Source: Paragordius varius (Eukaryota; Animalia; Nematomorpha). From it: a stretch of 64,000 bases of DNA. The notes beneath the pieces are model-generated. The model searched no databases and was not told the origin of the DNA. It saw only the letters and a list, made by a program, of their open reading frames with translations. The stretch spans positions 5,642,001 through 5,706,000 of the forward strand of contig OZ176051.1 of NCBI GenBank assembly GCA_964247055.1. Direction: 5' to 3'. Positions 1 through 64,000 of this stretch are shown here, piece after piece. Made by a program: the position numbers and the translations under genes. Numbering within the stretch: the stretch's first letter is position 1; the number at the start of each line of letters is the position of its first letter.

Positions 1-708
1 TGATTTATTTTGTTGTCCATTCTACGTTAAAGCTATCAACGCTCCTATTAATTTACAAATGTTACCAGATTTGCAATCCAAGAATGAATTAAAATTATTA
101 TTTGAGCAAACAAATAAAATTGAATTTTATAAATAATATATAACGTTTGATAAATTTCCTAATTAAAGAATTTTTGCACAAAGGTTAATTTGTGCTTTTG
201 GGTCGTGCACTTATCTTCGTGAAAGTTTTTTTTCTAAAATGAAATACACAAAATCTCTTTCACGTTCTTTATTAACTGATGAAAACTTGGAGAATGAATT
301 GAGATGTGCTGTATAAAATAATGATATAGATCTGAATAAACAAAAAAATTAAACAAATATCCCATTAAAAATTTAATTATGCAATGAAAAATATTTATTT
401 CTTTTATTAGATAAAAAAGGTTACATTTTGGCGATTAAATTCGCCACAGTCTACTCTAGTCATACTATCGAATTGCAATAAGTTTACCATATCCATGTAT
501 TTTTATCTTTTTTTTATCCATTGATATAATTTAATTAGCAAAGCATTATTATATTTATACTGTTTATTTTCTTTTTGATATGAAAATTACATCTATATGT
601 TAACATAATAAATTTATTTGTTACCAATGTCATATAAATAAAAAGTGGCTCTTTGGAATTTTGAGGTCGAAAAGGTGGCTCTTCAAGCCATTTGTGTTGG
701 ACTCCCTG
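1..708 (+). mobile_element. 3' end of a decayed hAT (Buster/GTF2IRD2-like) DNA transposon
   Basis: Frame from nt 2 reads ...LICAFGSCTYLRESFFSKMKYTKSLSRSLLTDENLENELRCAV with in-frame stops, matching the hAT C-terminal dimerisation region. Subterminal AAAA(A/G)GTGGCTCT repeats at ~641-682. Terminus ...GTTGGACTCCCTG ends at 708 (reverse complement CAGGGAGTCCAAC), followed by CTTTAAAA, which fits the nnnTAnnn Buster target pattern. Confidence 0.85.
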
Positions 709-789
709 CTTTAAAACAATCTAGTTTATAACAAATATTTTTTCATTTTTTTGCATACATCTTTTATATTTGTGAAGTATCATTATATA

Positions 790-1320
790 CAAGTGGCTGT
801 TACAGAAACATCATGTGTGGAAGAGCATCAAGGGACCTCCTCTGTAGACATTGGCGATGTAAGTCTGCTACACATTTTCTTGTATACCCTGATATAAAGA
901 AAATTGTAAAGACGGAAAAATTGTTAACTATATGATTTTCGTTGTCAGAGCAATTTAACTTGATTCACCTTGAAATAATTTTTGTAAATCTATAACTTGC
1001 TTGCCATTTGTCATTTCATAGATTTTAAGTCATTGTGATGTTATCATAAATCTTGAATTAGTTGCCAATTATGTATATCGATTATTTCCCAACTTTGATT
1101 TTAACGTGCTCAGTATATACTTTTTATTGCATATATTTGTTAGAAGCCCTGAATAATGATATGACGTTGGCTGAGGCAAGTAAAAGCATGGAAGGCGATA
1201 AGGGGCAAGTCTGCCACACCCTTTTCTGGATAATCAGTATCAGGGGTGAAAGAACATCAATCTAACTTGACAGTTTCAGTCTGTACAATACTCCCCAATG
1301 CCCTTACAAAGCCTTTACGG
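790..1320 (-). mobile_element. Highly decayed LINE reverse-transcriptase relic
   Basis: Minus-strand frame IQKRVWQTCPLSPSMLLL resembles the RT motif GVRQGCPLSP. Locally higher GC, many stops and frameshifts. Confidence 0.35.
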
Positions 1321-1375
1321 GGGATAATTGAATTGATATTTACCTGCGTGTAAATTAACGCAGAAAAGTTTCGTT

Positions 1376-4300
1376 ATGATAATTATTTTATTTTCTCTGC
1401 TGACATGCTTAATTTATTCCCATGCAACTCTTTCCAAATTGGATAAAAAAAGTAGTCCGAAAGAAAAGGTTGGTATATATAATAAAAATTAGGCAAAAAC
1501 CATCCTATCCATTGAAAAAAGGAATTTAGTGAAAGAAGTTTTTGATGTAGAATCGTACTCACAAAACGCATATTTATATTGCAAATCCACAGAATGCATG
1601 ACGAAAAAATTTCCCAACAAAGTTTTAGCCTATCTTACACCAGTTCATAAATATTAATAACTGTAGTGGAATAAAAAAGGATATGAATATGCTAAAATAT
1701 TTTCAAACAAAATTGATTATCTATCCCCTGTTTGGTACGTGGTCAAACCCAATTGCAACATCGAAACGTTTATGGATAAAAGTAATTATATATTTAAATT
1801 TAGCATGGTTTGACGAGTTTCCCAGAGACCACACTAAAATAGGTATAAATATTTAAGAAAATTAGTTCCCAGATTTAAATTTGAAGAATGGGATGCAAAT
1901 GCCTATAAAATGTTAAAAGATGAATATGAAATACAAAAATGCGTTGATAAAATATCGCATATTTTACAACAATTTGACGGATTGGTATTAGAAATCTGGC
2001 ATGGTGACACATTTTTGTCCAAAACGTAAAAATTATCTTTGTAATTTTAGTAAATCCATAAAATTCATTAAAAGCCTTTCTGAAAGCATACATTCTGCAA
2101 ATAAAATGTTATTTTTTGTTATTCCACCACCTTTTTACAATGAGTATGAATTTTTGATAAAGTTAGGACAAATGGATATTTGATTACTCCAGGAGATATA
2201 GAACCAATATCTGCAATGGTTGACGGTTTTAGCATAAATACCTATGACTATTCAGACAATCTTATGCTGTAAAACCTTTTTAATAATTATATTTTATATT
2301 ATATAATATGCTTCATATTAGGACACATATTTTTTGAGCGAAATATTAATGTGCATTTATTATAAAAACGCGATACGAAGGCTTGTGTAAATCGGCCCAA
2401 CAAAAAATATTGTCGCACATGGGTTTACCATCATATATTCTTATCCAGGTATTTAATAAAATGTCTGAGGTAGCTCCTTACTGTTAATATTACTTCCTAC
2501 ATTTTTACACGTTTCTGAGCAGAGGGCATCACTCCCTTGTCCGGTGCTTCCAAAGATATACCATTTGCATTTCTGTCTTTTAAAACTTCAAGATAATCTA
2601 TGCAAGTTGGTTCAAAAGTGTTCTTACTTTGATCAATTAAATCATTTAATCTTTCTTCATTTAACTTAATTTTAAAATAAATATCTTAAGGCGTAGTTAA
2701 GAAAAATATAAGTTCTGGGATATATTTTTGTTAATAGCATCAAAAAGTTAAAATATTGTTGAATTCGAACATAATTCGAAACAAAAAAAGTTGTTTTTTA
2801 ATGAAAAATAATTCTAAATATAATAATATATATGGATAAAGATATTAGGTTAAAATAATAATAAAATAAACTACATATAGTAAAACGTTTAATACAACAA
2901 AGAATAATTAATTGATTATATGATACTAATTGATACACAAATTTGTTGTTGTTGAGCTTGTAGTTGGTTATCGACTTTAGCGATTTAACAGGTCCACTCG
3001 GTTCTTTCGTGGGATTTTTGAGATGGTTTTTGCAGTGACAATTTGGAAAGTGATAAGATTTCATTTATCCAGCGAATACATCTTCGTCCTCTTCCTCTCT
3101 TGCCATTTACTTTTCCTAACATAATATCCTTTTCCAAAGAATGTCCCCGAATAATGTGTCCAAAGTAACCGAATTTTTGTTTTATTATTTTACCCCGAAG
3201 CGTTGTTTGTGCGTAGATTTTGTTTATGATGTTGTGTTTTTTATTTTGTCCTTCCATGTTATACTAAATATTTTTCTCCAGTAAAACATTTCAAACGCGT
3301 TTATTTCTCGTCTTCATTTTTAATAGTCCAACTTTCACATCCGTATAACATGAGAGGAAATATTAATGCGCTCATTGGTCGGATTTTGATACGCAATCTA
3401 CGCCTCAACAAAAAGATTTAAGTCACTCAACCACAAACTGTTCCCCATCGGATGGCGGCGCTCTCGTCGATTGTCGTTTGGCCGTATTAAGCCTTTCCTT
3501 TGCATCTAGCAATTTTAGTCTTAAATTGCCCCTTTTACAATTCTCCTATCACCATTCATCACTTGGATAAATCAATCTTAAGGCGAACACGCTGCAAAAC
3601 TTATACGCCCAAGCCATGTCCTATTAGACCGTGCGCGGCAAAAAATAAATGTTGATGATCCATATATCAACAGATAGCTAAGGCTTCAAGATAATTAATA
3701 TTGAAATGATATATGCGGTTAAAATACTAGAAAAACAGTTATTTAAGTTTTTCTATTATTAGCCAAAATCAAAAAATCGCCTTTTTTCGCCCATTAGATT
3801 AAATAAATTTAATTCAATAGATGAAAAGAGTCAACCAATTTTATTTGTGTTAATATAGCATAAGGATAATTTTAAACGCATATTATCAAGAAAGAGTTAT
3901 ATTTTTACAGATGCCAGAAAGATTTAAGCTAAAAATTGCACTTTAGCGTCTAATTTGAATCATAGAAATTTATTAATATGCGGTAAAATATTTTAATTTT
4001 TATTTCGCTCTTAAAAAAAATTTAAGCATTATATAAAAAAGAAAATTTTTCGATAAAACCGGAAGCTGCGCATAATTATTAAAAAACATCCAATAAATAT
4101 ATATATATATTATAAATGCTTTTTCTATATATTTTATGCAATCATCTCAGATTTTATTTAAGGCTTTTTTTTGCTTTAAAATCGGTATTAAAAGCCAAAA
4201 TGGCACCAAAAATATATAAATTTCGGAAAACTGTAAGTGAGCAAAGTTGAAAAACTGCTGAATGCAGAGGAAATGCTACAATACGACAAACAACAGTGTC

Positions 4301-6952
4301 GACGAGAGCCGCGTCTTTAAAAATTACAAGGAAGACTTCTCACGTGGGGGACAGTTTGTGGTTTTCTGTTTGTTAGGGATTAATTGCATATTAATTTTTA
4401 TCATAAAATCACTTGAAACGTGTAAAAGCATAGGAAGGCGGTAAGAGTCGTCTTTGTGGACAGAAACGGTAGGGATCACGCCTGTCACGCTCTTTTCTGG
4501 ATACCTGGATATAAATAATTATTCTTTTGTTTCAAATATTAATAAATTTTATATCTTTGATAATGTTAAATTTTTGTATAAATTAAAAGTACATAAATAC
4601 AGTTTAGCTTTAGACAGAGTATTCTAAATTTACGGGTTATTACTTAAATATAATGAATTGTGAAAGCAGTAACATTCGCCTGCCCCAGGCTAACAGAGAT
4701 GATGGAAAAAATTGTGCATTTCACTGGCATGCTACACATATAATGTAAGAGTCCATCGCCCTCTCAACACGATATTCAAAGTATATCCATCCATCCATTC
4801 ATTTTTAGGTCCCAGGGTATCTGGGGTTTCCATGCACCAACTTCCTGAACAATGTCCTATCAAAGACTTGTTCGTGTTCAATATTGAAGTGTGATAGATC
4901 TTGGGTCAGCTGTTTGGACCATGTGAGCTTAGGGCGGCCTTTTCTGTTTGGGCCGGGTATATTTAAATGTTGTATTTTTTGGACCCAGTTCTCGGAATTC
5001 ATACGTTGAATATGTCCGTAATATCGCAATCGATTGCGCTGGATGAATAAAGCTATGGGTTCATCTTCTTCTATGGTATTATCAAAATTATTGTTGCAGA
5101 TTTTGAGCATGTGATTTTCAGCTCTAGTAAGTCTATTTAGGTCTGTTGCTGTAAGGGCCCAGGTTTCTGTAGCGTATGTCATAGCTGGTCTTATTCCCAT
5201 TTTGTAAATCTTTATCTTGTGATTCGATTTGATATATTTATTAGTTAAAATATATTTTAATTGATTGAATTTGGCCCATCCTTGTCTGATTCTATGAGAA
5301 ATGGCATCCCTCAAAGAACCATCAGATGCTATATAATCGCCCAGATATGGGAAAGATGTTACCACTTCTAGTTTATCTCCATTAAAGTTTATAGTACGTG
5401 GATTTGATATTGGCTGTGGTATTGATGAAGCACATGGTGTGCAGATGAAATTATTATTATTAATTAACTTTCCTTTTATGTTGGAACATTTTTTATGGAC
5501 CCAATTTCTACATTTTGTACAACAAAGTGAGTTTAGTTTTACCTCAGTGGAGCACACTGGGCATGGGAACTTTATAGTTTTATGTTCATCTCCTGTGATT
5601 AGAATTTTAATTTAAATTTTCAATATAAAAAGTTATGTAAAAACTGATCTTCTTACTAAAATTAATTTAATTTTACATAATTTCTATCAAACTATGATGA
5701 ATTATTAAATATATTTAGTTACACTGATATATTATTTTGGATATTTTTCATTTATGGTTAATAAATTTAATAAATACATTGTAACGTTTAATTTATTTTT
5801 TCCATAACGCCTTTGATTTTAAGTATCAAAAAATTTCACAATAATTTGCACGTTATTTAAAATAGAATTGGCCCAATAAGTCCATATGAATGGATTCGGA
5901 AATGCATCCAAACATTTATTAATGGTTCCACCACAAGCGATATAAGATCGAAATTGTACATTGGATTAAATTTTTATGGTAAAATTTTTCATATCCATAT
6001 ATTTTTGGCCGTTCACTTAATTTTGTGTGTGTATGTGTGAGGGTAATTTTATCCTTTTTCCTAGCATATATTGTTAATATTTTGCAAAAATATAAGACAA
6101 ATAAAAGAATTTTATTCTTATAAACTATATTCATAGGCAATGATTATAGCCTAAGTGCAATAGAACGAATGTCTGCGGGTCTCAAACCAAATACTGATGT
6201 CATCCCTGCCCGAAAAATAATTAATCATGAATATGTGCATTTACTCAAAACTTATCATCCACAATGCCAATGGATCGAAGATTGGAAAGAGCATTTATGT
6301 CGTTATACAAAGTAATTATTTTTAACTTTTTTGTAAATTAAAACTTAAGTTTTTTTAAGTATATTTAAAAATAAAGGTAATATTGGTAAAAAAACATTTG
6401 CTAAACTGTTGTATTTTCACACAAGTTTTTAACATTTTAGGATAATTTCTAATTCAAGAAAAAAAGGCAGAAAATATTTTCAACTAAATTATGAGGGCAC
6501 GTGTAAGAAATTAGGGTTATAAAATTTTTAAGTGTATACAGAAATGAAAAATGGTTTTGTCACTACTTATATATTGATTTCAAAATATTTTTTCAGTAAA
6601 TAAAAACATTTTTAAAAATTATTAAATAAATAACTATGATTCACTATAATATCTAATTTGAATTCTATATTTTTTCAATTATATGACAAAATTATAGTTG
6701 TTTATATAAAAAACCACAATTTTTTTTATTCTTTAATTAAATGCTAGAATTTTAAAGCCACCTTTTACTCCTTATATTTTTAAACTTTTATATTTATTAT
6801 TCATTAGTTCCACTAATAAAGATGTTCGTGCCCTTTTCTATCCAACCCTTTATTCCATTTCACAACGTCTTAAACTTGCAGAAGAGTTGGATGTTAATGT
6901 GGCTATTTGGGAGTTGGGACAGGCTCTTGACATATTTTTTGAATTATTGTAG
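1376..6952 (+). CDS. CHID1: Chitinase domain-containing protein 1 (GH18-like, non-catalytic SI-CLP type), 394 aa, 10 exons
   Basis: Exons 1376-1468, 1493-1642, 1667-1781, 1804-1842, 1866-2025, 2051-2143, 2167-2268, 5866-5978, 6137-6311, 6808-6952. All junctions are GT-AG and phases are consistent (1185 nt). Signal peptide [21 protein letters not shown]. Family motifs [58 protein letters not shown] and C-terminal [15 protein letters not shown]. Confidence 0.95.
2943..3390 (-). mobile_element. 5'-truncated RTE-clade (BovB-like) LINE fragment in CHID1 intron 7
   Basis: Minus strand reads [17 protein letters not shown], then a frameshift, then [16 protein letters not shown] and [35 protein letters not shown], the typical RTE RT C-terminus. 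Short (CAA)n 3' tail at ~2943-2955. Confidence 0.85.
3450..4320. mobile_element. Non-autonomous DNA element with long imperfect terminal inverted repeats (Kolobok-like)
   Basis: Left arm CTCTCGTCGATTGTCGTTTGGCCGTATTAAGCCTTTCCTTTGCATCTAGCA (from 3461) aligns with the reverse complement of ~4255-4310 (CTCTCGTCGACACTGTTGTTTGTCGTATTGTAGCATTTCCTCTGCATTCAGCA). The right end is ...GTCT-TTAA, i.e. TTAA|AG on the other strand. The superfamily call is an inference. Confidence 0.55.
4783..5630 (-). mobile_element. 5'-truncated RTE-clade LINE with a PHD-like finger; open frame of >260 codons
   Basis: ORF 4805-5557 extends upstream in frame ([19 protein letters not shown]). It contains CPVC..CTKC..WVHKKC..CTPC, then [35 protein letters not shown] and GRPKLTW. 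(GGAT)n tail at ~4785-4800. Confidence 0.9.
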
Positions 6953-7384
6953 CACCTTATTTACCAAATTAATAATTTAAACTGTGATTCTTTTATTTTC
7001 ATCAAGGTTAATCCTAATAAATGGAGGTTAATTTATTTGATATGTCAACACATAATTCCGTTGAGTTATTTAAAGCTTGGAGCACATATGTTTGTTTGTA
7101 AAATAAATATACTTTTATCTCTAAAGCAAAGTATTCAATACTCTTATTTGGCAAAAACGGGCAAAATTAAAACTACCTTTGAAACGATCTCAGAGATGGG
7201 ATTTAATTACAGTAGCACAATAATAAGTATCATTTAACATAAATACCGCTACTTAAAACCATGGGAAATGTATGAAATTAACAATGATATTTCATGGATA
7301 GGCGAGTTAAAATTTGGTCCTGAGCTTCGCCTGTTCAAGGGCCTCGTGGGCGTCTAATGTTCCTTCACGACCACACGCCATTCT

Positions 7385-8180
7385 ATATATAACCATTTTT
7401 CAGTCATAATCAACATTTATTCATCCAAACGCAACATTTTTTTAACCAAAGCAACTTTTTTCAAAACGCACATTTTTTCATCCAAAGTTGCGTTTGCTTG
7501 AAAAAATCATATCATACAGTAAAAACGGCTAAAGTCTTACTGCTCCTTCCCAGTAGTGATGGTGGGTTTCCATTTGTCGAATTACATGTAGAGTCTAATT
7601 TTGTATTTTTTTCACAAGGCATATGTTTGAAGGATCATGGCAAACTTAATTTTGAAGTCTAAACGGGATGAGTACCATTCTTTTATGTTTAAGTTAAAAA
7701 AAATTGATTTTTAAGGCATTATGTGAATAATAAGAAAATAAACGCATCCTATTAAATTTTAATATTATAGAGGCATATTTTTAATATAAATGTAAAAAAA
7801 TTGCTAAACTTTAATTAAAAATTATTATTAAATATAATTTAATATTTGAACCACTTTTTGTTCCCATCTGTTGATTCAGAATTGTAAATATACCATTTTC
7901 AGTTAAAAACCACATTTATTCAACCAAACCCAACTTTCAAGCAAGCGAATTTTTCGTCCAAAAGCAATCAAGCAAAGACAACTGAAAAAATGTTGTTGCT
8001 TGATAAAGTGTTGCGTTTACCTGAACAAATGTTGTCTATGTTAAAAAAAGTTGCGTTTGGTTGAAAAAATGTTGTCTTTGCTTGAAAAATATTCCGTGGT
8101 TAAAAAATGTTCTGTTTGTTTAAAAAATATTGCGTTTGGTAAAAAAATGTTGCTTTTGCCTGAAAAAGGGTATAGTAACG
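7385..8180. repeat. Foldback-like element with ~20-21 bp subterminal tandem units in inverted orientation
   Basis: CAACATTTTT/CCAAACGCAAC units at ~7385-7490 and again at ~7890-7960. About eight AAAAAATGTTGC(G)TTTGG-like units in the opposite orientation at ~7985-8165. The reverse complement of 8110-8175 aligns with 7385-7450. Confidence 0.55.
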
Positions 8181-9133
8181 TTTTCACATAACGTCAACTC
8201 TTTATTAATAAGATAGATTATGTTGTAAATCAAAACTATTAAATGAACGTTAGGTCTGCTAATCATCATTTTTAATATTATTTAAAAACTTTAATTTATA
8301 CAGTTTTGTAAGTTTTTCCGTCTAAAAACTATTTTGTGTTAAAATCGGGGGGTAAAAAAATATCTGGTAAAATGTATATATTCTGGTAGTATCAAGATAC
8401 TAATGGGGCTTTTGGTTCATGGCCTTAATATAAGAAAGTTATTTGGACTTTTGGTAATTGTTCGATGTGGTAAAATCGCAAAATAAATGAATATATGTAT
8501 GATAAAAATTTTTTAGTAAAACCTGAATGCTTTATTCCAAAAAAATATCATTATTATGCACGCAATGTCTGCAAGAGATATATATTTTTTAATAGAGAAA
8601 TATATCAGGATTATAATGGTAGTTTTGGTTTTTGCCCTTACGAATAATTCTAAAAAAGTTATTTTTACTTTTGTGGCAAGTTTTCCACATCGGAAAAAGG
8701 AAAAATTTACGCATATTTTGTTAAAATATTGGTGAAACTAAATGCCTCATTAACACTATAATCTTATAAATTTTTTATTAAGATAAAAAACGAAAATTGA
8801 AAGCAAATTATACCGCACAAAAATTAAGAAAAAGTATCAAGAAATTATTTAATTATAATATTGATAAAAGAATCTATAATTGACCACTCTGTTACGTATA
8901 AGCATAAAAAAGAACATATATGTAAAACACTTCACTTAATACGTCAAATGTCTAAATTTATTATATCACAATGGTGCGCATTTTTAAAAAATAATACACA
9001 TGTATCGCAATAAATTTTTTCCCTTTTGGCATTCCTTTTGATTTATTATTATAAGCCATTCCCATTAAAAATACACCTTTGTGTGGTTTCTCAATTTTAT
9101 ACTTGTAAAAATGGCTAGTTCTTTTAGTACTTC

Positions 9134-9672
9134 ACCTTTTGGGGTATTTTTATATACCTCAATTTGAAATTAAAATATCTTAAATCAAGGAATTAACGTT
9201 CCATTACTTTTGGGTTAGATAAAATCCTAGGATTAGAAATAACATATTAAAGTATTCAAGTTATTAAGTCGAATTCAAAAATATGCTTTATTTAGCCTTT
9301 TAAGCGCATTACAAAAAAACTTTTTAATTGTAAAAAATACTCCGCTCAAACATTTTTATCGCCATTTTTTTATATAGAATTTTTTACGCTAATGGAACAG
9401 GCAAATAAATGTGTATCATGGTTAGAAATGTAAATAATTACCTTAAAAGCTTTCAGGATACATTCCAGCAAAAACTTGATTTATTTCGATATTATCAGCT
9501 GTTTTAAATCGTTTTGCGATGTCCCAATAAACTCAAGATGTCACTAAATTGAATTTATATGTTTTTTATCTAATTTATGAGAACAATGCTGATAATACAA
9601 GTTTAACTAAAATTTTCAAAACTGTAAATTTTTTTAAAATTGATTCTTCGATATAAAACTACCCCAAAAGGT
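9134..9672 (+). mobile_element. Non-autonomous inverted-repeat (MITE-like) family, copy A; probably the core of a longer TTAA-ended element ending at 9969
   Basis: Inverted repeats CCTTTTGGGGTATTTTTATATAC (left) and GATATAAAACTACCCCAAAAGG (right). Internal ATATGCTTTATTTAGCCTTTTAAGCGC is shared with the copies at 30.5, 34.2, 38.1 and 55.7 kb. The right flank ends in CAGTGTTAA at 9969. Confidence 0.6.
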
Positions 9673-10395
9673 AAACTAGGACAAGAACGTGAAAAGTTAA
9701 GGAAAATCTGTAATTTTTTATCGCAAATTTTCAAGATCTCTGGGTTAATTTTAAGAGTACTAGTTCATTTTAAAAGGACGAAAAAAATTCGTACTTTTGA
9801 AGCCATATAATTTAAGAAATATATTGTTTTGCATAGTATATCGTATATTTTGCTTGGAATAAAGCACTTAGCTTTATGCGCAAATTTTGTTTCACGATAT
9901 CAAACTAAGACAAATGCAACTTCTAATATCACTCGTGAGCCCCATCCCTATTTTTGGACCCAGTGTTAAGTGGCTCGATAATAATCATCCCATTCACAAT
10001 ATCCAATGTTATATTTATATCTACCCAAACGTTTATTCAAAATTCTCATAACATGCATTAAATATATTTCAAAAACTTTATATTATATCTACCAAATTAA
10101 ATTATTAATTATTATACGTTATAATATATTTAAAAATTTAATTCGCATAAAAATTTTAAACTTTATAATTAGATGTTTGTTAAAGTATAAAACAATTTTT
10201 AAAATATGATAACAAAATTTTAACCATAGAATAAACTTATAATAATTTTAACTGTGCATGTGCGTTATCTAAAAAAAATTATTAGATTTTTTGTAAAATT
10301 TTGTATTCCATGATAAAACAGTTGTTGAATTCATACATTGGTAACGGAGATTTTACCCTTTTAAATTCAAAATTGGGTTAACAAAAAATATTTAA

Positions 10396-13300
10396 ATGGC
10401 TTATATATCTACTATTAATTCGACCTCTTTGGATACATTATCAAACAATGTTCAATCGGAATCTAAAAATCTAAATGCAGTAAAATATATAACCATACCT
10501 TCAAATCATTTAAATACATCAATGATACCTAATTCAACATCCAACACCGCTGCTTTCATTCCAAAACAAAATATTACAAAGATATTTATACCAAATATTA
10601 AAAACCTTAATAATAACAAACAGAATATAGTTTTTTATAATCCTCAGTCATTAGCAAATAAAAATATGATTGTTTCCAACAATGTCAGGTATATTATTTA
10701 TTATATATATATATAGTTCTGCAACTCCTACCATATTACCTTATAATACCATAAGCAATACCCCTATCCGCAATATAATTATGAATTCAAATAATAATAT
10801 CAAATATGTTAATTGCGAGACCCCACAATCCAACAATAAAGTCTATATTCTCCAAAATGTTAATAAAAATATGACTCCAGTGCAAAATTTAAACAGCAAT
10901 AATAATTACCAAACACCACCATCAAATATCCATAGTAATACTATCAATGGAATCTCACAGTCTAACAACAATTACAGTAGATCCACAAATTTCACCGGAA
11001 GCGGATACAATGATAAATTTTCACAACAGCATTTGGGAGGAAAAAAATCACTTTACCCAACAATATCTTCCCGTGGTAGCAGCAATGTTGCTGTTAATAC
11101 TTTGTTGCCAAATCAACTTCAATCCTCCCATCATCATAGTAGCATTAGTAGTGGTGAACGGGCCAGTAAAGGATTACGCCATTTTTCCATGAAAGTTTGT
11201 GAAAAGGTTCACCGGAAAAGAGTTACGACTTACAATGAGGTGGCAGACGAATTAGTTGCTGAATATGCGCTATCGTCTGTTTTCTCATCCACTTCATATC
11301 AGGCGGGGAACGCGACTGGAAGCAGCCCATTTATCGATCCTTTCGGTACGCAAGTTTTTTTAAAATTAATTAGGTTAGCACACTTTATAAAAAGTTTTAT
11401 TAATGAGTTTTGACAATTTTTTGTTTATTTTAATCAAATATTGCCAGATATTACGGCAAAGGTAATTATTTTTGGCTAATAGCAATAAAAAAGGAAACGA
11501 TATTGAACCTACTATATCTCTCTTTATATGTGATGATGGAAAAATTGGCGATTTATTTTTACTACTGTGATATGCAACTATTTTTTTGCTCATTTCATTT
11601 TTGTAGAATATATTTTTTGTTTTTTTTGTCATTAAAAATTTTTAAAGGGCTTATATGAGAAATTTGTTATAATCACCGCGCACATACATTAAATTATTAT
11701 ATAATTTGCATTAGTTGTCAATTGCCACAAAATACTGTGAGATTAATGAATGATTTCATGGTTAAAAAAGTATGCTAAATATGTAAGTAGATACAATAGA
11801 AAGGATTCATCAAGGGTGTTATATGATTTATTAATCTTACTGTGGCACCAAATGCATAACATTTTCAAATCAAGCAATAGTTTACGCAACATTATTTACT
11901 TTAACCTTTTTCACAAATATTTGGTATAATCTGTTAATGTTTAATGAAAATTATCTGTCACACAGATTCCTTTAATGGTATGACAACTTTTGATCATAAA
12001 AATATTCGAAGACGAGTCTACGATGCACTCAATGTGTTAATGGCCATGAACATTATAAGTAAGGAGAAAAAGGAAATACGTTGGATAGGTCTACCCATAA
12101 ATTCACAACAAGAATCGGCTACACTTTTGGTATTCTGACTTTTAGTTTGTACCAAAATACTTTTTCACATAGCAAATTAATTTTTAAGATTCCTAATTTA
12201 TGTAATGAGTTTTTTTGTACGCTTTATGAAATATATAGATTTGTTGAGGAGTTTTATATTATTTATTAAATATTTTATTTTTTACAATATTATATTCGAA
12301 TCCCATATTTTATATTTTAGAGAGAAAAAGAACAACGGTTAGCCAGAATCAAAGAAAAGCAAACTGAATTGAACAAATTAATTTTAAAAGTACATTTTTA
12401 ATTACTGGAAAACTGTCCGCTTTTTTATTTGTTAGGTTTTTGAACAATAAAAAACATTAGTGGGTAAAAACTGTAAAAACAAGAGACTCAATCAAAAAAT
12501 CTTACAAATAATATTTTTGTCATAAAAATGTATAAATACATGTCTTAAAAGTGGAATACTTTAAATAAGCATTTTTGGGATTATTACCTTTGTGCCGAAA
12601 AAAGAATATGCGCAAAATATTTTCGAAAAAGGGCAATATGTTATTTAAATTATTTCGCATGAAAAGAGGTTTTAATGTTGTTTACGCAATTTTTCCTTAT
12701 TGTGCTCTCGTACATATTGTAGCAAATCGCTTTGAAAACGCTCATTCAACGCAATAAACTTTCGGAGAAGGGAATCACACTAAACTCAAAATCCCAAAAT
12801 GAAACCGTAATGCAAAACAAAAATGATTCTTTAGACAGCAATTCCAATATGGCACTTGTTTCACACAAAGGTGGTAAGGGAATATCATCTCAACAACCAT
12901 CATTATCACTCCCTTTTATACTAATTAATACAGATAAATCTACTGTGATTGATTGCAGTATTTCCAATGATAAGTAAGTTATATGCATAATGATTGAGAT
13001 AGGATAGAAAATCTTATGCTATTTTAGAATTCGGGAAGTCTTATCGAAAATAAGCTTTTTTTGCTTTAATCATTGTCCATATTTGTCATTAACTTAATGT
13101 AGAATCACATTCGAAAAATTGTGCCAATTATTTTTATATTTATTATAATACTTTTACTAACCCAATTTCAATTTGTATCCATTTTACAATGACCCTTATT
13201 CTGTTATGCATACTTTTTGGATTTAACCTAAATTTGCATTTATAGGTGTGAATATTACTTTAATTTTAACCGTGAGTTTGAGGTACTGGACGATTACCAA

Positions 13301-15481
13301 ATCATGAAAAAATTGGGGCTTACCTACGGCCTTAATGATGAGGCTATCTCTTCATTACAAAAATATGAACGAGGAAAGTTTGTTGTTTCACCCAAAGTTG
13401 AACAAATTATAGATCCGGCGACACTCAATAACCTATTGGCAAATGTACCATTATCCCTTCAACCATATGTTAAAGGTTTTTTTTTCATTTCATTTGTTTT
13501 GCACACAAAACTATTTTTTTATTTAGTTTGTTGGGCAATCTTTATAGCTTTGTAATTTTTTAAACTTATTTTGTAAGGGTATTTTAAAAGATTATTAGAA
13601 TAGACAAGTGCTGGTATTTTGCTTCAACGCCTTTTTAAAGACGATTTTTTGATAATCTTAATTTTGAAAACCAACTACTGTAAGCTACTTTATTATATTT
13701 AATATAATTAAAATACTCACAAAAAATTGGCTTTTTGTTTAGAAATGGCAGGTTATGGAGATCGCTCGCCTGAAAACTTACAGGGTCCGTTGTGTTCACA
13801 AATTAGCGTTTTAAAGTAATTTTTTTCAGTTTATGTTAATTTATATTTATACAGATGTTATGAAAATTAACAGTCTATTTAAACAAAAACAATATAAATT
13901 TTATCCATATACTACTAATATATAGGCATTTAATTGGTCTTTGACCAAAATTCAGTAATACGGTGTATAAATTAGACGATATGGTTTTATTTTCGTTTAC
14001 TGGATCACCCCATTTATAAATTAATTCGATCATTTTGCAAAAAATAAATTTATGTTAAATTTTGTTTCAATATCATTTAAATTATGTATATGTGGTAAAT
14101 CAATTAGTAAATTTTAATTTATTGTTATAATAATTTGTTTCTTGATAGTCAACGTAATAACGGTATATTTTCATCACTTCAACCATCATCGGGTATTGAA
14201 ATGCCGTCCACATCTTTCTCTACACTGAATTTTACCAGCAATAATAATAGTATAAATACTAGCTACAATAATTCAAACAGTTTTTCAGCCCTGTTAAATG
14301 ACACAGTTTTTTCCAATACAAATGTTCAATCTCATAATGATGGCAAAAATAGCACAAATTATATTCATCACGTTAAAACGGAGTTTATTGATAATAACAA
14401 TATAAATACAGCAAATACAACGGAGTTAAATTATCAAAATTTGACGTTTAACAACAATATAAATGTTGCACCTAAAAATGTCAGTTTTCCTAATGCACAA
14501 TCAAATCATTCAAATAGTTTGCCTAATTCCACAATAAATAATGCAAAATCTTTGCCTCCCACATCTTTAGCCACTTTGCAATTCAATAATTTGTTGTCAC
14601 AGAGAGCATTGCAAATACAAAAGTAATTATTTCTCCGTAAAATATTTATCATTAAACAAATGAAATAATAAAATTAAAACAATTTATCCATTGAAAAAGA
14701 AGATAACATGTATCGAAAATTGTAGTTATAGTTTAATTTATTATTTACAAGCAGATTTTAAAATCTCGTTAACAAGATTAAAAGTAATTACTTTTTAAAG
14801 TGTTTTATGTTTTAATTGGATTCTGCCTAAAGCTTTGATTACAGTCGGAGTTTTAGTAGTTTAAAAACGTCTGACCGTTTAATGCACTTATTACAATAAT
14901 GCACTAAAGTGAAATCAAATAAAAAACAAATTAGCCTCTAAGATGCTAAAATTTAAATTATACAAGGTTTACATTTTCGAATATCTTTCATTATTAATAG
15001 ACTTTTTACTATGTTTGATCATTTGTTCATATATTTGACTAGTTTTTTGAAAAACGGTCACAAAGTTTATTAATGCACTTTACCCATACAGGCCAAACCT
15101 TTATTGTTATATTCATTGACAACTAAGAGGTGATTCGCATAATTAAAAAATAAAAATTTATTTTATAATGTTAACTCTTTTGGAAAGAATTAGCTTTTTA
15201 TATCGCATTTATATTCAAAAACAATTAGATTTAATTCCTTTTGCATTGTGATGTTTAGAAAAGTTCGAGTTGAATTACTTCACAATAGCACCAATAAGCC
15301 AGAAAATCAAAATTTTAGCGATAAAGAAAATATCCAACATAATTATAGAAAAAATATTGATAATGTTGTCAGTGGTATTTGTGCAAATCGTGATCGTATA
15401 TCATCGACATCAACTTCCGATATTTTTTCTTCTGAAGATTCTATGCAAAGCAGCAATTCACAATCGACAAATTCTTATTAA
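10396..15481 (+). CDS. TFDP1: Transcription factor DP (E2F dimerisation partner), ~801 aa, 9 exons
   Basis: Exons 10396-10688, 10717-11345, 11966-12129, 12321-12389, 12723-12973, 13246-13475, 13743-13815, 14149-14622, 15259-15481 (2406 nt, phases consistent). Motifs [82 protein letters not shown] and LQPYVKEMA. The last two exons are less certain. Confidence 0.92.
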
Positions 15482-16942
15482 AAATTATTCTTTAATTTAA
15501 CTCTCATTAAAAATGCCATCCATTTATTTATAACATATTAAAATTCGAAAAGATATAGGGCAGAAAATATATAAAGTAAAAATATAAAATTATTTATAAT
15601 GAGTTACAAAAAAAGATGCATTTTTTTGGATATCATTTTGTTCGATTTGAGATTAGCTCTTAATCACAAACTTATATTTTTGCTTTATATATATAGCCTT
15701 ATCTTTTCGAATTTTACTGTAATTTTCATATTAAATATAATATATATAATTTTATTTGCTGTGTGTTTACGAAGTTTACTATGTCATCAATCAAGAAAAG
15801 ATAAATTTCATAACTTTTAAGCCGTATGTTCAGTAATAACCTCTGTAAGGCAAAATAATCTTTTAAAAAAGATTTGTTCGAATATTTGTGATACATTAAT
15901 CAATGTATGTTAAAATAGGACAGGGTTCGCTTGAAGGGTTCTTAGTATTTTCAATTATTATAAAATACATTTTTTTCTTATAAAAAACCATGTTTTAATC
16001 ATCTGTTGTTAAGTATAAAATTTTGATTGAAATGGATAATTTAATGCAAACGAAAATAATGGTTCGAAAATATTTTTTACATAACATATGATCTTCATAT
16101 CAAGTATTAATATTTCATTGTTAATATTATTCGACATTTGTAATAATTTATATTATAATTTTAATTTTAAAATTGATGTTATATTATTATGTATTAACAA
16201 AAATATGTTAGATATAAAACACATTTTACAAATATATATGATATATCTTTTGACCATTATTCGATGGTCGTTAATTACGAATTTACATTTTCGATTTATA
16301 AAATAGTGTAAAAACTTATATATACAGATACAAATAAATCTTCTAATAAATTTTTTATATTATTTCTGGTTATTTTATATCAATATAAACTAATAAATTT
16401 AAGTTGGTTAATATTTTAGTATCCATTTTAATTAAATTAATTGTCAGAAAAGCAAATTAACACTTATTATATGTTTTTGATGAAAAAACTTTCAAATGTT
16501 TAATTTTTTTACTTTAAAAGTTAACTCTTAACTTCCATGGAAACAATTTAATTTGCTTTAAATTGTTAATTATATCCTCTTTCAATTCACAGTAAAAATT
16601 AAAATTATACGGAGAAATATGTAAAAATATTAAGACTCTTTGCAACGGACAAAATCATACTTTTTAAAAACTTAATTTTTCCTATGTAAACTATTAAATT
16701 GTGTTACCAATATACATCTCTATTCCATTATTTGCAAAACAATGAGTTTTATTTAAATAAATCAAGATTTAAAAAGTGTGATTGTCTTTTCGAAAAAATA
16801 TTTGTCTTTATATATTGTCAGTATAATTTCAATTTTTACTTTGCTAATTTATTTAATAAATATAAAACAATATAGCAAAAAGTAATACAAGATTTGATAT
16901 AGATTGACATAAAACCCGGTTTTTCATAACTAGAATCTAACT

Positions 16943-18995
16943 CAATGATACTCAAACCGCGGGCCGCATGCGGCCCTAAGAGTGCTTTAAAATTGCCCTA
17001 TGACCATATCATACTTAAATTATTTTTTTTATTGATGTATTTTTAAAATACACTAAACGAATTTTAGCTCATTTTAATGTTAATTTATTTCATTTAGATT
17101 TAATTTCGATAATTTTTATTTTTTACCCAAATTTAATTTTAGGAAAATTTCTTTACATTAAAATGATTTCAAAACTTGGCACGTTGTTTCTGTTTCAGAA
17201 CTATTTACTTTTCTATTTTGAAATTTTTATTACATTCCTTTTTTGTATTTAATCAAGTCTTTCACTCAAACTTGCATATATATAATTTTAATATCTGCAT
17301 CATTTTTATAACTCATTTCCATAAAATATTTTTCAAATCAATAGCATAATTCAAATTATATTCATTTTTTGTAAAAATTTACATAATATTTAACCATAAA
17401 TTCAAAGGATGACATCTAATGCTAAAAATAGTAAATTATCCGATAAAAATCGCTCCTTTAAAAAAGAATGGGAAGAAAAATTCTTTATCGTTTTAATAAA
17501 AGTGCTCGACTCATTGAAGATATGTCTAAATATTTTTTTAACATTACATTATTGACTCTGAAAAACTGCAAATATTTTAGTATTGCTATTGATTTTAGCA
17601 CTGATATTAGTTATCTCAATGTGCGCTCTTCGTGAGATTATGCAACGACAAAATCAACGAGGAATATTAAATTTTTTTACCAATGAATAATACCACGAAA
17701 GGAAGTGATTTTATCGAAATAATTAGCACTTTTTTCGAAATGGTATATTTATAGAAAAAATAGTTTCTATCTGCACGATGGCTTACCCTCTATGATTGGA
17801 AACAACAAAGGATTTATTCATCTTTTGAAACAAATATAATTTGCAAAATATTTTATCCTTTCACTGCTTTAATTATCAGCAAAACTTGGTTTCACTAAAA
17901 GATGAATTCCTCAATTCAGTAGTTAAAACGATTGTGGATATAGTTAACCATACACGTGGCAGAGATCCGCCGTATATTCAAAACCTTCTGAGAGATATCC
18001 ACAGTGAGTTTGAGATATTCTTCTGTACACCAGAGATGGCTAAGCTTTAGCAAAGTTTTATATAGTTTTGTTTTATGACATAAAATTACGAGTAATAGTG
18101 ACAAATGGTGGGTTTTATTAGCCTAACTTTGTGGCACTTAAAAACTTAGTAATTATAATACAAGTCCAAGGGAGCAAACCCAATTTGCTAATCAATATTT
18201 TCTTAAAGAAAAATTAATAATACATAAACAAGATTTTATGACTAAAACACTCCTATATTTTCCAACACTTAAAACGATTCATGTGGAAAATATGGAATTT
18301 ACCATGGAGATTAATTTAATAATAGACAAATCATTTAACATTTTTATCTAATGTGGTGAAATTCAGATTTAGAAATATTTGAAATTGCTTAAACTCATTG
18401 AGAATCCATGGCATATGGATATATCCAATATTAAGCAGCTTGAGCATTTCGTTTTTGACCAGGGGCATATCATTGAAGAATTCGTAGATTAAAATGATCC
18501 CAATTTGGAGACTATATTCCAGGGAATCGTGAAGAAAGATATGTGGAGTTTTGGCAAGATGTGCCAAATAAATATGAAAATATAAAAAATGGTGATCAAG
18601 TTATCTTAACTGTTTTTCCTTCAACTTACGTGTGTGAGACGGCATATTCAATAATGAAGTACGACAAGAATTAGAGTCGCTTAACCGTTGATCATAAAGA
18701 TGACGTATTAAGATTGGCATGTCATGAGGCGAAACCAAATTTGTCAAAAATTATTGGTTAATATTAAAATAATGTTGTTTTTAAAATATTTTTATTTTTC
18801 ATACTAAATGGTGCAAAACGAGTTTTTAGCTGGATTTACATCCGATCCGCAAAAAATTGATTGTGCTGATTTAGAGTTTAAATATGTGCATATGTGTCAA
18901 ATAGCTATGGAATATTTGCCATGATAAGGTTCATGGCCCTCGAAAAAAAAATATATTTTATTTGGCCCGTCAATTTTTTTTGGTGAGTATCACTG
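16943..18995 (+). mobile_element. Defective hAT (Buster/SPIN/GTF2IRD2-like) transposon, internally deleted copy
   Basis: TIRs CAATGATACTCA and TGAGTATCACTG. Perfect 8-bp TSD ATCTAACT at 16935-16942 and 18996-19003. GC-rich left subterminal GCGGGCCGCATGCGGCCC. Broken transposase. Colinear with 47854-50280. Confidence 0.95.
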
Positions 18996-19517
18996 ATCTA
19001 ACTTATGGAACATATATTGATATAGGTATTGATATAAAAAGTTATATTAAATGACATTTATTAATTATAAAAGATGACATTGGACGAGTTGTACAAGAGT
19101 ACGGACAGAATGACACATAATGTATATAAATATAGATTTTACTTAATAAAAAGTATAAAATTGACTTTGGTCATATAAAGCACAGGTTAATATTGCACTA
19201 TAAACTTACATGGTGATAAATAAAAATGATTTTGGAATGTTATGTTTTATATTGTAAAATATTTAATATTACTAACATTTGGTATAAAATAATGTAATTT
19301 ACTATTCTTGTAAGATAATATATTTTGTTTTTAGTAAAATCAAGCTAATAATAATTAAAATAATTAAGAATATATATTTAATTAGATAAGGTCGAATATA
19401 TTCCTTAAAATCGTTGATAACAAAGCAATATTCTTTTTACACAACTTTCAAATCACAAATGATTACAGACAATTTTGGCCCATCCATATAACATGATAAA
19501 TATTTCAAAAAAACCAA

Positions 19518-22500
19518 TTAAGAGTACTGATATTTATAAAAAGGGCCTTGTTGTTGTTGAGTTAATGGTAATAAATCGTCATCGGCGTAATCAGACAGGG
19601 CTGTATATTCTATTATATCGTTAGTATCACCTAATAAACCAACATTCGGTACATTCAATATTGGATAATTATTTTGTTTTAGGTGCGATGGGCCAATCAT
19701 AGATACCAGAGGGTGAGGTTTGATTTGTAATTTTGCGTTTTGCTGTACAAGATTTTGTATGGGAAGGGAGGAAACTACTGGTAAATGAACACCTGAATGT
19801 TCATTTACATGAGCCACTGCTATGACCTGTATATACGTGTAAAAATAAAAGTAAAAGAAGTTTTTATTCAGTGTTTCATAATGTTATAGTATGAATTTCG
19901 TAGTATATAGTGAGGTTAAGGATACCAAATTGTGGTATTTGATAAAAAGTTATGATGACTTGTATTAAAAAGTATTTTCAGAAATATAGCGATATTTGAC
20001 ATTAATCTTAAGGTACAATCTAAATATGTTAGTGTATTATAAAACTACTTATTCACAACCACATAAATCTTATCTTTAATCAAAATAATGTCCCAAAGAT
20101 TAGGAATTTGCCGATTGTTGAGTATTTCTTCCCCCTAATTTTTGAAATAAAAAAATGTTCTAAAAATTTGATTTTAAAAATACATACTTTCACGGGGACG
20201 TGTCCCCGTTTAACCGTTTTCGCACAGTAAAAAAGATCCCTCCCGTGACTACAATTCACACCTTTATGCAGGTGAGAGATGATAGAGATAAGACCTAAGC
20301 CAAAAATCAACAAGCCAAGTATCAAAATAATCCAGGCCCAAGTTAATTCTCTGTGTGCCCTTCGTCCATTTTCCGAGGGGGCTGATGACATTAGGGGATA
20401 ATTCTTTGAAGAAGAATCCTTTAGAGAATTTGTAGTACCACTTACAAGTTCTGAACTCCTAACATTTTTATCCATGTTGTGTTCATCACCATCATCATTA
20501 TAATAAGTGTCCGTACCCTTTATTAAGGATGAGGATGGTTGAGAAGGCGTTGTTACATTTATCGCACTAAATCCATATTTTCGATCCAGTTTTATGAAAC
20601 ACAAAGCAGGTAGAATAAAAGCCAATGGGACGGCTGCTATGACACCCTATACACGAATTTTATACATTGTAATTTAATGAGGAAAACAAATTTTCCCACA
20701 TAATATATTAAATAAAAATTCAAAGAAAATTGTGAAAAGTTAGCATAAAACGTTAATAATATAGAGTATTTTCAAATAGTTTATCTATAAAAAGATTAAT
20801 TACTATATTCGACTCATTTTTACTATAACATAATACTGTATCGACTTAAATTTATCTGCTAAACTTACAAATACATATATTTTTAAGTTAATTTGTGTAA
20901 CAAATTAAAGAAGTATGCATACATTAATTTCCAAAACTATCCCGAGGCAATCAGTCGTAAATGAGAAAATCATGGCTAAAGCGACCAACAAAATGGTTAT
21001 AAGTGTATGCCTTTTCACAGAATACGTATTGTATGGGAAAAATATGCGTTCAACAACCTTGTGTATATATTGATAGGTAAAATAAAATTTAATACAAGAG
21101 AAAATACAGTAGGGTCCCTTTATAGAAGCCCCTAATCGTAAAAAATGACTCATTATCGGCATCTAGAATTCTTTTTTAAACAAATGAAAACTAAACTTTG
21201 TTGCCCAAATATCAATTGTTAGTGTAGAAGAGCTATCAATTACTTATTGGTGCTATATGCTTTGTAATATCCACAAATTAATTAGTTTTTAGTAGAAACA
21301 ATTTTTGACAATATAATTAATAAGGACCTTATTCATTTATTATGGTTAAATTAAATATAGTTAAATACTACTAGACGATGTTTATTTAAAAAGCTTACTT
21401 AATAGAAGGACTACAAATAAAAAATTAGTATAAACTAAATAAAATTGAAAAAATATCAAAAAATGGTACCTCACGGCAAACGAAGCATTCAATGGGATAC
21501 GTCAACATTATGGTGAATGTGAAAATTAATCGAGTAACATTTATCATATCATCGTGTCGACAAAAGTTTTCCAGAATATCTCCTAAATAGGAAATTAATA
21601 TTTAAAAATTAAAAAAAACTTATGCTAAATAGTAAACCAAAGGGTGTCTTTTAAATATAATTTTTTTAATATTCACTGTAAAACGTTGTATAAATGACAT
21701 GTTTGTTAAAATCAACAAATTGTATGATTATTCTTTTATAGTTTTAAAAAAATTTACATATTTTTGGATCAAATATTTTTTCATACGCATATAAATGTGG
21801 ATTTTATTTTGTTGAATCACATAGACTAACTTACTGCCTATAGTCAAACTTCCAATTGTTTATCATTTAGAAATTTTTTTAATTCGGTTAATATATATTC
21901 ATATTTTATAATAAACTACAGTTACGTATAATATATATAGTGATTTCATCACAAAAAAAAGACAACCTAAATGAAATTACAATTTCGACCGACCAGAAAA
22001 ACCTTACATTAAAATTCATGTTAATTAATTAAAAATATAAGTAAGCTATCCTTATTAATAGTCAACGATAAATGACAAAAAATTATATATATATATATAT
22101 ATATATAAATAGACATTTTCCAAAAACATGGGTTGAAAAAAAACAAAAAAATAAATTAATTTTTACACTTAAAATAATTAAATGTCATTAAATATTGTTT
22201 GTTTTAAAACACATAGGAAAATGCTTAAAAGACATATAAGCAAGGAAGGTGTGTATATTTCTGCACTCTTAAAGTTTTTATTTTATAGACACATCTAATT
22301 TCTCCCTTTTTCTAAAAAATCGATATTACTTATGAAATTATATATTCCATACATACACCGTTATGCAAAAAAGGGGTATACAAGGGGGTTGTATAATGAA
22401 TGGAAAAAAAGGCACATTAATAATTTATTTAATATCTTAATATTCTAATTTGGATTTTCCCCTCTAATTTGTGCAAAGAAAATATTGATCATTTACTTAC

Positions 22501-25500
22501 TTTAGCAAACAAACTAACTAAAAAAGCGAAAAAAGGGAAATTAATAGCTTTTTCCTCATGACTCTTAGCTAAAAATGACATATAATTATGTCAGCGTGGA
22601 AAAAAATAAAGTTGCTTGGTTATAAAGTAAACCTAAAAATCTTTCGAATTTTATATCATTTACAGTTCAAATTCACCCTTAAACAATTCAAATTCACCCT
22701 AAAAACAAATTATGTGTTTTTGAACTAATATAACTTATTATTTATATGAAATAAATCTTTATAGCATAGCTTATTATTTTTTCAGTATTATTTTAATTTA
22801 AAACAAAATTTTATTTTTTAACAATATATAAAAATATAGGTATTTCATCATAAAAAACATATAATTTAGAGGGTGAATTTGAATTGAAGGGTGAATTTAA
22901 ATTTTTTAAGCGTGAATGAATTATAAATGGTTTATCAAAATACGGTGCTATTTACCACTACGTTTGAAAAATAAAAAGTATTGTATATAGGAAAATAGCT
23001 CAAAAACTAAATATTTTGTAATACCCTCAGTATATCCAGTAAAAATGACGTAACCAATTACACCAAACACTAGAGTTACGATTGCTGAAACTAAGACACT
23101 CAAATGGGTAACCATATTCCAACGTGATTGAGTTGCATTGTATAGTGAATCATACAGCAAGAATGAATTATGGTGACACATAAAGGCTAAATGCAAGAAC
23201 AAAAACATGATTAAAAATTTTTTTTGAAAAAAGGGTAATCCAGAGATTACAAAAATATTTTAAGGCATAAGGTAGTACTCAACAAGCAAATTTTAAAAGA
23301 CGCCCAACATAATATTTTTCTTACGTATAATACTCATATTAATGCTATGTTACGCATTTTCACGTATTTAAATTCAATATAAGTACTTCAGGATTATAAA
23401 TAAGCTCTTTTGCAATAAGAGTATAACTGTTTTAGAGTATTAACAAATTCCATATTCAATTTAAAGTTTGATAAAGAATGAACTAATGTAAAGTTTTTCC
23501 ATAATTTGTACTTTTGGAATTTTTATGCCTTTGTTATCGAAACTATGAGGAGATAAAAAGCTTAACCACTCAATAGTATTTAATGTTTAATTTATATGCA
23601 ATCAATCTTCGAAATAATTTATTTGCATATCAAATTATATTCGTTTGTTCATATCCAAAAAATATATATTTTGGCCTAATTAAGCTTTTGAATCAAAATA
23701 ATTACCTAATATACCCAATATTTAACTCAATAAACACAGGTATTTTGTAGCCCTTACCATTAAAAAGGTTATTTCCGAGAATAAAATGTCGATTTCCTAC
23801 ATTTATAAAATTGGATACGAACCTTAATCGAAAATGTAAAGATCAAAGAGATTTTAAAATATAAAAAATGGATTTTAAATAAATAACTCTATTAAATAAA
23901 CCACTAATAGCCAAGCATGTCATATAAAAATTAAATTTTATTTGTTCTTTCGTTATTCTGGTGTGTCGCACAACATCATACATACAATTGGGATTTAATT
24001 TTCCAAAATGTCACTTTAAATATTATTATTTAAAAACGAAAGTCAAAACCATTAAACTGTGGAAAAGTTAGTCAAACATTTCTGTGTAAAAGGCTTACCT
24101 ATGAAAAAAATTTATGCCAGAATGTATATGTATTAAAACGTTAAAATCTTTAATATATATGATTTTAACATGTTGATGTCATTTTTTAAAATTTTATCAT
24201 ATCCTAACTTACAAATGAAAACTCTGATAGAAAAATGGATTATCAAAAATCAAAAATGTCTTTTAGTTAAAGATTAAAAAACGATTAAATTTGATTAATG
24301 GTTAAAATTATGTTTTTTTTTCAAAAAGGCAAAAAAAAGCTAAAACTAATAAAATCGATATAAGGCGAAATTTAATCTTTTGACAACAAACTCTACCATA
24401 GTATTATTAATATATCCATAAATCTTTTTTTGAAAAGAGTTTAAAATATTTTGAAAAAAAAATACGGGATTCTCAAAACAGAAACCATAAAAAATCAATA
24501 AATAAAGAATGAAAAAAATTAATAAGTAATTAAACATGACAATTTTAGCATGATAACACAAAAATATGATAAAATCAATCTTATTTTTCAAAACCAATAT
24601 TTTGCCCCAAACAGGTAAAAAATTAATAATGATTTTATTAAATGTAATATGCGTGTTCCTTTAATCTATACTATCCTATACTCCTACATACAACATTAAT
24701 TTTTAATTAAGGGGGGAGGTATAATTAATTGCTTCTTTAATTTCCTTTAATTAATATTCCTTATGTAACAAACATCATCATGTCATTTAAACTAATCCCT
24801 TTCTATATTTCAATTATATTTAACAATATGCATGCATTGTATTTTGGGTGTAGTATTAATTTAAAAAATGAAATATGTTTCTGAAGAAACTTAGAAATTA
24901 ACGATAAATACATGAAATTTGTATTTATAAACAAACACATTTAAAAAATTTCTATTGTACAAAGTTGTTGCTTAAATTAAACAAAAGTAAGAAAAATTAC
25001 TCATTTTAATTTTATCGCCCTGCACCAATTAAAGGACCTTTAAGTCAATAATATGGCTTTTTTAACTTTCAATTTATTTTATGCGCAAAAAACATCCAGA
25101 TTTGAGGAGTAACCTACATTTAGTTTTTTAGTTTAAAATACAATTTCCCTTTATATATTAGTAAGTGTTAAACATAAAGACTAACATTTGTTAAAAGGTA
25201 TCTAATTATTATTGATTTTCATCCAATTCATTAAACAATCATTAATAATTCTATATATTTATTAACAAAATTTATAATATCGCTCTAAATTGATATGTAT
25301 GTTGTGTAAAATGGCTCTATAAAAGAGAAGTTATTAAAAGGAAAATTTTTGTTCCCAATTTTCGTAAATGTTATTTAAATAAAAACTAACCAAAAACCAT
25401 AATCCCAATCGATGATAATATGCCGGAATGTGAAAAAGTCCACGCATCTGGTGTCGCTGGTCTAAAAAAATAAAATTTGGGAAATATAAAAATATTTGAT

Positions 25501-26357
25501 TTAATTTAAAAAAAATCTAAATAAAATGAAATTTTTATTTTAAATATACATGTGAGGCGATAAAGTAGCGGCCCTTGCTATAATAACAACCAGGAGAAAT
25601 AGGACGCATACAAGTGAAATCAATGAAATCTAAAAAAAAGAAATTTTAAGAAATTTAAAGAAATTCTGCAATCAAAAAACAAATAAATATTTTACAATTC
25701 TAACCTTGGCTAGTTTTCCAATGTTTTTGTACAAAGACAGGGGTAACGTAACCAAAAGAGTAATAAGGAACACAATAAAAAATCGGTTTTCAATATAGGA
25801 GTAATGATCTAAACATTATTAAAATTTTACGAGTTGATAGCCTTCTAAAAACTTTGGGTATAGTATCTCCAATAATAACATTATAACTGACCATAGCTAT
25901 TGTGATGATTAAAACATAATTTACCGATAAAGGGATAAATAAACTGGATAGCGGACAAAACATAAAAGCCTATCTTCCCCAATGATGACAGGACTAAGTC
26001 CTGATAATTAGACGTCCCAGACAATTGACCTCCTTTAACCAATAAAACCAGACTGTAATCTACATGATATGATAAAGCAGAAAATACCTGAAATTAAAGC
26101 TATGATTATGAGAAGAATAATCCCCATCCCAAGTCCAGCTTTTTTAATAGCATACGGCATTCCTAATAATTTAATTTTTGATAAACCTATTATCCCAGAA
26201 CCAATTATGGAATTGATAAAATTAAAACTAACATACATTAAGTTATTTTTTTTCTTTCCCGATGAACCATTTTCTTTATCGTCGTCCTCATCAACGGCCT
26301 AATAATAAGTATAAAAATATTTACATTGACAAGGGCTTGCTTGTCCTCGCTACTCAT
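19518..26357 (-). CDS. SLC38A11: Putative sodium-coupled neutral amino acid transporter 11, 617 aa, 13 exons
   Basis: Exons (5' to 3') 26357-26325, 26298-26187, 26162-26088, 26059-25925, 25896-25831, 25808-25705, 25629-25550, 25461-25391, 23186-23025, 21582-21470, 21057-20923, 20646-20188, 19826-19518 (1854 nt, phases consistent). Motifs FNFINSIIGSGIIGMPYA, DYSLVLLVKGG, QFIYPFIAMVSYNVIIGDT, TLPLSLYK, AFMCHHNSFL, LTYPIECFVCRE, DCLGIVLEING and CSHGRDLFYC. Confidence 0.95.
22084..22107. repeat. (TA)n microsatellite
   Basis: Uninterrupted TA run of about 12 units inside an SLC38A11 intron. Confidence 0.85.
22666..22920. mobile_element. Small MITE-like element with repeated subterminal motif
   Basis: TTCAAATTCACCCT occurs twice at 22666-22700. 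The inverse AGGGTGAATTT(G/A)AA occurs twice at 22870-22901, plus a degenerate third copy at ~22909-22920. Confidence 0.6.
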
Positions 26358-27729
26358 TTAAATTACCTGTGCATAAAAACTGAGACATATGCATTATATA
26401 CCATGTGTTAAAGTTTAAATATTATTGATTTACCAATCCTGTTATACAGCTTATATAACATTCTTACCCAAATTAAATTTTTAACTTGTATCAAATTGAA
26501 ATACAATTTTATAATTATATAGTTTGCCGTCTATATAAATAAATATGTTAACACTTGGATAATATCTACAACTTCAATACAATTTGGGGTATTTTTTAAA
26601 ATATGGAATAAAACATATTGATGGCGCTAATTTTAATTATACCTTTGCTAGTTCTACCAATTTGTAACGAGGTTCTAAAGAAGCGAAATATAGTATTTTA
26701 AAATACTAACATTCGTTGAATGCTTTGGCATATTCTATACAATTTTAAATATTAAAATAAATATTTTTATGTGTAATGAAGAGTAAAATTAATTAACTTG
26801 AGTTTGTTCTTGCCGAACTATGATTTAAAACTATTATATTAGTGTGTGTGTTTTGCTACAGTCGAGGTCGATTTTTTGCAATATTGTAAATAAATTCTCC
26901 ATTTATTGCGGTTTTTAGTTTTATGCTGAGTTCTGCCAAAGTTACGTGGGTTTCCTGTTTACATAGAGAGAAATAGATAAATGGACAAGGATTCTCCTAT
27001 GCTTTTGGGTTTGGGCCTTACGAGTGATGTAAGAAAAATACCACTTTTATCGGCAAAAATTCACAAAATTCGCGCTCATTAAGCTAAATAATTTTTTTGC
27101 TGAAACTAAAGGCTTCTCCGATAAATGTCATTATCAATCTTTTTTAAAAGCAAACAATATTTTTATGACATTTTAATAATTAAGATGTGACTCCAAAAGT
27201 TGAACTTTTTTGGATAAAATTTAAATATTAGGATGGCTTCAAAACTTAAAATTTGGAGTCTAAAATGGGTTTCTAAAATAAACGAAAAAATGCCAACTTG
27301 TGCCATTAATTTTTTAATATATGCTAGATTAACACTTCGTTACCCTTTGGTATTATATCTCTAGCCATTTGAAATTTAATTATCTTAGAAAGTTTATTAG
27401 GTTAAATATGAAATTCTCTTTCTTTAGCTTTAGGGCATGACATAAAATTCTTAAAGAAAAATAAAAATTTTAAAATATTCCATCTCATTTTTCGCGGTCA
27501 TAATTTTCTTCTTAAATCTTAAATATCGCTAAATACAACAGTCAAATAAATATATTTTATGGTTAATCTATATATTATAAAAATGGAAAGTTGTGGCTTT
27601 GTGATCTGTTTCCGGAAAACCGGTAGACCCATTCAAGTCCTAATATCGAAAAAATATAATCATTAATGATAGCCCCGACAATAGATTCGCCCTTTTTGAA
27701 TTAGATTCTTCTATAAACTATTAAGAACA

Positions 27730-28720
27730 TATGGAATAAATGATGATTCCAGGTATTCCGCTACAAAGGCAAAATTTTTTATACGTCTTTTTTATATTGG
27801 CCTCTGGGTAGGGGGCTACCCGCATAAAAATGCGTCACTATATCGATACAGCATGCCTTTAAAGCCAAAGTTCAGAAAACCTATGAGACTATGTGAGTTA
27901 AATAAGGGCCTTAAATATTTATTACCCCTTAAAAAACAAATATTTTAGTATAGGGGGTTATTTCAATGAGTCGCTGAGAAAAGTTTTACGCCCTGAAAAA
28001 TTCGCCACCCTAGAACAATTTTTTGGTTTTGAAACAATATTTCCAAGAATGGGAATATATGGACATATAATTACAGATATACCCCATATAAAGACAAAAA
28101 ATTAGCCCGACGCTTTTTTATACCTGCCTCTGGGTAAGTATCCGCCAAAAACTGTGCCACTATATAGAAATTGCGTTGTTTTGAATTAATTTAAAACTTA
28201 TGCCATATGAGCTCATTTAAAGTTCGAAATATTACCCGTAACTAGGTAAAAATTAAGGTCAAACCTTTTTATTAGCCGTTAATTTGGGGCCTTTATGCCC
28301 TAAAAATAAGCCATCATATAACGATTATTTAGTGTGGTATTTTTTCGAATAACCCATGAGACGATGGTCTCAAAGATGATTCCAAATATTTTCCCTATAA
28401 AGGCAAAAAATTTAACTTAGCACTTTTTCCATATAGGACTATGGGTAGGGGTCTACATTTTTAAACCTGAGACGCCATACAAAAATGGCGTTTTGGAGTT
28501 AATTTTCAAAAAACATAACATACAAGTTCAATAAAGGCTTTAAATATTATCCATAAAAAGATAATAATTAAAGTAAAGTGGTTTTTTCCGTTAGCCGTCA
28601 ATTTGGGTTTACACCAGTAAACAATATATTAGTATGAATGCACCGTATTGAAAATCCTATGAGATCATAGCTATTAAATAATGTTTCGAAATAATCAACA
28701 TATATGGATCATTTTATTGT
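27730..28720. repeat. About three diverged ~320-bp tandem units, probably internal repeats of a non-autonomous DNA element
   Basis: Recurring motifs at ~320-nt spacing: GATGATTCCA..TAT..C.CTA.AAAGGCAAAA (27742, ~28073, 28375) and GCCTCTGGGTA/GACTATGGGTA (27801, 28126, 28437). Confidence 0.5.
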
Positions 28721-30495
28721 CCCTTTTTTCAAATAGCCCTCCAGAAGTCCGAAGGACTTCCTCGGGCTGCGTAGCACGAGATTTACGCTAGTAAATAAAT
28801 AATCTATGAAAAACATTCAAATTACAATTTACCACGAATTTTCGTTATATAACTTATATGTCACCTCTTCGTTTTAATCGTGGTTTGGAGCTTTCTGAAT
28901 TAAGGACTTTAGAAGTTAAAAAACGTAAAAATGTTACCATTGGAGAATACGGTTTGATAATTAAATTTAAAAAAAACTTACATATCAGTTGTATATATTG
29001 CTGGATTAGAAAATTACCCAATCGTCTAAATAAAAAAGTATTGAAGTGCTGAGACATAAAAAACAATATTTAACAACTGCATACTTCGCTTTGATATTTA
29101 ATTTTTAGTCTGAAGGGTATTTTGAGGTATTTTTGAATTGCAAAAAACGGTAGTACTTTAGGAAGATATAAGACTTTTCTATTCGATTATGCTTCACATT
29201 TTACCTTGACTAAAACTTGTGTTTGACCTTAAATTGTTGACCAAAGACAATTTTTGAATACTAACGAATTTTATCCAAAATATTGTAGCGTTGGATTATA
29301 TAAATGAAGTGTTTTAATAATATGTTCCAACATGCTTCAAAATATCATCGAATACGCTTCTCCATTCTTAAAATTCAAATTTAACCGAATTCTGCATTTT
29401 AAAAATAACTCTTTTTGATTAATTTATTTTATATTATAGAATCTTGTCTCGCAATCTCAGTATGCTCTGATTTCAGGAAACAGCCCTTAAAGGCGTACAG
29501 TTTCGGAGATCACAATTGAAACATAAAACTAATATCATTGTTATTTTTCCGGAATGAATCATTTAGCTTTCACCAAATTTTTTTTTATATAGCATAAAGG
29601 CAAATTTTGCGATTTTAAGTTATGGAAGAATTTCCAAAAAGTGTCAATAACTTTCTTAATTTATTCGAAACCAGGAGCAGCATTAAAATCCTGATTCCTT
29701 CTTCGATCAGGACTCAGGATATTTTTGTGTGCGATGTGTACATTATATAAAAGTAAAATTTTTAAAGTTTTGTAATAAAATTAATAAGACACCAATATAT
29801 TTTAAAACAAACATATAATTATTAAAATCAATAATTATCAAATATTTAGTAGCAAAAGTCATCAAAACCATTTATTTTATTTCTCAAGTTTTTATAGCAT
29901 TTCAATAAAAAATCTACAAATATTTATGGAGTTAATTTAGAGGTAAGGTTTTTTTCGTTTTATCATATTAAATAAGATTCTTTGTATAATGCGCCTAAAA
30001 AGCCATTGAATGTAATTTTTAAATCTGAATAATTTTTAATTGTTTTGAAAACTACTCCAAAAGATAATAGGCGTTACAAAGAGAAAATTAAAATGTTAAA
30101 TGGCAAATATTAAAATTATAGGAATTTACAAATCTAAGTTTAGTTTGTTCGTTCTTTCGTAAATTAATTTGTTTAATAAGAAAAAAAGATTATTTAATCG
30201 TAAATTGTTATTGATGGATTATCTCTTACATAGATGTTTTTATAAGGTAAATTTGTGTCGATAAATAATAAATTGAAAATGGAGACTACCATTTGCATTA
30301 AGGTTTAAAATAAAATCAGTTATCAACTGAAATTTACTGAGACAAGTTCGCTTATTTTCGAACTGTAAAATTAACCTTATCAACACCTATATATTTTTAT
30401 TTTTTATATCACAAATAATGTGTAAATTTGCCAAATTAACTCATATTCCAAATTTTTTCAACGCTTTATTACCTTCATTTTTTTGCCCTAGTTTA

Positions 30496-30942
30496 CCTTT
30501 TGGGGTAGTTTTATATCACAGAGTTCAATTTCGTAAATAAACTATAGTTTTGAAAGTTTTAGTTAAAATTTAATTATTAAACTTCACATGTTATAGATAA
30601 AATATGTTTTTCACAGTTTTGTAATTGGAACAGCCCCTTATCACGAAATCGAAATATATCAGATTTTTGCTGGTAAAATGTAGAGAAAGCTTTTTATTAA
30701 TAAATTACATCTTTTAAAATATAGATCACATACATTTGCCTTTTGCATTAGCTTAAAAAAAATTTAAAAAAAAATGGCGGCAAAAAAGTTTGAGATGAAG
30801 GTTTTTTTACTATTTTACATTTTTTTAAAAAAAATTTTTTTTTTAATGCACTTAAAAGGCTAAAGAAAGCATATTCTTTAATTAGTCGTAATACCTTAAA
30901 TACTTTTTAAAAGATTCATGTGATAAAAAAACTGCCCCAAAA
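30496..30942 (-). mobile_element. MITE-like family, copy B
   Basis: Begins TACCTTTTGGGGTAGTTTTATATC and ends AACTGCCCCAAAA. Internal AAAAGGCTAAAGAAAGCATATT is the reverse complement of the family motif. Confidence 0.6.
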
Positions 30943-31052
30943 TATAATGGACTGTTAATAATTTTGATAAAATATCACAAATTTGGTTTTTATTTATTGA
31001 TCTTCGCTTTTTTATAGACATATAATAATAAAAATATTGTTTTTATTTACTA

Positions 31053-33519
31053 CTATTCTATTTGTTTCTTGCTGGAACAATATTGACGTAATTTCAGTGT
31101 TAAATCATATAAGGGTATTCGATATTGTTTCACAAAATTTCCATAAGATATCATTTTTACAGTTTTTATAGTTTCTTGGGCTGAGCCCTTGTATAAAATT
31201 TTGACAAAGTAATTAAAATGTGAATCGGCCCAAAGTTCAAAAATTATTAGGCTAGCATAATCAGGTTTATGACTAAACTCGATATTAAGGTATGTTAGCA
31301 GAGCGTATATGGTAATATCGTGACCCATATAAAAATTGAGTAATACAGAATCATACGTATTACTCATATTAACTTTGAAATTTTTACATTCAAATTTCTT
31401 GGAAATAGAATTCGGGCATAAAGAAAATAATTTAAAATTGTTTGCAAAGTCCTGTGTAGTATTGGGCGCTAGAGATTTGAACAAACCTATTTTACGTTCC
31501 ATATCCCGTATTATATGGTTTACAAATAGTCCAACGGCCAATCTTTGTACTTCCTTATCATATTTCAATGCATTGATACCAATTAAATCAGCATACTGCT
31601 TAATTAGAGATATTATACGGGGAACACCGACTTTGGTGTTATTCATTTCAATACCGATCGATTTTTCCCCATTAAACCAAAATCCTTGAGTCCATTCAGG
31701 CAAAAAAGTAGAGTTTTCTGCGTCATCACAAGCCAATGGATCTTCCACACGCGTACCCTCTTTTGCCATATCGGCAAAACTGATTCCCGTATGCTCGGAA
31801 ACGTATTGCATAAACTTGGGGTGAGCCTTATAAAAGCGCAAGGAGCTAGAATTAGGGTTCGTTATGGACATCATAATACGTTGTTTGATAGGTTCACATT
31901 GATAATAATTGTACACGGTGAATGGTAAATCGATGGAGTGGGATCCTTTTGGATTTGCACTCAAGTACTGGGGATCCGGAATCAACTTTAAATAATTTTT
32001 TGCCCAGGTCGAATTTAAATAACTATTCCCTGTCTCAATTATTTTAAGTAGTTCGGCATTTGTAAGCAATTCTTTGGAACCCTGATGTTTGCTAAAAAAT
32101 CCGTCATAAAAAGCATGACCGCTACTTATAGTTCGACTTCGGTTACTAGACCACATTTGAATTAGCCTGCTTAAAGGATTATTTAGGGTAGAATATGAAT
32201 TATTATTTTTGCAATTTACATTGTAAATAGCGGATTCTATCATCTTGGTCCATGGTAAAAAAGGATAACACTGATTGTCAGATTCGATGTATTTTTCACA
32301 ATAATTACCGAAGTACCGTTGGAACATTTCTTTGCCTAATTCAAACATTTGTGAAACTCCCTTAGTTGTGAGGTGAGAAAACCCGAAAGGATAGCGTTCT
32401 GGACGCAAAACATATCTAGGGTAAAGGTAATGTTCGTTGGGAGCTCTAGCTCCATGCCTTGCTAAACCATAAACAGCTATGAGAGATTCATCCACAAATC
32501 GAGAATCTGTGCAAATTATATTGTGGAAATTTAATTTATGAAATCATTTAATTTAAAAAGCTTTTTCTATTTCATGGTAATTTTAAACTTAGGCACCCTT
32601 TTTGTTTTTTCATGCGGGGCTTGGGGCTTAGGAATATTTAATATCCATATATCCACTGTTGTTAAAAGGTCCAATTTTATTAATTATAGATTCCAAATTT
32701 ACAAATATATATAATGTACTGTAAATTCCGTCATATAACAAAACTAAAATTAAATTTAAATCTGAATAAAATAAAAGAATATCTTTAAACAATATGTAAA
32801 GCCCCTTTGTAATAATCGCAGATGTCAGCATTCTTCAATAGGGTTTATTATTGGGTATTGGCAATAATGGATTTTGTATATACAGTGAACCGACCCTACG
32901 ATGACCCTTCTTATAATAATAAATCTCTTAAAACAGTCAGCGCTTATACAATATTTAACTCATGAACATGTATTTATCGAATTCGCGGGATTAGTTATAT
33001 CGCTTACTTTGTGGGGGTTTCGGGACTCATTATGCAGAAACCAAAACAAAAATAAAATTTGACTGTTTTTTAAAATTTTATTAATAGTATATGAAGTTTA
33101 TATATCTTTAGAAGAATGAATATAATTAATAATTAATTTTACAATCATAATTTTAATGCACCAAAAAAGGGTTATGCTACGCATATTAAGCGATGTATTT
33201 TTTCGAATAATTGGGTTATTATGAGGGTAGACCATTATCCAAATGTAATTAAAATCTACATATAAATTTAAGCCGAATTTAACTTATAATTCCAAGCTGA
33301 AAACCCATAAAAAACCTTTTAATAAATGAAAAAACAAGCTATAAGAAATATAATAACAATTTATATTTGTAAAAGAATATCAGTATTTTCACCTGAACAT
33401 GGTTGAGCAGACCCAGATATGTTTGAGAGACTTGGATTGATTTCACCATCGATATGTGTAAAGAGTAGTTGAAAAATTATGATTAAATAAGAATTTAATA
33501 AATATTTTTGTTTACACAT
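31053..33519 (-). CDS. Secreted histidine acid phosphatase (branch 2; prostatic/lysosomal acid phosphatase-like), ~526 aa, 2 exons
   Basis: Exon 1, 33519-33393, encodes a signal peptide (MCKQKYLLNSYLIIIFQLLFTHIDG...) and ends at a phase-1 GT. Exon 2, 32506-31053, starts at a phase-1 CAG. Catalytic motifs RHGARAP, SSNRSRT and GHD are present, plus PDYASLIIFELW. No C-terminal TM segment. Confidence 0.9.
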
Positions 33520-33821
33520 AAATTAATTTAGATAAAAGGTTATTTATTGTAGGCAAATAATATAATACTAAAATAAAACATTAATCTATAAAAATAATAA
33601 AACCATATGTCAATACATATATTTTATTTATGATCTGGCAATTTTTTTATCTCTTTTTACGCATCAAGGCATATTTTAATATCAGTGATTGTTATTGTTT
33701 TATGAGCGTATACTTACTATTTACGTTTCATCTTCTAACCTTTAAAAACCTATAAATACCTTATAAAAATTTGACAATGTATAACAAAGTTCAACAAGTA
33801 TTTCCAACGTGTGAGGTAAAA

Positions 33822-34122
33822 CAGGGGGTCTTTAACACAAATGGCTCTGCGGGCCGCATCTTTTGACTCAAAAAACGGCGGGTCACATTCAAATATGGGC
33901 GCATATATAGTTATTTCTCATACATATGACTATAAAAAACAACTAAGTCATCATAAACTAGTATTAATATCACCAATTTTTGCTTCTGAAATTTGAAAAG
34001 ACTATAGAGAAAATTTGTGGAATCATTACTAAGACTTTAATTATAAATTGGTTTTTTTTGCAATTTTCCTAAATTTAGCTTGCCGCCATACTATCTAGGA
34101 GGGTCTCATGTTGAACAACTTG
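33822..34122 (+). mobile_element. Degenerate hAT-type MITE related to the element ending at 708
   Basis: Left end CAGGGGGTCTTTAACACAAATGGCTCTGCGGGCCGCA shares ACACAAATGGCT with the reverse complement of the 708 terminus. Degenerate right end CATGTTGAACAACTTG. GGTAAAA occurs on both sides. Confidence 0.45.
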
Positions 34123-34163
34123 GTAAAATTTAGTTAAAATTAAAAATTAATAACACTCCATAA

Positions 34164-34330
34164 CACCTTTATGGGGTAGTTTTATATCCCAGAGCTATTT
34201 GAAATTTGAATATCTTAAAAAGGATTTAATAAAGTACGAAATTAAAAATATGCTTTCTTATTCGCTTCATACAAATCATTAAAAAAATGTATTGTTCTGA
34301 ACTTTTTCGCTGCTATATTTTTCTATTACG
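34164..34330 (+). mobile_element. MITE-like family, truncated copy C
   Basis: ACCTTTATGGGGTAGTTTTATATCCCAG followed by TTTGAAATTTGAATATCTT and AATATGCTTTCTT, as in the other copies. Confidence 0.55.
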
Positions 34331-35173
34331 CATTCAGATTCGAATTCAAAATTTTACAATGATCTTCAGGACATTATGCACATATCGGAACACACCAGGG
34401 TTATCTGTGCCACAACGGGAGCCATAAACTCTCAGTAACCTTTCTGGGGATGATACGTCTCGACATCACAGTATATATCGCAGAATTTAAATCTATTCCG
34501 ATCTTACAACCTTGAATGCCTTTGCATTAGATAGAGATGTAAGGATGTATGCGGATATTGTATACAACACCTTATCATGGATATGAAGGATAAGTTAAAT
34601 TAGTATAAATTGAACACATTTGTGGATAATGTTGACAATGGCTTTAACACAGATTAGATAAAAAGTCCAGGAAACTGTTTTTGTTTTTCAGGGTCATTAA
34701 ATACAAAAGCTCTGTCCGAGCATTAGTCGAAAATGTTAAGAAAAATACTTTCGAGGAATTTCAAAATATTGGATAACAATTTTGCACTTTTTACCCCAAA
34801 CTTAAAAACTTTTGTCCATTGAAATAACCATTATAATTATATTGCTTTAATTTTTTATTTGATATATCTTTTTTTGATGGTCATGTAACTCGAGAACAAA
34901 AAAGCGGTTTTATATTAATTAATAAATTATATAAAAGCATACTTGGTTTTTAGAAAGGTATAGAATAAAAAGCAATATTTTTTAAACTTTAATAGCCTAA
35001 AGAATTTAATTTTTGTTTTTTTTTTACATTTTTAAGGCGAAATTATATGTGTCATTTGCCTCATAAAATTGGATAGAAGATGCGAAAAATGTTATTTCCA
35101 ACACCATTTTTAAATTTAATGTACATCTCCTAGTGCTTAAATGAAAATATAGCTTACCTTTTTCGCGTAGCAA

Positions 35174-38100
35174 ATGAAAATATATTCAGCTAATCATTAC
35201 AATGTTTTTGACGAAGAATTTTACCTTGAACCAAAACCGGATTATGATTCCATTAACCGAATGGGTAAACGTCAAATGATACCACACGGTAAACAAGGTT
35301 TTGATAGCACCCAAGAAGATTTAAGCAAAAACTTTTCTTTTATACACCGATCGCGGCAAAAAACTCATTTAAATACTACTTCTACTTTAGTTGATACAAA
35401 TGTTAGTTATGAACCATATCCTTCAAATGCTTTTCTTATAGATAGTAAGAACGATAATAATCGCCTAATGTTAAAAGATGCAGATAGGAAACCGGACAAA
35501 GCTGATAAAAATGACACAGCGCTTGTTAAACGGTCCTTTGGACAATTGAATAATCTCAAATCTTTCAGTAACTTTGCATATGATGGAAATGGTGAAAATA
35601 GCTTCCATCCCGATTTTACATTCCATAAAAATAATGGGATGAACGGGGTATTCAAAACCGATAATAAGCAAAATAATATGAATAAAAGAAAAGGGGCGAT
35701 ATTTAATGACGGATCAAAATTCCTCCACCTAACGAAAAAACAAATAGTAACTATTGCGGTTTTATGGCTACATTTAAGTTTAATCTGTCTGATTTGTAGA
35801 TTTGGTCTTGTAATGTTGGGTGGAACGTATTTCCCCTACCTTACTAATAACTCAAAAAATATAAAAAGTTTTACCAATGAAACCCAACTTCAAACAGATG
35901 CAATCAAAAGTAAAACACACATGAGCAATGCATATATCAGAGCCGGTCCTTTAGGTTTTTGTACAAGCGGTTTATCTAATGAACATGCAACTTACCTCAA
36001 GCTAATCAATTATCTCAATCACGGGGATAATATAGAGAATGTAATACATTGCGTTGATTATTTTAATTCTAAATCGGTTGCACGTATCAACAGGGACCAT
36101 GCTAAAATACCTGAAATTAAATTAAAATTGGGCGAAAATCAATTGATACCCTACGATGAAAGGGTCCAGATTTTATACTCTTATCGAAAATTTCAATCAA
36201 ATATATTTGATCTGGATAGAGCTACCTACAACACGTATAATAATAACAAAAACTTGGATAAAAGGACCTTTATGACCTGGTTAAAACAGTATATGATTTT
36301 GTGGACACAGAAAACCATAAATAGCATGATGGCCAATTCGACGCCAAAAAACATCCTGCTTGTTTATAACATGACCCATTTCATAATAACTCAACTTCCC
36401 ATGTATACCATAATGATTCAAACAGTTTTAATAATTTGTTTAATCATTTTTCTCTTATTATATTGTTTTTCGAAAAAATTCCCATGTTCTCATCAAGCAC
36501 ATATTCAACCGTTGAAAACGTTGAATGAAAATGGCCATAAAAAATTTACAAAGTATCATAAATCAGAAATGAAAGTAGTTATACTGTTTCTCAAATTATA
36601 TGCTGCGCTTTACATAACAATAGGTATAAATATTTTTACCATTATTTTTGTTTACAAAGTTATAATGATTCTTTTGACACAAATAAGTGTTAATTTGGTT
36701 TTTGGCTATATTAAAATTGACTTTTAATAAATGAAATAGATAATTATACATAAGTACTATTAGTTAATAATTTTTATCAATCTAATCCAAAAATGGCTAC
36801 TACGATATTTATGTTTCGACGGACTATAGTCCGGTTTATTTTGTTAAGTCATTTGCCGCACCTAGTGGTCGAAATTGGCAGAAATGGATAATTTTTAAGA
36901 ATCCTTTTTAATGAAAGTTGCAAACTTAATTTATTCTAAGCACATTAAAATTAAATTCACTAGTCTAAACCTAAAGGTATGATGAAAAAATTGCGCTGTT
37001 ATGAGATTTGTACCCTTATATGCAATCCCGCATATTTACGAGTCTTGTGGTTTAATCACCATACCATCACGCTTTTAGAAAGGGATACATTTATGATTTA
37101 ATTTATATTGCTCGTTTTTAAATATTTTTATAGGTATTTAGAAATGGCTAGATATAATGTTTGAAATAGTGTTTAGATATACTAGGCCATTAGTATTATA
37201 AGATAATTGAGACCCTTTTTAAAATACGGCACGGCACAGATGTAAGAACCGACAAAAATTTCTAATTATAATTTTAAAGACTTGTTAGATTGTTTTAGTT
37301 TAAGTAATGATCATAAGGATTTAGCATTCAAAATAACACGGTATTTGCGCCTGTCGTTTAATGACAGTTTATTGATTTCTTTAAATGGATTGATTTGATA
37401 AAATTTATGTTTTATGGTATGAACAGGAATAGCGAATTTAATATCAATTGTCCTATACCCGTTACGTTTAATGGAACCCGACATACGTATTGTATGTAAT
37501 CGACAACTTAAACCATTTACACCAAACACCTATTTATCGTGTAAACTTGTGCAAGGTTATTATTTTACGATTCTGTTAACATTGATGGAATTGACTTTGG
37601 GAACTTGTCTTGCAGTTTTATCCAATAAAGTTCCAAAAACGATTGAAGCAACAAAGTTTCGGTTAGAAACCAAGTATAAAGGTAAAATATTGACAATATA
37701 TAAAAAATATTTGCAAGTTTAAATTACCCATAATTGGTATGTTTAGTTAATTATATTTAAAAATTTGCTCAATAATTTGCGGTGCAAAATAATTCTTATA
37801 TTAGATAATGATTGAATTTTACAGGACTTTAAAGTCACTTGATGTCAAAGTGATAATTGTATTTTACAAGCGCAAAGAAGCACGATTTATTTTGTTTAAA
37901 TAATTTTATTCTTAAACACCCTAGCGTTTAAAACTGTAGCTATGAAATACAGGATGTTTTTTAGCATATAGGAATCATCTGATGCTCTAAAAAACATTTA
38001 TCACACGATCATAATATATTCGTTTTCAGATGTTATCACCCCATTATGTTTTTGGGTTGTTTTATATCCCAGAACGATTTGAAATTTTAATATCTTAAAA

Positions 38101-39637
38101 ATTTAAGGTATTAAGCCGAATTTAAAAATATGCTTTCTTTGGCCCTTTAGGCGTAGACAAAAAATCTTTTAAAAAATGTAAAATTGTAACGAAAATCATT
38201 AAACTTTTTTGCCGCCATTTTTTTCTGAATCGCTAATCCAGCTGCTAAATAAATGTCTATTATGGTTGTTAAATCTAAATAATTTACTTTTAAACTTTTA
38301 ACCTACATTTACCAGCAAAAACTTAATATTTTGATTTTTATCAGCCGTTTTGGAGCCAATTTTAGACTCTACAAGTCACAAAACTGTAAAAAATAGGATT
38401 TATACATGAAAACAATGTTTGATAATTAAATTTTAACTAAAATATCTTTCAAAACTGAGTTTATTACAAAATCAAGCTCTGGGAAATAATACTACCCCAA
38501 AAAGAAAAAGTGAAAAGGTGTTAATATAAATCAACACACATTAAAATACAGCCTTTATTTGGTTAAATATTTATTATCAGCTGTGTCAAGTTATGGAAGG
38601 CTTTTATAATAAAAAAAGGCATACACAAGTGATGAAAATTAATATTCGCTTTTACAATATGGTATTACCAATTTCAAAAGCAAATTTGATTATTTTACTT
38701 TTTAGCATCTAAATCTATAATAAAAATACTTTCACATCGTTTTCTTGGGTTTAACAATTTAAAATATGGCAACTTAAAATATAATTTACATGAAGCATTC
38801 AAAGCAGTTATACTCGTACACTACCTCGCAATAAGAACTCTATCTATAGCATCTTCAGTTCAAGTTTAGTTTTACCATATTTTTATACTCATCCACCGCT
38901 TTAAGGGCACCGTTTTCCCCTTTCCCGCCAAATATGTTCAACAATCTTTTTATTGATATGGTTACCATTTCTTCTTTCTATTTATTCAAGCCATTACCTA
39001 AGCAATGTTAAAATATTAATTGATTATTAGTAAACTTTTAAACCAAAGGCACTATGAAATGATGAGATAAAATTTTGGAAAGATTTTTTTACAATGTGCT
39101 CAATAAACATTTGGTTCTTTTTCCTTTTATATATGTTTTTGTTTAAAAACACATACCATTTACTCTTGTTTAGTCTGTAAACTGTTACATCATTATAATT
39201 AGTTAATTCTATAATTCATAATTTATTTAAAGCTTTTTTCTCATTAATTTAATTAGTAAATAAAAAATTATAATCTAGGTAGTAGTTCCCTAAGATGGGC
39301 TGCCACCAACAATAATGGCATGTCTACCTTCGAAAAATCATCGCACACTCACGATATGGCGTCTACCCTGCAATGTACTAATCGTTTTGATATAGAGTTT
39401 CGACCTTCACTGGGACTAAATGAGGCGTATGTGGTCTCGCCATATCATAGTCGAACACAAACTGTCAGGAATAATCATAATTTTGCCATGGAAAACAGTA
39501 TAACAGAGAATTCTATATATTCCTATTTACCAGCATCCTTTAAAAATATCAATAATAATAATAATACTAATGTTCAGCATCGCCATGTCAATTCTTTTCC
39601 TAAACACGATGATTCAAATTCCGGTGAACATATTTAA
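35174..39637 (+). CDS. Divergent LHFPL/TMHS-family tetraspan membrane protein, ~687 aa, 3 exons
   Basis: Exons 35174-36623, 37427-37681, 39279-39637 (2064 nt; both introns phase 1). Four hydrophobic segments: IAVLWLHLSLICLICRFGLVML; TIMIQTVLIICLIIFLLLYCF; LKLYAALYITIGIANLISIVLYP; YYFTILLTLMELTLGTCLAVLS. Loop 1 carries GPLGFC...C. Loop 2 reads YP..........C...........C...GYY, like the LHFPL pattern YPxGW..C..C..xWAY. An upstream exon cannot be excluded because a TAG acceptor lies 3 nt before the ATG. Confidence 0.65.
38052..38524 (+). mobile_element. MITE-like family, copy D
   Basis: TTTTGGGTTGTTTTATATCCCAG ... AATATGCTTTCTTTGGCCCTTTAGGCG ... ACTACCCCAAAA, ending AAGGTGTTAA at 38524. Confidence 0.6.
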
Positions 39638-41613
39638 TTGCTATGCCTGCAAAGAATGGCATGTAAATTTAAAAAAAACAACGTTGGAAACCTATAAAGA
39701 TACATACATATTTTAATTATTAAATAAGTTTCCTGATTATTTATTATATATAAATATTAATAAACGTCTTTGGGGATAGATATTCAATCGACATTTTGAT
39801 ATAAATGGTTTCTAAATAACACATGATAAAAATAAATAGCTAAGATAGGGCTGAAACCGTTACCATAGGTCGTAAAACTATTTTTCAAGTGATATTAGTA
39901 AATATTTATTTTTTGACTGATAGTTGCGAAGTAAATTTTATAATATGTTCACCAATAGTTTTCAATAGTGTTACCGGTACATCGAGGTTCAGGCCTCTTA
40001 ATATGTTGTGCCGCACAGAATCGCGACTTACTAAATTAACGTGAGTTTGTTAATTTTTTTATTGACAAATTTTGGCTTTATGGCAGCACGGTGTGGATTA
40101 TCATTCTTTGTAAGAGACTATAAATATTTATAAATTGTTTTGATAATTTATGTAAATACTACCAATCAATTAAAGCTTGTTGGAAATTATGGTTGATTTG
40201 GAATTGGATAATGTGGAAATTCAGTGTTTCCAGGGTATGACCTAAAAAAATCTAGATTTAAAGTAATCTCTTGCTGTCCTTCCGAACATCAATGAATGAT
40301 GCGACAACGATAACCGTTTAGAGTTGTTACGGATTTGGATTGACTTTGGGCAATATTTAATTTTATACCCTTCTAAAATAGGATGTTTTCTAGTAAAAGT
40401 AAAAATGCCGATATTCCTTAAATTTTAAATATATGCTAAATTTTGACATGAAGCTTTTTTCCAAGAAAAAGCAAAAAATAAAAAAACATTGGGATTAAAA
40501 TTAGTGCCCCTTCAAAATCCACGCCTTCCTGACGTTTCTGATGCCAAATTGTTATTTAAAATTTTACCATTGTAAAACAGGTAGGGCCCTTAAAATTAAA
40601 TATTATCATTCAAATTTTTATTTATTTTTTTTGAACGAAAACATGGAATACGATATTATTTGTAGCCATTTTAAAAAAATGACACAATTATCTAGTATAG
40701 AACACATTAAATTTGGGTATTTCTTTCAAATAATCAATATAGTATAAAAGTTATTTTAGAGTTTGGAGACTTTTTAATATTAAACTGATAAATCTCCCAA
40801 ATTCAATTAAAGATTTTTATAAACATTACTGAATTGTAAATAACACGGAAAGATTTTTTCTTGGAGACTATTTACTGAAGATGCCAAAACAATTTATAAT
40901 ATGAATTATAGTCATACCAAAATTATAAAAACACACATACATGCAAATAAAAAACAAAATTTATTGTATTGATCAAATGCCTCCATAAAACTATGTGTTA
41001 AATGCGTATAAGTAAATAAATCTAATAAATTACAAATGATAAAACGTGATATAGATAATAGGTGAGAAAATATATTTGTGGATAAATTGTGAATAATACG
41101 ATGATAAATACAACCATGTGTGAAAGGTAAAATTATTAAAAATAAACAGGCATATCCGGAAAATATGGCAGAAACGATGCATTTTGATAATAAATGCTTT
41201 GGTTCTCTTTGAATTCACTTCTAACATCAAAACTATTATTTTTGTGAAAATAGTTTTGGTCTAATGCTTTATTTGTTTGTGGACTGACAAACGTTGAAAG
41301 TGATTGGCCATTCTGGCTGCCAGCAAACTCTAAAGGATTCAGTGCAGAATTGGAAAGAAATGGGTTCAAACTATTGTTAGGTATGTTGACATATAATGGC
41401 TGCTGATGCTAAGATGTAAAAAAATATGACAGATTTATTTTAAAAAAAATTGTCATAACTTAATAAAAAAAGTATTATGTTGGAACAACTCATAAAAAAT
41501 ATTTAGATATCAAGTTTTAAAAATATTTATCATAAAGCCTCCTAAATACCGAATAGTTTATGATTGCTCGATGATTCCAGTTAATAAACACATATCAATT
41601 TACTTTTTCGTGT

Positions 41614-44600
41614 TTAGTGTAGGGGATATATTTTAACACGCGGAATCATGGAATGAAATTTACAGCAATGATGAATTTGAATGGTTTTGCTTTGATTATT
41701 TTTATGTAATGTATGACAACCCGGATACGTTTCATTTTCGATTTTAACCCGTTTCTCAGACCTTTTAATACTACTCCCTCCTTTGTTAGTTGAATGTTGT
41801 CGATTTAAAGACGGAATTTTTGAAAATATAGATTGGCCTACAAAGTTACTATAAATGTGGGTATCATCTTCACAATCCTTTTTCATATTGCTATAACCAA
41901 AATATTAATTGTACTACCGACAAAACCGAAAATATTTTAAAACACAAATGAAACAACATCTCATACGCACGGACTACAAATGTGTACAAAAGCTTAATAT
42001 TATACAGAAAAGTGAGCTATTATAGGCCATTTAGGTATTACGAATGGCTAAAATGGAAAATTTACATCTATGTTTTCATGTATGAGATTTTCCATTTTAT
42101 TAGGTACATATTTAATGGATATTGTATTTTCACTCCACAAAAATGAAACAAATAAAAATGAAAATTCTCATACATGGCAGACGTGTAAATTAACTCCCCT
42201 TTTATAAATAGCTTTTGATACTCTATATATCAAATATCGTTAACATGCAAAACTACGAACAATAACGAAACAATAGCAATTATATTTCATACCTAACGAT
42301 ATTGGGTGATGTAACATATGTTACGGAGATGGGCTAAATATAATACGTATATCCTTTAAATAAATTTTTACGTAAAATATCTTACATATATATTACATTT
42401 AATATTAAATACCTCTCTTAGGTTTTCAGGCTTGGTTTCTTTCGTTACAATATCACCAACGTCTAAAATGTTTTTAGGTGTTGGGTGTGAGGGCCGTGGC
42501 CTCATAACTATATTATTATTTTCATCAATGTCAAGAAGTAAATCTTTTGCATGAGATGTAATAATGTGTCCATTTTGCTGTTTTTTAGTCTTTGTTTCAT
42601 TACTGTCCTGGTAACAAAAATCGGTATAAATTTCATGTTGAGATAATGGGAGAGAAGAGGTGGCCAGAATTTCTTTTGTTGATTTGGAATAGGATAAATA
42701 TGACATTGTTGATGAGATATTTTGATTTTGATGAGTACATGTTTGAGATTTATTATTGTCACATCCCTCTCCACTTTGTTGATACTCGATAGCTTTGGTT
42801 TCAGACACAACATAGGGTTTAAATGGTCGTGGAATGATACCCGTTTCCTTGTATATACCAACCACCAAATTTTGACCGCTAATATCTGACGAAGGAGAAT
42901 CTAATTGAGTTACCATATAACCGTTTGAATAGAAACTATTTGGTGAAAGTATAACACCTGTGGATAATTGATTGTTTTTTGCCAAACCAATTTCTTGACG
43001 GTGTAGATTCAAATAATTTATCGTGTTTGGTGTTAAGTTATTGGGTGTAGGTATAATATTTACCTTGTCGTGTTTGATGCCGCCATTGCTATGTAAATAT
43101 CTACCATCATCAGCTATGTAACCATTAATTCCATTCAAATTTTTTGTATACGGATCGTTGTTAGAATAACCATGAGTAGTATGTATATCAACATAATTAG
43201 TAGCTGAAGCCATTGTATAAACAGCAGGATTGGTCCCTAAACCGTTGGTATACGCTGAAGGTAGCGTATTTAAAGAAACACTATGGGTATTGTTGGCATA
43301 ATTGAATGGGGATCGAACATTTAGTACTCCGGCGGAATTCAATGAGGAATTAAGAGATCGTCTTCTTCTAATAGTGTTGAAATATTTGTCACGTATTCGA
43401 TTTCTACTGTGGCACCAATTGCTATAATTTTATTAGCACATGGGAAATTAGTGAATATGGAATTGTACATTATTTGTAGCAAATTACAAGCTATGTTAAG
43501 TTTAATCAGAGATTTAAAAAAAATCGTATGGTTTGATATTATAATTAAAACTATATTTTTTCAAGGTGATATGATTTTTATATAGCGATTTAAAATGCGC
43601 GGTATTTATATAAATATATACGCACCACTAACTACCTCTATATAAAATACCAATTTTTAAAAAATCGTTGTTGTGCCTCCTTTTTGATATAATTAATAAA
43701 ATATGCATATTATTATCTCTTATTTTAAATGTGAAAGCTTTTTAGACTGGATCATTTTTTTGTCGCTAAAAATGCAACATAACTCTTATTTTTTGGATGT
43801 TTAAAAATGTTAGTATACGTTAATAATTTTATTTTTCACAAAAATTATTTTTAAACATAATGTGACATATTAAACATTAAAATTAATGTCATCATAAAAA
43901 TTCATTAAAAAATAGTTGTTTAGATAAAAATATATAAAATGAATTCAAAGTTTTAATATCTCAACTACTCAATATTAAAAGCTGGAACAATAGTCATTGT
44001 TGATTTATTTTTGAAATAAAAACTAAAATCTTATACATTTTTTAATTAACATCGAGAAGAACTTCTTATATATCCTTTTTTCTAACCACTTTAAGCTGTG
44101 AATTTTGATCACAAGTTATGTTTTTGGATGAATGAGATTGCGTCAAAACGGTTTTTTTCTGACCTAAACTGTAAACCGTTTTTATTTTGTCCTTCTCAAA
44201 CTTTGGGCTAATGTTCCATATGTAATTCCAGGAATATAGCCATTTTTGATCGGGATTCGATTTTCTAAATGAGGGGCACATATAATTTTTGTTTATAAAA
44301 TATCCTCAACTTTGATTAGTCGAATGATTGGGTTAATTGCATTTTAGGCGGGATGTGGTTATTAGTAAGTTAGTATGCTACAACTCTTTTGGTAAATTTA
44401 AACTGGAAACTGTGTCGTCTTTCTAGCATTGAAGCGCAGTTATGTTTTTTGAGTGATATAGTAAGTAGGATTAGATATTTGTTAGTTATAGCGGTTATTA
44501 GTAATACATTTCAAATAAGCAAAAATATAATAAAATAAAGTGTATATTACTTTTTGGCAATGAGAATGGCGAGCACAAAAATAAAAACTAAGGAAAATCC

Positions 44601-47600
44601 CAGCAGGGCACCCAAAACGATCAAATAATTTTCACGTTTGAACCAGAATGGTGTTATTTTTGTTATGGTAGCTGTTTGACCAGGTATTGTCGCATTACTA
44701 GATAACTAAAAAACATACAACATGCATAAGGCATAAACCATAAAAATAAATGGTCACATTTAGAAAACTGGCTAATATAGATAATATGATTGCTTTTACT
44801 TAAGTAGTCAGTATGTAAGGTTAAATTTAAAAATAATTATGTTATAAAATCGAGAATAGTTTTATGGGTTAGTTAATGAAACAGTAATCTACTGCTAAAT
44901 GCCACCAAATTTTTTCTATTTTGATTTGGCATTTAAACTAGTATACTTTTTAGGCCAATAATAAACTTTATTAAAGCTTAGTTTCATAAAATCCAAAACA
45001 AAACCCAAAAATTTAATACAAGCTGCAAGATAATAATCAATACTGTTATGGGTAACGCAATGAAACTATATCAAAAGCTTTATATAAATATTTTAACTAA
45101 AATTATTTTGAAGCTTACATTTATTATAACTTGGGCCGTAGCGGTTCGAGGCATTTTGCCAGAATCCGTGGCAATCACGGTTAGTTCATAGGTATTTAGC
45201 GGCAGTTGATTGGGTTCATACATAAATATGGCTCCATGTTTATTTATGCTAAAATATCTAAAAATACATCAATTATGTATGTCTCTATTTTCTTTTTTCT
45301 CATATGTATAAGGACTTTAATTGTAATAAGGCTTCTTTAAAGCTTTAACACTCGTCTGCCTAGGGCGACTGTAATGATGGAAAAATTGTACAGTTTCAGG
45401 TTTTATACCCTGTGAGGAAATTGTTAAATTTGTGGGTTTTTTACAAAAAAATCTGTTCCAAAAATATCTTTTTAAAGAGTACCATATTATTAAAATAATA
45501 GATTATCTTTATGACCATTTAAAATAAATGCGAAAAACTTACTTTGAACCCGTTAGCTTAAGACTTATATTATCGTTGTCTTTATCACTGACCTATTAAT
45601 GATAAGAAGGATTATATCTTCTAGTCAATCAAACTTAAAATGCTATAAAAAAATATTTAGAACATTTATAACTTCTATTTGGCCAACAAACGTTCCATCT
45701 ACACGATCGGCTGTAAAGATATAGGAATCAGAATTGAATATTGGAGCGTTGTCATTCACATTCAAGACATGGATAATTATGTACATTACGTCAGTCTAAA
45801 AATAGGATGCATATATATTTTATCATTTAATCCTTTACGGGGGGATTTAGATCGGAATTAGCTTTTTCGGTATCATTTTAGAAACAAAAAGATATGCGAA
45901 AACGGTTACAAAGCCATTTAAACCAAAACGATGGTTTCAGACAGTTTCGTAAAAAAATTTATATATAATAGTATATTGCACAGTGTTAGATGGTAAATGT
46001 TATCCACTTTTTCAAATCAAGGCAGAGTTTTTTAAAATTAGTATTCTTATAAATTAATATTTTAGGCATTTTTTAACATTGTATCGAAATAATATTATGG
46101 ATATAGATAAAATGAGACTTTGGAAAAAAAGCTTATTACAATATTCCAAAACTTTTTCCTGGTTTTTAAATATATTTCATATATAAAGTATAATTAAATT
46201 AATAAGTGCTTTTACTTTATTTGCGTTTGTATATGAAACATCTGATTGCAAATGGTAGGCTGGTATATATTCATAATCCAAAAAATCAGTTAGAATAAGG
46301 TCACCCCTATAATACCGAAAAATACATGAAATAATAAGGTCCCCTATGATTATAAATGCACAATCCATACCTCAATAAGAAAAAATTAAATATCAATTAT
46401 GATTCAATTAATCAACGTGTAAACCAATTATCACGCAAATTTTTATTATAACAGTTTTTGAATAAGGCATTTTAACAAATTCAAGAAACCGATAACCCTA
46501 AAATTTGATATAAACCTCGTGGTTAGATTAAACGGTATATAGGGTGGTGTATCAGGATTCGTTTTCTGTAAATTCGAAGCGTCCCTGATCGTGACATTGG
46601 TATATTTTAAGTTGGCAAACGTCAGAGGATAAAATGAGCTTAGACGTGACCCCAAATTCGCTATAAGCATTCCGGGTAAACTATCTTCATTGACTTTTAA
46701 CTCAACTGGATATGCCGGGCCCAATTCCAATGGCGCAATAATGTTTTCGAATGATTTAGAGCTTGATTTGGCATATAAAGGCCGCCGAATTTTAAGCGTT
46801 GTGGTTGAATAACGATCCAGATTATCTGATTGAGTTGCCTTAACGGATAAGTCATAAAAAATGTTTTTTGGAATATTCATAGGTTATTTAGTTTTTTTTC
46901 TTTAAGTTAATTAATTTTTAAAAGGTCATTAAATAGTCTACTCACTTTGACAACAATCATGAAATCTTGATCTTGGGGTGGCAAATTATTAAGATAAATT
47001 TTTCCGGTCGCAGGATGTATTATGAAGTAGCCATCGTCTAAAAATATATAATTAGGAATTAATTAAAAATAGAGCATATAATATAAAAAGTGTTGTCTGT
47101 TGAGAAATTATTAGCAACGAGCTATATTAATTCATTTATAACATTAGATTTTAATATTTAAACCTGTAGTTATATTGTCGACCGAATTTTCAAAATTATA
47201 GAATATATCGGCTTTAAGTCCTTCATCTTGATCGTAGGCCGCGATATTATCGGGTTCGATTTTTAATTCATTTTTCTGTGAAAAAAAAACAATTTTAAAG
47301 ATAGATTGAGGTTTATAAATGTTAAATCCTAATATAATATATTTTAAAACGAATCGAGATATACCAATGTATAATTTTCAGGGATAATAGCCCAATAGTT
47401 GGAATGAAAAAAAACCGGGTTTTTATCATCACCGTCTAGTACTGTAATTCGGATAAGTGTTGAATTCTTAAGACTTGGTTCACCGGTGTCCTAAGAAAAT
47501 TTATTAATTGATAAAAATAAGTTAATTGGTATTTAGAATTAAATGTTAATTCTGTTTTTAGCAAATATATTAACCTGAGCAATGAGATTGGCATATACGG

Positions 47601-50600
47601 TATGAATTGTCTCATAATCCAATGCTTTATTTAATATCACAATGGGTACACTGGGGTCAGGTATGGAAAAATATTCCTACATATGCCAAATAAATAAATC
47701 ACAAATCATAAAATTTGAATGGTTTTTATTAAAAATAACTCAAATTGATGGATAAATATTGAATAGTTATGGCAATAAAGTCCGTTTTTAAGAATTTATA
47801 TCTCCGCAAATTAAATGGATATACCATTCATTTACTAAAAAATGACTTTAAATCAGTGATACTCAAACCGCGGCCCGCGGGCCGCATGCGGCCCTTAGAG
47901 TCCTTTGAAATTGCCCTATGACCATATTGACACTAAAACTATTTTTTTTATTGATGGATTTTTAAAATACACATAATCGGATTTTCGTTTATTTCAATAT
48001 TAATTTATTTTATTTAGATTTAATGGTAATTTTTATTTTTACCCAATTTGAAATGTGGAAATATTTCCCTATATTAAGATGTTTTCAAAATTTTGGCACG
48101 CGTTGTTTTTGTTTTTGCATTCTATTTTCTTTCTTATTTTTAAATTATTGCATTCCTTTTTGTATTTAAGCAAGTCTTTCACCCAAACTTGCATATACAT
48201 ATTCTTTTCATTGCTATCCTGCATCATTTTTTAAAACACACTTCCATAAAATATTTTTCAAATCAACATCATCTAATTTCGACCTATTTTTTATAGCATA
48301 ATACAAATTATATTTCTTATTTTGAAAAAAATAATATTTTAACATAAATTCAAGGGATGACATCTCATGCTGAAAAACGTAAATTATCCGATGAAAATCA
48401 CTCCTTTAAAAAAAAATGGGAGAATACTTTGTCGTTCCAAATAAAAATGGTGTTACCAGCCAGGACAACCTAATTATAAAAATACAACATTGAAACACAT
48501 ATTACAATCCATTCTCAATTACCAAAAAATTATGAGGAAAAAAACGAAAAATATAAAAGGATTAAGGAACTATACCAGAAAGAAAAATCTATTATGTCCA
48601 TAGCTTTCGCCTAGGAAAAAGGTGTAACATTAGCTTCTTATAAAATTTGCTATATTTTAGGAAATACATGAAACCGTTTACTGATTCCCAACTAATAAAA
48701 GAATGTCTAATAAATGGTTGCACTTTTTTGATATCCATAATAAAGATCAAATCACGAGGCAAATTAAAAAACTTCAACTTTCTGATTCAACATGTGCTCG
48801 ACGCATTGAAAATATGTCTAATTATATTTTTAACAATACATTATTGGTGAAAAACTGCAACAAATATTTTAGTATTGCTATTGATTCTGGCACTGATATT
48901 TTTTCGACTAAATGTGCGCTCTTTGTGAGATTTTGCAACGACATAATCAACGAGGATTATTTAAAATTTTAACCAATGAATAATACCACGAAAGAAAGTG
49001 ATTTTGTCGAAATAATTAGCCTTTTTTCGATAATAATGGTATATCTATGAAAAAATTGGTTTCGATCTGCACAGATGACTGTCCCTCTATGATTGGAATA
49101 ACTAAAAATTTATTCCACTTTTGATAAACAATAATTTGCAAAATATATTATCCTTTCACTGCTTTATTCATCAGAAAAACTTGGTTCCAGGTATACAAGA
49201 TGAATCACTCAATTTAATTAAAACGGTTGTGTTAACCACATTCGTATAGAATTCAACCGCCGTAAATTCAACCTTCTGAAAGAATCCACAGTGAGTTTAA
49301 TGATATTCTTTTGTACACCGTTGTGAGATGGTTAAGCCTTAGCAAAGTATTAAATAGAATTTTTGTATGAAAACACGAAATTCTCTTATTTATAAAAGAT
49401 AACAGAAGTTTGACAGGGAGATTAATAGTGACAAATGGTGGGTTTTATTAGCCTACCTTTGCAACATTACTTATAAACAGAGTATTTTTAAAGCATAATC
49501 AGATATTTGCCTTTGAAGAAAAATTAATAATATATAAACAAGATTTTACAAATTAAACCCTATATTTTCCAAAACTTATAACAATTCAGGAAGAAATGGA
49601 ATTTACTGCTTAATTTAATAACAGACAATCATTTAACATTGTTATCTAATGAGATGAAATTTAGATTTCAAGAAATAAGAAATATTGCTTAAAACTCGTT
49701 ATCCATGGCATATGGATATATCTATTATCAAGCAACTTGAGCATTTCGGTTTTGATCAGGCGCATATCATTGAAGAATTCATAAATTTTAATGAATGATT
49801 CCAACTATATTCAAGGCGTAGAGAAAAAATATATGTAGAGTTTTGGCAATATGTGCCAAATAAATATGAAAATAGAAAAAAATGTGTTCAAGTTATAATA
49901 ACTCTTTTTCCCTTAACTTACACGTGTGAGATGTCATATCCAAAAATAAAATATGTCAAGAATACACACAAACCGCTTAACCAATAATCATATGGACGAC
50001 GTATTAAGACTGGCCTGTCATGAAATGAAACCAAATCTGTCAAAAAATATTGGTTAATATCGAAATAAAAATTGTTATCAAAATATTTTAATTTTTTAAA
50101 CCAAATGGTAAACCAGTTTTTAGCTGGATTTACATGCGATCCGCAAAAAATTTGCTGATTTGAGTATAAATATGTGCATGTATGTCAAATAGCTCTGTAT
50201 TTTCCATTATAAGGTTCATGGCCCTCGAGAAAAAAATGTATTTTATTTGGCCCGTCAAATTTTTTTGGTGAGTACCACTGCTTTAAATTATGAAATAAAA
50301 TGTATTTATTAAATGATGTTCTATAATTTTTGTTTGTTATTTAATCATCGTCCAAAATCGCAAACTTACACAGAGAAGAAAAATATTAGATGAAACTAGA
50401 AATTATAATAGTATTTATATTGTCTTTATTAAATACAAATATTTATTGTAATTTTTTTAGAAAGATATAATAAATCAATGAATAAAAGACCATTTTAAGG
50501 ATATTATACCGAATATGGGCCATCTTCTATGGTAAAATAAAGTTGAGAATTGAAGGCATCAAAATCTTTATCATGAGCTTGGATGTTTTGAAAGATGGTT

Positions 50601-52147
50601 GTTCCTACCGGTGTTAACTGTTTATTATGATATAAGTAATATTTAGAAAAAATGATGGTATACATTTCTAAGAAATAATAATTTGCAAGACATTTAATTT
50701 TGTCAAAAAAGCCTCAAAAAACTTTTGCATATACCTATAAATGCGTTATTACGCAAATATTTCACCCATATTTATAATAATAAAAATTTAGATATAGTTC
50801 TTTTGAAAAATATTATTGCTAAATATTAGATTTACAAATTATTGTAGTTCTTGTAAAAATAATATTAAAAATATTTACTTCAGTAAGACTAATGTCATAC
50901 ATATCACGTTCAAAGTATGGAGCATTATCGTTGACATCTATGATATTGAGCGATAAATCTTGTGAGATCTAACAATTTATTATGTATTAGAAAATAATAT
51001 AGCTGTTTAGATAAATAAACAGTGTATGGATTAAGTCTGACGACCGGTTAAAAATAAATGCCATGACCGTAACTGTGATCGTTTTTAAAACTGTAGAGTT
51101 TATAAATCATTTATATATCAAGTGGTAAATGTTATTAAAAATTTATTATTAATATGATAAAAAATGCACACAACATAATAAGCAATTAAAAAACGTCAAT
51201 ACCAAGCCAGACAATTATTTTTTGATCTAAGACCCTAGTTTTATAATAATAAATATTATACCATGATATTGGTGATGGAATCAATACAACGTAAAAATGG
51301 TTTATCCGTTATTCGATCAATCTATTGTGTATAAAATACAAAAAATATAGTTTACAGGTTTTTTATATAACTCCAAAAACTATTTTTGAAAATATGTCTG
51401 TAAATTCCTATTTTTAATATGTAATTATTCTGAAGGATAAAAACTGATTGAGAAAATGTAAAAATATACGTTCTTATGACGTTTATTAAAATTTTAACTA
51501 AATCTGAATTCAATACAGAACCTAAAAAATTCATATGATATTTAAAAAATATAATTTAAATATACAATATATATATTATATATAACCTCGGCATCCAAAC
51601 TTTTAAGTAAAACGAAATTGATAGCGTTGTTTGCGACATACAGCTCTATGTATGGATTCGTGTCCAAAGTTATGTTTAAATGCGTTTCGTTCAAAAATTG
51701 ACTCCCTATGCTAAAGAGTGACTTAACAACGGTGCCTAAAATTATAGAGTTTTAATTTGAAATATTTCGAAATTACTAATTATATCTTACCCAATAATAT
51801 ATTAAGTTATAGTTTTTATAATTTTTAGCTGATTTTTGAAACCAAAAATTAATATTATTATTTTTATAAATAAATTAGCAAAGAGAATTATTCATCATTA
51901 ACATGTATTTAATTTAGAGTTTTGTATATATAAAAAGGATTAAAAATTAATAAAGAAAACTTAATTGAAGGTGCAACATAATATAGATTAAAAAAATAAG
52001 CCTGTTTTTGTCTCAAAAACAAATACCAACCATATTAAAAAATAATGCTTCAGCGTGCATTATGTATAGAACAAGTTTTACCTTTGGGAAGATTTTCAGG
52101 GATGTCTATAATACGATCGATAGTGGGAATGTCGCAAGACGTGTAAC
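41614..52147 (-). CDS. PCDH15/Cad99C-related cadherin: 5 EC repeats, one TM, long cytoplasmic tail (signal-peptide exon and 3' end unresolved)
   Basis: Exons 52147-52082, 51705-51587, 51321-51262, 50968-50879, 50617-50510, 47676-47575, 47490-47365, 47275-47164, 47037-46946, 46838-46516, 46306-46216, 45795-45673, 45592-45543, 45257-45119, 44705-44551, 43406-42413, all phase-consistent. Probable further exons 42333-42293 and 41890-41614; possibly also ~41412-41136. Motifs DVNDNAPYF, ELTPVGTTIF, LDYE, DGDDKNPVF, AYDQDEG, ATQSDNLDRY, NVNDNAPIF and ATDSG. TM YLIVLGALLGFSLVFIFVLAILIA is followed by a basic stop-transfer segment KNRNRIRDK..RRRR. Confidence 0.88.
47854..50280 (+). mobile_element. Defective hAT (Buster/SPIN/GTF2IRD2-like) transposon inside a cadherin intron
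   Basis: TIRs CAGTGATACTCA and TGAGTACCACTG. Perfect TSD CTTTAAAT at 47846-47853 and 50281-50288. Frameshifted transposase pieces KRKLSDEN, YMKPFTDSQLIKECL and LQLSDSTCARRIENMS..YFSIAIDSGTD. Confidence 0.95.
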
Positions 52148-55100
52148 CTTAACACAATTTTTATATTATTTATAATGTAAAACATTATACCAATATTAAT
52201 ATTATATATTATAGATGATTGTAAATTACAAACTTTTTTAGTTTCTAAGCTAAATATATATTAATATGAATTGATTAAATATTAGGATTGAGTATCAGAA
52301 TGATGAGCTAAAACTTTATAATATATATTGTAAAAAAATTGGCATTTAAAAAAAACATGCACGTTTCATTCAGATATCCCAAATACTTTTAAACAACACA
52401 TAGTATAAAATAGTTATGGCATATTTAATAAGTATTTAAAGACCATGGCATTGCCAAATTTAAGCCAAAAAAATATGGAAATAGTCAATTCGAATTTCAA
52501 ATATGGGACCCTCAGTTTATTTTATATTTAGTTGATTATTATAAGTGAAGAGGAAAAGTTGAGTTATAATTAAATTGAGATAGGGGTTTTTTGTAATATA
52601 TTAATTTGTATTTTTTAATTTAATAATGTTTTTTGCTAAAACCCGTTTTAAACATTATAAACCAATCCCTACCTAATTTTAGTATAGTCAATAATTTTCG
52701 ATCATTTCATACATGCAAAATCAAGATAAATTGATACAAATATTTAAATATATAAATAGTCAGGTCTGTTTTTAAACAAATTTAAATTATGAAAATCATA
52801 TAATTTAGGTTGTTCTATTCCATCTTATACATCCACAAATATAAATGGATATTTTATGCATAGTGTGGGGGAAATTTCGATCCAAATATTTTGGATTATA
52901 CGCAGTGCCCAAAAGAAACTGCGCAATTTTTAATCATCACTACCAGCCCTGGTTACGTAGTCGAGTGTTAAAGCTATCACAAATCCTGATAATAAAGAAA
53001 ACAAAAAAAGAGACGCTCAACTGTATATTTTTAAGATTTTATTAATTATTAAAGAAGATTACCCGAATTTAGAGTTTACGTTTTTATAAAACTGATAATT
53101 TCTTTTAAAATATTTTTTATGCATCTAAATGACTAACTTTGCACATTAGCAAATATCAAAATACATGATTAATTACGAGCTTCAATATTAAAATTAGACA
53201 TAAAAATGTAAATGTATGTTGTAAAATAAAAATATTTTAAAAATAGTAAAGGTGAAAACTATGATATAAGTTTTTAGTATAAACAATTAGTTAACTTGAT
53301 TTTAATTTACATATGATTGATTCATTCGGTATCAGCCTAAAAAATAAAAGCTATATGAGTTATTTTATGGCAAATTATTAAATATATGTGATATAAATGG
53401 TTAATTCAAACCATATAAATAAAAATCGAATTGATATTTTTAAAATGTGTAAATATTTTATATCGTCTATGGTTTTGACCAAGTTAATATGTTTTTATTA
53501 CTAAGATTTAGAGGTTTAATACCATTTAAACGCATTATTAGCTTATAATTCTTAATCGTTTCTTGATTTCAAGAACATCTTTGTAAGAAAATAGGGTGAG
53601 ATAATTGAAAAGGGTTTGTTTCTATATCCTAAATTATCTTAAATATCGACATTACAACTTGTGGTCACACAATATTGAGTAAACATTGTTGTATTTAAAT
53701 TTTAAAAATTTAAAATTTTTTGGAGTTGGGGCAATAGTTTACCATTTTAAAACAGATTTTAACTAGTTGTATTCATAGAAATGGTTACGGTTACCATCTC
53801 AAATTTTACCCATTGTAAAATTTAGTCAACGGGTGAACACGATGCGTATTCTACCATAGATTTTAATATATTTTACTAAGAATTTTAATTGTTTTGAAAA
53901 AAGCAATATATTATTAAAATTCTTAAACATCAATATACCTTTAATAATTGGCACAATATTAGCCAATAACCATATGTAGGGATAAAGGAATTTCCAAGAA
54001 TTTTTCCGTAAAATAGTATGCGAATTGGTAGTTTTGAAAGATTTCAGCATAGTAAGATTTAGGATATTAATGCGCAATATTTTCTTCGTTGAATATTAAT
54101 TATTTAGCTATTTTTACATATTTTTGTCATTAATATTAATATTTAAAATGTTTCGTCATTTCCGCTGGAGTTAAAGGTTTATCACTGATACAATCAACAG
54201 GTTAAACAAACTAATGATGTTTTCGGAAAAACGCGTTGAATTTATAAACACTATTTTATCACGTAGGTAGGTGGGTAGAGGTTAATAGGTGGTATTGTCA
54301 AATATTTTTTTGGGATTTTTCAGAATTTATGTAACAGATTGTTGATTAAAATAACTTGAATGAATTTATCAATATCTATCCAGGTTATGGTGATGAGAAT
54401 ATATTTAATTTCTTTATTATATATTATTAAACAGTTTTCTTTATATTTTCCACGCACATCATACATATATGAAATACCTTAAAGTTTTCTATCAGTTTTT
54501 ATAATCTTGATTATTCAATTTAATTTTCAATGATTTGTTTTTAATGATTGCCGTTAAACTTGAGATAATTTTTGATTCATTTCTTCTCTGATGTTAAATA
54601 TATAGAGATAAAAAATAAAATAGAGATGCGTATAAAAAGAATATTTTTTGTTTTAAAAAATGTATGAAAATCTCAGAATAATCGATATTTCGTTAGGATA
54701 TACGTGTATTCAATAGATAAAATAGATATTTTTTTACCTGTGTGTCTAATTGCTTTTAAAAATTTTATTTTGCTAAAAGTGTATTGTAAAAGTCTGGAAA
54801 ATGTTATATTTTTTAATTTTTTTTGAATCCTTATAGAAAATAATAAATTTAATAAAATTATTTTAGTGTGTAAGAAGGTCATTTTTTTTATTTTTAAATT
54901 TTATTATTTTCACAATGACATAATTATAAAATGTCTTTATAAAATATATTTCATGTTTTGCATCAAACATAATTTTATTGTAAATATAATTACAGGTTTC
55001 GGAGACAAAGAGATGCGCATTGAAATATGATATATGTATATATATATATATATAAAAAATAAATTATTATTATAATCATTTTAAAACCAAATTGTGAAAT

Positions 55101-55678
55101 TTGTCGATGTATATTATTATACGTTAAAATATTTAAATTAAAAATACTATTTAAAGCTTATTTGGGTATCTAAAATTAGCGTTATATATTGTTTATATTC
55201 AAGGACGGAAAATTTACCCTTGATAGAAATGGATATGCCTATAATAAAGGCCAAATAGGGGAGTGTTAAATGTAACACATGCGTTCATCTGTTTAGGATT
55301 AATTAAAAAACACACCGGGTAAAAAATATTTTTGGGATTTGAGCCCGAAAAATAAATAGGGTCTGTCATCAAAGTGACGATCAATTGTACCATAGTTCAA
55401 TCAAAGATACGGTATTATCAACCATTTCCTAAAAGACTAAATAACTCATTTGATAATTGAGGGTTTACCGATAATTTTAGTTTTAGCAAGGATACGAATA
55501 AATATATAAGCATAGACCTAATAATAAAAGGCCATTTATTAATTTAATAAAGGGGTTGAATCAATGTTAAACACAAAAGATTCTTCTTACAAAACCATAT
55601 TTGACAAGCCCGGAAACCACAAAAATGAGTAACCAAAGCTATTGAATAAAGAGCTCTGTTTTGATTGGAGATTATATC

Positions 55679-56200
55679 TAACACTTCGAGACCTTTTCAC
55701 TTTTTTTCCGCGATGATATATTGAAGTAGTTTTATATCCCTGAGCTCAAACTTGTAAATAAACTACTGTTTTGATTATTTTAGTTAAAATTTAATTATCT
55801 AACATTGTTTTCCTGTATTAGATATAAAAGATTATATTTTACTGTTTTGTGACTCCTAGAGTCTAAAATTGGGGACAGCTCTAAAACACGATTGAACTAA
55901 ACAGCTGATTTTAAAATCGATATTATCAACTTTTTCTGGTAAATTCCAACCTGAAAGCTTACTAAAGTTAATTCTTGGCATTTTCTAAGCTTAATATACT
56001 TGTATTTGCCCCTTGTATTAACCATTTAAAAAATTTACGAAAATATGGCCGTAAAAAGACAATTTTACATATAAAAAATGTTTTTTTATATTGTGCGCTT
56101 AAAAGGCCAAAGAAAGCATATTTTAAAATTCGGCCGGCCTCATACTTTAAATTTTAAAGATATTCAAATTTCAAATCGCTAGGATATAACACTACCCCAA
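55679..56200 (-). mobile_element. MITE-like family, copy E
   Basis: TAACAC...GAAGTAGTTTTTATATCCC at the left, AAAAGGCCAAAGAAAGCATATTTT internally, and GGATATAACACTACCCCAAAA at the right. Confidence 0.6.
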
Positions 56201-59017
56201 AAATAATTTGTAGTTACATCTTGCTACTCCTACATATATTTTTGGCTGAACATAATTGAATTTTAAAGCTTAAATATCACATGGCATTTTATCAACACCG
56301 ATGATATCAATTTTATTTTTGAGCGATCACATATCGATCTGAGGTCTAAAGCGAACGAAATTTCCTGAGTCAAACCAATAGCTGGTTAGATCTTACTAAA
56401 TGATAGAAATAATTTAAAGATTTATCTTTGATTGGTTTAAATTATATTCGCGTGTTTAATTTGTATATTACGAAGATGTTTTTCTATTTACTCCATAAAC
56501 ATTTTATCCATATTACAAGCTCTGATTTAATTTTATTAATACATTAACATCTACCCTAAATAAAATCTATAATACTTATAAAATATTTGTGTTCAGATAG
56601 GCCAAAAAATTTTATACAATTATTATAAGAATTAAGTATGTGTTAAAAACAACAAACATTTAAATTTTCAATTAAGAAATAAATACCCAAGGAAAATAAC
56701 ATGGAGCAAATAAAGATAGTACTCAGAAATAATTTGGGCCCCCCTCCTCCCAAATAAGTCAATAAAAATTGATAGTTATAAAAAATTTCTATATATTGCC
56801 TTTTGAACGAAAGGGATGATGGGTGAAATGCATTAGGTAGAAATAATTACCAAAAAGTTATTGAAATAGCCAAAAAATTATTAAAATAAAATAGTTTTAA
56901 ATTAAAGTAACTTAGCAAAACAGAAAATTATTTTTGATATTTACCTCAATCAGAATACATTTTGATTTTTTACATAATTTAAGCGATAAACAATTTTTTG
57001 TATTTAATCATGGGAATACGATCACCGTTTTGCTAAATACAAGTATGCTTTTCATACAGGTAGAATAAGGTACATGTAGGTTGATTATATATAAAATATA
57101 TGTTTTCTGTACTCAAAAAAATATGAAATGCATGCGTATACATATCAGGTACCAAATCGCACTGTTTTTAATCCAATATTTTCAATGTGGAATACTAATA
57201 CTAACTAAAAGTACAAAAATATAAAATACGTATATCAGGGTTAATTCCAGTATAATTTCATAGGTTTATAGTGTTTACAAAAGTTCTTTCTCAGCTTATG
57301 TATTGGCAGTAAATTAATTTTCCTAAAAATTTATGCCTTCAACAAAATATGTTTGCAAATGGAAAACATTTTGAGACAATTTCACTTTTTATGAAAAAAA
57401 TTAATTACTTATTTATGAACTAAATCCAGTAAAAAATGTAATATATAGGACATTGTTGTGACTTACATATGCAGGTAATCCATGCTTACGGCATACAATG
57501 TTCCACAAAATAAAATATTTTGTCTATAAAAAATATATTGTTAATGCATCACTTTTTATCAAATATTTCAAAAATATATCATATTGAAAATTCAATTTTT
57601 TAGTAAAATTCAAACATATTTGAATTTTTAGAATGAAAATAGGTAGGTGCGCACTTAAAGTTTACCCAGTGCACAGGTAGGAGAAATGGAAAATTGGACA
57701 AAAATCAATAAAATTTAAATGGTTATGTTTAATGGTAATATAAATAAATATACATTGTATGCATGCAAATTTAGTAAATTCAGGAATTACAGTAGGAATA
57801 TATTTTTGCCTAAATTCTTTTCAAATTAAAAAGATATTATTGATATAGTGAACACAACAATATACATAAAGAGTGTTTATCCATAAAATCTCAATAAATA
57901 GTTAAATTTTATCAAATAATTATGGCACTTTTATTGTTTAAGCCAGGGGGTCCAACATGTGACTTTCCAAAAAAAATAAGGGCACCGCGAAAGATTTTAG
58001 AAACACTAAATTACATTTTATAAAATAAAACTGAAAAACTTATCAATTAATTGAAAATTATATCTATTTTGTAATATATTTTGCATAACACCATAAATTG
58101 ATAAAGGGTTATTTTGAGGCCGTATTTATATATATATACCACATATTACCCTTGGATTGGATTACGCAAAGTACTATGATTTTTTAAGGTAAGAATTATC
58201 ATTCATTCAAAATTTATATAGACAAAAACTGTATATAGATTCAAATTTGTTATTGAACACAAACTTAGCTTTCTGATTTAATATCGGCAAATTTGAATTT
58301 TGCCAACGTAATATTTAAAATAATTAGTGGATATATTGTGGTAGTAAATTTTTTTCCATTCCCATGACTGGAATATAATAAAATATTTATTGATGTTCAT
58401 TTGCTATATTGTTATCACCGCCCGGCGATTTTTTTGGGCTGAAAATATCGCTTTAATATTTTTACATGGCATTTTCAAAATCAACGCATTTCTAGATTAT
58501 AAAAGTCATCCTCGATAAAGGAATTAGGCTTTAGTCATATTTTTACTGTATTTTAATTTTTATTAAAATTGTTTCGAATTTTATAAATTAAAGAAATGAT
58601 TTTTTTAAAATATCCAATTTTCAGACATATATATATTATATTGTTGATGAAATCCATTAAGGATAATTGATTTGATAAGTATAAACACTCGTCCTAATAA
58701 ATCTGTCCATTATGTCTCAGTTAAGATTATAAATAAATAATTTGTGTGTTGTGTCTACTCTATATAATTATCTAATAGGAGTCAATGACTGCAACAAAAT
58801 AGGATGAGCATTCCAAGGTCGTCATTTCTTAACACTAGCTAGGTGGGGAAATAGATTAACTTAACAATTCTAATTTGGTTTTTGAAATTAAATAATTTAC
58901 ATATAATATTTTTATGTCTAATTATATCAATATTTTAAGTCATAATTATGACATATTATTAAAGATGGCTTTAAACAAACAAAAATTCTAGTTAAATAAA
59001 TTTTCCATTTTCCACAT

Positions 59018-60095
59018 AGGTGTAGTTAGAGTTAAACTACGAATAGACGGAAATATAGCAGCCGATTAATTTGGCACATTTGTTCATTTGAAAAACAATC
59101 ACCCACAAATTGAGTTCGCAAAAACTAGTCTCTTAATTTTATTAATCAGCAATCATGTCGAAATTTGCGCTTGAAAAAGATTTGCGGCACATGTGCCTTT
59201 TCTTATTTCATCCGGAAAAAATGTTGTTCTACGATATCGTTTGCTGGTTGAGCCTGGTGAATATGCTCTATCGATTAAAAAATACAAAAAAATGATTTTG
59301 TAAAAAAAAGTGCTAATTTGAATATTAAAGAGAGTGGGTTGTTTGGTATTATATCCCACAACTGCGAAGGCAAACTATTTGATAATGACCCAATTCAAAC
59401 TCAATGGTAATTGACAAAAGCATTTCATGTATCACAAAAAACAATCAGTAAGCGTTTAATAGCAATAGGAAATACCAATAAACTCGTAAATGGGTCCAAC
59501 ATAATTCGAACGTAAATCATAAACTGACTTGTGAAATTTTGATTTAAGGACACGAAAGGAATTTTTTTGCATCGAATTGGGGCATTTGATGAGTTAATTT
59601 TAAGCCTAAAAGTGAAACATCTTATCACCTTGTAAAACTAATCCATCCACACCAAATCAAATCGCTTTAGTCAGACGACTACCCGTAAAGTGACGGTATG
59701 TGTCCCCTGAAACTATTATTACAAAATGTTATCGCCAACAAATACTTATTGCGATAGAAATGACCCATAAAACATGACAAAGTGATTCCTATACATGACT
59801 ATTCATCTCATACAACAAAACCAGTGAACTCTGATATCGCTTCGATGGAAGAATCTTTTGCATTCACTAAAATTTTCTGATTTGCATAAATGGTCCCATC
59901 TAGAGCTGCACTTCATTAATAAAATGGCTAGACGAATATATTGCCGCAAAAACAACCAGATTTTCTGGCATGGCCATCAATCATTACTTTGGAGATACAC
60001 CAAATATGTAAAAGCCGATGTACAATATTTTAAATAAAATAAATTGCCTACAAAATTACGTTACCAAACGTGCAACTTTACTACAGATACAAATA
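59018..60095 (+). mobile_element. Decayed mariner (Mos1-like) transposon
   Basis: Broken frame 59155-60037: MSKFALEKDLRHMCLFLFH, RLLVE.GEYALSIK, DNDPIQTQ.*LTKAFHVSQKTISKRL, KWVQH, HDKVIPIHD..SHTTKPV, KWLDEYIAAK and IFWHG..SL..RY.KYVKADVQYFK*. The order is colinear with Mos1-type transposases. TIR remnants only; the YSPDL region is partly deleted. Confidence 0.85.
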
Positions 60096-60217
60096 TAAAA
60101 ATATAAGTCATTTATTAAAGTAATGTGCGTCATAAATAATTCCATTTCCTTGTATTACGTTGCCCCTCCTCGCACACACATGCAATCCAATCAGTATGAT
60201 TTAATTGAATGACTATT

Positions 60218-62407
60218 TTAAAAGACAGCTAATAGAGCAAATATGCCATATAACAAAGCACAAGGGTATATAATAAGTATTTGTTGATTATCCATTTTTA
60301 AGGCATCCACAAACATACGTGATGCTGATATTGCACACCACATTATGGCTGAAAATACGAAGATTGTCCCAGTGAAACCACTATATTATATAAAATATGT
60401 ATATAAATTTCTAAATTTAATTATGAGTAAAAATAATAAAATATTTTTATTGATAAGTAGATGGGGTTTCAAGCAATTTAAACAATTTAAAATTTAGGGT
60501 TTTATATTTAGAAACCTAAAAGCACCATGACATAAACTACAAAGTGCAAATCTTGAGACCCAAAATAAATTTGAATTTATGGGACGCTAGTAATATTGAT
60601 AGCGTTATTATCGGTTAAAATAGTCAAATATTTAATTTAATAAAATTTTCATGAGTTAATATGGTATAATTTTAAAATTATTTGAGTTTTGCAATATTCC
60701 AACATTAATTAAAATATGCCGGTATTGTATCAGCTTATAACAAAAGAATGCACTTTGGGTAATTAATGTATATTTGTGTTTAAAAGATATGAGCGAGCTT
60801 TTTTTGATTAGCAGCTGTTATATATTTTCAAAATACAGAAAACATCCAATATAAAGAGCAATATTTTAACCCATATTAATATAATTCCAGCAACAGATTT
60901 GTAATTAAAACGATTAAATTGCAACATGTTAAATTATTTAAAATCAATGTAAAGTAAAATTATTTTATTTTAAAATTTGGAATTTCTCTTGAAAAATATA
61001 ATTATGATAATAAAACCTCGTATAAATATCCTAATAAAATACACATTTAATAAATAATTATTGTTACAATGTTTTTGCGTTAAATCATTTTTTTATTTAA
61101 TCGAAACTGATTTAAAGCTGTATTTGGGAAAAGCAAATATTTTTTTTAATAAAGTTTAAAAGTAAATTACTCACATGGTTTTAAAAACTCGCAAACAGTG
61201 ATTAATTGATAAATTTATATATTATGGAGTAAAAGATTTTTTGGAAAACTAATCAGGGGTTGAATAAAAACGGCTGGCCGTATTTTCGGATTAAAGTCGC
61301 ATTTAAATATATGGACATTATAATATTTTATTAAATTTTATCCCTAAAACTGTAAAATTACTATTTAATACAACAAGTTAAGCTAGCTCTTTGCTAAAAT
61401 TCGGGAAGATTTATTCGATAAATTTGTTTATGAATTCATTGAGATTTGATAAAGTTTTGTATTAAAAATTTCTAGCGGGCTGCAAAGATATTTCAGGAAT
61501 CGAATGTGGTCAGCGTGTTGGAGAGGCGTGTTTTAATTATATCTAGCTTAATTCGGTTTAGATTACTTTAAATAATATTTTATGAAATTGTAAAATTATA
61601 GATTGTTTCTCCATATTATCTAACATATAGCCTAATTTTAACTAATTATATAATTTTTAAAATATTTGAATCAGGTTTATAAATTTTTTTGATAAACCTT
61701 AAAGTTAGGAAGGTGGATAAAATTGATAGTATAATAATGGGTAATAAACTATAGCCCAATACGCTCATTATACATGTGAAGGAAACGGAAAGTTGACTCA
61801 TGAGATTCAAAAGACAATATATGCCAACACATCCTAAACCGCTGATACCGTAAATGTAGCCAAAATGAACTTTTCCGGACTAAAATTTAGGGACATAAAG
61901 TACCATGAGAAGGCTAAATCCAAAAAGCAAACAAAAAAAGAGTGGACCAGTAAGATCGTTTTCCGTATACATTTGATTGTTGTTCTTTTTAAATGGGTTG
62001 AGCACTGAAAGCGTCTAAATATATGATTATATATAAACTCTTACCTTTGATTTAATATTAGTAAAATTTACACCCAATTCTATTACATTTTAGAATAAAT
62101 TATAACCTTCTAATAATGGAATCGAATCGTCATCATCCGTTGAGGTATTGGTATTTGTTGATGATGGGTTAAAAATTTGTCCTTGATAATCATAATGTGA
62201 ATTATTATTTTGGGCATTTGGTGATGTGTAATCAAAAGATTGAAATTGCCTATTTATATGTAAAAAATATTAAAATCCAATTATAATAAATTACAAATAA
62301 ATATATTAATACATATCATAATTAGCTGGATTATAAATTGTCGTTGGAAACGGAACAGAATTCGTTGATTGATTCATAGGATACCAAAAATCCTTATTTT
62401 CTGTCAT
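60218..62407 (-). CDS. YIPF5: Yip1 domain family member 5 (ER-Golgi trafficking), 242 aa, 6 exons
   Basis: Exons 62407-62313, 62249-62107, 62079-62045, 62014-61904, 61879-61698, 60380-60218 (729 nt). Motifs [48 protein letters not shown] and C-terminal [22 protein letters not shown]. Confidence 0.95.
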
Positions 62408-62492
62408 ATTATTTAAAAAACACGCGGATTCGATCACGCTTTAACCTTTTGCTTTTCGGTTTCTTTCTCTAATTTATTTTTATACGTTGCAC
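62408..62492. promoter_or_regulatory. Putative bidirectional promoter / shared 5' region
   Basis: Only 85 nt separate two divergent ATGs (62407 on minus, 62493 on plus). The interval contains a CpG-rich patch CACGCGGATTCGATCACGC in otherwise AT-rich DNA. Confidence 0.55.
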
Positions 62493-64000
62493 ATGGACAG
62501 CGCATTAAGCTTAGATTTTCTTAAGTTTGTTATACCTATTTCCATTGTTATTGGAGTAGGAAGTGTAATATTTTTGTTTGGCTTTAAAAAAGCTGAAATT
62601 CCTCCATCTTTTGATGATATTAGCGAAGATAAAAAGGGTAAAAAGAAGAAAATAAAATTCGAGAAGGTAAATTTTTTTAATTATCCCTTTTTAGAAAAAC
62701 AAAGCTAAAACAGCGGATAATGCTAAAAAACCTGTTGCTACCAAGAAAAAGGTTGAAACGGAATCTTCAGTATGATTTTCTTTTATTTTTAGGATAAAAC
62801 GGTAAAAAAAGAGGTAACCAAGCCAAAAGATAAAAAATCGAAGGATCAAGAAAAAGTTAGCAATACAGTAACAGGTTTATAAATTTTAATTAACAATTTA
62901 GACGGTAGTTGGACAACAATTCCAACCAAGAAAGAGAAAAAACCAGTAGCCGTGGTCGGAAAACAAAATTCTTCCAACAAAATTTCACCCAGAGTATTTA
63001 TAATTTTTTTAAGTGTTTTAATATTTTAAATATAAAAAATACATTTTTGATTTTTAGGATATGTCTGTAGCCAGTAGTATAACATCTAGCGTTCCAATCG
63101 TTTCCAAGCCTCAACAAATTGTAAATCCGACCCTTATTAACCCTACAACAATCCATCACCATAATATGAAGTATGTCTCTTGCACTATAATGTTTTGCAT
63201 ACATTAATTAATAAAATATTATAAAATATCCAATAATGGAAAGGTTTATTTAGCTCAGGAATACCTATTGTAACACTTCTATATTAGGGGGGAGGGGCGT
63301 GGAAAAATTTAGGGATGTAAAAAATAATCTTTATATGCAAGTTAATAACATATGGCACAAACTTAAGGGGTGCAATAAAAAGATTTGCTAGTAATTATTA
63401 AGCCTTTTTTCTTATAACAAACCTACATATCTCGTAATGTAATCTTTTGTCGCAAAAAATTATTTGTAAAAATTAAAACATGATTATTAATTGAAAATGC
63501 CAAAATGGGTATAAATTTAAATAATAATATAGCGGTGAAATAAATGAATTTTGGATTTAACATTACTTGTCTGCCCATTTTTTTGCTTTTGTTTTTTATC
63601 TATTTAAAAAAATTTACAAAGCCACATAATTTAATTCTCGTTTTTTTGGTTCTAATTATATACTATTTGATGAAGGCATGGTCATAAAGTAGTTAGGCAT
63701 CCTTCTTATGCTCTTTCAAATCCTAAATTGCACAATTTTTTGAATTATTGTTAACCGGGGTAGACACAAGTTTAAAAAGTCCTGATTATTTAAAATGAGT
63801 AAAGAGAATATTTTTTCCGTTTTAAGCATGAACACAAGCAATGCGAATCCTGCTACAAGACGCTTAGGTTATGACGATGATGATACAATGAGCCCAACTG
63901 CTCTCATGATGATGGAACTTGAAAGACATCAAAGAAAAGCCGCCGCCGCCGCTGCTGCTAATAACGATTCTTTCAACCATGAAATGGCCAATAATGGTGG
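62493..64000 (+). CDS. N-terminally anchored Lys-rich membrane protein (possibly LYRIC/metadherin-like); incomplete at window edge
   Basis: Exons 62493-62666, 62695-62769, 62793-62874, 62902-62993, 63058-63170, 63827 to >64000, phases consistent. TM FVIPISIVIGVGSVIFLFGF, then KKAEIPPSF, a KKK-rich region, DGSWTTIPTKKEKK and a poly-Ala tract. The family name is a weak inference. Confidence 0.75.

Follow-up and report, generated by a model that had tools for sequence, protein, structure and literature searches.

The LHFPL family (PF10242) includes LHFPL1-6, among them LHFPL5/TMHS, and TMEM211. Its members are usually about 200-250 aa long, with four membrane passes, a long first extracellular loop containing a cysteine pair, a third TM helix that ends in YP, and two cysteines in the second loop. 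In humans, the genes for LHFPL5 and PCDH15 are found on different chromosomes. The mouse complex of these two proteins is held together mainly via the TM helix of the cadherin, with 1100 square angstroms buried, and additionally features an EC11-EL collar on the LHFPL5 sheet; a disulfide in extracellular loop 1 (ECL1) of LHFPL5 joins Cys68 and Cys79 (PMC6092121). The PCDH15/Cad99C cadherins have eleven EC repeats (PMC2171266, PMC6092121), an EL/MAD12 domain close to the membrane, which follows the last EC repeat and precedes the TM helix (PMC6092121, PMC7547225), and a C-terminus that forms a class I PDZ-binding site, S/T-X-L/V (PMC2171266). In human PCDH15, the EC2-3 linker is the variant DGDD (p.236DGDDL240; PMC7547225).

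The locus described here was detected in a 64,000-nucleotide stretch of Paragordius varius DNA, referred to here as the window. It contains two neighbouring, convergent membrane-protein genes, a tetraspan on the plus strand and a cadherin on the minus strand. The favoured interpretation, held with somewhat more confidence than doubt, is that these are two independent, intact and fast-evolving genes lying tail to tail, encoding a claudin-superfamily tetraspan and a five-repeat cadherin, and that their adjacency is most likely incidental.

Gene models and topology

The host genome is very AT-rich, and the DNA at the locus is 28% GC. The tetraspan gene starts with an ATG at 35174 and encodes 687 aa in three exons (Table 1); in the modelled splicing, its introns have GT/AG borders and are all phase 1. 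The cadherin gene has at least 19 exons, all with AG/GT borders and consistent phases, and encodes at least 1079 aa. This model is least certain at exon b' and at the acceptor of exon c, and a signal-peptide exon was not found. An extra exon between k' and m was considered and rejected, as the phases fit without one, and further EC repeats upstream of 52147 were likewise rejected, as there are no cadherin motifs on the minus strand of the window in that region. The 2.8-kb intron between exons d and e contains transposon-like open frames on the plus strand.

The original prediction placed an LHFPL-like gene on the plus strand with its end at 39637, and a cadherin on the minus strand with its 3' end at about 41.1-41.6 kb. 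Both placements are borne out, by the TAA of tetraspan exon 3 and by a cadherin stop codon at 41136-41138, and the end of the predicted span, 52147, is the exact start of the first recognisable cadherin exon. The two genes were also said to be convergent with no recognised gene between them, and this agrees with checks of the gap against Pfam and Rfam and for tRNAs: its open frames have no Pfam match, on which basis an extra gene was rejected, and no Rfam family or tRNA was found. The gap presumably houses the 3' UTRs of both genes. The description of both proteins as remodelled was correct.

Four TM-like segments are evident from hydropathy in the tetraspan, at about aa 189-221, 403-439 and 465-483 (continuing into exon 2) and at residues 45-66 of exon 2. 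The large TM1-TM2 loop and smaller TM3-TM4 loop fit the LHFPL pattern. Exon 1 opens with a cytoplasmic tail of ~188-190 aa; the ~185-aa ECL1 has four NxS/T sites and exactly two cysteines, Cys263 and Cys293. TM2 (about aa 403-431) comes next, then an intracellular loop, and the exon ends halfway through TM3. In exon 2, the remainder of TM3 ends in YP and is followed by an extracellular loop 2 (ECL2) with two cysteines and by TM4, after which the C-terminal tail amounts to ~140 aa in total. An AlphaFold2 prediction for the exon 1 part, made without an alignment, has a mean pLDDT of 46. The N-terminal tail (~190 aa), the long first loop, which would be glycosylated, and the C-terminal tail are probably all lineage-specific additions. 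By analogy with the superfamily, the protein most likely acts as an accessory or scaffold subunit at the plasma membrane.

Table 1. Features of the tetraspan-cadherin locus, in window coordinates
Feature	Position	Strand	Description
Tetraspan exon 1	35174-36623	+	483 codons plus 1 base; 517-aa open frame; GT donor at 36624; TM segments from hydropathy
Tetraspan exon 2	37427-37681	+	AG/GT borders, phase 1; Pfam L_HMGIC_fpl match; rest of TM3 to start of C-terminal tail
High-copy interspersed repeat in tetraspan intron 2	37970-38570		Contig depth 100-300x the flanking level in each of the four runs; numerous loose ends and joints
Tetraspan exon 3	39279-39637	+	AG acceptor at 39277-39278, phase consistent; ~119 aa of cytoplasmic tail; TAA at 39635-39637
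Gap between stop codons	39638-41135		1498 bp; one high-copy repeat at about 40370-40569 (contig depth spike)
Cadherin exons o, p, q, r	43421-42413, 42333-42293, 41890-41749, 41408-41136	-	Cytoplasmic tail of ~490 aa ending ...FPDMPVYF
Cadherin exon n	44551-44705	-	27-residue stalk and single TM helix (LIVLGALLGFSLVFIFVLAILIA)
Cadherin exons j, k, k', m	46306-46216, 45795-45673, 45592-45543, 45257-45119	-	End of EC4, canonical linker NVNDNAP, EC5
Cadherin exons g, h, i	47275-47164, 47037-46946, 46838-46516	-	EC3, EC3-4 junction without DxNDN (...LKIRRPLYAK...), most of EC4
Cadherin exons d, e, f	50617-50510, 47676-47575, 47490-47365	-	EC2 (starts LTPVGTTIF) and EC2-3 linker LDGDDKNPVF
Cadherin exons a, b, b', c	52147-52082, 51735-51587, 51429-51372, 50958-50879	-	EC1 and EC1-2 linker DVNDNAP; motifs IPENLPKG, LDAE, DVNDNAPYF

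Family placement of the tetraspan protein

Searches with both proteins were run exon by exon. Tetraspan exon 2 matches the Pfam profile L_HMGIC_fpl (PF10242) over positions 121-181 of 181 with E 5.8e-4 and 20.6 bits, below the cut-off of 25.2 bits; exon 1 and its sub-parts have no Pfam match, and exon 3 has no family match. The label "LHFPL-like" in the original prediction, for which a search with this profile had been suggested, stands in part: the four-pass topology and the exon 2 match favour it, but that match remains under the cut-off and is the only one. For scale, the window also contains a genuine Yip1 exon, which has a comparable score (E 2.6e-4), and plainly spurious matches to TM families in the same Pfam scans reach E 0.008.

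Other sequence searches with the tetraspan exons recovered no LHFPL protein. A HMMER search with exon 1 (483 aa) against 1.84 billion representative proteins detected no relatives at E <= 0.001, neither the 517-aa frame of exon 1 nor its 299-aa TM1-TM3 part returned a match in word-based protein searches, and no relative was found in a metagenome locus scan. Against PDB sequences, neither exon 1 nor exon 2 has a meaningful match, in a set that presumably includes LHFPL5 from the mouse complex (PMC6092121). In the Atlas language-model search, the neighbours of exon 2 belong to the claudin superfamily, with a clarin-2-like cluster first (0.92) and TMEM178A and LHFPL next (0.87), and the clarin, TMEM178 and LHFPL branches are not separated; for exon 1, it gives a weak resemblance to fungal Fig1/SUR7 (0.84). 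Both results favour membership of the claudin superfamily by a method independent of the Pfam scan.

It is possible, if rather unlikely, that the tetraspan is not an LHFPL protein, and that it belongs to another branch of the claudin superfamily (clarin-like or TMEM178-like) or is a lineage-specific invention; the premise of a known partnership would then fail, leaving a pair without partner precedent. The order of the language-model clusters, the fungal resemblance, the 483 aa without a sequence relative and the Pfam score under the gathering threshold are all consistent with this reading, as is the spacing of the ECL1 cysteines, which are 30 residues apart compared to 11 in LHFPL5 (PMC6092121). 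However, LHFPL is the sole claudin-type family reported by hmmscan for exon 2 up to E 10, and although the clarin, TMEM178 and claudin-PMP22 branches are, with LHFPL, the nearest clusters to this exon, none of their Pfam models appears in that range. The match also spans the end of TM3 through TM4, reaches the final position of the profile and comes in the expected order, behind three helices. A further lead, though not a test, is that YP and the first cysteine of ECL2 are 12 residues apart, the same spacing as in human LHFPL5.

The TM3-ECL2-TM4 half of this four-pass, presumably claudin-superfamily protein appears most similar to the LHFPL family, and an LHFPL branch is the likelier placement. 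The features shared with that family are the four passes, the long first loop with two cysteines (at a wider spacing), the YP at the end of TM3, the two cysteines in loop 2 and the C-terminal third with its match under the profile cut-off. In contrast, the tetraspan is ~3x longer, its first loop reaches ~185 aa, both cytoplasmic tails are long, and profile matches are lacking for the N-terminal two thirds of the domain.

The cadherin and its resemblance to PCDH15

The cadherin identity is solid, as judged by a Pfam Cadherin match on exon m (E 8.5e-6), PDB cadherin matches on three exons (1.8e-15, 1.9e-8 and 2.7e-6), and a motif scan giving three linker motifs and four LDxE motifs in register. 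From motifs and length, there are five EC repeats in ~540 ectodomain residues. Exons b, e and i have no PDB match, and exon i also has no Pfam match. Canonical calcium-binding linkers are found at two junctions, EC1-2 and EC4-5, and the EC3-4 junction, which has no calcium motif, is probably a flexible hinge. The cytoplasmic tail is rich in Asn, Ser, Thr and Tyr, matches no Pfam family, Cadherin_C included, and is probably disordered.

The resemblance to PCDH15 is concentrated in EC2. Exon d has PCDH15 EC2 as its best PDB match (E 0.0022, in an alignment that partly extends into intron sequence), and among solved cadherins only the EC2 repeats of PCDH15 and CDH23 match it; a word-based protein search with this exon gave no match. 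The nonapeptide LTPVGTTIF is identical to the start of EC2 in PCDH15 chain 8e51_C, in the same ordinal repeat, and the EC2-3 linker has the DGDD of human PCDH15 (PMC7547225). Other exons score higher against different cadherins: the best PDB match of exon f is CELSR1 (1.8e-15), those in the exon j-m group are Pcdh-gamma and PCDH19, and PCDH15 ranks 11th for exon f, 20th for exon k and 12th for exon m.

"PCDH15-like" is a description that holds for EC2 and not for the overall architecture. Like PCDH15/Cad99C, the protein is single-pass, with a canonical EC1-2 linker and atypical later ones, and the Asn-rich tail is shared with Cad99C (PMC2171266). It differs in having five EC repeats, against 11, and in lacking EL/MAD12: the helix follows EC5 after a mere 27 residues, and no frame for a ~110-aa domain exists in the upstream intron of 413 nt. 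The C-terminus, ...DMPVYF, is not a class I PDZ end, and most exons score higher against other cadherins. Because EC2 carries protocadherin-15-type marks, the cadherin may descend, in shortened form, from the PCDH15/Cad99C lineage, although it does not have the architecture of that family.

At present, the value of the two genes is descriptive. The tetraspan, of which 483 aa lack a detectable relative, is an extreme and orphan-looking candidate for the claudin/LHFPL superfamily, and the cadherin retains PCDH15-type EC2 marks on five repeats. Both are useful markers of the extent to which membrane proteins diverge in an AT-rich lineage.

Adjacency and coding status

The physical linkage proposed in the original prediction is real, as the coordinates and gene models demonstrate. 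The further proposal, an ancient linked module, is unsupported apart from the adjacency, and nothing contradicts it outright. Its premise, an LHFPL5-PCDH15 module, is weak: the LHFPL placement of the tetraspan is putative, and the cadherin is without six of the 11 EC repeats and the EC11-EL collar. In a true module, a remodelled PCDH15/Cad99C orthologue would bind an LHFPL5/TMHS-type partner via the cadherin TM helix, and the genes would share a chromatin or regulatory domain. This is improbable, despite several points that accord with it: the EC2 opening, the restriction of exon d matches to PCDH15 and CDH23, the DGDD linker, an order of linkers (canonical, modified, degenerate, canonical) that resembles PCDH15 EC1-5 (PMC7547225), and LHFPL as the only Pfam family for the tetraspan. 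A cadherin TM helix and a four-helix tetraspan, between which the mouse complex has its main contact (PMC6092121), are also both present; the collar is not. The five repeats, the missing EL and the lack of a class I PDZ end (PMC2171266, PMC6092121) argue against a module, as do the preferences of three of the four exons with PDB cadherin matches for CELSR1, Pcdh-gamma or PCDH19 (with PCDH15 11th to 20th) and the intron sequence in the exon d alignment. The tail-to-tail layout means that there is no shared promoter. Literature searches found no invertebrate LHFPL-PCDH15 synteny. The sequencing runs containing the locus appear to be DNA, because introns and the intergenic gap are covered like exons.

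A related reading, in which the cadherin is a PCDH15/Cad99C descendant reduced in length, the tetraspan is of LHFPL type, and the two have been kept adjacent in this lineage as one membrane complex, is about as improbable. If it were true, the pair would give a first indication that a cadherin TM helix and LHFPL were partners at the tip-link end before vertebrates arose, and that this partnership can persist without the EC11-EL collar. Should the pair prove to be linked in several phyla, or the proteins to bind each other, the PCDH15-LHFPL5 partnership would have originated well before vertebrate hair cells, and linkage or binding would place a small, tractable version of the complex at hand.

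In the favoured interpretation of independent genes, functional coupling would be absent; the two promoters must be separate and lie at the far ends of the pair. With about one gene per 8-10 kb in the window, close neighbours are the rule. If both family labels are right, however, two such genes, named in advance, would seldom end up side by side by chance (on the order of two neighbouring positions x a few LHFPL genes / ~10^4 genes), and "incidental" is thus a prior and not a result.

Two of the runs (X4/X5) represent a diverged haplotype or population. In these, the tetraspan contains no stop codon, a 6-nt deletion is in frame, and the listed changes comprise 13 synonymous and 23 non-synonymous ones, against a random expectation of 20% synonymous. 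Divergence in the TM1-TM3 part is ~3-4% versus ~7-8% in introns. It is very unlikely that one of the genes is a decaying pseudogene or its model wrong: the runs give no RNA evidence, the N-terminal part of exon 1 differs by an intron-like 8.5% between haplotypes, and the signal-peptide exon and exon b' leave the cadherin model incomplete or uncertain, but DNA of 28% GC would hardly ever contain open frames as long as 517 and 353 codons unless they were coding, 22 of 22 exons join in phase via canonical splice sites, there is a synonymous excess, and the sole indel detected in exon 1 preserves the frame. The tetraspan, with its long open frame, synonymous excess and in-frame indel, is live coding sequence.

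The tetraspan gene

The forward-strand gene, which encodes a claudin/LHFPL-type four-pass protein (the tetraspan), has a 517-codon open frame from the ATG at 35174. A model read from the sequence and checked by script joins three exons, with all junctions in phase 1 and a total of 2064 nt (687 amino acids), and the end originally predicted at 39637 is matched by the stop codon. By hydropathy, exon 1 contains three TM-like stretches, the third of which is split by an intron and resumes in exon 2, where a fourth is located. The N-terminal tail of about 188 amino acids is followed by TM1, a loop of about 185 amino acids that carries four NxS/T sites and two cysteines, then TM2, a short intracellular loop, TM3, whose last residues are YP, a second two-cysteine loop, TM4 and a C-terminal tail of about 140 amino acids. 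The comparison of cysteine spacing in the extracellular loops (ECL1 and ECL2) with human LHFPL5 serves as a lead rather than as a test.

The tetraspan gene is live and its N-terminal tail nearly unconstrained, because sequencing runs X4/X5, which represent a diverged haplotype or population, yield contigs that span the gene without any stop codon, 13 of the 36 coding differences listed are synonymous (random change would be expected to give about 20%), and divergence is about 3-4% in the TM1-TM3 part, about 7-8% in the introns and 8.5% in the tail, whose evolutionary rate is about that of the introns. The same haplotype or population carries an in-frame 6-nt deletion at 35623 in exon 1, and over 35174-36623 it differs by 3-8%.

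The only Pfam report for the tetraspan is L_HMGIC_fpl, in exon 2 only (E 5.8e-4), spanning profile positions 121-181 of 181 and, at 20.6 bits, below the cut-off of 25.2 bits; no other claudin-type model was reported up to E 10. On the scale of this window, a convincing Yip1 exon scores E 2.6e-4, and plainly spurious TM-family matches occur up to E 0.008. Exon 1 matched no Pfam family, gave nothing meaningful against PDB chains, and had no match in word-based protein searches or when 1.84 billion representative proteins were searched in full with HMMER. In a language-model search, exon 2 is close to clarin-like (0.92), TMEM178A/LHFPL (0.87) and Claudin_2 clusters, and exon 1 is weakly near fungal Fig1/SUR7 tetraspans (0.84). 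Given these Pfam and language-model results, a claudin-superfamily tetraspan fold is well supported for the predicted protein and LHFPL is the best guess at a single branch, not an established placement, with single exons as queries lowering the sensitivity of this assignment and that of the cadherin alike.

Features of the tetraspan, the cadherin and the surrounding window
Feature	Position	Strand	Remark
Asn-rich open frames	10396-14626	+
Histidine acid phosphatase gene	31053-32495	-	Pfam His_Phos_2, E 5e-14
Tetraspan exon 1	35174-36623	+	GT donor at 36624
Tetraspan exon 2	37427-37681	+	AG/GT border either side
High-copy interspersed repeat	37970-38570		tetraspan intron 2; contig depth
Tetraspan exon 3	39279-39637	+	ends in TAA at 39635-39637
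High-copy interspersed repeat	40370-40569		gap between tetraspan and cadherin; contig depth
Cadherin EC1-2 linker		-	DVNDNAP, canonical
Cadherin EC2-3 linker		-	LDGDDKNP
Cadherin EC3-4 junction	46516-46838	-	LKIRRPLYAK, without DxNDN calcium-binding linker; LKIRRPLYAKSSSKSFEN
Cadherin EC4-5 linker		-	NVNDNAP, canonical
Broken open frames	48445-49250	+	e.g. FSIAIDSGTDIFSTKCALFVRFCND
Yip1-domain gene	60221-62269	-	Pfam Yip1, E 2.6e-4 on one exon

The cadherin and PCDH15

Judged from its predicted product, the cadherin identity of the reverse-strand gene is secure. The 19-exon model begins at 52147, the coordinate originally predicted, and runs to a stop codon at 41136-41138, with AG/GT borders at every exon and phases that close; the product has at least 1079 amino acids. 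Confidence in the model is lowest for the short exon b' and for the acceptor of exon c. No signal-peptide exon was found, and no further cadherin motifs occur upstream within the window. About 8 kb of AT-rich, apparently non-coding DNA separates the cadherin from the Yip1-domain gene upstream, and the missing first exon may lie in this stretch.

The ectodomain of about 540 residues comprises five cadherin repeats (EC1-EC5), followed by a 27-residue stalk, one TM helix and a tail of about 490 amino acids in which Asn, Ser, Thr and Tyr abound and which terminates in PVYF. EC4 exceeds the usual length by about 30 residues. The EC3-EC4 junction probably forms a hinge without calcium, of the kind described for PCDH15.

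PCDH15 and Cad99C have 11 EC repeats, a membrane-adjacent EL/MAD12 domain and a class I PDZ-binding end (PMC2171266, PMC6092121), whereas this cadherin has five repeats and lacks both the domain and the PDZ-binding end, and membership by architecture fails on each point. Local sequence similarity is more favorable. Exon d, which opens EC2, has matches among solved cadherins only in the EC2 repeats of PCDH15 and CDH23, and nine of its residues, LTPVGTTIF, are identical in PCDH15 (E 0.0022), in an alignment that partly extends into intron sequence; the residues that actually precede them in the product (MYDISLTE, from exon c) show the same pattern. In its EC2-3 linker the cadherin has the DGDD variant that is described for human PCDH15 (p.236DGDDL240), and its linkers run from canonical through modified to degenerate, in parallel with PCDH15 EC1-4 (PMC7547225). 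Pointing away from PCDH15, exon f best matches CELSR1 (1.8e-15), with PCDH15 ranking 11th, and exons k and m best match Pcdh-gamma and PCDH19, with PCDH15 ranking 20th and 12th. Descent from the PCDH15/Cad99C lineage is a possibility that falls somewhat short of probable.

Relationship of the two genes

The tetraspan and cadherin genes are convergent, with stop codons 1498 bp apart, and the gap contains no recognizable gene, RNA family or tRNA, only a repeat. Because the genes converge, a shared promoter is impossible, and any coupling would have to involve a shared chromatin domain or overlapping 3' ends. Protein searches and a metagenome locus scan found no relatives of the tetraspan, and the literature searched makes no mention of synteny of this type. 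In the mouse complex, PCDH15 touches LHFPL5 mainly through its TM helix, an interface that buries 1100 square angstroms, and the EC11-EL collar does no more than rest above the LHFPL5 sheet (PMC6092121); in the P. varius pair, a predicted cadherin TM helix is also present, but the collar is absent.

Two unrelated neighbors are the most likely explanation. The original prediction was right about the genes, their coordinates, orientation and remodelling, but its family labels are weak, given the sub-threshold Pfam match of the tetraspan and the failure of the PCDH15 architecture. The interpretation as an ancient linked module is at present unsupported, and we regard it as improbable.

Repeats and neighboring genes

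The two interspersed repeats are present in very high copy number: all four runs show contig depths there of 100-300 times the flanking level and numerous alternative joints. They probably represent a family of small non-autonomous transposons. The 2.8-kb intron that separates cadherin exons d and e contains the broken open frames, which resemble a decayed hAT-type transposase and had no significant match in Pfam.

The window has a GC content of 24-31% throughout and is plainly from an animal genome with spliced genes; a recognizable gene occurs every 8-10 kb or so. The histidine acid phosphatase is a single 480-aa open frame, and therefore without an intron at least there, in an intron-rich surrounding genome. 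Part of the Asn-rich frames is a candidate for the DNA-binding domain of a transcription factor of the DP (E2F dimerisation partner) type.
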